47,389 nucleotides of DNA from Escherichia coli (GTDB lineage: Bacteria > Pseudomonadota > Gammaproteobacteria > Enterobacterales > Enterobacteriaceae), in the NCBI RefSeq assembly GCF_036507355.1, contig NZ_AP027879.1; one strand, 5' to 3'. The notes under the pieces are model-generated. The model had not been told where the DNA came from. It did not search any database and was given only the letters and a program-made list of their open reading frames with translations. Shown piece by piece: positions 1 through 47,389 of the stretch; position 1 is the stretch's first letter; each line of letters opens with the position of its first letter. The position numbers were made by a program, and so were the translations under genes.

Positions 1-66
1 CTATTAGCCACACTCGCAAGCCAAGCAGAGTCGGCTTAAATTCTATTGAGTGTTGTAACTACTAGC

Positions 67-705
67 TTAAATGGCGTTCAACTTCCTCGATTTTACAGCA
101 CTACTAATTGTCCCTCGACTACAGGCCATAATTTTCTGTACCTGACTCCAGGAACTACCGCTATCGAGCAACCGATTGATGGCATCGTATCGCTCCTTAT
201 TGGCCTGTCGCCCCTTATACCTTCCCTCTTTTTGAGCTTTACTAATCCCCTGTCTTTGACGTTCCCGGCGTTGTTCATAGTCACGACGTGCCACAGCAGC
301 CAGCATGTCGAGCAACATATCGTTAATTGCAGCAAACATGCGGCTATCAAAATCATGGCTTCCTGAAGCTATCCATGTTGTCGGAACGTTGATGGCCATC
401 ACTCGTATATCTTTCTGCCTAATCAATTTTTTCAAGCTGTTCCAGTCTTCGCCAGTCAGACGTGAGAGCCGATCTACATCCTCAATTAAGAGAATATCGT
501 TGTGCCGGCAGTCTTTGAGCAACCTGAATAATTCAGGCCGGTCAAGCCTCGAACCAGATTCATTCTCAATGTAGTAATTGCAAATGTTCAGCCCACGTTC
601 CTCGGCAAAACTATCAATCGCAGCCAGAGCGCGAGAAGCATCTTGTTCAGATGTAGAGGCGCGTAAATAAGCCCGGACAAAGCCTTTCGGTACAGTTTGA
701 GTCAC
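67..705 (-). CDS. Serine recombinase / multimer-resolution resolvase (ResD-like)
   Basis: 212-aa ORF with N-terminal catalytic motif YLRASTSEQ (active-site Ser) and resolvase-like C-terminus. Confidence 0.8.
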   Translation of the reverse strand: MTQTVPKGFVRAYLRASTSEQDASRALAAIDSFAEERGLNICNYYIENESGSRLDRPELFRLLKDCRHNDILLIEDVDRLSRLTGEDWNSLKKLIRQKDIRVMAINVPTTWIASGSHDFDSRMFAAINDMLLDMLAAVARRDYEQRRERQRQGISKAQKEGRYKGRQANKERYDAINRLLDSGSSWSQVQKIMACSRGTISSAVKSRKLNAI

Positions 706-844
706 AGTGTAGAACCAGTTCGATTTAGGTAGTTAAAGCATAACTATACAGTACCCGTTATGGGTGGTATTTAAAAGGCATACTCAAAAAGAACCAGAAA
801 ACAGACCTCCGACCATAAAGTGACAATGTCACACAGAAATTTAC

Positions 845-1072
845 AACATAAAGATGATGTAAAGACGGTCTCAGATTTACCACGTAAAGCCACTATAAAT
901 ACACACAAATCTTTACACAATAAAGATAACATAAATACAAGCTTATCTTTATTTGTGCTTTACATGGTAAATCATGTGTAATATAAAGACACTGTAAAGA
1001 CAAAATAATCTTTACGAACAACACACAATGTAAAGATAAGACAGTCTTTACATAATCTTTACGTCATAAAGA
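845..1072. repeat. Array of about 14 TCTTTAC/GTAAAGA hexamer-core repeats in both orientations upstream of parA; candidate centromere or operator
   Basis: Motif recurs every 10-25 bp across about 230 bp immediately 5' of the ParA start. Confidence 0.5.
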
Positions 1073-1085
1073 GAGGAATTCTGAA

Positions 1086-1748
1086 ATGGGTAAAATCTTG
1101 CTTGTCGTATCAGATAAGGGTGGTGTAGGCAAAAGCACCTACGTGGCTAACACAGGCTCAATGCTGGTCAATAAAGGTAAGTCGGTAATTATCCTCAAGA
1201 CAGATAAAAACCACGATCTGTTGAGCTGGAACGAAAAGCGGACAGATAACGGCTTACTCACTATCCCGGTTCACGCAGCTTACGGAAACGTCAGCAATGA
1301 AATTAAGCGACTTAGTAAGCTGTGTGAAGTCCTCATTGTCGATTGCCCCGGCCACGACAGCCAGGAGTTCCGTAGCGCCCTGACAGTATCAGATATCGTG
1401 GTAACACTGGTTAAGCCGTCCTCTGATTTCGAAAGCGAAACTCTGACCAGTGTTACAGAGAAAATCCGCACCGCTCAGAAAGCTAACGCAGCCCTGGAAC
1501 CGTGGGTGCTGTTCACCAGAATCAACTCAGCGAAACCCCGCCACAGAAAAGCGGCCATTGATCTGGATAAATTACTGCGTTCGGACAACATCTGGATTCA
1601 ACCTCTTAAAACCCGGATATCCGAGCTGGATGTGTATGAAAGCGCCTGTAATGAAGGGGCAGGGGTACATGACGTTAGCCGGGCATCAAGCCTTTCAACA
1701 GCGAAAGCACAGATTGAACTAGTGGCGCAGGAAATTGGAATTTTATAG
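1086..1748 (+). CDS. parA: ParA/ParF-family partition ATPase (small type Ib)
   Basis: 220 aa; deviant Walker A KGGVGKST near N-terminus. Confidence 0.85.
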   Translation: MGKILLVVSDKGGVGKSTYVANTGSMLVNKGKSVIILKTDKNHDLLSWNEKRTDNGLLTIPVHAAYGNVSNEIKRLSKLCEVLIVDCPGHDSQEFRSALTVSDIVVTLVKPSSDFESETLTSVTEKIRTAQKANAALEPWVLFTRINSAKPRHRKAAIDLDKLLRSDNIWIQPLKTRISELDVYESACNEGAGVHDVSRASSLSTAKAQIELVAQEIGIL

Positions 1749-1767
1749 TAATATCAATACCATCTAT

Positions 1768-1786
1768 AAATCTTTACATTGTAAAG
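1768..1786. promoter_or_regulatory. 19-bp palindrome ATCTTTACATTGTAAAGAT between parA and the RHH gene
   Basis: Perfect inverted repeat with the same TCTTTAC core as the upstream array. Confidence 0.35.
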
Positions 1787-1845
1787 ATAATATAAAGATA
1801 GTATGATATTTACTATTAATGCATACCGTACAAGGGGAAATTGTC

Positions 1846-2127
1846 ATGGCTTTAAAACTAAACCGTCCGAACATCGATGAATCTCAGCAACCAGCAACAA
1901 ACGCAGAAACCGCGCGTTTTATCTCCGGCGCTACCAGAGCGCCTGTAGTGGGTAAACCAAAGTTGATGAACTTCAGACTTTCAGCCCATTTTGAGGACAT
2001 ACTGGAAGCTGAAGCTATCAGAACAGGGCAGAGCAAAACAACCGTTCTCAAAGCGGCGCTGGCGATGTACAACAGCCAGGATGAAAACATAAAGAATCAC
2101 TGGTTGCTTGAGTCTGCAAAATTCTAA
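1846..2127 (+). CDS. Small ribbon-helix-helix protein, ParG-like partition or repressor protein
   Basis: About 93 aa from MALKLN (purine-rich stretch upstream); C-terminal KPKLMNFRLSAHFEDILEAEAIRTGQSKTTVLKAAL resembles an RHH fold; sits directly after parA. Confidence 0.55.
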   Translation: MALKLNRPNIDESQQPATNAETARFISGATRAPVVGKPKLMNFRLSAHFEDILEAEAIRTGQSKTTVLKAALAMYNSQDENIKNHWLLESAKF

Positions 2128-2151
2128 CCATAGAAGCATGGATGAAAATCT

Positions 2152-3129
2152 ATGAGATATTTAACCGAATTGATCTGTGACCTCTACAGGTTGACAGATC
2201 ACCATAAACTGACCACAGCAACGTTTAAAAATCTTGCTGATATTAAGTTATTTAAACCTACAGCAGATGCAGACACCATATTGCAGCTTGAAAATATATT
2301 TAGCGAATACTCACTGAGATATATTGACAAGGATCTGGCTGAAATTCTGAGCAACTTAATAACTACAGATAAGAAACACTCTCTGGACTTCGATTTTAAC
2401 AAAATACAATCTCTGACTGACTCGAAAAGTTTCGGTTGTGGATGGAGCAAGGTAATAAATGGTAGTTGGTTCAAAGATCTTTATTCTTGGGGAGAGGGGA
2501 TGTATCCTGCCGAAAATCTGAAAGCTGAAAATATTTTAGACTGGAAAGATAATATATGGCACATTGAGCATGAAGGTTTCCCCCCACGCCCCCCTATTAA
2601 TGTTAAATATTATTCTTGGTTTGACCGATATGTAGCTTCAAACAGTGGTGGCTCACATCATGCAGCAATGGTTGTATATCAATCAGTCAGAGACGGGTTA
2701 GAGTATAAAAGAGAAGCTGTTATTAAACAACTGAGTATAGACCCAGGCACTGTTGAAATACTTGATAAGAATTACTATTCATTCATATTCCAGATCAAAA
2801 CCCTTAATAAAGAAACTAGAATTTATACATCTGAATACGAGTTTACAGATGCTTTAAAAGACTTTGGACAAAACAGACATACCATACTTAAACCTGTTAA
2901 TTACGTTTCCAACATAAAATTAGTATTTATTCCAAAAGATGCATTAAAAACAAATAGCGAGACATTCCGCAACTGGTTTCATTCTGCAATTAGCTGCGGA
3001 AAAATAATATCACTCCCTGATTATCTGAAAAATCCAGCACATTATCATACACTTCATTACTCACATGAAGTAGACTCAATAACACTTGGCGACCCAAGCA
3101 GAAAATTTAAACTGAAAGGAGATTCTTAG
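2152..3129 (+). CDS. Hypothetical protein, 325 aa, AT-rich, no recognised family
   Basis: Long uninterrupted ORF; no motif I can assign. Confidence 0.6.
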   Translation: MRYLTELICDLYRLTDHHKLTTATFKNLADIKLFKPTADADTILQLENIFSEYSLRYIDKDLAEILSNLITTDKKHSLDFDFNKIQSLTDSKSFGCGWSKVINGSWFKDLYSWGEGMYPAENLKAENILDWKDNIWHIEHEGFPPRPPINVKYYSWFDRYVASNSGGSHHAAMVVYQSVRDGLEYKREAVIKQLSIDPGTVEILDKNYYSFIFQIKTLNKETRIYTSEYEFTDALKDFGQNRHTILKPVNYVSNIKLVFIPKDALKTNSETFRNWFHSAISCGKIISLPDYLKNPAHYHTLHYSHEVDSITLGDPSRKFKLKGDS

Positions 3130-3482
3130 CTTTTATATAAAAAATCAATGTTATCATTTGTCAGAAGATCAGCGAGGGTAATACATTCAAGAACCACAAT
3201 ATTTGTTCCTTCCAACAAACTGGCATCAAGTATCTTATCGAAGCTGATAATCATCATTGGCTTGCGTTGTGTTAAATCAAAGATTACCAATGGAAGTATT
3301 ACACTGTTAATTAATTCAAACTCTTTAAAGAAAGCATCAGTGCCATACTCACTGGCTGGAAAAAGAATCTCAATTAATCTCACACCATAAAAAACATGGT
3401 AGTTTTCTTTAAGGTTATCCTTTAAAATATTAACAGCCTTAGTATATTTTTCGTTAATAAACTCTCTCACCTGATATTCCAT
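3126..3482 (-). CDS. Hypothetical protein, about 119 aa, convergent with the 325-aa ORF
   Basis: Likely start MEYQVREF at 3482 preceded by GGAG; ORF track extends to 3551; stop codons of the two genes overlap in ttag at 3126-3129. Confidence 0.5.
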   Translation of the reverse strand: MEYQVREFINEKYTKAVNILKDNLKENYHVFYGVRLIEILFPASEYGTDAFFKEFELINSVILPLVIFDLTQRKPMMIISFDKILDASLLEGTNIVVLECITLADLLTNDNIDFLYKS

Positions 3483-3618
3483 AAAATTCTCCGACAAGAA
3501 CCGACTGTAGGTCACCGGGCAAACGTTGCAGAATGGCGTCAGAGACGTCATTTTGCGGCGTTTGCCCTATCCTGCATCGCAGTGAAAAGGCAGGGACTGG
3601 CATAACTGCTGAGTAGCA

Positions 3619-3882
3619 TCATTGCTGGCTTATCTCGCTACTGTTCTCGGTGCTTTCGTCCGCAGGTTCGGGAACAAGTAACTTGTGCCAAGGCATAGTT
3701 TTGTTGAGCAGCTCCATCAGAGGCTCAGCCAGCAGTCCCAAAATCCAGGTTGCCGTAATCACCGGTATAGTCAGATTTTGTGGCGTCCATAACTGGTGAT
3801 CGAGATGATACCAAGTGATGACACACAAAATACCACCCAGCCAGAATACAGCCCATTTAAACGCACCAAGAATGGCTAACAC
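3619..3882 (-). CDS. Small hydrophobic membrane protein; possibly the C-terminal part of a gene interrupted by an in-frame TGA
   Basis: 87-aa hydrophobic ORF with GTG start; an in-frame upstream ORF (ATG at 4065, MAKIYQFPQGEERAKF, 41 codons) ends at TGA 3942-3940. Confidence 0.45.
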   Translation of the reverse strand: MLAILGAFKWAVFWLGGILCVITWYHLDHQLWTPQNLTIPVITATWILGLLAEPLMELLNKTMPWHKLLVPEPADESTENSSEISQQ

Positions 3883-4104
3883 AAAAACAAAGATAAAATG
3901 TAAAACACTCGCGACAAGAAGACGAAGATAAAACCATCCTCAGCCAAGCCACTTAACAAAAGTGCTCCCTGTTTTCACTGCAAAACGTTTCTTACGCTCC
4001 CTGGCAATTTCTTTCCTGAATTTAGCACGTTCTTCCCCCTGAGGGAATTGATAGATTTTAGCCATGAGCTACCTCATTTCGATCTCAAAACGAAGTTTAT
4101 GCAA

Positions 4105-4941
4105 TTATCCTCTGAAACCGTATGGTATTCTGATATCTAAGCCCTCACTTTCTTTATCTATTTTATAAGAAAACCTTAGCTTTGATGCTCTTCTTGCGAC
4201 TCTCTCAACGATTTTAACTTCGAGATGATTAATCTCTGTATATTGATTTATTTTTTCAATATTTTTTTGCAGAAAAACCTTATTAAAATCCTTAAAATTC
4301 TGATAAAGGTAAACTTTTTCGCCATTATCTATTCTGAATAATTCAAGTTCATCCTTTAATACATCTACTTCAATGTCGAAAAATGTCTTTTTACCACTGC
4401 TGTATTGTTTCCTGATAAACTGATAAAGCATATTTGAATTTTGATCAGCGAGTCTTACAGACGATATCAAAACCTGAGTAGTGTAAGAATCCTTTAACAT
4501 CGTGATATATGGCTCAATGACATGTGAAAAAGCAATATCAATATATCCTTCACTTTCAACATAATCACAAAACGCAGTCAGGTTCATAAGCCTGACTGCA
4601 TCAGAAGGTAATTTACCTCTCTTCTTCGTATGTCCAGAGCTTTGATTGCCCTGAGGTGTGAGAAGTTGATTTCGAGGAATGCGAATAACACTGGCCTGAA
4701 GTTCTTCTGCCCCCTCTTTCAACTGCCGGTAAGCACCTGTTACATCAATATCAGCGATAAATGCATATTCCCGAGCCGTAATACGAAAGGTTGCCCCCTC
4801 AGATAACTCTTCACGTGAATCAATCTGCGCCATAGCCATAAACAAAATTCTTCTGGCAGACAAAGGCAACGATGAGAATGTGCTGTTAATTTCATTTCTG
4901 TGGCGAATTTTTGTTTTCTTTGTAACGCTCAGTAAGTTCAT
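4105..4941 (-). CDS. repB: Rep_3-family iteron-plasmid replication initiator
   Basis: 278 aa; family assigned from overall resemblance to iteron-plasmid initiators; iterons and DnaA boxes lie directly upstream. Confidence 0.85.
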   Translation of the reverse strand: MNLLSVTKKTKIRHRNEINSTFSSLPLSARRILFMAMAQIDSREELSEGATFRITAREYAFIADIDVTGAYRQLKEGAEELQASVIRIPRNQLLTPQGNQSSGHTKKRGKLPSDAVRLMNLTAFCDYVESEGYIDIAFSHVIEPYITMLKDSYTTQVLISSVRLADQNSNMLYQFIRKQYSSGKKTFFDIEVDVLKDELELFRIDNGEKVYLYQNFKDFNKVFLQKNIEKINQYTEINHLEVKIVERVARRASKLRFSYKIDKESEGLDIRIPYGFRG

Positions 4942-5193
4942 ACATTACCTGTGGTTTTTAAGTTCTGATGGTGAAATCATAACCACAAAGGCGGAAATAT
5001 GTAAAGTGGTTTATCCACCTTATGTATTTCCACCAAAACACGGATCACATGAAAGAATTTTTATCATTTATATTCAATATGATAGAAATGCGCAGGTATC
5101 CACCTTTTAACGTCATACGTTAAATTAGAGCACTATAAAGAACTAAAGAAATGAAGATACAAAGATACGAATATCTGAATAAAAACAGAAAAA

Positions 5194-5313
5194 TGCGTAC
5201 CCATCCACCTTTCAGTGCGTACCCATCCACCTTTCAGTGCGCAGCCATCCACCTTTCATGAAAATTACAGTGCGTACCCATCCACCTTTCAGTGCGTACC
5301 CATCCACCTTTCA
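5194..5313. repeat. Five 22-bp iterons (TGCGTACCCATCCACCTTTCAG) of the Rep_3 replicon
   Basis: Five near-identical direct repeats, two plus one plus two with an 11-bp spacer. Confidence 0.75.
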
Positions 5314-5484
5314 TTTTGAGGCGACAAAAAACAACACCTATCTTAATGAAATTATTGATAAAAAAGCTGGCACAATGTTTGCAGAATAAGTTAAAGTAAG
5401 TTAAAGATCTTAAAGTAGATCTACCGATCTACATTTAAGATCTTAAAAACAAGAAGTTTAATAAGCAAAAAAACACAAAAAATC

Positions 5485-5532
5485 TGTGGATAACTCTGCT
5501 CAAAACAAAAAATTCACAGCGCCTGTGGATAA
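5485..5532. promoter_or_regulatory. Two DnaA boxes (TGTGGATAA) beside an AT-rich stretch; part of oriV
   Basis: TTATCCACA consensus at 5485-5493 and 5524-5532; AT-rich region 5340-5480. Confidence 0.5.
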
Positions 5533-6174
5533 CTTTGCGTAAACCCGGAGGACAGATCACTCTGAACCAAGACAACCACACATAAAAACAATATGCTCAT
5601 TTTTTAACCACTGTGCGTAAGTGCCTAATGTAATCCCTGTGCTATTCCGCTTCCTCGCTCACTAACTCGCTACACTCGGTCGTTCGGCTGCGGCGAGCGG
5701 TGTCTCCTTTCTCAAAACCAGAAGAGTTCAGCTCATACGATCCGTTGATTGATCCTTTTTGGATCTTTCACTGAGAAGCCCTGAATCGCTTTCTGCCGCT
5801 TCGTTCGATACAACCATGGTGAAACCATGCGAAATCGAAAAAATCGCTCAGAATGCGATACAGCGCGTTTTAGAGGGTATTTACAAAACAGTCGTTGCCT
5901 TGAGGAAATTTTGATCAAGATTGAACTCCTATCCGGATCATGGCAACAGATCACAGCAACAAGGCCGCTAAAAAGCGTTGAGCGGCGTTAAAAACCGTTA
6001 AACCGTAGCTGACTACAACGAAACGGGAAAAAACGCTCAGAACGCGTTACAGAGCGTTTTAAGGCGATGTCGGAAAGAGCCATATCTCACCTGTTCTGAT
6101 GTTTTTCTCAACATAAGCACTTTTAAGAGTGCTTTTAAAGATGCTATTATGCCAATGAGACAAGCGGAGGGCTT

Positions 6175-6426
6175 ATGAGCTATCAAATTCTGACAACTAC
6201 AGCGGCCAGTATTACTGACCTGAAAAAAAATCCTATGGGAACCGTAGCTGAAGGTGAAGGGGACGCTGTTGCGATCCTGAACCGAAACGAACCGGCGTTC
6301 TATTGCGTTCCACCAAAACTTTACGCCTACTATCGGGAACTCGCTGAAGATGCTGAGTTAAACGCTGTTGCTGATGAGCGCATGAAAAACCCGGAAATTG
6401 TGAAGGTTAACCTGGATGACCTATGA
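6175..6426 (+). CDS. stbD: Phd/YefM-family antitoxin
   Basis: 83 aa; overlaps the downstream toxin gene in typical TA arrangement. Confidence 0.85.
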   Translation: MSYQILTTTAASITDLKKNPMGTVAEGEGDAVAILNRNEPAFYCVPPKLYAYYRELAEDAELNAVADERMKNPEIVKVNLDDL

Positions 6427-6697
6427 ACTGGCTTTTGACCGTAGAGCACTGAAGGAATGGCAGAAACTCGGCCACACCATCCGTGAACAATTCAAAAAGA
6501 AACTGGCAGAACGGCTGGAAAATCCACGCGTACCCGCAGCCCGGTTACATGGTCATGCTGATCGCTATAAAATCAAACTTCGTGCATCTGGCTACAGACT
6601 TGTATACCAAGTCATTGATGAGAAAGTCGTTTTACTCGTTATTGCCGTTGGAAGAAGGGAAAGCAGCGAAGTCTATCAGATCGCAGATTTGCGCTAA
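6416..6697 (+). CDS. stbE: RelE/ParE-family toxin
   Basis: 93 aa; 11-bp overlap with stbD. Confidence 0.85.
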   Translation: MTYELAFDRRALKEWQKLGHTIREQFKKKLAERLENPRVPAARLHGHADRYKIKLRASGYRLVYQVIDEKVVLLVIAVGRRESSEVYQIADLR

Positions 6698-6771
6698 GAT
6701 TAATCATCAAATGATTGGTGATGCTGCCAACTTACTGATTTAGTGTATGATGGTGTTTTTGAGGTGCTCCA

Positions 6772-7047
6772 GTGGCTTCTGTTTCTATCAGCTGTCCCTC
6801 CTGTTCAGCTACTGACGGGGTGGTGCGTAACGGCAAAAGCACCGCCGGACATCAGCGCTATCTCTGCTCTCACTGCCGTAAAACATGGCAACTGCAGTTC
6901 ACTTACACCGCTTCTCAACCCGGTACGCACCAGAAAATCATTGATATGGCCATGAATGGCGTTGGATGCCGGGCAACAGCCCGCATTATGGGCGTTGGCC
7001 TCAACACGATTTTACGTCACTTAAAAAACTCAGGCCGCAGTCGGTAA
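6772..7047 (+). CDS. insA: IS1 InsA
   Basis: 91-aa zinc-finger protein [16 protein letters not shown]. Confidence 0.85.
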
Positions 7048-7469
7048 CCTCGCGCATACAGCCGGGCAGTGACGTCATCGTCTGCGCGGAAATGGACGAA
7101 CAGTGGGGCTATGTCGGGGCTAAATCGCGCCAGCGCTGGCTGTTTTACGCGTATGACAGGCTCCGGAAGACGGTTGTTGCGCACGTATTCGGTGAACGCA
7201 CTATGGCGACGCTGGGGCGTCTTATGAGCCTGCTGTCACCCTTTGACGTGGTGATATGGATGACGGATGGCTGGCCGCTGTATGAATCCCGCCTGAAGGG
7301 AAAGCTGCACGTAATCAGCAAGCGATATACGCAGCGAATTGAGCGGCATAACCTGAATCTGAGGCAGCACCTGGCACGGCTGGGACGGAAGTCGCTGTCG
7401 TTCTCAAAATCGGTGGAGCTGCATGACAAAGTCATCGGGCATTATCTGAACATAAAACACTATCAGTAA
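6966..7469 (+). CDS. insB: IS1 InsB frame (expressed as InsAB by -1 frameshift)
   Basis: InsB-like translation in the -1 frame overlapping the insA 3' end. Confidence 0.8.
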
Positions 7470-7484
7470 GTTGGAGTCATTACC

Positions 7485-7787
7485 AACCAGTTCACCACCT
7501 ACTCGCTCCGCGATTGTGGCAGTCTTCGAAATCCCCGGACGATCCGCCTTTATGAAAGTCTTGCTCAATTCAAATCTTCAGGCTTATGGGTTACTACTCA
7601 TGCTTGGTTAAATGACCGTTTCGTCTTACCGGAATCCCAGCAGAAGAACTTGGCAGAGTTGAAACGATCTTTCCTTGATCCTGCACTCAAGCAGATAAAT
7701 GAGAAAACACCTTTACTTGCTAAGTATAGTATTGATGATTCAGGAAAATTTCTGTTCTCAATAATTGATAAGCAAAATCCCGTCTGA
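7485..7787 (+). pseudogene. repA: 3' remnant of a second replication initiator gene, 5'-truncated by IS1
   Basis: Open frame from the IS1 junction encoding a Rep-like C-terminus (WLNDRFVLPESQQKNLAELKRSF...) followed by 37-bp iterons. Confidence 0.5.
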
Positions 7788-7837
7788 CATAAATCAGCAC
7801 ACATGAGCCTGTCATTTGACAAATTTTTGTCATGAAG

Positions 7838-8370
7838 ATGGGCGGATTTCCACACAGCACCGGCGCCCGGTAAGGTGGGCGGATTTCCACACAGCACCGG
7901 CGCCCGGCAAGGTGGGCGGATTCCCACACGGCACCGGCGCGCGGCAAGGTGGGCGGATTCCCACACGGCACCGGCGCGCGGCAAGGTGGGCGGATTTCCA
8001 CACAGCACCGGCGCCCGGCAAGGTGGGCGGATTCCCACACGGCACCGGCGCGCGGCAAGGTGGGCGGATTCCCACACGGCACCGGCGCGCGGCAAGGTGG
8101 GCGGATTTCCACACAGCACCGGCGCCCGGCAAGGTGGGCGGATTCCCACACGGCACCGGCGCGCGGCAAGGTGGGCGGATTCCCACACGGCACCGGCGCG
8201 CGGCAAGGTGGGCGGATTTCCACACAGCACCGGCGCCCGGCAAGGTGGGCGGATTCCCACACGGCACCGGCGCGCGGCAAGGTGGGCGGATTCCCACACG
8301 GCACCGGCGCGCGGCAAGGTGGGCGGATTTCCACACGGCACCGGCGCCCGGCAAGGTGGGCCGATTCCCA
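7838..8370. repeat. About 14 tandem 37-bp iterons (GGGCGGATTYCCACACRGCACCGGCGCSCGGCAAGGT); IncN-like origin array
   Basis: Head-to-tail direct repeats with two alternating variants; no spacers. Confidence 0.75.
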
Positions 8371-8861
8371 TATCGACATGTATGTAGCTTGTGTTATCTG
8401 TGGATTGTGCAGCTCAGCGGGTCGCTGGTCGTATGGCGGAGTGTCCCCCGTAACCGGCCGCGTGCGGCCGCTAACGCGCAGTACGGCGCCGCGTCCCGCA
8501 GACGGGCCGCCGTTCCCGCGCGCAGCACTGCGCACCCCCGTGGGGGACGTACGGCAGCTGCGTGGCGGTGAGCGGGATTAGGGCTTTGCAGCTACCGTGT
8601 TAAGTTCCCTGGTGTCGCTGAAATAGTTGATGAACATCCCCCTAAGCGTCAGCAGCAAGCTGCCGCCGCTTAGGCCCCGGAAATCACGCCCTTTACGTCG
8701 TAAACGCCGTAAAGCCCGCTCACCGGGGTTAAAAGGGATTACTTTGACTTCTTCATTGCTGTTCGCGAGTTAAGGCTAATCAGGGCAGGGGGTAGGGTGG
8801 CAGAATTTATAGCCCGGCAACCGGCTACGCCGGGCTTTCGGCGCCATTTTACAACACAGAC

Positions 8862-9918
8862 GGCTTTGTTGAATAAATCGAACTTTTGCTGAGTTGAAGG
8901 ATCAGATCACGCATCTTCCCGACAACGCAGACCATTCCGTGGCAAAGCAAAAGTTCAAAATAACCAACTGGCCCACCTACAATAAAGCCCTCATCAACCG
9001 TGGCTCCATAACTTTCTGGCTGGATGATGAAGCTATTCAGGCCTGGTATGAGTCGGCAACGCCTTCATCACGGGGAAGACCTCAGCGCTATTCTGATCTC
9101 GCCATCACCACCGTTCTGGTCATTAAACGCGTGTTCAGGTTGACCCTGCGGGCTGCACAGGGTTTTATTGATTCCATTTTTACACTGATGAATGTTCCGT
9201 TGCGCTGCCCGGATTACACCAGTGTCAGCAAGCGCGCAAAGTCGGTTAATGTCAGTTTCAAAACGTTCACCCGGGGTGAAATCGCGCATCTGGTGATTGA
9301 TTCCACCGGGCTGAAGGTCTTTGGTGAAGGCGAATGGAAAGTCAAAAAGCATGGCCAGGAACGCCGTCGTATATGGCGAAAGTTGCATCTGGCAGTTGAC
9401 AGCAACACACATGAAATCATCTGTGCAAACCTGTCGCTGAACAATGTGACGGACTCAGAAGCCTTCCCGGGTCTTATCCGGCAGACTCACAGAAAAATCA
9501 GGGCAGCATCGGCAGACGGCGCTTACGACACCCAACTCTGTCACGATGAACTGCGGCGTAAGAAAATCAGCGCGCTTATCCCGCCCCGAAAAGGCGCGGG
9601 TTACTGGCCCGGTGAATATGCAGACCGTAACCGTGCTGTTGCGAATCAGCGGCTGACCGGGAGTAATGCGCGGTGGAAATGGACAACAGATTACAACCGT
9701 CGCTCGATAGCGGAAACGGCGATGTACCGGGTAAAACAGCTGTTCGGAGGTTCACTGACACTGCGTGACTACGATGGTCAGGTTGCAGAGGCTATGGCCC
9801 TGGTACGAGCGCTGAACAAAATGACGAAAGCAGGTATGCCTGAAAGCGTGCGTATTGCCTGAAAACACAACCCGCTACGGGGGAGACTTACCCGAAATCT
9901 GATTTATTCAACAAAGCC
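8862..9918 (+). mobile_element. IS903-group insertion sequence (IS5 family), complete, 1057 bp
   Basis: 18-bp terminal inverted repeats GGCTTTGTTGAATAAATC; length matches IS903. Confidence 0.85.
8939..9862 (+). CDS. tnpA: IS903 transposase, 307 aa
   Basis: GTG start at VAKQKFKITNW; DDE transposase of the IS5 family. Confidence 0.85.
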   Translation: MAKQKFKITNWPTYNKALINRGSITFWLDDEAIQAWYESATPSSRGRPQRYSDLAITTVLVIKRVFRLTLRAAQGFIDSIFTLMNVPLRCPDYTSVSKRAKSVNVSFKTFTRGEIAHLVIDSTGLKVFGEGEWKVKKHGQERRRIWRKLHLAVDSNTHEIICANLSLNNVTDSEAFPGLIRQTHRKIRAASADGAYDTQLCHDELRRKKISALIPPRKGAGYWPGEYADRNRAVANQRLTGSNARWKWTTDYNRRSIAETAMYRVKQLFGGSLTLRDYDGQVAEAMALVRALNKMTKAGMPESVRIA

Positions 9919-10001
9919 GCGCGGGGCTAACAGGTAAGATGAAATTAAGGTTTTACGAACACTGCCACTGTAATTAATTACCGCTACTTTCATAAATCAC
10001 C

Positions 10002-10388
10002 TCAGAATTTTTTGTTGAACTTCTTAGGGTCGAAATTCTCACCGATTTTCTTGAAGAATTCTTTATCAATAATGCCGGGACTCTCTGCTTTTTTACTTTC
10101 CTGCACTTCAGGCTCAGACGGTTGTGTATTGTGCAATACACTTTCCGCTGCACCCTTCGCGCTACTCTTATCATGCGTATTGTGCAATACATTTTTTCGG
10201 TTTTGCCGCGTTCTATACAGTGCCATCTCAAGCCCTTTGGCTGTTACCGAAAAGCTGTATTCGCTGTCGAGGATTTCAGCAATTTCATGCCGCGTTAGCC
10301 CTCTGTCCAGCCAGTTCTCGATTTCATTTAGGCGCAATCTGACAGCAGCCGATAAGTTGCGGGGTTTCAGATCTGCTGGTTTATTCAT
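10002..10388 (-). CDS. Hypothetical DNA-binding protein with predicted HTH, 128 aa
   Basis: N-terminal region LDRGLTRHEIAEILD; lysine-rich C-terminus; repeat array directly upstream. Confidence 0.5.
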   Translation of the reverse strand: MNKPADLKPRNLSAAVRLRLNEIENWLDRGLTRHEIAEILDSEYSFSVTAKGLEMALYRTRQNRKNVLHNTHDKSSAKGAAESVLHNTQPSEPEVQESKKAESPGIIDKEFFKKIGENFDPKKFNKKF

Positions 10389-10445
10389 AACCCCCTCCGT
10401 TGTATGAAAATGACTCTACAACACTCGTAAGAAGGGGTCAATCGA

Positions 10446-10610
10446 GTTTTGTAGTTTATCTGTAGTTTTATTGTAGTCTATTTGTAGTCTGTCACGTTTT
10501 TTGTAGTTTATTTGTAGTTTTATTGTAGTCTATTTGTAGTCTTACAACACTAAGGCAAAACGTTTTTTGTAGTTTATCTGTAGTTTATCTGTAGTTTTTG
10601 GTTGCTCAGA
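10446..10610. repeat. Array of about 11 direct repeats of an 11-bp unit (YTGTAGTYTWT)
   Basis: Contiguous repeats upstream of the HTH gene; 22-bp palindrome ATGGTCATGCAAGCATGACCAT follows at 10610-10631. Confidence 0.6.
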
Positions 10611-10936
10611 TGGTCATGCAAGCATGACCATCAAAGAATAGGACGCTTTTTAGCCAAATGCCCCTTAACCTACGGAGATCGCCCTACCAAAAAAAGATGA
10701 TTTTTTATCCCTTAACCTGCTATACACCTAACGCAGCGTGATAAATCACGCTATCGCACTGATTTAAAAGAAAAAAAACAAAATTTAGCCATGCTGCGGT
10801 ATTACCCAGGTATTACAAATCAAATCTAAATTACTGATTTAAATAACTTTTTATTTATTACTTTGGTAATACTATGATTTCACCGTATTAGACACCCTTT
10901 TTTCGTTTAAAAAATGCACAAATTGAGGACTGAATG

Positions 10937-11870
10937 GGCTTTGTTGAATAAATCGAACTTTTGCTGAGTTGAAGGATCAGATCACGCATCTTCCCGACAA
11001 CGCAGACCGTTCCGTGGCAAAGCAAAAGTTCAAAATAACCAACTGGCCCACCTACAATAAAGCCCTCATCAACCGTGGCTCCATAACTTTCTGGCTGGAT
11101 GATGAAGCTATTCAGGCCTGGTATGAGTCAGCAACACCTTCTTCACGAGGCAGACCTCAGCGCTATTCTGACCTTGCCATCACGACTGTGCTGGTCATTA
11201 AACGCGTATTCAGGCTGACCCTGCGCGCTGCGCAGGGCTTTATTGATTCCATTTTTTCTCTGATGAACGTTCCGCTACGCTGCCCGGATTACAGCTGTGT
11301 CAGCAGGCGGGCAAAGTCGGTTAACGTCAGTTTCAAAACGTTCACCCGGGGTGAAATCGCGCATCTGGTGATTGATTCCACCGGGCTGAAGGTCTTTGGT
11401 GAAGGCGAGTGGAAAGTCAAAAAGCATGGCCAGGAACGCCGTCGTATATGGCGAAAGTTGCATCTGGCAGTTGACAGCAACACACATGAAATCATCTGTG
11501 CAGACCTGTCGCTGAACAATGTGACGGACTCAGAAGCCTTCCCGGGTCTTATCCGGCAGACTCACAGAAAAATCAGGGCAGCATCGGCAGACGGCGCTTA
11601 CGACACCCGGCTCTGTCACGATGAACTGCGGCGTAAGAAAATCAGCGCGCTTATCCCTCCCCGAAAAGGTGCGGGTTACTGGCCCGGTGAATATGCAGAC
11701 CGTAACCGTGCAGTGGCTAATCAGCGAATGACCGGGAGTAATGCGCGGTGGAAATGGACAACAGATTACAACCGTCGCTCGATAGCGGAAACGGCGATGT
11801 ACCGGGTAAAACAGCTGTTCGGGGGTTCACTGACGCTGCGTGACTACGATGGTCAGGTTGCGGAGGCTAT
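10937..11870 (+). mobile_element. Second IS903-group copy, 3'-truncated, lacks right IR
   Basis: Left IR intact; homology ends near 11870 where the Tn5393-type IR begins; several aa differences from copy 1. Confidence 0.75.
11014..11870 (+). pseudogene. tnpA: IS903-group transposase, 3'-truncated
   Basis: Reading frame runs into Tn5393 IR sequence after aa about 286. Confidence 0.6.
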
Positions 11871-11950
11871 GGGGTCGTTTGCGGGAGAGGGCGAAATCCT
11901 ACGCTAAGGCTTTGGCCAGCGATATTCTCCGGTAAGATTGATGTGTTCCC
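11870..11950. repeat. Tn5393-type 81-bp terminal inverted repeat
   Basis: GGGGTCGTTTGCGGGA... immediately downstream of the strB stop; a second, slightly divergent copy at 28388-28468. Confidence 0.55.
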
Positions 11951-11976
11951 AGGGGATAGGAGAAGTCGCTTGATAT

Positions 11977-12688
11977 CTAGTATGACGTCTGTCGCACCTG
12001 CTTGATCGCGGCCGCGATAGCTAGATCGCGTTGCTCCTCTTCTCCATCCGCGTTCCAAGCTGCGGAAAGGCACCCATAAGCGTACGCCTGGTCGAGCAGG
12101 CGACGCGGATCGACGTCCAGCGCACGAGAGAATGCGTCCGCCATCTGTGCAATGCGTCTAGGATCGAGACAAAGGTCGTCTCTGTCAGCCGGATCGTAGA
12201 ACATATTGGCGGCGCCAAAGCCCACTTCACCGACCAGACCGACGGGATCTATCACCAGCCAGCCGCGACTGGAGAACATGATGTTTTCATGATGCAGATC
12301 GCCATGTAGCCCACGCAGTTCCGAGGCATTGCTCATCATTTGATCGGCTATAATCGCCGCGTGGACGTAGTCAGTTTGACAACCTGCGTTTTGATCATCG
12401 CGCGCCCGCTGAAACAAAGCTGCAAAGCGATCCCGGATCGGGAGAAGGGCAGAAGGCAGGGGTTCCTCAGATGCGGCATACAGCTTCGCCATTAGTTCCG
12501 CTGCAATTTCGGTCGCCTGGTAGTCGCCGTGCTCGGCAACGATGTGAGAGAGCATTCGCTCCCCGGCATATTCGAGCAACATCAGATTGTTCTCACGACC
12601 GAGCAACCGGACTGCTCCCCTCCCATTGCGCCATACCAGATAGTCGGCCCCGCGCAGTTCATCAGCAATGTCTTCTATAGGTTTCAAT
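11977..12688 (-). pseudogene. strB: aph(6)-Id (strB), 5'-truncated by IS26
   Basis: Matches the C-terminal 237 aa of the full StrB at 27526-28362; N-terminal codons derive from the IS26 end. Confidence 0.85.
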
Positions 12689-13508
12689 GGCACTGTTGCA
12701 AAGTTAGCGATGAGGCAGCCTTTTGTCTTATTCAAAGGCCTTACATTTCAAAAACTCTGCTTACCAGGCGCATTTCGCCCAGGGGATCACCATAATAAAA
12801 TGCTGAGGCCTGGCCTTTGCGTAGTGCACGCATCACCTCAATACCTTTGATGGTGGCGTAAGCCGTCTTCATGGATTTAAATCCCAGCGTGGCGTTGATT
12901 ATCCGTTTCAGTTTGCCATGATCGCATTCAATCACGTTGTTCCGGTACTTAATCTGTCGGTGTTCAACGTCAGACGGGCACCGGCCTTCGCGTTTGAGCA
13001 GAGCAAGCGCGCGACCATAGGCGGGCGCTTTATCCGTGTTGATGAATCGCGGGATCTGCCACTTCTTCACGTTGTTGAGGATTTTACCCAGAAACCGGTA
13101 TGCAGCTTTGCTGTTACGACGGGAGGAGAGATAAAAATCGACAGTGCGGCCCCGGCTGTCGACGGCCCGGTACAGATACGCCCAGCGGCCATTGACCTTC
13201 ACGTAGGTTTCATCCATGTGCCACGGGCAAAGATCGGAAGGGTTACGCCAGTACCAGCGCAGCCGTTTTTCCATTTCAGGCGCATAACGCTGAACCCAGC
13301 GGTAAATCGTGGAGTGATCGACATTCACTCCGCGTTCAGCCAGCATCTCCTGCAGCTCACGGTAACTGATGCCGTATTTGCAGTACCAGCGTACGGCCCA
13401 CAGAATGATGTCACGCTGAAAATGCCGGCCTTTGAATGGGTTCATGTGCAGCTCCATCAGCAAAAGGGGATGATAAGTTTATCACCACCGACTATTTGCA
13501 ACAGTGCC
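12689..13508 (-). mobile_element. IS26, complete, 820 bp (copy a)
   Basis: 14-bp terminal IRs GGCACTGTTGCAAA; Tnp26 ORF. Confidence 0.95.
12741..13445 (-). CDS. tnp26: IS26 transposase Tnp26, N at position 184
   Basis: [18 protein letters not shown]...; residue 184 is N ([10 protein letters not shown]). Confidence 0.95.
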   Translation of the reverse strand: MNPFKGRHFQRDIILWAVRWYCKYGISYRELQEMLAERGVNVDHSTIYRWVQRYAPEMEKRLRWYWRNPSDLCPWHMDETYVKVNGRWAYLYRAVDSRGRTVDFYLSSRRNSKAAYRFLGKILNNVKKWQIPRFINTDKAPAYGRALALLKREGRCPSDVEHRQIKYRNNVIECDHGKLKRIINATLGFKSMKTAYATIKGIEVMRALRKGQASAFYYGDPLGEMRLVSRVFEM

Positions 13509-13561
13509 CGCTCCAGATAGTCATCACCGATGAATCAGGCTCCAGTCGAACGGAGGAACTG

Positions 13562-14890
13562 ATGACAATCCAGAAATCAGGGGAGACCCGGAACGACATC
13601 GGATTATCGGTGTCAGAATCCAAGCTGTTGCTGAATACGGTCCAGCAGTCGGTGGTCCAGCTGCAGGCAGACGAATATACTCAACACCATATCCGGTGCC
13701 CTCACTGCCTTGCTGCGCGCAGAATCAAAGGCAAACAGAAAATACGGTACCGGACGCTGTTTGGCGTTATTCCGGTATCCGGGCTTCGGGTGTACCGGTG
13801 CCGTTGTGAAGAGAGTGATACAAAGACAGTCAGTTTGCTCAGCGACTGGGCCGGCGATTATTCTCACCCGGCACTGAAATATATTGAAACCCGCTGGGCC
13901 TCGATGATCTCCTATGAAATGACGACTCGTCTGCTGAAAGATATTCTGCCGGTGGGCCACAGCCTGAATGCCTCAACGGTGAGGAATCATTTATGCCAGG
14001 TGGCGCAGCGTCTTGACGCTGAGGCTGAAGCTCATTCAGGTTTTCTTTCCGGCTGCCCCCGCGACTGGGGGAACCTGCCCAGGCCAGGAAAACCGCTTGT
14101 GGTGGGTATAGATGGTGGTTATGTTCGCGATCGGGATGACAAAAAGCGTAATTTTGAAATTATTGCCGGGAAGTCTTTTTCCGTTGGTGCGCCTGCTGAC
14201 ACCCGCCGCTTCGGTTTTGTTCAGAAGGATGACTGTCATCCGGAACGCAGGCTCATGACCCACCTTTCAGCGCAGGGAATGCAGGCCAACCAGCAGATAT
14301 TTTTTCTGTCCGACGGCGCGGATAATCTCAGGGACCTCCAGTTCGGTATGTACCCTGAGTCAACGCATGTGCTGGACTGGTTTCATATCACCATGAGGCT
14401 GAAGGTGCTCATGCAATATGCCCGGGGACTGCTGGTATCAGATCCAGAGGCGGGGAGTAAAGTTCTGGCACTGCTGGAAAGCATTAAACGATATCTCTGG
14501 CATGGCAATGTTGTCGCTGCGCTGGAACATATTGATAATTGCGTTATGTATTGCGATGACCCTGAACTCAGCTATCCTAGCCTGAAATCCCTGCAAAAAC
14601 ATCTGGATGAAATGTATACCTACATCCGGAATAATAAGATGATGATCCCAAACTACGGCGAAATGCGTCGGTACGGAGAGCCGGTATCAACCGCGTTTGT
14701 GGAATCCACGATCAATGAAGTGATCGCCAGACGAATGGCCAAAAAGCAGCAGATGCAGTGGAGCAGAAAAGGGGCTCATTATTTGTTACAGACCCGGACC
14801 GCCGTTTTGAATAACGAACTGCAGGATAAATTTGTCTGCTGGTATCCGGGTTTTCAAAGTGACGGGAAGGGACCAGCGATGGCAGCATAG
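13562..14890 (+). CDS. Transposase with N-terminal zinc ribbon, about 443 aa; ISKra4-like (ISKpn19-like), family uncertain
   Basis: ATG after GGAGG just beyond the IS26 end; CPHC...CRC motif; qnrS1 neighbourhood. Confidence 0.5.
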   Translation: MTIQKSGETRNDIGLSVSESKLLLNTVQQSVVQLQADEYTQHHIRCPHCLAARRIKGKQKIRYRTLFGVIPVSGLRVYRCRCEESDTKTVSLLSDWAGDYSHPALKYIETRWASMISYEMTTRLLKDILPVGHSLNASTVRNHLCQVAQRLDAEAEAHSGFLSGCPRDWGNLPRPGKPLVVGIDGGYVRDRDDKKRNFEIIAGKSFSVGAPADTRRFGFVQKDDCHPERRLMTHLSAQGMQANQQIFFLSDGADNLRDLQFGMYPESTHVLDWFHITMRLKVLMQYARGLLVSDPEAGSKVLALLESIKRYLWHGNVVAALEHIDNCVMYCDDPELSYPSLKSLQKHLDEMYTYIRNNKMMIPNYGEMRRYGEPVSTAFVESTINEVIARRMAKKQQMQWSRKGAHYLLQTRTAVLNNELQDKFVCWYPGFQSDGKGPAMAA

Positions 14891-14913
14891 CTCACGCTGC
14901 CCCAATATTTTTT

Positions 14914-15351
14914 ATGCTCTCGGTCGTATGGAAGCTGGACCGCCTCGGTCGTGATCTTCGTCATCTCATTAATACAGTGCACGACCTGACCGCGAGGGGG
15001 ACCGGTCTGAAAGTGCTGACCGGTCACGGGGCGACTATCGACACAACAACGGCCGCTGGCAAGCTTGTCTTCGGTATCTTTGCCGCACTGGCGGAGTTTG
15101 AGCGCGAACTGATTGCTGAAAGAACGACTGCAGGTCTGGCATCAGCAAGAGCCCGTGGGCGGAACGGCGGCCGACCTTATAAAATGACGCCAGTCAAACT
15201 GCGACTGGCAATGGCATCAATGGGACAATCAGAAACAAAGGTCAGTACGCTATGCCAGGAACTTGGGATAACCCGGCAAACTTTGTACAGGCATATTTCC
15301 CCTGTTGGTCAACTGCGGGCGGACGGGATCAAGCTGCTCAACCGTGGATAA
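14914..15351 (+). pseudogene. tnpR: Serine resolvase (tnpR-like), 5'-truncated
   Basis: Frame begins mid-domain at LDRLGRD and lacks the catalytic Ser region; C-terminal HTH retained. Confidence 0.6.
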
Positions 15352-15408
15352 TTTGAACGGACGGAAAAATCTGGGGTTCCGGCGTAGTACCCCTATCACC
15401 TCCACATT

Positions 15409-15422
15409 TTTGCAACAGTGCC
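15409..15422. repeat. Solo 14-bp IS26/IS6-family terminal repeat (TTTGCAACAGTGCC)
   Basis: Exact match to the IS26 IR with no adjoining IS26 sequence. Confidence 0.4.
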
Positions 15423-15669
15423 TTATAAATGGCAGCCTTATGTTTACTTGCCAAGATGGGCTACCATATGATGTTTTATACTGAGCAATATTAATATTAT
15501 CTTTAATGGAAAAATTAAGCCCACTAAGTGACCCACTGCTATATGGCTCTATTGTGAAGACGCCTGAGGGTAAAAATTTATACATGGTTGTCCCTATGTC
15601 TATTATTGCAAGGTTGACAATATTATTCGTTTTATAAATTTGAGCGTTTAAAATCACACATCAAAGCAA

Positions 15670-16326
15670 TTAGTCAGGATAAACAACAATACCCAGTGCT
15701 TCGAGAATCAGTTCTTGCTGCCAGGCTGCAATTTTGATACCTGATGTATCGACTTTGCGGGGATCTAAACCGTCGAGTTCGGCGTGGCATAAATTGGCAC
15801 CCTGTAGGCTAAATTGCCCCCAGACATCTTCGGAAAAAACACCTCGACTTAAGTCTGACTCTTTCAGTGATGCACCCGCTAGGTTCGTTCCTATCCAGCG
15901 ATTTTCAAACAACTCACATTTTTCTAAACAAACCCTCTCCATATTGGCATAGGAAAGATTACATCCAGAAATAAATGCTGAGCAAAAGTACATACGATTA
16001 CTCACTTGATGGGCAAAGTTTGTTCGGGAAAAGTTGGCACCTTTTAAATCACACGCACGGAACTCTATACCGTAGCAATTGGCATTACTGAAGTTTGCCA
16101 TCGCAAGTTGGCATTGTTGGAAACTTGCATCACGAAGATCTGCGACATCAAAGTGGCAGCCTTCGATATCACCCTGTTCAATGAACTTGCAGTTGACGAA
16201 TGTCGTATCACGCAAGTTAGCACGTCGAAAGTCGCTGCGAATGAATGTGCAAGCGGTGAAGGTGAGATCACTTAAGTCTTTATGTGAAAAGTTGTGGTGC
16301 CGATATGTATGATTGTAGGTTTCCAT
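15670..16326 (-). CDS. qnrS1: Pentapeptide-repeat quinolone-resistance protein QnrS1
   Basis: 218 aa starting METYNHTYRHHNFSHKDL; pentapeptide repeats throughout. Confidence 0.95.
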   Translation of the reverse strand: METYNHTYRHHNFSHKDLSDLTFTACTFIRSDFRRANLRDTTFVNCKFIEQGDIEGCHFDVADLRDASFQQCQLAMANFSNANCYGIEFRACDLKGANFSRTNFAHQVSNRMYFCSAFISGCNLSYANMERVCLEKCELFENRWIGTNLAGASLKESDLSRGVFSEDVWGQFSLQGANLCHAELDGLDPRKVDTSGIKIAAWQQELILEALGIVVYPD

Positions 16327-16693
16327 GAGTACTCCTTGTTGAAAGGAGGGCTAGACTACCATTATACATATGCCAAGACATTAAAATAAAAGCCTGTTAC
16401 ATCAACACATTACAACCCCTCAATTTACCTGTTTTAAGTGGTCAAATTGGCGCGTAGAGCGCCTATCGCTCTTGCATTGGCACGCGGCCCTGTTGAAAAA
16501 AGTTATTCGCTTTAGATAGGGTTAGGAGAGCCGTGCTTCGCCGGTAAAAAATCGGACTATCCGACGCAGGGCGGACTCATCGGCGGAGAAGCAAACTTTG
16601 ACTATATCTCCCTACACTTGGAAGAGGGCTAGACTGGCCCCATAGATCACCAGACACTTCGACTCTCTTAAAATAAGAGGTAGTCTTGGAACT

Positions 16694-17089
16694 ATGTTTA
16701 ATACCAGTCAGAACGATAAGATGGTTGAAGTGTTATCAGGACCTGAGCGGCGTCGGCGTCGTACACCGCAGGAAAAAATTGCCATTATTCAGCAGACTAT
16801 GGAGCCCGGTATGACCGTGTCTCATGTCGCGCGCCTGCATGGCATCAATGCAAACCAGATATTCAAATGGCGCAAGCAATATTAAGACGGTTCACTGACG
16901 GCTGTTGCATCGGGCGAGGAAGTGGTGCCGGCCTCCGAACTCGCTGCCGCCAATAAGCAAATTCGCGAACTCCAGCGCCTTCTGGGCAAAAAGACGATGG
17001 AAGCCGAGATACTCAAAGAGGCCGTGGAGTTCGGCCGGGCAAAAAAATGGATTGCGCATGCGCCCTCGTTGCCTGGGAACGACGAATAA
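16694..17089 (+). pseudogene. IS2-like orfA containing an in-frame TAA at 16883-16885
   Basis: MFNTSQ...KWRKQY stop [12 protein letters not shown]...PGNDE; same frame continues for 67 codons after the stop. Confidence 0.5.
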
Positions 17090-17202
17090 GCGACGTTTGC
17101 AGAAGTCTTGGCGTGTCGCGTGCGCAGTTGAGCATTCGGGTTCACCGGCCATCTGACTGACAGGATCGCAGACGGCAGCCCCGTTCTGACGATACCACCG
17201 TA

Positions 17203-17745
17203 TTGTCCCGGATAAACATGGCGGTGGCTGACCTGCCGACGTATGGTTATCGCCGTGTGTGGGCGCTGCTGCGACGGGAGTCGGAGCGGGACGGCCTGCC
17301 TGTGGTTAATGCAAAGCGGGTGTATCGCATTATGAGAACGCATAATCTGCTTCTTGAACGTAAACCCGCTGATCCTTGCCGTAAGCGGGCCCATAAGGGG
17401 CGCGTAGCAGTAGCGGAAAGTAACCGGCGCTGGTGCTCAGATGGCTTTGAGTTCCGCTGTGATAATGGCGAAAAGCTGCGGGTGACCTTCGCGCAGGACT
17501 GCTGCGACAGGGAGATCATTGACTGGGCAGCGAGCACCGGAGGCTATGACAAAGAAACGGTGCAGGATGTCATGCTGGGTGCGGTGGAAAAACGCTTCGG
17601 AAGGCAGTTGCCAACAGTGCCGGCGTTCGCCCGGTTGCTGGGACTGGAGCCTTGTACGACAGCAGTGCGAAGCCCGGAAAGCAATGGCATAGCAGAAAGC
17701 TTCGTGATGACGATAAAACGGGACTACATCAGCATCAGGATTTTA
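17203..17745 (+). pseudogene. IS2-like orfB, 3'-truncated
   Basis: 183-aa catalytic-domain fragment ending where the Tn3 IR starts. Confidence 0.6.
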
Positions 17746-17783
17746 GGGGTCTGACGCTCAGTGGAACGAAAACTCACGTTAAG
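17746..17783. repeat. Tn3/Tn2 38-bp terminal inverted repeat
   Basis: GGGGTCTGACGCTCAGTGGAACGAAAACTCACGTTAAG. Confidence 0.85.
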
Positions 17784-19081
17784 CAACGTTTTCTGCCTCT
17801 GACGCCTCTTTTAATGGTCTCAGATGTCCTTTGGTCACCAGTTCTGCCAGCGTGAAGGAATAATGGCCGAGCATATTGATATGTCCGTGGCAAAGCGGGG
17901 AGAGGCGTGCGATATCTTCATCATTCAGTGTTTCACCCTGCGCCCGGAGATGATCCAGGGCTGCCTGCATATAAATAGTGTTCCATAACACGACGGCGTT
18001 AGTGACCAGCCCCAGTGTGCCCAGTTGATCTTCCTGACCGTCGGTATATCGTTTTCTTATCTCACCTTTTTGACCGTGACAGATGGCTCTGGCAACGGCA
18101 TGGCGACTTTCTCCCCGATTAAGCTGGGTCAGAATGCGCCGGCGGTAATCTTCATCATCAATATAATTAAGCAGATACAGCGTTTTGTTGATGCGCCCCA
18201 CTTCAATGATTGCCTGAGTCAGTCCGGAAGGACGTTCACTTTTCAGCAATGAACGGACCAGCACTGAAACCTGTACTTTGCCCAGCTTCAGGGAGCCAGC
18301 GGTCCGGATCATTTCGTCCCACTGAAGGACTATTTTTCGGGGATCTGATTGCCCTCTGGCAATATCATTCAGCACGCCATAGTCGGCATCATGGTCCATT
18401 CGCCAGAAAACCGAAGCACCGGCATCAGCCAGGCGTGGAGAAAACTGGTATCCCAGCAGCCAGAAAAGGCCAAAGACAAGTTCGCTGGCACCTGCTGTAT
18501 CGGTCATAATTTCGGTTGGATTCAGCCCGGTCTCCTGTTCCAGAAGACCTTCCAGCACAAAGATAGAGTCCCTCAGCGTCCCCGGTATAACGATGCCATG
18601 AAAGCCGGAATACTGATCGGACACAAAGTTGTACCAGGTGATCCCTCTGTTATTACCAAAGTATTTGCGGTTCGGTCCGGCATTGATTGTTCTGACTGGC
18701 GTAACAAAGCGCATTCCATCTGCAGATGCCACTTCTCCTCCACCCCATATCTGTGCCAGTGGCAGCGTTGCCTGAAAATCAACCAGTCTGGCATTAGCGC
18801 TGGTGATAGTTTCAGCCCGCAGATAGTTCGCTTTTGTCCAGTTCAGCCGGTGTCGGGTCAGTGCAGGAACATTTGATCTGATCAGTGGTTCCAGACCGAT
18901 ATTGCAGGCTTCAGCCATCAGCACGGCGCTGATGCTGACGGGCAGATCATCAACTCTGGCACTGGCTTCACTAGCATGGAAAAACTCATCAGCAAATCCG
19001 GTATGGGCGTTAATTTCGAGCAGCAACTCCGTTAAATCCACCGGAGGGAGTAGATCACTGATCATTTTGCTCAGTCGTTTC
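17779..19081 (-). pseudogene. tnpA: Tn3-family transposase TnpA (Tn2/Tn3), 5'-truncated by IS26
   Basis: 435-aa C-terminal portion ending inside the Tn3 IR; N-terminus replaced by IS26. Confidence 0.85.
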
Positions 19082-19901
19082 GGCACTGTTGCAAATAGTC
19101 GGTGGTGATAAACTTATCATCCCCTTTTGCTGATGGAGCTGCACATGAACCCATTCAAAGGCCGGCATTTTCAGCGTGACATCATTCTGTGGGCCGTACG
19201 CTGGTACTGCAAATACGGCATCAGTTACCGTGAGCTGCAGGAGATGCTGGCTGAACGCGGAGTGAATGTCGATCACTCCACGATTTACCGCTGGGTTCAG
19301 CGTTATGCGCCTGAAATGGAAAAACGGCTGCGCTGGTACTGGCGTAACCCTTCCGATCTTTGCCCGTGGCACATGGATGAAACCTACGTGAAGGTCAATG
19401 GCCGCTGGGCGTATCTGTACCGGGCCGTCGACAGCCGGGGCCGCACTGTCGATTTTTATCTCTCCTCCCGTCGTAACAGCAAAGCTGCATACCGGTTTCT
19501 GGGTAAAATCCTCAACAACGTGAAGAAGTGGCAGATCCCGCGATTCATCAACACGGATAAAGCGCCCGCCTATGGTCGCGCGCTTGCTCTGCTCAAACGC
19601 GAAGGCCGGTGCCCGTCTGACGTTGAACACCGACAGATTAAGTACCGGAACAACGTGATTGAATGCGATCATGGCAAACTGAAACGGATAATCAACGCCA
19701 CGCTGGGATTTAAATCCATGAAGACGGCTTACGCCACCATCAAAGGTATTGAGGTGATGCGTGCACTACGCAAAGGCCAGGCCTCAGCATTTTATTATGG
19801 TGATCCCCTGGGCGAAATGCGCCTGGTAAGCAGAGTTTTTGAAATGTAAGGCCTTTGAATAAGACAAAAGGCTGCCTCATCGCTAACTTTGCAACAGTGC
19901 C
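19082..19901 (+). mobile_element. IS26, complete (copy b)
   Basis: 14-bp IRs, 820 bp. Confidence 0.95.
19145..19849 (+). CDS. tnp26: IS26 transposase Tnp26, N at position 184
   Basis: Identical protein to copy a. Confidence 0.95.
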   Translation: MNPFKGRHFQRDIILWAVRWYCKYGISYRELQEMLAERGVNVDHSTIYRWVQRYAPEMEKRLRWYWRNPSDLCPWHMDETYVKVNGRWAYLYRAVDSRGRTVDFYLSSRRNSKAAYRFLGKILNNVKKWQIPRFINTDKAPAYGRALALLKREGRCPSDVEHRQIKYRNNVIECDHGKLKRIINATLGFKSMKTAYATIKGIEVMRALRKGQASAFYYGDPLGEMRLVSRVFEM

Positions 19902-20600
19902 GTTTATTCTTCCTATACGTGCCGCGTTCCAGGCGGCGACTATGAGGGCTATGTCGATGCCCATGTGCGCCGGCTGGAGGCGCTACGCCGGGCCGGTATC
20001 GTCGAGCGGATCGACGCCGACCAATGGCGCATCCCCGATGATCTGGTCAGCCGTGCCGCCGCCCATGACGCCGGCCGAGACAGTCAGGCCAGCGTTCGCG
20101 TCCTTTCCCCGGTCGATCTGAACAAACAGATCGGATCGGACGGCGCGACCTGGCTGGACCGGCGGCTGATCCACGGCGAGACGGCCGACCTTGCGCCAAC
20201 CGGCTTCGGGCAACAAGTCCGCGAAGCCATGGACCAGCGCCGCGAGCACCATATCGAACAGGGCGACGCCACCCGCAGCCGGGACAGCCGCGTCTTCTAC
20301 CGGCGCAACCTTCTCGCCATCCTGCGGGAGCGCGAGGTAGCCGGCGTCGGATCGGATATGGCTTTGAGTAAGGGCCTGCCGTTCCGCGCCGCCACGGACG
20401 GCGAGAGCGTCAGCGGCAAGTTTACCGGAACCGTGCATCTATCGAGCGGCAAGTTCGCCGTGGTCGAGAAATCCCATGAGTTCACCCTTGTCCCGTGGCG
20501 GCCGATCATCGACCGCCAACTCGGCCGCGAGGTTATGGGCATCGTGCAGGGCGGGTCGGTGTCGTGGCAGTTAGGGCGGCAGAGGGGGCTGGAACGCTGA
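19902..20600 (+). pseudogene. Relaxase-like (VirD2-type) C-terminal fragment, as seen upstream of floR
   Basis: Frame is open from the IS26 boundary; no intact start; GC-rich. Confidence 0.4.
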
Positions 20601-20816
20601 GTGCGCCCATGCCGCATTGCGAAGCAAAAGATAATCGGATAAAATGTAGCAATTCATATTCGTAAGCGTGGAGTAATCAGATGGGAAATTCCAAGTCAGC
20701 AGACAAGTAAGCCGCAACAACCAGTATTGTTGTTGCGGCGCTCTGTAAGGCTAGTCTCATCTGATTGCTGACGAGCAGACGTCGCCCGGTATTCCTTAAT
20801 CGAGGGTTGATTCGTC

Positions 20817-22031
20817 ATGACCACCACACGCCCCGCGTGGGCCTATACGCTGCCGGCAGCACTGCTGCTGATGGCTCCTTTCGACATCCTCGCTTCACTG
20901 GCGATGGATATTTATCTCCCTGTCGTTCCAGCGATGCCCGGCATCCTGAACACGACGCCCGCTATGATCCAACTCACGTTGAGCCTCTATATGGTGATGC
21001 TCGGCGTGGGCCAGGTGATTTTTGGTCCGCTCTCAGACAGAATCGGGCGACGGCCAATTCTACTTGCGGGCGCAACGGCTTTCGTCATTGCGTCTCTGGG
21101 AGCAGCTTGGTCTTCAACTGCACCGGCCTTTGTCGCTTTCCGTCTACTTCAAGCAGTGGGCGCGTCGGCCATGCTGGTGGCGACGTTCGCGACGGTTCGC
21201 GACGTTTATGCCAACCGTCCTGAGGGTGTCGTCATCTACGGCCTTTTCAGTTCGATTCTGGCGTTCGTGCCTGCGCTCGGCCCTATCGCCGGAGCATTGA
21301 TCGGCGAGTTCTTGGGATGGCAGGCGATATTCATTACTTTGGCTATACTGGCGATGCTCGCACTCCTAAATGCGGGTTTCAGGTGGCACGAAACCCGCCC
21401 TCTGGATCAAGTCAAGACGCGCCGATCTGTCTTGCCGATCTTCGCGAGTCCGGCTTTTTGGGTTTACACTGTCGGCTTTAGCGCCGGTATGGGCACCTAC
21501 TTCGTCTTCTTCTCGACGGCTACCCGTGTGCTCATAGGCCAAGCGGAATATTCCGAGATCGGATTCAGCTTTGCCTTCGCCACTGTCGCGCTTGTAATGA
21601 TCGTGACAGCCCGTTTCGCGAAGTCCTTTGTCGCCAGATGGGGCATCGCAGGATGCGTGGCGCGTGGGATGGCGTTGCTTGTTTGCGGAGCGGTCCTGTT
21701 GGGGATCGGCGAACTTTACGGCTCGCCGTCATTCCTCACCTTCATCCTACCGATGTGGGTTGTCGCGGTCGGTATTGTCTTCACGGTGTCCGTTACCGCG
21801 AACGGCGCTTTGGCAGAGTTCGACGACATCGCGGGATCAGCGGTCGCGTTCTACTTCTGCGTTCAAAGCCTGATAGTCAGCATTGTCGGGACATTGGCGG
21901 TGGCACTTTTAAACGGTGACACAGCGTGGCCCGTGATCTGTTACGCCACGGCGATGGCGGTACTGGTTTCGTTGGGGCTGGTGCTCCTTCGGCTCCGTGG
22001 GGCTGCCACCGAGAAGTCGCCAGTCGTCTAA
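20817..22031 (+). CDS. floR: Florfenicol/chloramphenicol MFS exporter FloR
   Basis: 404 aa starting MTTTRPAWAYTLPAALLLMAPFDIL; 12-TM MFS. Confidence 0.95.
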   Translation: MTTTRPAWAYTLPAALLLMAPFDILASLAMDIYLPVVPAMPGILNTTPAMIQLTLSLYMVMLGVGQVIFGPLSDRIGRRPILLAGATAFVIASLGAAWSSTAPAFVAFRLLQAVGASAMLVATFATVRDVYANRPEGVVIYGLFSSILAFVPALGPIAGALIGEFLGWQAIFITLAILAMLALLNAGFRWHETRPLDQVKTRRSVLPIFASPAFWVYTVGFSAGMGTYFVFFSTATRVLIGQAEYSEIGFSFAFATVALVMIVTARFAKSFVARWGIAGCVARGMALLVCGAVLLGIGELYGSPSFLTFILPMWVVAVGIVFTVSVTANGALAEFDDIAGSAVAFYFCVQSLIVSIVGTLAVALLNGDTAWPVICYATAMAVLVSLGLVLLRLRGAATEKSPVV

Positions 22032-22058
22032 CCGACGACTGGTAGCAGGCCCGCTCCG

Positions 22059-22364
22059 ATGCGGCGCACTAACCATCGAAACCTCGTGAATGTCGGTATC
22101 CTGTCTGGCAGGATACCGCTCATTTCCCTTGTTCAGTTCATCGCCGTCGCCGAGCATCTGAATTTTCGGCATGCGGCCAAGGCACTTGGTATCAGCCAGT
22201 CGAGCGTCAGCGCGCGTGTGAAAGCGCTGGAGGATAACCTTGGTGTCCTGCTATTTGAGCGCCATGCGCGGGGCGTTCGGCTAACAGACGCAGGCAGGCA
22301 CTTCATGGAGCGTGTCACGGCGGGTGTCGATCAACTCGATCACGCAGTGAAGACCGCGGAGTGA
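22059..22364 (+). pseudogene. lysR: LysR-family regulator, N-terminal HTH fragment
   Basis: 101 aa with HTH region only; effector domain missing. Confidence 0.6.
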
Positions 22365-22369
22365 CGGGC

Positions 22370-24193
22370 ACTGGCTGGCAATGTCTAGCAACGGCAGGCA
22401 TTTCGGCTGAGGGTAAAAGAACTTTCCGCTAAGCGATAGACTGTATGTAAACACAGTATTGCAAGGACGCGGAACATGCCTCATGTGGCGGCCAGGACGG
22501 CCAGCCGGGATCGGGATACTGGTCGTTACCAGAGCCACCGACCCGAGCAAACCCTTCTCTATCAGATCGTTGACGAGTATTACCCGGCATTCGCTGCGCT
22601 TATGGCAGAGCAGGGAAAGGAATTGCCGGGCTATGTGCAACGGGAATTTGAAGAATTTCTCCAATGCGGGCGGCTGGAGCATGGCTTTCTACGGGTTCGC
22701 TGCGAGTCTTGCCACGCCGAGCACCTGGTCGCTTTCAGCTGTAAGCGTCGCGGTTTCTGCCCGAGCTGTGGGGCGCGGCGGATGGCCGAAAGTGCCGCCT
22801 TGCTGGTTGATGAAGTACTGCCTGAACAACCCATGCGTCAGTGGGTGTTGAGCTTCCCGTTTCAGCTGCGTTTCCTGTTTGCCAGCCGGCCCGAGATCAT
22901 GGGGTGGGTGCTGGGCATCGTTTACCGCGTCATTGCCACGCACCTGGTCAAGAAAGCGGGCCATACCCACCAAGTGGCCAAGACGGGCGCGGTCACCCTG
23001 ATCCAGCGTTTTGGATCGGCGCTCAATCTGAATGTTCACTTCCACATGCTGTTTCTCGACGGTGTGTATGTCGAGCAATCCCACGGCTCAGCGCGTTTCC
23101 GCTGGGTCAAGGCGCCGACCAGCCCAGAGCTCACCCAGCTGACGCACACCATCGCCCACCGGGTGGGTCGCTATCTGGAACGGCAAGGCCTGCTGGAACG
23201 GGATGTCGAAAACAGCTATCTGGCCTCGGATGCGGTGGATGACGACCCGATGACACCCCTGCTGGGGCACTCGATCACTTACCGTATCGCTGTCGGTTCA
23301 CAGGCGGGGCGAAAGGTGTTCACTTTGCAAACTCTGCCGACCAGTGGTGATCCGTTCGGTGACGGGATTGGCAAGGTAGCCGGGTCCAGCCTGCACGCCG
23401 GCGTGGCGGCCAGGGCCGATGAACGCAAGAAGCTCGAACGGCTGTGCCGGTACATCAGCCGCCCGGCGGTATCCGAGAAGCGGCTGTCGTTAACACGAGG
23501 CGGCAACGTGCGCTACCAGCTCAAGACGCCGTACCGGGACGGCACCACGCACGTCATTTTCGAACCATTGGATTTCATTGCAAGGCTGGCCGCCCTGGTA
23601 CCGAAGCCCAGAGTCAACCTAACCCGCTTCCACGGGGTGTTCGCACCCAACAGTCGGCACCGGGCGTTGGTCACGCCGGCAAAACGGGGCAGGGGCAACA
23701 AGGTCAGGGTGGCTGATGAACCGGCAACACCAGCACAACGGCGAGCGTCGATGACATGGGCGCAACGGCTCAAGCGTGTTTTCAATATCGACATCGAGAC
23801 CTGCAGCGGCTGCGGCGGCGCCATGAAAGTCATCGCCTGCATTGAAGACCCTATAGTGATCAAGCAGATCCTTGATCACCTGAAGCACAAAGCCGAAACC
23901 AGCGGGACCAGGGCGTTACCCGAAAGCCGGGCGCCACCGGCTGAGCTGCTCCTGGGTCTGTTTGACTGACGAGCCTGAAGGCCAACGATACCAATCAAAA
24001 TGCTGCGTTCACAGCGCCGCGGCAGGGATCCGCCGTGCTGGTTGTCGGAAAAGGAGCCGCTAGTGGGAAAGAGGAGGGTAAATTTTCAGCGTTGCTGGCT
24101 CCCCGTCAGCCGGATTGGGTTGCATCGCAGGGGTGTCGAAAGAGTCAACTGCGGTCCAAAGCTGTTGGACTTGGGTGAAAAGGGCGTTTATTC
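22370..24193 (+). mobile_element. ISCR2 (IS91-like rolling-circle element); boundaries approximate
   Basis: Contains the ISCR2 transposase; right side ends at an IS26 fragment. Confidence 0.5.
22476..23969 (+). CDS. ISCR2 rolling-circle transposase
   Basis: 497 aa with HUH/zinc-binding motifs (CESCHAEHLVAFSCKRRGFCPSCGARRM). Confidence 0.9.
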   Translation: MPHVAARTASRDRDTGRYQSHRPEQTLLYQIVDEYYPAFAALMAEQGKELPGYVQREFEEFLQCGRLEHGFLRVRCESCHAEHLVAFSCKRRGFCPSCGARRMAESAALLVDEVLPEQPMRQWVLSFPFQLRFLFASRPEIMGWVLGIVYRVIATHLVKKAGHTHQVAKTGAVTLIQRFGSALNLNVHFHMLFLDGVYVEQSHGSARFRWVKAPTSPELTQLTHTIAHRVGRYLERQGLLERDVENSYLASDAVDDDPMTPLLGHSITYRIAVGSQAGRKVFTLQTLPTSGDPFGDGIGKVAGSSLHAGVAARADERKKLERLCRYISRPAVSEKRLSLTRGGNVRYQLKTPYRDGTTHVIFEPLDFIARLAALVPKPRVNLTRFHGVFAPNSRHRALVTPAKRGRGNKVRVADEPATPAQRRASMTWAQRLKRVFNIDIETCSGCGGAMKVIACIEDPIVIKQILDHLKHKAETSGTRALPESRAPPAELLLGLFD

Positions 24194-24447
24194 GGCACTG
24201 TTGCAAATAGTCGGTGGTGATAAACTTATCATCCCCTTTTGCTGATGGAGCTGCACATGAACCCATTCAAAGGCCGGCATTTTCAGCGTGACATCATTCT
24301 GTGGGCCGTACGCTGGTACTGCAAATACGGCATCAGTTACCGTGAGCTGCAGGAGATGCTGGCTGAACGCGGAGTGAATGTCGATCACTCCACGATTTAC
24401 CGCTGGGTTCAGCGTTATGCGCCTGAAATGGAAAAACGGCTGCGCTG
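24194..24447 (+). mobile_element. IS26 fragment (first about 254 bp including IRL and tnp 5' end)
   Basis: Identical to the IS26 left end; interrupted by inverted complete IS26 copy c. Confidence 0.8.
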
Positions 24448-24448
24448 G

Positions 24449-25268
24449 GGCACTGTTGCAAAGTTAGCGATGAGGCAGCCTTTTGTCTTATTCAAAGGCC
24501 TTACATTTCAAAAACTCTGCTTACCAGGCGCATTTCGCCCAGGGGATCACCATAATAAAATGCTGAGGCCTGGCCTTTGCGTAGTGCACGCATCACCTCA
24601 ATACCTTTGATGGTGGCGTAAGCCGTCTTCATGGATTTAAATCCCAGCGTGGCGTTGATTATCCGTTTCAGTTTGCCATGATCGCATTCAATCACGTTGT
24701 TCCGGTACTTAATCTGTCGGTGTTCAACGTCAGACGGGCACCGGCCTTCGCGTTTGAGCAGAGCAAGCGCGCGACCATAGGCGGGCGCTTTATCCGTGTT
24801 GATGAATCGTGGGATCTGCCACTTCTTCACGTTGTTGAGGATTTTACCCAGAAACCGGTATGCAGCTTTGCTGTTACGACGGGAGGAGAGATAAAAATCG
24901 ACAGTGCGGCCCCGGCTGTCGACGGCCCGGTACAGATACGCCCAGCGGCCATTGACCTTCACGTAGGTTTCATCCATGTGCCACGGGCAAAGATCGGAAG
25001 GGTTACGCCAGTACCAGCGCAGCCGTTTTTCCATTTCAGGCGCATAACGCTGAACCCAGCGGTAAATCGTGGAGTGATCGACATTCACTCCGCGTTCAGC
25101 CAGCATCTCCTGCAGCTCACGGTAACTGATGCCGTATTTGCAGTACCAGCGTACGGCCCACAGAATGATGTCACGCTGAAAATGCCGGCCTTTGAATGGG
25201 TTCATGTGCAGCTCCATCAGCAAAAGGGGATGATAAGTTTATCACCACCGACTATTTGCAACAGTGCC
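24449..25268 (-). mobile_element. IS26, complete (copy c)
   Basis: 14-bp IRs, 820 bp. Confidence 0.95.
24501..25205 (-). CDS. tnp26: IS26 transposase Tnp26, N at position 184
   Basis: Same protein as copies a and b. Confidence 0.95.
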
Positions 25269-25600
25269 CCGGTAACTATCAACTTGAGTCCAACCCGGAA
25301 AGACACGACAAAACGCCACTGGCAGCAGCCATTAGTAACAGGAGTGCACGAGAAGATAGATTAAGAGGTCTTGAAGTAGAGGCCTGACTGCGGCTACACT
25401 GAAAGAACAGTTTTGGTAATGGCGGTCTCGTGAACCCTGTTACCGGGTTAAGCAGTTCCCCAACTGACTTAACCTTCGAACAAACCGCCTCCCCAGGCGG
25501 TTTTTTCGTTTACAGAGCAAGAGATTACGATTCATTGAAAAGGATCTCAAGAAGATCCTTTGTAGATTACTATCAATTAATCTTCCGAACATGACACCAG
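25269..25600 (+). other. ColE1-type replicon remnant (RNAI/RNAII control region); origin proper deleted by IS26
   Basis: Colinear with the pBR322-type ori region from CGGTAACTATC..TTGAGTCCAACCCGG through AAAGGATCTCAAGAAGATCCTTTG. Confidence 0.5.
25407..25506 (+). ncRNA. RNAI-like antisense RNA of the ColE1-type remnant
   Basis: Position matches RNAI in ColE1-type origins; ends in hairpin plus T-run CCGCCTCCCCAGGCGGTTTTTT. Confidence 0.4.
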
Positions 25601-25846
25601 TCACTGTTGATTACGGTTAAACCGCTCCGTAACAGGTTTCCCTCGTATTGGTGACTTGCAGCACCAAAGAAGCAAAAAAGATAAATATATCTACTTATTG
25701 AGAGATGATATATTTATTTCCAAAATGCTACAGATACATCATCATGAAACGGATCACCGCAAACAGGTTACTCGCCTGGGGATTCCCTTTCGACCCGAGC
25801 ATCCGTATGATACTCATGCTCGATTATTATTATTATAGAAGCCCCC

Positions 25847-26662
25847 ATGAATAAATCGCTCATCATTTTCGGCATCGTCAACATAACCTCGGACAGTTTC
25901 TCCGATGGAGGCCGGTATCTGGCGCCAGACGCAGCCATTGCGCAGGCGCGTAAGCTGATGGCCGAGGGGGCAGATGTGATCGACCTCGGTCCGGCATCCA
26001 GCAATCCCGACGCCGCGCCTGTTTCGTCCGACACAGAAATCGCGCGTATCGCGCCGGTGCTGGACGCGCTCAAGGCAGATGGCATTCCCGTCTCGCTCGA
26101 CAGTTATCAACCCGCGACGCAAGCCTATGCCTTGTCGCGTGGTGTGGCCTATCTCAATGATATTCGCGGTTTTCCAGACGCTGCGTTCTATCCGCAATTG
26201 GCGAAATCATCTGCCAAACTCGTCGTTATGCATTCGGTGCAAGACGGGCAGGCAGATCGGCGCGAGGCACCCGCTGGCGACATCATGGATCACATTGCGG
26301 CGTTCTTTGACGCGCGCATCGCGGCGCTGACGGGTGCCGGTATCAAACGCAACCGCCTTGTCCTTGATCCCGGCATGGGGTTTTTTCTGGGGGCTGCTCC
26401 CGAAACCTCGCTCTCGGTGCTGGCGCGGTTCGATGAATTGCGGCTGCGCTTCGATTTGCCGGTGCTTCTGTCTGTTTCGCGCAAATCCTTTCTGCGCGCG
26501 CTCACAGGCCGTGGTCCGGGGGATGTCGGGGCCGCGACACTCGCTGCAGAGCTTGCCGCCGCCGCAGGTGGAGCTGACTTCATCCGCACACACGAGCCGC
26601 GCCCCTTGCGCGACGGGCTGGCGGTATTGGCGGCGCTGAAAGAAACCGCAAGAATTCGTTAA
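25847..26662 (+). CDS. sul2: Sulfonamide-resistant dihydropteroate synthase Sul2
   Basis: 271 aa starting MNKSLIIFGIVNITSDSFSDGG. Confidence 0.95.
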   Translation: MNKSLIIFGIVNITSDSFSDGGRYLAPDAAIAQARKLMAEGADVIDLGPASSNPDAAPVSSDTEIARIAPVLDALKADGIPVSLDSYQPATQAYALSRGVAYLNDIRGFPDAAFYPQLAKSSAKLVVMHSVQDGQADRREAPAGDIMDHIAAFFDARIAALTGAGIKRNRLVLDPGMGFFLGAAPETSLSVLARFDELRLRFDLPVLLSVSRKSFLRALTGRGPGDVGAATLAAELAAAAGGADFIRTHEPRPLRDGLAVLAALKETARIR

Positions 26663-26722
26663 CTGCACATTCGGGATATTTCTCTATATTCGCGCTTCAT
26701 CAGAAAACTGAAGGAACCTCCA

Positions 26723-27526
26723 TTGAATCGAACTAATATTTTTTTTGGTAAATCGCATTCTGACTGGTTGCCTGTCAGAGGCGGAGAATCTGGTGATTTT
26801 GTTTTTCGACGTGGTGACGGGCATGCCTTCGCGAAAATCGCACCTGCTTCCCGCCGCGGTGAGCTCGCTGGAGAGCGTGACCGCCTCATTTGGCTCAAAG
26901 GTCGAGGTGTGGCTTGCCCCGAGGTCATCAACTGGCAGGAGGAACAGGAGGGTGCATGCTTGGTGATAACGGCAATTCCGGGAGTACCGGCGGCTGATCT
27001 GTCTGGAGCGGATTTGCTCAAAGCGTGGCCGTCAATGGGGCAGCAACTTGGCGCTGTTCACAGCCTATCGGTTGATCAATGTCCGTTTGAGCGCAGGCTG
27101 TCGCGAATGTTCGGACGCGCCGTTGATGTGGTGTCCCGCAATGCCGTCAATCCCGACTTCTTACCGGACGAGGACAAGAGTACGCCGCAGCTCGATCTTT
27201 TGGCTCGTGTCGAACGAGAGCTACCGGTGCGGCTCGACCAAGAGCGCACCGATATGGTTGTTTGCCATGGTGATCCCTGCATGCCGAACTTCATGGTGGA
27301 CCCTAAAACTCTTCAATGCACGGGTCTGATCGACCTTGGGCGGCTCGGAACAGCAGATCGCTATGCCGATTTGGCACTCATGATTGCTAACGCCGAAGAG
27401 AACTGGGCAGCGCCAGATGAAGCAGAGCGCGCCTTCGCTGTCCTATTCAATGTATTGGGGATCGAAGCCCCCGACCGCGAACGCCTTGCCTTCTATCTGC
27501 GATTGGACCCTCTGACTTGGGGTTGA
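26723..27526 (+). CDS. strA: Aminoglycoside 3''-phosphotransferase APH(3'')-Ib
   Basis: 267 aa; classic sul2-strA-strB order. Confidence 0.95.
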   Translation: MNRTNIFFGKSHSDWLPVRGGESGDFVFRRGDGHAFAKIAPASRRGELAGERDRLIWLKGRGVACPEVINWQEEQEGACLVITAIPGVPAADLSGADLLKAWPSMGQQLGAVHSLSVDQCPFERRLSRMFGRAVDVVSRNAVNPDFLPDEDKSTPQLDLLARVERELPVRLDQERTDMVVCHGDPCMPNFMVDPKTLQCTGLIDLGRLGTADRYADLALMIANAEENWAAPDEAERAFAVLFNVLGIEAPDRERLAFYLRLDPLTWG

Positions 27527-28362
27527 TGTTCATGCCGCCTGTTTTTCCTGCTCATTGGCACGTTTCGCAACCTGTTCTCATTGCGGACACCTTTTCCAGC
27601 CTCGTTTGGAAAGTTTCATTGCCAGACGGGACTCCTGCAATCGTCAAGGGATTGAAACCTATAAAAGACATTGCTGATGAACTGCGCGGGGCCGACTATC
27701 TGGTATGGCGCAATGGGAGGGGAGCAGTCCGGTTGCTCGGTCGTGAGAACAATCTGATGTTGCTCGAATATGCCGGGGAGCGAATGCTCTCTCACATCGT
27801 TGCCGAGCACGGCGACTACCAGGCGACCGAAATTGCAGCGGAACTAATGGCGAAGCTGTATGCCGCATCTGAGGAACCCCTGCCTTCTGCCCTTCTCCCG
27901 ATCCGGGATCGCTTTGCAGCTTTGTTTCAGCGGGCGCGCGATGATCAAAACGCAGGTTGTCAAACTGACTACGTCCACGCGGCGATTATAGCCGATCAAA
28001 TGATGAGCAATGCCTCGGAACTGCGTGGGCTACATGGCGATCTGCATCATGAAAACATCATGTTCTCCAGTCGCGGCTGGCTGGTGATAGATCCCGTCGG
28101 TCTGGTCGGTGAAGTGGGCTTTGGCGCCGCCAATATGTTCTACGATCCGGCTGACAGAGACGACCTTTGTCTCGATCCTAGACGCATTGCACAGATGGCG
28201 GACGCATTCTCTCGTGCGCTGGACGTCGATCCGCGTCGCCTGCTCGACCAGGCGTACGCTTATGGGTGCCTTTCCGCAGCTTGGAACGCGGATGGAGAAG
28301 AGGAGCAACGCGATCTAGCTATCGCGGCCGCGATCAAGCAGGTGCGACAGACGTCATACTAG
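27526..28362 (+). CDS. strB: Aminoglycoside 6-phosphotransferase APH(6)-Id
   Basis: 278 aa from MFMPPVFPAHW; 1-bp overlap with the strA stop. Confidence 0.95.
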   Translation: MFMPPVFPAHWHVSQPVLIADTFSSLVWKVSLPDGTPAIVKGLKPIKDIADELRGADYLVWRNGRGAVRLLGRENNLMLLEYAGERMLSHIVAEHGDYQATEIAAELMAKLYAASEEPLPSALLPIRDRFAALFQRARDDQNAGCQTDYVHAAIIADQMMSNASELRGLHGDLHHENIMFSSRGWLVIDPVGLVGEVGFGAANMFYDPADRDDLCLDPRRIAQMADAFSRALDVDPRRLLDQAYAYGCLSAAWNADGEEEQRDLAIAAAIKQVRQTSY

Positions 28363-28387
28363 ATATCAAGCGACTTCTCCTATCCCC

Positions 28388-28468
28388 TGGGAACACATCA
28401 ATCTCACCGGAGAATATCGCTGGCCAAAGCCTTAGCGTAGGATTCCGCCCCTTCCCGCAAACGACCCC
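28388..28468. repeat. Tn5393-type 81-bp terminal inverted repeat downstream of strB
   Basis: Reverse complement begins GGGGTCGTTTGCGGGAAGGGG. Confidence 0.5.
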
Positions 28469-28717
28469 TTTCTGGCGCGTTTGCAGGGCCATAGACGGCC
28501 GCCAGCCCAGCGGCGAGGGCAACCAGCCCGGTGAGCGTCGGAAAGGCGCTGGAAGCCCCGTAGCGACGCGGAGAGGGGCGAGACAAGCCAAGGGCGCAGG
28601 CTCGATGCGCAGCACGACATAGCCGGTTCTCGCAAGGACGAGAATTTCCCTGCGGTGCCCCTCAAGTGTCAATGAAAGTTTCCAACGCGAGCCATTCGCG
28701 AGAGCCTTGAGTCCACG
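28469..28717. other. Short non-coding segment joining the strB/IR end to the tet module; origin uncertain (contains GCCCCTCAAGTGTCA)
   Basis: No ORF; ends exactly where tetR-upstream sequence begins without a Tn1721 IR. Confidence 0.3.
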
Positions 28718-29032
28718 CTAGATCTATCTCATCTGCGCAAGGCAGAACGTGAAGACGGCCGCCCTGGACCTCGCCCGCGAGCGCCAGGCGCACGAGGCCG
28801 GCGCGCGGACCCGCGCCACGGCCCACGAGCGGACGCCGCAGCAGGAGCGCCAGAAGGCCGCCAGAGAGGCCGAGCGCGGCCGTGAGGCTTGGACGCTAGG
28901 GCAGGGCATGAAAAAGCCCGTAGCGGGCTGCTACGGGCGTCTGACGCGGTGGAAAGGGGGAGGGGATGTTGTCTACATGGCTCTGCTGTAGTGAGTGGGT
29001 TGCGCTCCGGCAGCGGTCCTGAGCGGTCCTGA

Positions 29033-29683
29033 TCAATCGTCACCCTTTCTCGGTCCTTCAACGTTCCTGACAACGAGCCTCCTTTTCGCCAATCCATCGA
29101 CAATCACCGCGAGTCCCTGCTCGAACGCTGCGTCCGGACGGGCTTCGTCGAAGGCGTCTATCGCGGCCCGCAACAGCGGCGAGAGCGGAGCCTGTTCAAC
29201 GGTGCCGCCGCGCTCGCCGGCATCGCTGTCGCCGGCCTGCTCCTCAAGCACGGCCCCAACAGTGAAGTAGCTGATTGTCATCAGCGCATTGACGGCGTCC
29301 CCGGCCGAAAAACCCGCCTCGCAGAGGAAGCGAAGCTGCGCGTCGGCCGTTTCCATCTGCGGTGCGCCCGGTCGCGTGCCGGAATGGATGCGCGCGCCAT
29401 CGCGGTAGGCGAGCAGCGCCTGCCTGAAGCTGCGGGCATTCCCGATCAGAAATGAGCGCCAGTCGTCGTCGGCTCTCGGCACCGAATGCGTATGATTCTC
29501 CGCCAGCATGGCTTCGGCCAGTGCGTCGAGCAGCGCCCGCTTGTTCCTGAAGTGCCAGTAAAGCGCCGGCTGCTGAACCCCCAACCGTTCCGCCAGTTTG
29601 CGTGTCGTCAGACCGTCTACGCCGACCTCGTTCAACAGGTCCAGGGCGGCACGGATCACTGTATTCGGCTGCAACTTTGTCAT
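29033..29683 (-). CDS. tetR: Tetracycline repressor TetR, class A (variant copy)
   Basis: 216 aa from MTKLQPNTVIRAALDLL; differs from the second copy at two residues. Confidence 0.95.
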   Translation of the reverse strand: MTKLQPNTVIRAALDLLNEVGVDGLTTRKLAERLGVQQPALYWHFRNKRALLDALAEAMLAENHTHSVPRADDDWRSFLIGNARSFRQALLAYRDGARIHSGTRPGAPQMETADAQLRFLCEAGFSAGDAVNALMTISYFTVGAVLEEQAGDSDAGERGGTVEQAPLSPLLRAAIDAFDEARPDAAFEQGLAVIVDGLAKRRLVVRNVEGPRKGDD

Positions 29684-29692
29684 GCTTGACAC

Positions 29693-29788
29693 TTTATCAC
29701 TGATAAATATAATATGTCCACCAACTTATCAGTGATAAAGAATCCGCGCGTTCAATCGGACCAGCGGAGGCTGGTCCGGAGGCCAGAC
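29693..29788. promoter_or_regulatory. tetR/tetA divergent promoter region with tet operator palindromes
   Basis: ACTTTATCACTGATAAA and CTTATCAGTGATAAAG between the divergent genes. Confidence 0.7.
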
Positions 29789-30988
29789 GTGAAACCCAAC
29801 AGACCCCTGATCGTAATTCTGAGCACTGTCGCGCTCGACGCTGTCGGCATCGGCCTGATTATGCCGGTGCTGCCGGGCCTCCTGCGCGATCTGGTTCACT
29901 CGAACGACGTCGCCGCCCACTATGGCATTCTGCTGGCGCTGTATGCGTTGATGCAATTTGCCTGCGCACCTGTGCTGGGTGCGCTGTCGGATCGTTTCGG
30001 GCGGCGGCCGGTCTTGCTCGTCTCGCTGGCCGGCGCTGCTGTCGACTACGCCATCATGGCGACGGCGCCTTTCCTTTGGGTTCTCTATATCGGGCGGATC
30101 GTGGCCGGCATCACCGGGGCGACTGGGGCGGTAGCCGGCGCTTATATTGCCGATATCACTGATGGCGATGAGCGCGCGCGGCACTTCGGCTTCATGAGCG
30201 CCTGTTTCGGGTTCGGGATGGTCGCGGGACCTGTGCTCGGTGGGCTGATGGGCGGTTTCTCCCCCCACGCTCCGTTCTTCGCCGCGGCAGCCTTGAACGG
30301 CCTCAATTTCCTGACGGGCTGTTTCCTTTTGCCGGAGTCGCACAAAGGCGAACGCCGGCCGTTACGCCGGGAGGCTCTCAACCCGCTCGCTTCGTTCCGG
30401 TGGGCCCGGGGCATGACCGTCGTCGCCGCCCTGATGGCGGTCTTCTTCATCATGCAACTTGTCGGACAGGTGCCGGCCGCGCTTTGGGTCATTTTCGGCG
30501 AGGATCGCTTTCACTGGGACGCGACCACGATCGGCATTTCGCTTGCCGCATTTGGCATTCTGCATTCACTCGCCCAGGCAATGATCACCGGCCCTGTAGC
30601 CGCCCGGCTCGGCGAAAGGCGGGCACTCATGCTCGGAATGATTGCCGACGGCACAGGCTACATCCTGCTTGCCTTCGCGACACGGGGATGGATGGCGTTC
30701 CCGATCATGGTCCTGCTTGCTTCGGGTGGCATCGGAATGCCGGCGCTGCAAGCAATGTTGTCCAGGCAGGTGGATGAGGAACGTCAGGGGCAGCTGCAAG
30801 GCTCACTGGCGGCGCTCACCAGCCTGACCTCGATCGTCGGACCCCTCCTCTTCACGGCGATCTATGCGGCTTCTATAACAACGTGGAACGGGTGGGCATG
30901 GATTGCAGGCGCTGCCCTCTACTTGCTCTGCCTGCCGGCGCTGCGTCGCGGGCTTTGGAGCGGCGCAGGGCAACGAGCCGATCGCTGA
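29789..30988 (+). CDS. tetA: Tetracycline efflux MFS pump TetA, class A (variant copy)
   Basis: 399 aa from GTG at VKPNRPLIVILSTVALDAVGIG; three aa differences from the second copy. Confidence 0.95.
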   Translation: MKPNRPLIVILSTVALDAVGIGLIMPVLPGLLRDLVHSNDVAAHYGILLALYALMQFACAPVLGALSDRFGRRPVLLVSLAGAAVDYAIMATAPFLWVLYIGRIVAGITGATGAVAGAYIADITDGDERARHFGFMSACFGFGMVAGPVLGGLMGGFSPHAPFFAAAALNGLNFLTGCFLLPESHKGERRPLRREALNPLASFRWARGMTVVAALMAVFFIMQLVGQVPAALWVIFGEDRFHWDATTIGISLAAFGILHSLAQAMITGPVAARLGERRALMLGMIADGTGYILLAFATRGWMAFPIMVLLASGGIGMPALQAMLSRQVDEERQGQLQGSLAALTSLTSIVGPLLFTAIYAASITTWNGWAWIAGAALYLLCLPALRRGLWSGAGQRADR

Positions 30989-31359
30989 TAGAGGTTTATA
31001 GCGGCTTCGTTCCCTTCCGCAACCGTCAGCATGATCTGCTCCACATGCTCGCGGCCATAGTCTATCACCGCCCGCAGCAGCATACCGGCGACCCCTCGGC
31101 CTCGCTGTTCGGGCTCCACGAAAACGCCGGACAGATGCGCCTTGTGAGCGTCCTTGGGGCCGTCCTCCTGTTTGAAGACCGACAGCCCAATGATCTCGCC
31201 GTCGATGTAGGCGCCGAATGCCACGGCATCTCGCAACCGTTCAGCGAACGCCTCCATGGGCTTTTTCTCCTCGTGCTCGTAAACGGACCCGAACATCTCT
31301 GGAGCTTTCTTCAGGGCCGACAATCGGATCTCGCCGAAATGCCTGCCGTTGCTAGACAT
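30989..31359 (-). pseudogene. GNAT-family N-acetyltransferase, 3'-truncated at the tetA boundary
   Basis: First about 123 codons GNAT-like (QRGRGVAGMLLRAVIDYGRE); frame continues into antisense tetA. Confidence 0.5.
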
Positions 31360-31364
31360 TGCCA

Positions 31365-31847
31365 GCCAGTGCCCGTCACTCCCGTACTAACTGTCACGAA
31401 CCCCTGCAATAACTGTCACGCCCCCCTGCAATAACTGTCACGAACCCCTGCAATAACTGTCACGCCCCCAAACCTGCAAACCCAGCAGGGGCGGGGGCTG
31501 GCGGGGTGTTGGAAAAATCCATCCATGATTATCTAAGAATAATCCACTAGGCGCGGTTATCAGCGCCCTTGTGGGGCGCTGCTGCCCTTGCCCAATATGC
31601 CCGGCCAGAGGCCGGATAGCTGGTCTATTCGCTGCGCTAGGCTACACACCGCCCCACCGCTGCGCGGCAGGGGGAAAGGCGGGCAAAGCCCGCTAAACCC
31701 CACACCAAACCCCGCAGAAATACGCTGGAGCGCTTTTAGCCGCTTTAGCGGCCTTTCCCCCTACCCGAAGGGTGGGGGCGCGTGTGCAGCCCCGCAGGGC
31801 CTGTCTCGGTCGATCATTCAGCCCGGCTCATCCTTCTGGCGTGGCGG
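31365..31847. other. IncQ1 (RSF1010-type) oriV fragment with direct iterons, GC-rich and AT-rich segments
   Basis: Iterons CTGTCACGAACCCCTGCAATAA at about 31386-31470, then GC-rich block and AT-rich CCATCCATGATTATCTAAGAATAATCC; identification from recalled RSF1010 sequence. Confidence 0.55.
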
Positions 31848-32770
31848 ATGATAACGGCCAGCATGGCGTCCAGAACGTCCAATGCATCATCCAGCGCCAG
31901 CGTTTCCCATGCAAGGACAAAGGCAACCAGAACCGCCATCCTTTTCTGCGGTGACATCCTGGCAATATTGAACACCGAAGTCATACCAGCATAACGTGCG
32001 AGATTTTTCAGGCGCACAGCCGGGAGTGTACTCAGGTTTTCAGCATGCAGGCCAAAATCGTTCAGAGTTTTCCAGCGTTCAATTGCTTCATTAAACGCCG
32101 GACCACTGATGGTCACAGGGCCCTTTTTCAGTGATTCCAGTAAAGACAGGCGGCTGCAATCAGTTGGCCCCAGCAGCATCTCCAGCTGTGAACGCTGTTC
32201 GGCTGACGGTATCAGTGCCAGTTTGTTCCACAGGCGCAACGTCGCCTTTTCCCTTACCTCTGAAATCAACCGGGTCAGCGTAGTGGCTCCGGGGAGAATA
32301 ATACGATGTTGCATAAGCCACCCTGTCGCCAGATCGAAAAGCAGGCCAGGACGTTCGTTGCTTATCCAGCTCCGGGTATATAAAAGACGGGTAAGGCGAA
32401 ATGTCCAGGGCCAGGCAAATTCACGATACTGATAGTGCTGACGTATCAGCGCTGCATGCTCACGGCGGGTATTTTCCCTCTGACCGTATTCTGCAAGAAC
32501 GGTGATATCACGAATCCCGAGCTGTCTGGCGGTAAAATGCCGGACGCCGGAAGGAATATGATTCATATCGGTGAGGAAGGTGCCCAGAAAACGGACACAT
32601 CCAATTTGCAGGGCAATGCCCAGACGGTTGTGATCACCTCTGCTTTTTCCGATAAATTCCTTGTCTGCTTCATCAAGGTGAAAATATCGTGCCAGCTGAA
32701 GCTCATCCGGTTCACCGGTGAATCTGCCATAGCTTTCAGTCTGCTCAGTGGTCAGAAAGTCAACGGGCAT
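31848..32770 (-). pseudogene. tnpA: Tn2/Tn3 transposase TnpA, N-terminal about 307 codons only (3'-truncated)
   Basis: MPVDFLTTEQTESYGRFTGEPDELQLARYFHL...; frame runs into oriV-fragment sequence. Confidence 0.85.
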
Positions 32771-33491
<721 letters not shown>

Positions 33492-33603
33492 TACGCCTAT
33501 TTTTATAGGTTAATGTCATGATAATAATGGTTTCTTAGACGTCAGGTGGCACTTTTCGGGGAAATGTGCGCGGAACCCCTATTTGTTTATTTTTCTAAAT
33601 ACA

Positions 33604-33632
33604 TTCAAATATGTATCCGCTCATGAGACAAT
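33604..33632 (+). promoter_or_regulatory. blaTEM P3-type promoter (-35 TTCAAA, 17-bp spacer, -10 GACAAT)
   Basis: Hexamers located about 40 bp upstream of the blaTEM start. Confidence 0.5.
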
Positions 33633-33661
33633 AACCCTGGTAAATGCTTCAATAATATTGA

Positions 33662-34534
<873 letters not shown>

Positions 34535-34643
34535 CTGTCAGACCAAGTTTACTCATATATACTTTAGATTGATTTAAAACTTCATTTTTAATTTAAAAGG
34601 ATCTAGGTGAAGATCCTTTTTGATAATCTCATGACCAAAATCC

Positions 34644-34681
34644 CTTAACGTGAGTTTTCGTTCCACTGAGCGTCAGACCCC
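34644..34681. repeat. Tn3/Tn2 right 38-bp inverted repeat
   Basis: CTTAACGTGAGTTTTCGTTCCACTGAGCGTCAGACCCC. Confidence 0.85.
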
Positions 34682-34791
34682 TATGATTACCCTCTTAGTA
34701 ACAGTTCGAAAGATCCAGACCTAAGTCAAGTACGCCAACACAACTTCAGAGCAAGTATAGCATATTCATTTAGAAAGCTAAAAAAATAAAA

Positions 34792-35583
34792 CTAACCTAG
34801 GGCTTTGGATATTTTCAAGGCATCTGATAAAGACTTAACATCATGGGTGCGGAGATAATCTGCACCTTTTTTGTATGCATACATTTCTGCTGCAAGAGTT
34901 GGTGCTAAACGAGATTTCACATCGGTTCCAGTTATTTTACCTAAGAATGATTTCCGTGACACTGCAATCATTACTTGCAAATTAAAAGCTTCTTGAATTT
35001 CAGGGAAACGCTTCAAAACAAGAATAGATGTTTCTGGATTAGAGCCTAAAAAGAAGCCCATACCCGGATCAAGAATAATTCGTTCACGCTTTACACCAGC
35101 CTCAACTAAAGCAGCAATTCTTTCTTTAAAAAATTCCATCATGGAAGTAAAAACCTCTTCCGGATTCGTTTCAACTTTAGTAGCTGCACCAATTCGCTGA
35201 ACGGAGTGCATCAACACAAGTTTGCAATCTGACTTTGCCAAGCCTGAATAAATCTCAGGATAAGGAAAACCTTGAATATCATTAATAAAATCAACCTTTT
35301 GTTCTATGCAAAAACTCTGAACCTCAGGTTTAAATGTATCAACAGAAATAGAAATGCCTTTTTCTTTTAAAGCCTTAATGACAGGTTTGAGTCTTTTGAT
35401 TTCTTCCACAACGCCCACTTCAGTTGTATCAGGATTACTGGAAGCGGCTCCCAAATCAATCACATCTGCTCCATCTTCAACCAAATGCAGAGCATGCTCA
35501 ATTGCCTTATCTGTATCTAAATAAAGTCCTCCATCGGAAAAACTATCGGTGGTTATATTTACGATTCCAAAAATCTTGCTCAT
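34792..35583 (-). CDS. sul3: Sulfonamide-resistant dihydropteroate synthase Sul3
   Basis: 263 aa, AT-rich, MSKIFGIVNITTDSFSDGG; flanked by SDR gene, MFS fragment and IS26. Confidence 0.85.
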   Translation of the reverse strand: MSKIFGIVNITTDSFSDGGLYLDTDKAIEHALHLVEDGADVIDLGAASSNPDTTEVGVVEEIKRLKPVIKALKEKGISISVDTFKPEVQSFCIEQKVDFINDIQGFPYPEIYSGLAKSDCKLVLMHSVQRIGAATKVETNPEEVFTSMMEFFKERIAALVEAGVKRERIILDPGMGFFLGSNPETSILVLKRFPEIQEAFNLQVMIAVSRKSFLGKITGTDVKSRLAPTLAAEMYAYKKGADYLRTHDVKSLSDALKISKALG

Positions 35584-36051
35584 ATCATTTTGCTTTGATT
35601 ACAAAAGTAGCATTTATCTTAATTGACTAATTATCACTTACGCAAATTGACACATTTTCCCTATCTTTGCAGCCTAATTTTTTTGTTTTAATTCATTATG
35701 AAAACTGATAGGAACTGTCATTTCGAGTTTTTCGCGGTTTTGGGTCAAAATTCGGTTTTTTCCCCGAACTACGACTGTTTTCGCACCCCGAACAACTAAT
35801 CCAATCAGAATTTTCCGGCAACGCCGACTCCAAGAAGTGTAATTCCAGTCTATTTCTGCCGTCAACCCCTGATTCGCGTTAATGCGACAAAGCTCAAACA
35901 CATAACTCCCCCACGAAGCCATATAAACTCCGATTTCGAGGTGTTATCCTGTTCCGCATAAACTTCGTTTTTGGGTATTATACCTACACCAAAGCAAGAA
36001 GATTATGGGTCCAAACTTCATTTGTATATTTTGCAAACAAATATCTGCCTG

Positions 36052-36297
36052 TCATATCTGTCGGAGTGTGGTGATACTCCTTTGCATTAAAAATGCGCTG
36101 ATAAAAGGTAGTTCAGCAAAAGGCGAAACGCCAATAAATATATCTATAACCGGTTTCGCCCGTTGATTGGGTATCGCCGTGCTTCCGATATGTTCAATGG
36201 CTACGGCATGAGAACCGAAAAAATGGAGCAATTTTATTTTCTCTTCTTCAAAATTCTTTGTCCAATCCGGGTTATATTCCATAATTTCAATTTTCAT
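36052..36297 (-). pseudogene. GrpB-like (UPF0157) N-terminal fragment
   Basis: 81-aa ORF with GSTAIP motif; much shorter than full-length family members. Confidence 0.3.
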
Positions 36298-36334
36298 GAT
36301 AGTTTCGTCCTTGCCTCAAAAACCATGTTTGGTA

Positions 36335-37198
36335 TTATACTCCATATCTCTCCGGTGCAGGAATAGCCTTTTCTGATGCACGGCTAACAGCTTCCCATTC
36401 TTCCCAGGTAGCCATCCGTGCTTTTAAGGTATCCATCGCCAAATCGTATACCATGCTGCCAAGGATAAGCCTCAAAGGCGGATTATTGCTGGCTACTAAT
36501 TTCATAAGGGCTTCCGCTGCCAAGGAAGGATCACTATCGACCGAATCTTCGGAATACTGTTTCGCCAGCTCATCGCGCAGTGTACCGTATGAATCTAATG
36601 GATTGCTGTAACTCATCGAAGTGTATAAATCTGTCCAATATCCTCCTGGTTCCACCATAGTGAGTTTCACTCCGAAATGTTCCGCTTCTTTTGCTAAGGC
36701 TTCACTCATTCCTTCCAGCGCAAATTTACTTGCACTGTAAATACCAGACATCGGACCCGAGATAATAGCGCCAATGCTTGTAATCTGTATGATATGTCCA
36801 GAACGCTGCGACCTCAAATAGGGCATCACTGCCTGACAAACCCAAAGAGCTCCAAAAAAGTTTGTGTCCATTAGTTTCCGAGCATCGGATTCGTTTAGTT
36901 CTTCAATCATACCCATAGTCATGATACCCGCATTATTAACAACAATATCAAGCCTACCGAAATGTTTAACTGCTGTTTCAACCGTAGAAAAAACAGCCTC
37001 CCTATCTGTAACATCGAGGTTTAATGGCAGTAAGCTCTCTTGATATGTTTCTTCTAGCTTCGCCAAATTATCGATAGTCCTTGCAACTGCAACAACTTTA
37101 TCCCCGGCTTTCAAGGCGGCGCATGTAAAAGCATAGCCAAGCCCCTTGCTTGCTCCGGTAATAAACCATACTCTTTTATTTTCGCTATTAGGTATCAT
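36335..37198 (-). CDS. Short-chain dehydrogenase/reductase (SDR)
   Basis: 287 aa; TGASKGLG Rossmann motif and YSASK catalytic motif. Confidence 0.75.
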   Translation of the reverse strand: MIPNSENKRVWFITGASKGLGYAFTCAALKAGDKVVAVARTIDNLAKLEETYQESLLPLNLDVTDREAVFSTVETAVKHFGRLDIVVNNAGIMTMGMIEELNESDARKLMDTNFFGALWVCQAVMPYLRSQRSGHIIQITSIGAIISGPMSGIYSASKFALEGMSEALAKEAEHFGVKLTMVEPGGYWTDLYTSMSYSNPLDSYGTLRDELAKQYSEDSVDSDPSLAAEALMKLVASNNPPLRLILGSMVYDLAMDTLKARMATWEEWEAVSRASEKAIPAPERYGV

Positions 37199-37326
37199 AG
37201 ATATTCTCCTTTAGGCTATTATAGAAAGATTATTATAAGCGAAATTAATACCGTTAAACGCCATGAGCCCGACAATTTTGAGCACTTTGTTTTGTACTCC
37301 CAGAAGCTCACTACTACAAATTATCA

Positions 37327-37595
37327 TCAACCCGGTCCTTTTTTCAGTCCACTTGCGGTTTTCATTGTTACTTTGTCATAGCGTCGTGTCAGAATGCGGC
37401 AGAGAACAGCGTTTACTATCAACGCAACACCAGACCAGAAAAACCATGTATTAACACCTATAACCTCAACAACCGGACCTGCAACAAGTAAGCCTATCGG
37501 CATAGAAAGAGTCATGGCGGTCATCAAAAGGGAAAACACCTTGCCCATCATTTCAGGGGCAATGCTTTCTTGAACATAAGCCATAACAGGAACAT
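37327..37595 (-). pseudogene. mefB: MFS efflux pump C-terminal fragment (likely mef(B)), 5'-truncated by IS26
   Basis: Hydrophobic TM-like C-terminus; frame opens at the IS26 boundary. Confidence 0.45.
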
Positions 37596-38415
37596 GGCAC
37601 TGTTGCAAAGTTAGCGATGAGGCAGCCTTTTGTCTTATTCAAAGGCCTTACATTTCAAAAACTCTGCTTACCAGGCGCATTTCGCCCAGGGGATCACCAT
37701 AATAAAATGCTGAGGCCTGGCCTTTGCGTAGTGCACGCATCACCTCAATACCTTTGATGGTGGCGTAAGCCGTCTTCATGGATTTAAATCCCAGCGTGGC
37801 GCCGATTATCCGTTTCAGTTTGCCATGATCGCATTCAATCACGTTGTTCCGGTACTTAATCTGTCGGTGTTCAACGTCAGACGGGCACCGGCCTTCGCGT
37901 TTGAGCAGAGCAAGCGCGCGACCATAGGCGGGCGCTTTATCCGTGTTGATGAATCGCGGGATCTGCCACTTCTTCACGTTGTTGAGGATTTTACCCAGAA
38001 ACCGGTATGCAGCTTTGCTGTTACGACGGGAGGAGAGATAAAAATCGACAGTGCGGCCCCGGCTGTCGACGGCCCGGTACAGATACGCCCAGCGGCCATT
38101 GACCTTCACGTAGGTTTCATCCATGTGCCACGGGCAAAGATCGGAAGGGTTACGCCAGTACCAGCGCAGCCGTTTTTCCATTTCAGGCGCATAACGCTGA
38201 ACCCAGCGGTAAATCGTGGAGTGATCGACATTCACTCCGCGTTCAGCCAGCATCTCCTGCAGCTCACGGTAACTGATGCCGTATTTGCAGTACCAGCGTA
38301 CGGCCCACAGAATGATGTCACGCTGAAAATGCCGGCCTTTGAATGGGTTCATGTGCAGCTCCATCAGCAAAAGGGGATGATAAGTTTATCACCACCGACT
38401 ATTTGCAACAGTGCC
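37596..38415 (-). mobile_element. IS26, complete (copy d)
   Basis: 14-bp IRs, 820 bp. Confidence 0.95.
37648..38352 (-). CDS. tnp26: IS26 transposase Tnp26, G at position 184
   Basis: [10 protein letters not shown]. Confidence 0.95.
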   Translation of the reverse strand: MNPFKGRHFQRDIILWAVRWYCKYGISYRELQEMLAERGVNVDHSTIYRWVQRYAPEMEKRLRWYWRNPSDLCPWHMDETYVKVNGRWAYLYRAVDSRGRTVDFYLSSRRNSKAAYRFLGKILNNVKKWQIPRFINTDKAPAYGRALALLKREGRCPSDVEHRQIKYRNNVIECDHGKLKRIIGATLGFKSMKTAYATIKGIEVMRALRKGQASAFYYGDPLGEMRLVSRVFEM

Positions 38416-38598
38416 GTCCTGCGAATATGTGAGTTTTGACCTAATGAGCCACAAAAACTCATTTTCGCCCACGATAATTTTTCTACTTCCTTTCTTTGGA
38501 ATGCTCATTTCAATATTCACATAACGTCGCTATCAATCGCGGAAAAGGCGTAGTGCGCGAAGCGAACGAAGCTTTTTGCCGTCGATTGCATAGCTTTG
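38416..38598 (-). other. Region downstream of the dfrA cassette, expected to hold its attC; truncated by IS26
   Basis: Position between dfrA stop and IS26; attC not delimited. Confidence 0.3.
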
Positions 38599-39081
38599 TT
38601 AACCCTTTTTCCAAATTTGATAGCAATAGTTAATGTTTGAAGTAAAGTGTTGCTCAAAAACAACTTCGAAGGTATTTGGAATACTCGGGAAGAAAACATC
38701 CCCCTCTGGCTCGATGTCGATCGTCGATAAGTGGAGCGTAGAGGCCATGGGTAATGTTTCTCGGTAAATTTCTCCGCCACCAGACACTATAACGTGACCG
38801 GTGAATTCAGCTAGCCTGTCCATGGCCTCTTCGATTGACTGAAATACAACTACATTGTCATCATTTGATGTCCAACCTGAGCGGGTAACGACCGCGTATT
38901 TCCTATTGGGGAGTGCGCCCATAGATTCAAACGTCTTGCGACCCACCAGAAGCCACTGATTGTAGGTCAATGCTTTAAAAAGTAGCTGCTCCCCTTTCGC
39001 GGACCAGGGTATGTCTGGACCGCAACCAATCACGCCGTTTTTCGCTTTCGCAGCCATCAATGATACTTTCAAGGTTCTCAT
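38599..39081 (-). CDS. dfrA14: Trimethoprim-resistant dihydrofolate reductase DfrA (dfrA14/dfrA5 group)
   Basis: 160-aa ORF; type B DHFR; allele assignment from recalled sequence is tentative. Confidence 0.8.
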
Positions 39082-39227
39082 CCTGGGTTAACTTTGTTTT
39101 AGGGCGACTGCCCTGCTGCGTAACATCGTTGCTGCTCCATAACATCAAACATCGACCCACGGCGTAACGCGCTTGCTGCTTGGATGCCCGAGGCATAGAC
39201 TGTACAAAAAAACAGTCATAACAAGCC
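39082..39227. promoter_or_regulatory. attI1 recombination site region of a class 1 integron
   Basis: GCCCTAAAACAAAGTTAACC between intI1 start and the first cassette. Confidence 0.6.
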
Positions 39228-40233
39228 ATGAAAACCGCCACTGCGCCGTTACCACCGCTGCGTTCGGTCAAGGTTCTGGACCAGTTGCGTGAGCGCATAC
39301 GCTACTTGCATTACAGTTTACGAACCGAACAGGCTTATGTCCACTGGGTTCGTGCCTTCATCCGTTTCCACGGTGTGCGTCACCCGGCAACCTTGGGCAG
39401 CAGCGAAGTCGAGGCATTTCTGTCCTGGCTGGCGAACGAGCGCAAGGTTTCGGTCTCCACGCATCGTCAGGCATTGGCGGCCTTGCTGTTCTTCTACGGC
39501 AAGGTGCTGTGCACGGATCTGCCCTGGCTTCAGGAGATCGGAAGACCTCGGCCGTCGCGGCGCTTGCCGGTGGTGCTGACCCCGGATGAAGTGGTTCGCA
39601 TCCTCGGTTTTCTGGAAGGCGAGCATCGTTTGTTCGCCCAGCTTCTGTATGGAACGGGCATGCGGATCAGTGAGGGTTTGCAACTGCGGGTCAAGGATCT
39701 GGATTTCGATCACGGCACGATCATCGTGCGGGAGGGCAAGGGCTCCAAGGATCGGGCCTTGATGTTACCCGAGAGCTTGGCACCCAGCCTGCGCGAGCAG
39801 CTGTCGCGTGCACGGGCATGGTGGCTGAAGGACCAGGCCGAGGGCCGCAGCGGCGTTGCGCTTCCCGACGCCCTTGAGCGGAAGTATCCGCGCGCCGGGC
39901 ATTCCTGGCCGTGGTTCTGGGTTTTTGCGCAGCACACGCATTCGACCGATCCACGGAGCGGTGTCGTGCGTCGCCATCACATGTATGACCAGACCTTTCA
40001 GCGCGCCTTCAAACGTGCCGTAGAACAAGCAGGCATCACGAAGCCCGCCACACCGCACACCCTCCGCCACTCGTTCGCGACGGCCTTGCTCCGCAGCGGT
40101 TACGACATTCGAACCGTGCAGGATCTGCTCGGCCATTCCGACGTCTCTACGACGATGATTTACACGCATGTGCTGAAAGTTGGCGGTGCCGGAGTGCGCT
40201 CACCGCTTGATGCGCTGCCGCCCCTCACTAGTG
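39228..40233 (+). CDS. intI1: Class 1 integron integrase IntI1, last two codons and stop replaced by IS26
   Basis: [27 protein letters not shown]...; native frame ends at LDALPPLTS where IS26 begins. Confidence 0.9.
39315..39343 (-). promoter_or_regulatory. Integron cassette promoter Pc, PcH1-type (-35 TGGACA, -10 TAAACT)
   Basis: Hexamers on the cassette strand inside the intI1 5' coding region, 17-bp spacing. Confidence 0.6.
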
Positions 40234-41053
40234 GGCACTGTTGCAAAGTTAGCGATGAGGCAGCCTTTTGTCTTATTCAAAGGCCTTACATTTCAAAAAC
40301 TCTGCTTACCAGGCGCATTTCGCCCAGGGGATCACCATAATAAAATGCTGAGGCCTGGCCTTTGCGTAGTGCACGCATCACCTCAATACCTTTGATGGTG
40401 GCGTAAGCCGTCTTCATGGATTTAAATCCCAGCGTGGCGCCGATTATCCGTTTCAGTTTGCCATGATCGCATTCAATCACGTTGTTCCGGTACTTAATCT
40501 GTCGGTGTTCAACGTCAGACGGGCACCGGCCTTCGCGTTTGAGCAGAGCAAGCGCGCGACCATAGGCGGGCGCTTTATCCGTGTTGATGAATCGCGGGAT
40601 CTGCCACTTCTTCACGTTGTTGAGGATTTTACCCAGAAACCGGTATGCAGCTTTGCTGTTACGACGGGAGGAGAGATAAAAATCGACAGTGCGGCCCCGG
40701 CTGTCGACGGCCCGGTACAGATACGCCCAGCGGCCATTGACCTTCACGTAGGTTTCATCCATGTGCCACGGGCAAAGATCGGAAGGGTTACGCCAGTACC
40801 AGCGCAGCCGTTTTTCCATTTCAGGCGCATAACGCTGAACCCAGCGGTAAATCGTGGAGTGATCGACATTCACTCCGCGTTCAGCCAGCATCTCCTGCAG
40901 CTCACGGTAACTGATGCCGTATTTGCAGTACCAGCGTACGGCCCACAGAATGATGTCACGCTGAAAATGCCGGCCTTTGAATGGGTTCATGTGCAGCTCC
41001 ATCAGCAAAAGGGGATGATAAGTTTATCACCACCGACTATTTGCAACAGTGCC
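40234..41053 (-). mobile_element. IS26, complete (copy e)
   Basis: 14-bp IRs, 820 bp. Confidence 0.95.
40286..40990 (-). CDS. tnp26: IS26 transposase Tnp26, G at position 184
   Basis: Same protein as copy d. Confidence 0.95.
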
Positions 41054-41869
41054 CCGTTCAGCACCCGCGTGGTGAATGTCGGCGTCCGCGATTCCACCTA
41101 TGTGCTCGACGGCCTGCTGTACCACGAGTCCGACCTGCGGATCGAGGAGCACTACACCGACACGGCCGGCTTCACCGATCACGTCTTTGCCCTGATGCAC
41201 CTGCTAGGCTTCCGCTTCGCGCCGCGCATCCGCGACCTCGGCGAAACCAAGCTGTACGTGCCGCAGGGCGTGCAAGCCTACCCGACGTTGCGCCCGCTGA
41301 TCGGCGGCACCCTGAACATCAAGCACGTGCGTGCCCACTGGGACGACATCCTGCGCCTGGCCAGCTCGATCAAGCAGGGCACCGTCACCGCCTCGCTGAT
41401 GCTGCGCAAGCTCGGCAGCTACCCGCGCCAGAACGGACTGGCCGTGGCCCTGCGCGAGCTGGGCCGGATCGAGCGCACGCTGTTCATCCTGGACTGGCTG
41501 CAAAGTGTTGAACTGCGCCGCCGCGTGCATGCCGGCCTGAACAAAGGTGAGGCGCGCAACTCGCTGGCCAGGGCGGTGTTCTTCAACCGCCTTGGGGAAA
41601 TCAGGGATCGGAGCTTCGAGCAGCAGCGCTACCGGGCCAGCGGCCTCAACCTGGTGACGGCGGCTATCGTGCTGTGGAACACGGTGTACCTGGAACGCGC
41701 CACCCAGGGGTTGGTCGAGGCCGGCAAGCCGGTGGACGGCGAGCTGCTGCAATTCCTGTCGCCGCTGGGCTGGGAGCACATCAACCTAACCGGCGATTAC
41801 GTCTGGCGGCAGAGCCGCAGACTGGAAGACGGGAAGTTTCGGCCCTTACGGATGCCCGGAAAACCTTAG
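41054..41869 (+). pseudogene. tnpA: Tn1721-type TnpA, 3' 271 codons only (5'-truncated by IS26)
   Basis: Identical to the C-terminal part of the fragment at 45595-47357; ends in the Tn1721 IR. Confidence 0.8.
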
Positions 41870-41902
41870 CGTACGATTTTTTCCGAATTCTGCGGGCTCC
41901 CC
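41865..41902. repeat. Tn1721 38-bp inverted repeat (internal IR preceding the tet module)
   Basis: Reverse complement GGGGAGCCCGCAGAATTCGGAAAAAATCGTACGCTAAG. Confidence 0.8.
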
Positions 41903-42200
41903 TATCTCATCTGCGCAAGGCAGAACGTGAAGACGGCCGCCCTGGACCTCGCCCGCGAGCGCCAGGCGCACGAGGCCGGCGCGCGGACCCGCGCCACGGC
42001 CCACGAGCGGACGCCGCAGCAGGAGCGCCAGAAGGCCGCCAGAGAGGCCGAGCGCGGCCGTGAGGCTTGGACGCTAGGGCAGGGCATGAAAAAGCCCGTA
42101 GCGGGCTGCTACGGGCGTCTGACGCGGTGGAAAGGGGGAGGGGATGTTGTCTACATGGCTCTGCTGTAGTGAGTGGGTTGCGCTCCGGCAGCGGTCCTGA

Positions 42201-42851
42201 TCAATCGTCACCCTTTCTCGGTCCTTCAACGTTCCTGACAACGAGCCTCCTTTTCGCCAATCCATCGACAATCACCGCGAGTCCCTGCTCGAACGCTGCG
42301 TCCGGATCGGCTTCGTCGAAGGCGTCTATCGCGGCCCGCAACAGCGGCGAGAGCGGAGCCTGTTCAACGGTGCCGCCGCGCTCGCCGGCATCGCTGTCGC
42401 CGGCCTGCTCCTCAAGCACGGCCCCAACAGTGAAGTAGCTGATTGTCATCAGCGCATTGACGGCGTCCCCGGCCGAAAAACCCGCCTCGCAGAGGAAGCG
42501 AAGCTGCGCGTCGGCCGTTTCCATCTGCGGTGCGCCCGGTCGCGTGCCGGCATGGATGCGCGCGCCATCGCGGTAGGCGAGCAGCGCCTGCCTGAAGCTG
42601 CGGGCATTCCCGATCAGAAATGAGCGCCAGTCGTCGTCGGCTCTCGGCACCGAATGCGTATGATTCTCCGCCAGCATGGCTTCGGCCAGTGCGTCGAGCA
42701 GCGCCCGCTTGTTCCTGAAGTGCCAGTAAAGCGCCGGCTGCTGAACCCCCAACCGTTCCGCCAGTTTGCGTGTCGTCAGACCGTCTACGCCGACCTCGTT
42801 CAACAGGTCCAGGGCGGCACGGATCACTGTATTCGGCTGCAACTTTGTCAT
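42201..42851 (-). CDS. tetR: Tetracycline repressor TetR, class A (Tn1721-type copy)
   Basis: 216 aa from MTKLQ. Confidence 0.95.
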   Translation of the reverse strand: MTKLQPNTVIRAALDLLNEVGVDGLTTRKLAERLGVQQPALYWHFRNKRALLDALAEAMLAENHTHSVPRADDDWRSFLIGNARSFRQALLAYRDGARIHAGTRPGAPQMETADAQLRFLCEAGFSAGDAVNALMTISYFTVGAVLEEQAGDSDAGERGGTVEQAPLSPLLRAAIDAFDEADPDAAFEQGLAVIVDGLAKRRLVVRNVEGPRKGDD

Positions 42852-42860
42852 GCTTGACAC

Positions 42861-42956
42861 TTTATCACTGATAAACATAATATGTCCACCAACTTATCAG
42901 TGATAAAGAATCCGCGCGTTCAATCGGACCAGCGGAGGCTGGTCCGGAGGCCAGAC
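42861..42956. promoter_or_regulatory. tetR/tetA divergent promoter and operators
   Basis: Same operator palindromes as in copy 1. Confidence 0.7.
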
Positions 42957-44156
42957 GTGAAACCCAACAGACCCCTGATCGTAATTCTGAGCACTGTCGC
43001 GCTCGACGCTGTCGGCATCGGCCTGATTATGCCGGTGCTGCCGGGCCTCCTGCGCGATCTGGTTCACTCGAACGACGTCACCGCCCACTATGGCATTCTG
43101 CTGGCGCTGTATGCGTTGATGCAATTTGCCTGCGCACCTGTGCTGGGCGCGCTGTCGGATCGTTTCGGGCGGCGGCCGGTCTTGCTCGTCTCGCTGGCCG
43201 GCGCTGCTGTCGACTACGCCATCATGGCGACGACGCCTTTCCTTTGGGTTCTCTATATCGGGCGGATCGTGGCCGGCATCACCGGGGCGACTGGGGCGGT
43301 AGCCGGCGCTTATATTGCCGATATCACTGATGGCGATGAGCGCGCGCGGCACTTCGGCTTCATGAGCGCCTGTTTCGGGTTCGGGATGGTCGCGGGACCT
43401 GTGCTCGGTGGGCTGATGGGCGGTTTCTCCCCCCACGCTCCGTTCTTCGCCGCGGCAGCCTTGAACGGCCTCAATTTCCTGACGGGCTGTTTCCTTTTGC
43501 CGGAGTCGCACAAAGGCGAACGCCGGCCGTTACGCCGGGAGGCTCTCAACCCGCTCGCTTCGTTCCGGTGGGCCCGGGGCATGACCGTCGTCGCCGCCCT
43601 GATGGCGGTCTTCTTCATCATGCAACTTGTCGGACAGGTGCCGGCCGCGCTTTGGGTCATTTTCGGCGAGGATCGCTTTCACTGGGACGCGACCACGATC
43701 GGCATTTCGCTTGCCGCATTTGGCATTCTGCATTCACTCGCCCAGGCAATGATCACCGGCCCTGTAGCCGCCCGGCTCGGCGAAAGGCGGGCACTCATGC
43801 TCGGAATGATTGCCGACGGCACAGGCTACATCCTGCTTGCCTTCGCGACACGGGGATGGATGGCGTTCCCGATCATGGTCCTGCTTGCTTCGGGTGGCAT
43901 CGGAATGCCGGCGCTGCAAGCAATGTTGTCCAGGCAGGTGGATGAGGAACGTCAGGGGCAGCTGCAAGGCTCACTGGCGGCGCTCACCAGCCTGACCTCG
44001 ATCGTCGGACCCCTCCTCTTCACGGCGATCTATGCGGCTTCTATAACAACGTGGAACGGGTGGGCATGGATTGCAAGCGCTGCCCTCTACTTGCTCTGCC
44101 TGCCGGCGCTGCGTCGCGGGCTTTGGAGCGGCGCAGGGCAACGAGCCGATCGCTGA
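42957..44156 (+). CDS. tetA: Tetracycline efflux MFS pump TetA, class A (Tn1721-type copy)
   Basis: 399 aa from GTG. Confidence 0.95.
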   Translation: MKPNRPLIVILSTVALDAVGIGLIMPVLPGLLRDLVHSNDVTAHYGILLALYALMQFACAPVLGALSDRFGRRPVLLVSLAGAAVDYAIMATTPFLWVLYIGRIVAGITGATGAVAGAYIADITDGDERARHFGFMSACFGFGMVAGPVLGGLMGGFSPHAPFFAAAALNGLNFLTGCFLLPESHKGERRPLRREALNPLASFRWARGMTVVAALMAVFFIMQLVGQVPAALWVIFGEDRFHWDATTIGISLAAFGILHSLAQAMITGPVAARLGERRALMLGMIADGTGYILLAFATRGWMAFPIMVLLASGGIGMPALQAMLSRQVDEERQGQLQGSLAALTSLTSIVGPLLFTAIYAASITTWNGWAWIASAALYLLCLPALRRGLWSGAGQRADR

Positions 44157-44187
44157 TCGTGGAAACGATAGGCCTATGCCATGCGGG

Positions 44188-45072
44188 TCAAGGCGACTTC
44201 CGGCAAGCTATACGCGCCCTAGGAGTGCGGTTGGAACGTTGGCCCAGCCAGATACTCCCGATCACGAGCAGGACGCCGATGATTTGAAGCGCACTCAGCG
44301 TCTGATCCAAGAACAACCATCCTAGCAACACGGCGGTCCCCGGGCTGAGAAAGCCCAGTAAGGAAACAACTGTAGGTTCGAGTCGCGAGATCCCCCGGAA
44401 CCAAAGGAAGTAGGTTAAACCCGCTCCGATCAGGCCGAGCCACGCCAGGCCGAGAACATTGGTTCCTGTAGGCATCGGGATTGGCGGATCAAACACTAAA
44501 GCTACTGGAACGAGCAGAAGTCCTCCGGCCGCCAGTTGCCAGGCGGTAAAGGTGAGCAGAGGCACGGGAGGTTGCCACTTGCGGGTCAGCACGGTTCCGA
44601 ACGCCATGGAAACCGCCCCCGCCAGGCCCGCTGCGACGCCGACAGGATCTAGCGCTGCGTTTGGTGTCAACACCAACAGCGCCACGCCCGCAGTTCCGCA
44701 AATAGCCCCCAGGACCGCCATCAATCGTATCGGGCTACCTAGCAGAGCGGCAGAGATGAACACGACCATCAGCGGCTGCACAGCGCCTACCGTCGCCGCG
44801 ACCCCGCCCGGCAGGCGGTAGACCGAAATAAACAACAAGCTCCAGAATAGCGAAATATTAAGTGCGCCGAGGATGAAGATGCGCATCCACCAGATTCCCG
44901 TTGGAATCTGTCGGACGATCATCACGAGCAATAAACCCGCCGGCAACGCCCGCAGCATCGCGACCGTCATCGGTGAGAAGTTCGGCAGGTATTGGGTGGT
45001 GACAATGTAGGTGCTGCCCCAAATGGCAGGTGCTATCGCTGTGAACAATAAATCGGGCGTGCGTAATGACAT
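44188..45072 (-). CDS. pecM: EamA/DMT-family transporter (PecM-like)
   Basis: 294-aa, 10-TM protein in the position pecM occupies downstream of tetA in Tn1721. Confidence 0.85.
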   Translation of the reverse strand: MSLRTPDLLFTAIAPAIWGSTYIVTTQYLPNFSPMTVAMLRALPAGLLLVMIVRQIPTGIWWMRIFILGALNISLFWSLLFISVYRLPGGVAATVGAVQPLMVVFISAALLGSPIRLMAVLGAICGTAGVALLVLTPNAALDPVGVAAGLAGAVSMAFGTVLTRKWQPPVPLLTFTAWQLAAGGLLLVPVALVFDPPIPMPTGTNVLGLAWLGLIGAGLTYFLWFRGISRLEPTVVSLLGFLSPGTAVLLGWLFLDQTLSALQIIGVLLVIGSIWLGQRSNRTPRARIACRKSP

Positions 45073-45209
45073 GCGATTACAAGACCTCCGCTACGGCGAT
45101 GGGTTTTTGAGAGTTGCAGGCGCCGCGATGACCGCACCCTGACTTGGACTGGCCCTGCCTCGCACCAATCCACCTGCGGCTATGGCCGCGATCATGCGAG
45201 GCCCGAAAA

Positions 45210-45480
45210 TTACACGACCTGTACACGTCCGCCGAACCCGGAACGCAACAGAGCTTCGTGGGCATCCCGATCCGGGTCGTAGCAGCAGTCCTGGACCAAA
45301 CGCACGTCGTAGTCCGCATCACTAGCCCAGGCGACGCTTGAAAGAACAACGCCGGTGGTGCTTATCCCGGCCATGACAAGCGTGCTTACGCCGCGCGTCC
45401 GAAGGTCGGCGTCGAGCGCCGTGCCATAAAAGACGCTGGCTCGCGGACATGCATAGAAAAGGTCGCCCCGTTCGATCGCA
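45210..45480 (-). pseudogene. Isochorismatase-family hydrolase C-terminal fragment
   Basis: Only the C-terminal part of the ORF is family-like (LVMAGISTTGVVLSS...DCCYDPDRDAHEALL). Confidence 0.3.
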
Positions 45481-45594
45481 AGCCCTTCGACGGGCAGACC
45501 GGTGCGAAATCGTCCGCTCGGGAGATACGGTGAGATTTGGCGATTCGTCGCCGGCGGCGCATGTTCATACTCTTCGCCGAGCGAAAAGTTGGGG

Positions 45595-47357
45595 AACAGC
45601 ACGGGCCGGCCGCGCAAGGCGTGCTGGCAGCCGTGCAGACCCTGCGTGAGATGAACGCCGACAACCTGCGCAAGGTGCCGGCCGATGCACCCACGGCCTT
45701 CATCAAGCCGCGCTGGAAGCCGCTGGTGATCACCCCGGAAGGCCTCGACCGGAAATTCTACGAAATCTGCGCCCTGTCCGAGCTGAAGAACGCCCTGCGC
45801 TCCGGCGACATCTGGGTCAAGGGCTCGCGGCAGTTCCGCGACTTCGACGACTACCTGCTGCCGGCCGAGAAGTTCGCCGCACTCAAGCGCGAGCAGGCCC
45901 TGCCCCTGGCGATCAACCCGAACAGCGACCAGTACCTGGAAGAGCGTTTGCAGCTGCTGGACGAGCAGTTGGCCACCGTCACCCGCCTGGCCAAGGACAA
46001 CGAGCTGCCCGATGCCATCCTCACCGAGTCAGGGCTGAAAATCACCCCGCTGGATGCGGCGGTGCCGGATCGGGCGCAGGCGCTGATCGACCAAACCAGC
46101 CAGTTACTGCCGCGCATCAAGATCACCGAACTGCTGATGGACGTGGACGACTGGACGGGCTTCAGCCGCCACTTCACCCACTTGAAGGACGGGGCCGAGG
46201 CCAAAGACAGGACGTTGCTGCTGTCCGCAATCCTCGGTGATGCGATCAACCTCGGGCTGACCAAGATGGCCGAGTCGAGCCCCGGCCTGACCTACGCCAA
46301 GCTGTCCTGGCTGCAAGCCTGGCACATCCGCGACGAAACCTATTCGGCGGCCTTGGCCGAGCTGGTCAACCACCAGTATCGCCACGCCTTTGCCGCCCAC
46401 TGGGGCGACGGCACGACCTCATCCTCCGATGGCCAGCGCTTCCGCGCGGGTGGCCGGGGCGAGAGCACCGGGCACGTCAACCCGAAGTACGGTAGCGAGC
46501 CGGGACGGCTGTTCTATACCCATATCTCCGACCAGTACGCGCCGTTCAGCACCCGCGTGGTGAATGTCGGCGTCCGCGATTCCACCTATGTGCTCGACGG
46601 CCTGCTGTACCACGAGTCCGACCTGCGGATCGAGGAGCACTACACCGACACGGCCGGCTTCACCGATCACGTCTTTGCCCTGATGCACCTGCTAGGCTTC
46701 CGCTTCGCGCCGCGCATCCGCGACCTCGGCGAAACCAAGCTGTACGTGCCGCAGGGCGTGCAAGCCTACCCGACGTTGCGCCCGCTGATCGGCGGCACCC
46801 TGAACATCAAGCACGTGCGTGCCCACTGGGACGACATCCTGCGCCTGGCCAGCTCGATCAAGCAGGGCACCGTCACCGCCTCGCTGATGCTGCGCAAGCT
46901 CGGCAGCTACCCGCGCCAGAACGGACTGGCCGTGGCCCTGCGCGAGCTGGGCCGGATCGAGCGCACGCTGTTCATCCTGGACTGGCTGCAAAGTGTTGAA
47001 CTGCGCCGCCGCGTGCATGCCGGCCTGAACAAAGGTGAGGCGCGCAACTCGCTGGCCAGGGCGGTGTTCTTCAACCGCCTTGGGGAAATCAGGGATCGGA
47101 GCTTCGAGCAGCAGCGCTACCGGGCCAGCGGCCTCAACCTGGTGACGGCGGCTATCGTGCTGTGGAACACGGTGTACCTGGAACGCGCCACCCAGGGGTT
47201 GGTCGAGGCCGGCAAGCCGGTGGACGGCGAGCTGCTGCAATTCCTGTCGCCGCTGGGCTGGGAGCACATCAACCTAACCGGCGATTACGTCTGGCGGCAG
47301 AGCCGCAGACTGGAAGACGGGAAGTTTCGGCCCTTACGGATGCCCGGAAAACCTTAG
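45595..47357 (+). pseudogene. tnpA: Tn1721-type TnpA, 3' portion (the tnpA' remnant of Tn1721)
   Basis: About 590 C-terminal codons of a Tn3-family transposase ending in the Tn1721 IR. Confidence 0.8.
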
Positions 47358-47389
47358 CGTACGATTTTTTCCGAATTCTGCGGGCTCCC
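47353..47389. repeat. Tn1721 right inverted repeat, cut one base short by the window end
   Basis: CTTAGCGTACGATTTTTTCCGAATTCTGCGGGCTCCC. Confidence 0.8.

Follow-up and report, generated by a model that had tools for sequence, protein, structure and literature searches.

A Tn2 end joined to the sul3 module of Escherichia coli, an apparent mosaic of Clostridial, IS91-type and Bacteroidales sequences

The window analyzed here is the whole stretch of 47,389 nucleotides from Escherichia coli (NZ_AP027879.1), and the locus under study occupies positions 34682 to 37595. Its only working resistance determinant is sul3, one of the three main clinical sulfonamide resistance genes, which lies intact on the minus strand (34792-35583) and codes for a sulfonamide-insensitive dihydropteroate synthase of 263 amino acids. 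The name given to the gene in the initial annotation was borne out by the NCBIfam Sul3 model (NF000296; score over all 263 residues, 613.6 bits; cut-off, 475), by 100% identity of the protein to a cluster named Sul3 (P0001) and by identical records, which annotate sul3 at 100%. The protein contains DPGMGFFLGSNPE, that is, the Sul-type GMGFFLG insertion motif in the pABA-site loop, where sensitive dihydropteroate synthases have GFGFGK. The gene is also AT-rich, as had been described, with a G+C content of 37.8% (40.1% for the whole module) versus 48.3% in the Tn2 part and 52.4% in IS26. Upstream of sul3, promoter-like matches were no commoner than in shuffled sequence, and an Rfam scan of positions 34500 to 37700 gave a single match, a subthreshold CRISPR repeat inside sul3 (24 bits versus 39) that was treated as chance.

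The rest of the module is found on the same strand. Positions 35703 to 35998 hold a 296-bp 3'-terminal remnant of an ISEc28-like element of the IS91 family, which ends precisely at ...GAAATGACAGTTCCTATCAGTT beside the sul3 segment (terminal bases, ...CCTATCAGTT). An IS91-type HUH Y2 transposase with its zinc-binding domain is absent from the window, where only these 296 bp of the 3' end are present, and when searched against the window, the remnant had no second copy and did not resemble the ISCR2-type element (22476-23969). An 82-codon open reading frame (ORF) at 35674-35922 was rejected as a gene, being mostly inside the noncoding IS91-type end (Pfam DUF6141, 16.4 bits versus 27). Next comes a 5' fragment of grpB (35998-36297; 300 of 537 bp), 99% identical to the intact grpB of a Clostridia assembly (L018). 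The GrpB-like fragment had been recognized before; its ORF (36052-36297) matches positions 1 to 59 of the 159 in Pfam GrpB. Compared with the intact 178-amino-acid homologue, this pseudogene has lost 1 bp near 36110 and breaks off at the IS91-type remnant, at ca. 35998. The SDR-family oxidoreductase gene (36335-37198) is intact, as had been reported, with 287 amino acids and 463.9 bits to PRK08263 (cut-off, 290; Pfam adh_short, 172 bits).

The module closes with the 3' remnant of mef(B) (37327-37595; residues ca. 327 to 409), the C-terminal MFS fragment that the initial annotation had correctly described as cut by IS26. It matches positions 327 to 406 of the 409 in NCBIfam Mef(B) with 172.8 bits versus the cut-off of 800 for the full-length 409-amino-acid protein, and the alignment reveals a lineage-specific 1-bp insertion of A at ca. 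37362 that shifts the frame, so that the ORF ends at 37327 and not at 37346. Both the grpB and the mef(B) remnants are nonfunctional. The end of the locus at 37595 is exact, since IS26 begins at 37596 (37596-38415, minus strand; IS6-family transposase, 275.5 bits; 100% identical to another IS26 copy of the window by self-BLAST). This IS26 is directly oriented with the copies at 12689, 24449 and 40234; together with that at 24449-25268, it flanks the segment in an arrangement that would correspond to a pseudo-compound transposon. Beyond it lies an intI1-dfrA14 fragment (38599-40340), which is not joined to sul3 in the usual way.

At its other edge, the module abuts Tn2. The 38-bp terminal inverted repeat of the right end (34644-34681, minus strand) is an exact 38/38 match to GGGGTCTGACGCTCAGTGGAACGAAAACTCACGTTAAG, and a further exact copy at 17746-17783 marks the other end of Tn2; dinucleotide-preserving shuffles gave 0 matches to the repeat. 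Position 34682 is the first base outside Tn2, and the gap between the repeat and sul3 is 110 bp (34682-34791), which confirms to the base the junction observed in the initial annotation. Tn2, IS440 and ISEc28 are named here after annotated records and publications, and the matching records label Tn2 only as "Tn3-like."

It had also been stated that sul3 usually lies downstream of a class 1 integron with mef(B) and IS26, and the published contexts agree. In pMCR_W5-6 the order is intI1-dfrA12-orfF-aadA2-cmlA1-aadA1-qacL-IS440 fragment-(sul3, reversed)-grpB-SDR-IS26, and Reid et al. (2017; PMC5761274) described the side formed by sul3, two orfs, truncated mef(B) and IS26, which is present in the window. 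A three-way alignment with two records of the usual context (L002 and L003) shows the module extending beyond the position at which the window passes into Tn2 (...GTTTGG followed by CTATGATTACCC...). Since the module runs on past the join in L002 and L003, the integron/IS440 side was replaced by the Tn2 end in the window, as had been proposed.

The window holds only parts of Tn2. The right-hand part (31830-34681, plus strand; Tn2 coordinates 2099-4950) was 99.86% identical over 2852 bp by BLAST to the complete 4950-bp Tn2 of pPS10-3-tetX (L001) and comprises a 5' fragment of tnpA, tnpR (ending at 33491), blaTEM-1 (33674-34534) and the right inverted repeat, according to ORF calls and to matching records that annotate TEM-1. 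Tn2 coordinates 1344-2098 are absent, leaving the tnpA-res-tnpR-bla interior broken, and ca. 12.7 kb of other resistance DNA separates the two parts. The 5-bp target duplication that had been suggested as a check does not exist, the 5 bp next to the left repeat being TTTTA and those next to the right one TATGA. The same unmatched flanks are found in pPS10-3-tetX, where a complete 4950-bp Tn2 bears exactly these two, and the left-repeat junction on the qnrS1 side is common to both. The reciprocal junction was searched for with a synthetic query, 105 bp of sul3-downstream DNA ending in TATGA (...GGCTATGA) followed by 107 bp inward from the Tn2 left repeat; at a coverage of at least 80%, none of 72,556 plasmids or 5,426 E. 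coli genomes (finished genomes only) contained it. A preserved simple insertion of Tn2 is ruled out by the missing duplication together with the absent reciprocal junction.

Since the join coincides exactly with the outermost position of the right inverted repeat, it was probably made by the Tn2 transposase. As the flanks of the two ends do not match and no reciprocal junction was found, Tn2 is not present here as a simple insertion; the copy would be either the product of an intramolecular deletion or a Tn2 × Tn2 recombination hybrid; in both cases the event at the Tn2 end would have stripped the integron/IS440 side from the known sul3 module. In the first case, a credible possibility that we hold tentatively, the right end of a qnrS1-linked Tn2 would have attacked TATGA in a sul3 module of the same plasmid by replicative transposition, and resolution would have deleted the intervening DNA, including IS440 and the integron, leaving one Tn2 that retained its former left flank and had acquired another on the right, without a duplication. 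The precision of the join, the unmatched flanks, the absence of the reciprocal junction from the plasmids and E. coli genomes searched and the full-length Tn2 with exactly both flanks in pPS10-3-tetX are as expected from this route, but no ancestor plasmid with both partners suitably arranged was found, and Tn3-family transposition immunity makes molecules already carrying the transposon unfavorable as targets. In the second, which may well have happened although our confidence in it is likewise limited, an incoming Tn2 from elsewhere would have inserted plainly at TATGA in an integron-linked module with a normal 5-bp duplication, after which homologous or res-site exchange with a qnrS1-linked Tn2 would have swapped the left flank, with loss of the IS440/integron half. 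Tn2 is very common (its end has matches in more than 5,000 plasmid records), hybrid copies with unmatched flanks are a known outcome in the Tn1/2/3 family, and the qnrS1-side junction shared with pPS10-3-tetX would fit such an exchange; however, the intermediate that it predicts is the reciprocal junction missing from all plasmids and E. coli genomes searched, whereas the other junction occurs in 54 to 56 records.

The Tn2-sul3 junction is neither new nor unusual, being already present in dozens of sequenced plasmids. The identical 200-bp junction sequence was found in 54 PLSDB plasmids, whose independent assembly excludes an assembly artefact or chance as its source, from E. coli, Shigella, Salmonella and E. 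fergusonii, with origins that include poultry, pigs, cattle, humans, wastewater and a pangolin. It was also present in 55 of the 5,426 complete E. coli genomes, or ca. 11% of the 486 that carry sul3. Behind the shared junction, the left truncation of Tn2 varies, with starts at Tn2 coordinate 1 (pPS10-3-tetX), 2099 (window), 2951, 2958 and 3008; typical records read IS26-tnpR-blaTEM-sul3-...-IS26, with IS26 directly left of tnpR. This pattern suggests that the junction had a single origin, or a rare one, and was then disseminated mainly within IS26-bounded segments, while different IS26 cuts would later have trimmed the left part of Tn2. Along similar lines, tet(X4) plasmids have been described in which an incomplete Tn2 (the name used there for the equivalent element) lies within the same ca. 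14.8-kb segment as mefB-sul3-IS26 (PMC9396132). A phrase search of the literature found no description of a Tn2-sul3 or blaTEM-1-sul3 junction, nor was it described in two papers with many mentions of both sul3 and Tn2. Although the junction itself is a routine, previously sequenced rearrangement, one exact 200-bp sequence that tags such a share of sul3-positive complete E. coli genomes is useful as a lineage marker, and it links blaTEM-1 physically to sul3 in IS26-movable segments, often alongside qnrS1, tet(A), floR and tet(X4).

What the initial annotation had not seen is that the module itself appears, from sequence comparisons, to be a mosaic of three unrelated sources. The first is represented by the mef(B)-SDR-grpB part, which is 94 to 99% identical to resistance clusters of Clostridia (Oscillibacter and metagenome-assembled genomes). 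Positions 35991 to 37595 showed 95.6% identity up to IS26 to two of these assemblies (L018 and L007) and 94.2% to Oscillibacter ruminantium GH1, and the SDR protein is 97% identical in amino acids to those of L018, O. ruminantium and other Clostridia; the gene is a passenger of Clostridial origin with no known resistance role. The L018 cluster contains APH-like and Lnu-like genes, Vat, full-length Mef(B) (923.9 bits), the SDR gene, a 178-amino-acid GrpB and a VirD4-like coupling protein of the CD1115 family. Positions 35998 to 37595 stem from such a gut Clostridia resistance gene cluster, which was probably a conjugative element. Apart from O. ruminantium, the source organisms named here, both Clostridial and Bacteroidales, are metagenome assemblies whose labels or bins may be wrong, for instance those of a Treponema assembly (L037).

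The second source concerns sul3 itself. Together with both of its flanks, it is 83 to 85% identical to chromosomal metG-folP loci of Paludibacteraceae-like Bacteroidales. In two of these loci (L090 and L091), the homology covers the window equivalent of 34504-35703, ca. 1,200 bp at 83 to 84%, and stops at the IS end. By region, identity was 83 to 86% in the coding sequence, 93 to 97% in the upstream intergenic sequence and 78 to 83% downstream. Upstream, the native metG-folP intergenic region was carried along with sul3 (35584-35702, minus strand; 93 to 97% identical to L090, L091, L098 and L099) and includes the metG start codon plus 2 nucleotides (atgaa, 35698-35702, plus strand). Downstream, positions 34682 to 34789 (plus strand) are the last 108 bp of a Bacteroidales outer membrane beta-barrel gene, the natural neighbor of folP (PF13568, OMP_b-brl_2, in L090), cut by Tn2. 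The remnant extends ca. 175 bp further in the usual module, as far as IS440, and L002 annotates it as a hypothetical coding sequence (8834-9109, equivalent to 34514-34789). The gene order metG-folP is kept in four independent contigs, and the Bacteroidales chromosomal homologues also keep the GMGFFLG motif. Homologues of Sul3 reached 90% and 86% amino acid identity, the latter on an 806-kb contig among metG, pssA, psd, cdsA, ftsH and rsfS, whose MetG is 89% identical to Paludibacteraceae assemblies and ca. 86% to Bacteroides. An exact-pattern metagenome scan across the metG start and intergenic region retrieved two further contigs, both 84.4% identical to the sul3 segment, and no closer donor. 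Since the closest folP loci are only 83 to 86% identical in the coding region, the donor species is unsampled, and only a statement at the family level can be made.

The direct ancestor of the sul genes and their capture mechanism were given as unidentified in a 2023 paper (PMC10328974). On the basis of phylogeny and G+C content, Sánchez-Osuna et al. (2019; PMC6335563) grouped sul3 with the folP of Leptospiraceae, in which case the Bacteroidales loci would merely be other members of a broad family. We consider this very improbable: the nucleotide identity reported there was only ca. 50 to 52%, with no consistent result for the surroundings of sul3, while the Bacteroidales loci match at the values given above in the coding sequence and both flanks, with metG-folP in the same order, and there was no Leptospira among the named proteins of the best 120 Sul3 homologues. 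The Bacteroidales loci thus point to a much closer source. No paper reporting an origin of sul3 in Bacteroidales, Paludibacteraceae or Oscillibacter was found in the literature searched.

The third source is the IS91-type end that separates the other two. Five copies of this end in four contexts all finish, when aligned, at ...TTCCTATCAGTT and then diverge; near-identical ends with the same terminal base precede armA in L084, full-length mef(B) in L085, and sul3. In L084, the transposase found ahead of that copy scored 134.5 bits to NCBIfam IS91 (cut-off, 125) and matched Pfam Zn_Tnp_IS91 and Y2_Tnp, and ISEc28 has been described upstream of armA (PMC11370241, PMC9494989). In L085 the order is IS26-truncated transposase-IS end-mef(B)-SDR-grpB remnant-IS end-sul3, and in less-decayed relatives full-length mef(B) is likewise preceded by this IS end, as a second copy. 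Given that the Bacteroidales homology begins within 1 to 2 nucleotides of the IS end, that end is one boundary of the captured chromosomal piece. The remnant might instead be incidental, having inserted beside an already mobile sul3 with no role in its capture: no transposase is left in the window, a promoter-like match in the remnant was no better than chance, and ordinary insertion can place an IS end next to a gene, as elements of the IS91 family, which use short target sequences, may insert anywhere. We regard this as unlikely, in view of the coincidence of that boundary with 1.2 kb of Bacteroidales homology, of the same IS end adjoining armA and mef(B), two resistance genes that were likewise imported, and of a 79%-related element that adjoins mef(B) at a different point in L037.

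With modest confidence, then, we favor an origin of sul3 as the chromosomal folP of an unsampled Paludibacteraceae-related lineage of Bacteroidales, and not of Leptospiraceae, from which a 1.2-kb piece running from the metG start to the outer membrane protein gene came to adjoin precisely the constant end of an IS91-family element of the ISEc28 type; elements of this type would also have picked up mef(B)-SDR-grpB from a conjugative element of Clostridia. The contributions would be a gut Clostridia cluster for 35998-37595, the 3' end of the rolling-circle element for 35703-35998 and the Bacteroidales chromosome for the window equivalent of 34504-35702 (metG start, intergenic region, folP, end of the outer membrane protein gene). 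The most likely route would be two successive captures beside the constant IS end, after which the transposase gene of the inner copy was presumably lost. Rolling-circle capture is suggested by the shared precise end; in the classical IS91/ISCR models, it is DNA beyond the terminator end that is mobilized, so that cargo beside the origin end would need extra steps, such as circularization or recombination.

If this is correct, the familiar sul3 module of Enterobacteriaceae consists of two capture units in series, assembled among animal gut anaerobes, and Bacteroidales homologues with the Sul-type FF motif would be naturally insensitive to sulfonamides. That mef(B) and the two "hypothetical orfs" beside it trace back to mobile elements of Clostridia illustrates gene flow from strict gut anaerobes to Enterobacteriaceae. 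The origin of sul3 is now directly testable, as the window preserves both edges of the captured chromosomal piece beside the IS91-type end.

Taken as a whole, the locus is very probably the already familiar sul3 module (sul3 and two orfs, then what remains of mef(B) beside IS26) with its integron/IS440 side removed by an event at the Tn2 end, and a Clostridia/IS91-type/Bacteroidales mosaic. Compared with the usual sul3 integron (pMCR_W5-6; PMC5761274), sul3, the 296-bp IS end, the grpB remnant ("orfA/orf1"), the SDR gene ("orfB/orf2"), the mef(B) remnant and IS26 follow one another in unchanged order with an identity of at least 99%, but the window lacks the last ca. 175 bp of sul3-downstream DNA, IS440, qacH and the whole cassette array, and has the Tn2 right repeat instead; the linkage of sul3 through IS440, qacH and the cassette array to intI1 is missing. 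At the IS26 boundary, mef(B) is cut down to ca. 250 bp, a remnant 9 bp shorter than that of L003, which agrees with the "260 bp" variant of the literature. The tet(X4)/qnrS1 plasmids pPS10-3-tetX (NZ_CP096838), pTB31P1 (NZ_CP070952) and pYUSHP31-1 (PMC9396132) have the same structure of truncated Tn2, sul3, mef(B) remnant and IS26, with segments 100% identical to the window over 34500-37700, both boundaries included, and pTB31P1 also has the downstream IS26-dfrA14-intI1-IS26-tet(A). The sole difference is the leftward extent of Tn2, which is complete in pPS10-3-tetX and starts at 2951 in pTB31P1 and at 2099 in the window. In the ISEc28-armA junction of Tn1548/Tn6180-type regions, the DNA between transposase and armA is near-identical to the 296 bp of the window and has the same end base, but the window retains only these terminal 296 bp, with sul3 as cargo, and the name ISEc28 is given by context. 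A broader parallel is found in the ISCR1- and ISCR2-linked resistance genes, which Toleman et al. in 2006 reportedly attributed to IS91-like rolling-circle capture. As in those, a constant, precise IS end lies beside varied imported genes, the other boundary varies and the units stand in series. Unlike them, the transposase next to armA scored only 102 bits on the NCBIfam model of ISCR clade Ia (cut-off, 925) and passed the general IS91 model, which places the element in the IS91 family but outside that ISCR clade.

The initial annotation had placed the sul3 module at exactly its true limits, 34682 to 37595 of the window. It begins directly beyond a 38-bp Tn2 terminal repeat at 34644 to 34681 (38 of 38 positions matched, none expected by chance), whose partner lies at 17746 to 17783. 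The sul3 gene itself, a 263-codon open reading frame on the minus strand (34792 to 35583), starts 110 bp past the right repeat, as first described, and its identity was borne out by a score of 613.6 bits against the NCBIfam Sul3 model (cutoff, 475). Upstream of it, in minus-strand order, all the other predicted parts are present: a GrpB fragment of 81 codons (Pfam GrpB positions 1 to 59 of 159), an intact SDR gene of 287 amino acids (PRK08263, 463.9 bits), the last ca. 83 codons of mef(B), an MFS gene (model positions 327 to 406 of 409), and the IS26 that cuts it (37596 to 38415). The AT richness also holds, with G+C contents of 40% for the module and 37.8% for sul3, versus 48% for Tn2 and 52% for IS26. 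The mef(B) remnant has a 1-bp A insertion close to its 3' end (ca. 37362) that is missing in the Clostridial relatives and most other sul3 modules; it is presumably common to the records 100% identical to the window and would then mark a sublineage. At the IS26 boundary, the mef(B) remnant is 9 bp shorter than in another sul3 record with the usual context (L003).

The usual order, as in pMCR_W5-6, is intI1-dfrA12-orfF-aadA2-cmlA1-aadA1-qacL-IS440 fragment-(sul3, reversed)-grpB-SDR-IS26, and Reid et al. described a matching layout with tnp440, sul3, two hypothetical orfs, and an IS26-cut mefB remnant (PMC5761274); the window departs from it at the Tn2 join. When the window was aligned with two usual-context records, the module ran on in both (...GTTTGGCTATGATTACCC...) where the window changes to ...GTCAGACCCC followed directly by TATGATTACCC. 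This break indicates that the module was severed 110 bp past the sul3 stop and that its IS440/integron side was replaced by the Tn2 end, so that the original observation is confirmed and its interpretation as an integron replacement is supported. Right after the bounding IS26, the window carries a fragment of a class 1 integron arranged the opposite way (38416 to 41053), with a dfrA14-type cassette (38599 to 39081) and an intI1 gene (39228 to 40340) cut by a further IS26 at 40234; pTB31P1 has an equal layout.

Since the join falls at the outermost base of the Tn2 repeat, it points to transposase action. The 5-bp target duplication for which a check had been proposed is absent: the left repeat is flanked by TTTTA, within IS-like sequence beside qnrS1, and the right repeat by TATGA. 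The same two flanks border a complete 4,950-bp Tn2 in pPS10-3-tetX. The reciprocal junction, in which sul3-downstream DNA would end in the target and be followed by the left repeat (IS440-...GGCTATGA-left repeat), was found in none of 72,556 plasmids and 5,426 E. coli genomes. Two routes fit: Tn2 may have undergone intramolecular replicative transposition accompanied by a deletion, or it may have inserted in the ordinary way, after which two Tn2 copies recombined and the other half was lost. The break in the left part of Tn2, frequently caused by IS26, falls at coordinate 2099 in the window and at 2951, 2958, or 3008 elsewhere. One junction combined with such varied cuts suggests that the structure arose once and then decayed and spread through IS26.

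The 3.2-kb stretch spanning both boundaries of the module is found at 100% identity in many plasmids, and a 200-bp probe centered on the junction was fully covered in 54 PLSDB plasmids from E. coli, Shigella flexneri, Salmonella, and E. fergusonii, isolated from chickens, pigs, cattle, humans, wastewater, and a pangolin. Among 5,426 complete E. coli genomes, 55 contained this junction and 486 contained sul3. A segment of ca. 14.8 kb with mefB, sul3, dfrA5, four IS26 copies, and an incomplete Tn2 of varying length has been reported in tet(X4) plasmids (PMC9396132). As a structure, the Tn2-sul3 arrangement is already known and common.

The Sul3 product is a drug-insensitive dihydropteroate synthase conferring sulfonamide resistance, as established for Sul enzymes (PMC10328974). 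The grpB and mef(B) pieces are inactive remnants, and promoter-like matches upstream of sul3 were at chance level. The SDR gene is intact, and we know of no role for it in resistance. The IS26 copies at 24449 and 37596, which lie in direct orientation, would be the most plausible source of present mobility. The two Tn2 repeats, in the correct orientation, now enclose 16.9 kb (17746 to 34681) with IS26, floR, an ISCR2-type transposase gene, sul2-strA-strB, and a tet(A) segment, so that the window holds both sul2 and sul3. Within this block, Tn2 coordinates 1344 to 2098 are swapped for ca. 12.7 kb (IS26, floR, ISCR2-type transposase, IS26, sul2-strA-strB, and a tetR/tet(A) segment), and a Tn2 transposase from another copy could in principle move the whole. 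The 2.27-kb tetR/tet(A) segment is present twice (28724 to 30989 and 41902 to 44157, 99.2% identical), its first copy ending right after the tet(A) stop codon. Between that stop and the Tn2 tnpA fragment, positions 30990 to 31829 hold repeated ...CCTGCAATAACTGTCACG... units, which we take to resemble RSF1010/IncQ oriV iterons, and a 146-codon open reading frame with no family match. Elsewhere, self-BLAST revealed ca. 14 tandem copies of a 37-bp unit (7835 to 8370; 92 to 98% alike), a candidate iteron or repeat region of the plasmid.

The closest nonidentical relatives of Sul3 were two proteins, P0002 and P0003, with 90% and 86% identity. On an 806-kb contig, the gene for P0003 has metG on one side and genes for an outer membrane beta-barrel protein, FKBP, pssA, psd, cdsA, ftsH, and rsfS on the other, and the neighbors of the P0002 gene are the same; two more metagenome contigs share this metG-folP locus, and the motif GMGFFLG is found in every one of these FolP proteins. 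The MetG encoded on the 806-kb contig shares 89% identity with its counterpart in Paludibacteraceae assemblies and ca. 86% with that in Bacteroides. DNA of the usual module matched these loci at 83 to 84% over ca. 1,200 bp (the equivalent of 34504 to 35703 in the window), with 93 to 97% identity upstream, 83 to 86% in the gene, and 78 to 83% downstream. The captured piece begins at the metG start codon, and the right edge of the homology coincides within 1 to 2 nucleotides with an IS end (see below). The intergenic region has TACTTTTG a short distance ahead of the start codon, a sequence that presumably matches the -7 promoter motif of Bacteroides, TAnnTTTG. At 84% identity, none of the sampled loci can represent the donor species, and the putative Bacteroidales origin is claimed at the family level. 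A second sul3-like allele (P0121, 81% amino acid identity) is very common in mobile elements of gut anaerobes, with 933 collection blocks that include the chromosome of Victivallales CCUG 44730 and a Bariatricus assembly. Its DNA is 75 to 77% identical both to sul3 and to the Bacteroidales loci, and this similar distance indicates that it is probably an independent mobilization of a related folP.

That IS end belongs to the 296 bp between sul3 and grpB (35703 to 35998), which had no match in the Clostridial genomes; a Treponema metagenome-assembled genome has a sequence 77% identical to it directly ahead of mef(B). A plasmid search with it retrieved ca. 1,380 records, including Aeromonas and Pseudomonas plasmids in which it follows a gene annotated as "transposase zinc-binding domain-containing protein." In pSY153-MDR, it sits between armA and an IS91-family transposase gene (NCBIfam IS91, 134.5 bits, cutoff of 125; Pfam Zn_Tnp_IS91 and Y2_Tnp); published descriptions locate ISEc28 upstream of armA. 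A Klebsiella pneumoniae plasmid has the order IS26-truncated transposase-296-bp sequence-full mef(B)-SDR-grpB remnant-296-bp sequence-sul3. All copies are near identical up to a common last base, ...GAAATGACAGTTCCTATCAGTT, and unrelated beyond it; judged by these alignments, the sequence behaves as the putative constant end of a rolling-circle IS. In the Treponema genome (L037, 5843 to 8344), a related element, with 79% identity to the ISEc28-like element, adjoins the mef(B)-SDR segment, which matches that of a Clostridia assembly, L018, at 99.9%, through a junction different from that of the Enterobacterial plasmids. The ISEc28-like IS family thus seems to have captured mef(B) repeatedly in anaerobes, and the bin may be misassigned.

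The remainder of the module has Clostridial relatives. A search of a collection with one genome per species found proteins 97% identical to the SDR protein in Oscillibacter ruminantium GH1 and several metagenome-assembled genomes of Clostridia/Bacillota. At the DNA level, identity was 95.6% over 35991 to 37595 with two assemblies (L018 and L007) and 94.2% over 36299 to 37595 with Oscillibacter. L018 carries intact versions of these genes (Mef(B), 923.9 bits, cutoff of 800; SDR; and a GrpB of 178 amino acids). The grpB of the window, 99% identical to that of L018 over 300 bp, has a 1-bp deletion and ends at ca. 35998. The L018 cluster neighbors APH-like, Lnu-like, flavodoxin, Vat, DUF4180, and GNAT genes, with a VirD4-like coupling protein of the CD1115 family nearby, a setting suggestive of the cargo portion of a conjugative element. 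Upstream of mef(B), L018 2707 to 5955 holds APH(9)-like and Lnu(A/AN2)-like candidate resistance genes under the curated cutoffs and a Vat-family streptogramin acetyltransferase gene over its own (345.6 bits versus 300).

Our literature search, mostly without subscription journals, found no paper tying sul3 to Bacteroidales, Paludibacteraceae, or ISEc28, and earlier publication is possible. Sanchez-Osuna et al. proposed a Leptospiraceae origin of sul3 on ca. 50% nucleotide identity and obtained nothing consistent from its surroundings (PMC6335563), and according to Venkatesan et al., the direct ancestor and the capture mechanism of the sul genes were unidentified (PMC10328974). Set beside these accounts, the anatomy of the sul3 module is well supported and, within this search, unreported, and it opens both the origin of sul3 and its capture to testing.

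Follow-up and report, generated by a model that had tools for sequence, protein, structure and literature searches.

An IS26-truncated Tn1721 remnant carrying tet(A) between 849-bp direct tnpA repeats on a probably circular IncX1 plasmid

The window, a stretch of 47,389 nucleotides of Escherichia coli DNA, ends in a tet(A)-pecM module lying between two directly oriented copies of the 3' end of the Tn1721 tnpA gene. The locus raises the question of how much of Tn1721 it represents and what the repeats can still do. It is very probably a 6,337-bp remnant of Tn1721, trimmed by IS26 and no longer transposable, that can still rearrange by homologous recombination between its 849-bp repeats. The IS26-truncated Tn1721 tet module is real, ordinary and already known; the phenomenon was already familiar in 1979, and the finding advances no open question.

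The repeat pair and the genes between the copies

A position-by-position comparison at an offset of 5,488 showed that 41054-41901 and 46542-47389 are identical over 848 bp, in direct orientation and with no mismatches. The original prediction of identical segments of about 850 bp at 41054-41902 and 46542-47389 was thus borne out, with exact coordinates for an 849-bp and an 848-bp copy, the second being one base short at the window end; non-identity on alignment, named beforehand as the observation that would speak against it, did not appear anywhere in the 848 bp. On the left the identity ends at 41053, the final base of IS26, which differs from 46541, and on the right it is limited only by the end of the window.

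The upstream copy comprises the last 816 nt of Tn1721 tnpA (codons 718-988, stop at 41867-41869), and this gene end overlaps the 38-bp terminal inverted repeat IRRI at 41865-41902. The repeat (GGGGAGCCCGCAGAATTCGGAAAAAATCGTACGCTAAG) is complete on the minus strand and an exact match to that of Tn1721; by chance none is expected, judged from 100 shuffles. Against the 954 positions of the Tn3-family transposase profile, the upstream stump of 271 amino acids covers 703-954 and the downstream tnpA reading frame 384-954. Profile and inverted repeat together uphold the predicted composition of each repeat, a tnpA 3' end plus an IR. A 468-aa reading frame at 40463-41869 was rejected as an IS26-tnpA fusion: its first part is IS26 read in antisense, and the match to a transposase profile is confined to the final 271 amino acids.

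The downstream copy is the full native Tn1721 duplication, tnpA nt 1212-2967 plus IRRII (1,789 bp with window base 1), and its final 848 bp, 46542-47389, form the second repeat copy. Its left edge is placed by records with a full-length tnpA, which begin to match at 45602-45605, and by a self-repeat in NZ_OZ040491.1 (7501 = 12989) that maps to window position 45602. IRRII occupies 47353-47389 and base 1; inside the linear window it is one base short because the window ends there, base 1 supplying the missing C, so a complete right-hand IR requires a circular reading of the window. The IncX1 backbone begins at base 2 (TATTAGCC...), and a 3,106-nt stretch across the join from 47389 to 1 has a colinear counterpart in the circular IncX1 plasmid pKFS-D29_2, with a single mismatch. 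Since the join is colinear with both pKFS-D29_2 and pCD90-1-2, the window is probably a complete circular IncX1 plasmid. No PLSDB or complete E. coli genome record covers at least 80% of the whole window. The readable flank of IRRII is TATTA; the IRL end is lost.

Table 1. Coordinates of the features at the right-hand end of the window, with the evidence for each
Feature	Position	Strand	Evidence
IS26, complete 820-bp copy	40234..41053	- (transposase)	terminal repeats; identical to 37596-38415
Upstream repeat copy	41054..41902	+	0 mismatches to 46542-47389; exact IR
Small 80-aa ORF between IRRI and tetR	41927..42169	+	relatives: 'transposase' (WP_000844627.1)
tetR(A), tetracycline-responsive repressor	42201..42851	-	NF010319 TetR, 304.5 bits (cut-off 265)
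Divergent tetR/tetA control region	42860..42908	.	two 15-nt palindromic operator-like sites
tet(A), class A tetracycline efflux MFS transporter, 399 aa	42957..44156	+	NF012193 Tet(A), 888 bits (cut-off 840)
pecM, EamA/DMT-family transporter, part of Tn1721 tet region	44188..45072	-	relatives' EamA family annotation
Isochorismatase-family hydrolase gene remnant	45210..45601	-	partial profile matches only; relatives: cysteine hydrolase
Downstream copy, full native Tn1721 duplication	45602..47389	+	self-repeat alignment, relatives, transposase profile
Last IRRII base (C), if window circular	1..1	+	end-to-start join matches pKFS-D29_2 and pCD90-1-2

The genes tetR(A), tet(A) and pecM lie between IRRI and the partial tnpA as in Tn1721, with TetR and Tet(A) above their cut-offs. 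Relatives carry an annotated tetR(A) gene of 216 amino acids (651 nt) at the equivalent position, and tet(A) differs by two amino acids from the allele of NZ_OZ040491.1. The match of pecM to TIGR00950 falls below the curated cut-off, the 80-aa reading frame matched no NCBIfam family, and the hydrolase remnant extends to the start of the tnpA duplication. The operator-like sites of the control region (CTTTATCACTGATAA and TTATCAGTGATAAAG; perfect inverted repeat) are candidate TetR operators in the light of established knowledge of Tet repressors. TetR would repress the divergent tetR and tet(A) promoters at these two sites, and tetracycline would release it and allow expression of the Tet(A) efflux pump.

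Relation to Tn1721 and the truncation by IS26

The plasmid NZ_OZ040491.1 (L004), which carries the left part of Tn1721 and the tet region in one piece in the order mcp-tnpR-tnpA-IRRI-orf-tetR-tet(A)-pecM-truncated tnpA, served for comparison. With Tn1721 (X61367 / AB366441, 11,128-11,139 bp; Tn3 family, Tn21 subgroup) the window shares the order IRRI-orf-tetR(A)-tet(A)-pecM-hydrolase remnant-1,789-bp partial tnpA-IRRII and the 5,488-bp spacing, and 41051-46645 is colinear at 99.89% identity, a value measured against the plasmid-borne copy in L004. The spacing and the 5,640-bp Tn1722 part add up to 11,128 bp, in agreement with the length quoted for Tn1721 (PMC4899885). Unlike Tn1721, the remnant is without IRL, mcp (orfI), res, tnpR and tnpA nt 1-2151 and has IS26 instead. 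With numbering from IRL it very probably corresponds to nt 4792-11128 of Tn1721, and it borders the multiresistance region in the probably circular IncX1 plasmid.

The left half of Tn1721 (IRL, mcp, res, tnpR and tnpA nt 1-1211) gave no blastn match in the window; a search with L004 3500-8440 returned only the tnpA nt 1212-2151 stretch of the downstream copy. Likewise IRL (GGGGGAACCGCAG..., from L003/L004) is absent from the window at up to 8 substitutions. The three 38-bp terminal repeats of a complete Tn1721 are therefore reduced to IRRI and IRRII, and its Tn1722 module of mcp/orfI, res, tnpR and an intact 988-aa tnpA is not present. The expectation that only the tet half of Tn1721 is found here is correct, with one refinement: the window also contains an additional Tn1721-related tetR-tet(A) fragment without an IR at 28724-30989, 13 kb away. 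A tnpR gene at 32898-33491 had no blastn match to the Tn1721 tnpR region; it adjoins a separate Tn3-family tnpA fragment and blaTEM.

The remnant should be unable to transpose as a Tn3-family element, because IRL, res, tnpR and an intact tnpA are lacking and the two IRs point the same way. The arrangement had also been called the normal Tn1721 architecture. The direct duplication is indeed native, but its native length is 1,789 bp and not about 850 bp; the downstream copy is whole (with base 1), and 849 bp of the upstream copy remain.

The repeat is only 849 bp long because IS26 cuts the upstream copy at tnpA nt 2152, and the cut was correctly foreseen: a complete IS26 directly abuts this nucleotide (codon 718) with its right end, which is the left edge of the Tn1721 remnant. 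IS26 would have removed everything to the left of nt 2152 and left the 849 bp of identity. This copy (40234-41053) has the terminal repeats GGCACTGTTGCAAA at both ends, and relatives annotate its transposase as IS6-like IS26 family. Its flanks, CACTAGTG and CCGTTCAG, form no 8-bp target duplication, and none was found around any IS26 copy in the window.

The resulting layout, IS26-tnpA stump-IRRI-tetR-tet(A)-pecM-partial tnpA-IRRII, is that of the IS26-truncated Tn1721 modules of pEK499, R1215 and IncX1 resistance plasmids (PMC4899885, bioRxiv 10.64898/2026.03.06.710075); the bioRxiv paper describes it for pEK499 and for translocatable units that have been amplified. The IS26 cut point differs by lineage among these modules; the window has the nt-2152 cut, and the other common cut lies about 700 bp further upstream in tnpA. 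Composites of TIMEs carrying tet(A) (PMC13367494) were considered and rejected: the flanks here are tnpA fragments of 849 bp and 1,789 bp in direct orientation, whereas TIMEs are short and inversely oriented.

Rearranged forms in public plasmids

Three products of the 5,488-bp unit were found in public plasmids. The collapsed form occurs in six plasmids, in which IS26, the 849 bp, the IR and the IncX1 backbone of the window are present as one 1,249-nt piece (99.9-100% identity); the deletion junction would read IS26-849 bp-IR-TATTAGCC. In pCD90-1-2, one of these six, the sequence on either side of the collapsed site agrees with the window at 99.9-100%, and the difference is the absence of exactly the 5,488-bp tet unit and a 2,638-bp IS26-dfrA-intI1 unit. 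The circular form is represented by NZ_CP079890.1, a circular record of 5,488 bp that contains no replication gene and whose sequence, apart from 1 mismatch, is that of window 41054-46541 circularly permuted; NZ_AP023431.1 (5,498 bp) has the same junction. These replicon-less records may be assembler renderings of tandem arrays and not free circles. The tandem form is found in NZ_CP083867.1, with at least five head-to-tail copies of the unit, copy numbers in long-read assemblies being open to miscounting. The copies are 99.2-99.6% identical to the 5,488-bp unit, which suggests read errors, and at its start the array has the second widespread IS26 cut, with about 1,550 bp of tnpA retained, and not the 849-bp one. 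The amplification junction is present in 11 records in all; in the window's own plasmid a tandem junction would read pecM side-1,789 bp-IR-TATCTCATC. The window itself holds a single copy of the unit and no rearrangement.

These three products fit the amplification of Tn1721 tet described in 1979 (Schmitt, Bernhard & Mattes 1979, cited in PMC4899885; Mattes et al. 1979, cited in PMC13367494). The substrate is the same, a tet unit between direct tnpA repeats; in the window, by contrast, only 849 bp of repeat are left for recombination and the unit is not amplified. From the sequences compared, the 849-bp repeats look recombinationally active. An intramolecular crossover between the two copies would release a 5,488-bp circle, consisting of the tet unit and one repeat, and would leave IS26-849 bp-IR-backbone; unequal sister exchange or re-entry of the circle would give tandem arrays with a higher tet(A) dosage. 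The sequences show the anatomy and the existence of all three products; that homologous recombination of the RecA type makes them, and whether it does so by losing or by gaining the tet unit, is inferred. The adjoining IS26 would offer a second, independent route for moving the module.

A bolder reading, and an unlikely one, is that the 5,488-bp unit exists as a real free circle without a replicon, an IS-independent translocatable unit that re-enters plasmids carrying a Tn1721/Tn1722 tnpA stump by homologous recombination. If true, it would account for the occurrence of the IncX1 backbone scar (IS26-849 bp-IR) in plasmids that have the tet module as well as in plasmids that do not.

The practical value lies in annotation and surveillance: this tet(A) would sit in an immobilised Tn1721 remnant with a still changeable copy number. 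Short-read assembly and estimates of gene dosage are at risk from the identical 849-bp repeats, from the other tet(A), 13 kb distant, and from the IS26 copies. Set beside near-identical IncX1 plasmids, the window offers a clear case from nature in which a resistance module is lost, gained and amplified through repeats.

Other origins of the structure

The mobile unit could instead be based on IS26, as a translocatable unit or pseudo-compound transposon, with inert tnpA repeats and with relatives that lost tet by IS26 adjacent deletion. IS26 abuts the module, the five full copies and one 255-bp stump in the window without target duplications are typical of IS26 reshuffling, the neighbouring 2,638-bp IS26-dfrA-intI1 unit is present or absent among close relatives, and amplified IS26 translocatable units with this tet module have been reported (bioRxiv 10.64898/2026.03.06.710075). 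A rightward adjacent deletion would, however, destroy the IS26/tnpA nt 2152 junction and make a new one, whereas the tet-less relatives keep exactly this junction and the IR/backbone junction with one 849-bp copy between them. Nor does the 5,488-bp circular record contain any IS26. There is no IS26 from 41054 to the window end, and on the circle the next directly oriented copy comes only at 12689; the IncX1 replication and partition genes, and with them the whole replicon, lie in between, so that no IS26-bounded transposon encloses the module. An IS26-based unit is accordingly improbable, and recombination between the tnpA repeats is preferred.

That the two copies are separate Tn1722/Tn1721 insertions flanking the tet region on this plasmid, and not the internal duplication of a single Tn1721, is very improbable. 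In its favour, a complete IR closes each copy, the outer end of IRRI is precisely where the tet region begins, and separate insertions of this kind are the presumed ancient origin of Tn1721 itself. However, a plasmid with Tn1721 and thousands of further records share both the breakpoint at 45602 and the 5,488-bp spacing, which argues that the structure was inherited ready-made and not assembled on this plasmid. Least credible of all is an error of assembly in which a contig end was collapsed or duplicated; the second copy might point to it, as it stops precisely where the window does and lacks one base of the IR. The same arrangement is known from more than 2,400 independent PLSDB plasmid records that cover at least 80% of the 7.2-kb segment with the Tn1721 tet module, and many plasmids carry the 7,156-bp segment unchanged (NZ_MW077913.1, for instance, at 100%). 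The identical IS26 junction at nt 2152 recurs in at most 172 records, an upper bound since some matches are two joined pieces, and the last base of the window runs on into the first without a break, as it does in the related circular plasmid pKFS-D29_2.

Direct repeats and the Tn1721 remnant

When the window is compared with itself base by base at a shift of 5,488 bp, 41054-41901 and 46542-47389 show no difference over 848 bp. This identity is limited on the left by a mismatch (41053/46541) and on the right only by the end of the window. The 38-bp terminal repeat of Tn1721 is found in one full copy on the minus strand at 41865-41902 (none expected by chance). The second copy, IRRII, is one base short at the window end, and the missing C is base 1 of the window. 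Because the sequence across the join from 47389 to 1 is also found colinear in pKFS-D29_2, a circular IncX1 plasmid (CP125008.1; 3,106 nt, one mismatch), and in pCD90-1-2 (NZ_CP050049.1; 100% over 7.3 kb), the window is most likely an entire circular plasmid (47,389 bp) with numbering from one base inside IRRII. Read as a circle, both repeat copies are therefore 849 bp. The identical segments of about 850 bp in the same orientation described in the original prediction are thus confirmed, over 848 bp without mismatch or 849 bp if the molecule is circular.

The comparison with Tn1721 was made against plasmid-borne copies (NZ_CP049349.1 and NZ_OZ040491.1) rather than a stand-alone Tn1721 record. 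NZ_CP049349.1 contains Tn1722 alone (mcp-tnpR-tnpA) and NZ_OZ040491.1 has the order mcp-tnpR-tnpA-IRRI-orf-tetR-tet(A)-pecM-partial tnpA. The alignment proposed as a check, run against NZ_OZ040491.1, is colinear for window 41051-46645 with 99.89% identity (six differences in 5,595 nt). The internal duplication in NZ_OZ040491.1 begins at tnpA nt 1212, corresponding to window 45602, and the native direct repeat of Tn1721 is therefore 1,789 bp; thousands of records with full-length tnpA match the window only from 45602-45605 onward. Tn1722 is 5,640 bp in NZ_OZ040491.1, which together with the 5,488-bp spacing in the window gives 11,128 bp. The length of Tn1721 from AB366441 is 11,128 bp (PMC4899885).

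IS26 adjoins tnpA nt 2152 (codon 718). Within the window blastn finds no match to the left part of Tn1721 (IRL, mcp, res, tnpR and tnpA nt 1-1211), and a search for the left terminal repeat IRL, three positions of which differ from IRR, was negative there at up to eight substitutions. This agrees with the earlier view that only the tet half is present and that the upstream copy is cut by IS26. The direct tnpA repeats are also normal Tn1721 architecture as proposed, but a length of about 850 bp is not: the native repeat is 1,789 bp, whereas 849 bp are shared between the copies in the window. Judged from these alignments, the 849-bp repeat is what IS26 left of the 1,789-bp duplication, of which the downstream copy keeps the full length.

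Features of the Tn1721 remnant and the adjoining IS26
Feature	Position	Strand	Remark
IS26, complete, 820 bp	40234-41053	-	identical to the 37596-38415 copy; both terminal repeats present
tnpA stump, 271 codons, overlaps IRRI	41054-41902	+	Tn3-family transposase profile positions 703-954 of 954
80-aa ORF, no recognised family	41927-42169	+
tetR(A)	42201-42851	-	family match
Divergent control region	42860-42908		two 15-nt palindromic operator-like sites
tet(A)	42957-44156	+	family match
pecM	44188-45072	-
Isochorismatase-family gene remnant	45210-45601	-
Longer tnpA fragment ending in IRRII	45602-47389 (+ base 1)	+	profile positions 384-954

Family assignments are profile matches, and public plasmids with identical segments are annotated accordingly. 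Resistance is of the classical kind, with family matches here to TetR and Tet(A) and the established control of Tet(A) efflux by TetR. A 468-aa ORF (40463-41869), which starts inside IS26 antisense to its transposase and enters the tnpA stump, was rejected as a gene and taken as a by-product of this junction.

A second tetR-tet(A) fragment (28724-30989), oriented like the module copy and 13,178 bp upstream of it, is 99.2% identical to 41902-44157, with eight SNPs and a 10-bp indel (29012-29021). The two TetA proteins differ in three residues (42, 93 and 374). On the left the fragment starts exactly at the outer end of IRRI, and on the right it ends 1 nt beyond the tet(A) stop codon. It has neither IR nor pecM and is preceded by sul2-strA-strB.

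Predicted recombination products of the tet unit

The remnant should be inert as a transposon, because its two IRs have the same orientation, IRL, res and tnpR are missing and both tnpA fragments lack the N-terminal third. The two identical 849-bp copies would nevertheless be a good substrate for homologous recombination. To check the predictions from recombination, the expected junction sequences were constructed and looked up in public plasmid records. The predicted deletion product (IS26 end, 849 bp, IR and IncX1 backbone) was found as a single contiguous match of 1,249 nt with 99.9-100% identity in six plasmids, and the analogous structure with the other common IS26 cut in eight further plasmids. 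One plasmid, pCD90-1-2, matches window 31830-38415, 40234-41905 and 1-7301 at 99.94-100% and lacks exactly two units, the 5,488-bp tet unit and a 2,638-bp IS26-dfrA-intI1 unit. In p35ZF15-2-1 a conjugative IncX1 backbone carries only IS26 and the 849-bp scar.

The amplification junction (pecM side, 1,789 bp, IR and left end of the tet region) is present in 11 records, and NZ_CP083867.1 has at least five head-to-tail tet units. Amplification of the Tn1721 tet region was described by Schmitt, Bernhard and Mattes 1979 (as cited in PMC4899885) and Mattes et al. 1979 (as cited in PMC13367494). NZ_CP079890.1 is a circular record of 5,488 bp without a replication gene and is a circular permutation of 41054-46541 with one mismatch; NZ_AP023431.1 (5,498 bp, also without a replication gene) has the same circle junction. 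Both contain nothing but the Tn1721 tet unit and one tnpA repeat and are probably mis-labelled as plasmids. These small records may be free molecules or excised circles, or assembler renderings such as collapsed tandem arrays. It is improbable that the unit moves about as a genuine circle without a replicon and re-enters plasmids via the tnpA stump.

An unlikely alternative is that the tet-less forms arose by IS26 alone, through adjacent deletion. IS26 has clearly reshaped the rest of the region, with five full copies and one stump in the window, none of which has a target duplication. An adjacent deletion would not, however, keep both the IS26/nt 2152 and the IR/backbone junctions with exactly one repeat between them, and the 5,488-bp circular record contains no IS26. 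IS26 still offers a separate way of moving the module. Two independent insertions of Tn1722 on this plasmid are excluded as the source of the repeat because the breakpoints are shared with Tn1721 elsewhere, and an assembly artefact is excluded because many independent records carry the arrangement.

Distribution and plasmid context

The segment from IS26 to IRRII (7,156 bp) is at least 80% covered in at least 2,417 PLSDB records, many of them 100% identical, from Escherichia, Klebsiella, Salmonella and other genera. The exact IS26/tnpA nt 2152 junction is found in at most 172 records, an upper bound since some matches are two joined pieces. In another frequent lineage the IS26 cut is about 700 bp farther upstream. 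The same arrangement is described for pEK499, R1215 and others (PMC4899885; bioRxiv 10.64898/2026.03.06.710075). This is a textbook example of the IS26-truncated Tn1721 tet module, carried by an IncX1 multiresistance plasmid.

Roughly the first 11.9 kb of the window are IncX1 backbone, with a resolvase, a partition ATPase, a replication initiator and relE/parE, interrupted by IS1 and IS903-like insertions. Beyond it lies a mosaic resistance region with partial strB; IS26, ISKpn19 and qnrS1; a Tn3-family tnpA fragment; IS26, a relaxase remnant, floR, a lysR fragment and ISCR2; IS26, sul2, strA and strB; the second tetR-tet(A); another Tn3-family tnpA fragment, tnpR and blaTEM; sul3, an SDR gene and a region annotated in relatives as a mef(B) fragment; IS26, a dfrA cassette and truncated intI1; and IS26 with the Tn1721 remnant.

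At 37596-41053 two identical IS26 copies surround 1,818 bp with the dfrA cassette and intI1, which is cut by IS26 at its last codons. The absence of the 2,638-bp dfrA-intI1 unit from the otherwise near-identical pCD90-1-2 is as expected if an IS26 translocatable unit had been gained or lost. The segment from the relaxase remnant to ISCR2 (19902-24193) has the same 8 bp (GTTTATTC) at both ends and is flanked by IS26 (19082-19901) and a 255-bp IS26 stump (24194-24448), itself cut by an oppositely oriented IS26 (24449-25268). The arrangement at 19082-25268 looks like a circular molecule with one IS26, incorporated through IS26.

A fragment of the 3' part of strB (aph(6)-Id), 818 bp long, is present twice in inverted orientation with 99.4% identity (11871-12688 and 27651-28468), and one copy adjoins IS26 at 12689. 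Two IS903-like (IS5-family) copies (8862-9797 and 10937-11872) are in direct orientation with 95.7% identity; in the second, the repeated stretch stops at 11872, the start of the strB fragment. The backbone is AT-rich apart from a GC-rich tandem array (7835-8370) with a 37-bp period, 14.5 copies, 94% match and consensus AAGGTGGGCGGATTCCCACACGGCACCGGCGCGCGGC, which is flanked by IS1 and an IS903-like element and is unannotated in relatives. The 5 bp beside IRRII (window 2-6) are TATTA, the reverse complement of TAATA, the reported target duplication of MITESen1 composites in IncX1-X2 plasmids (PMC13367494).
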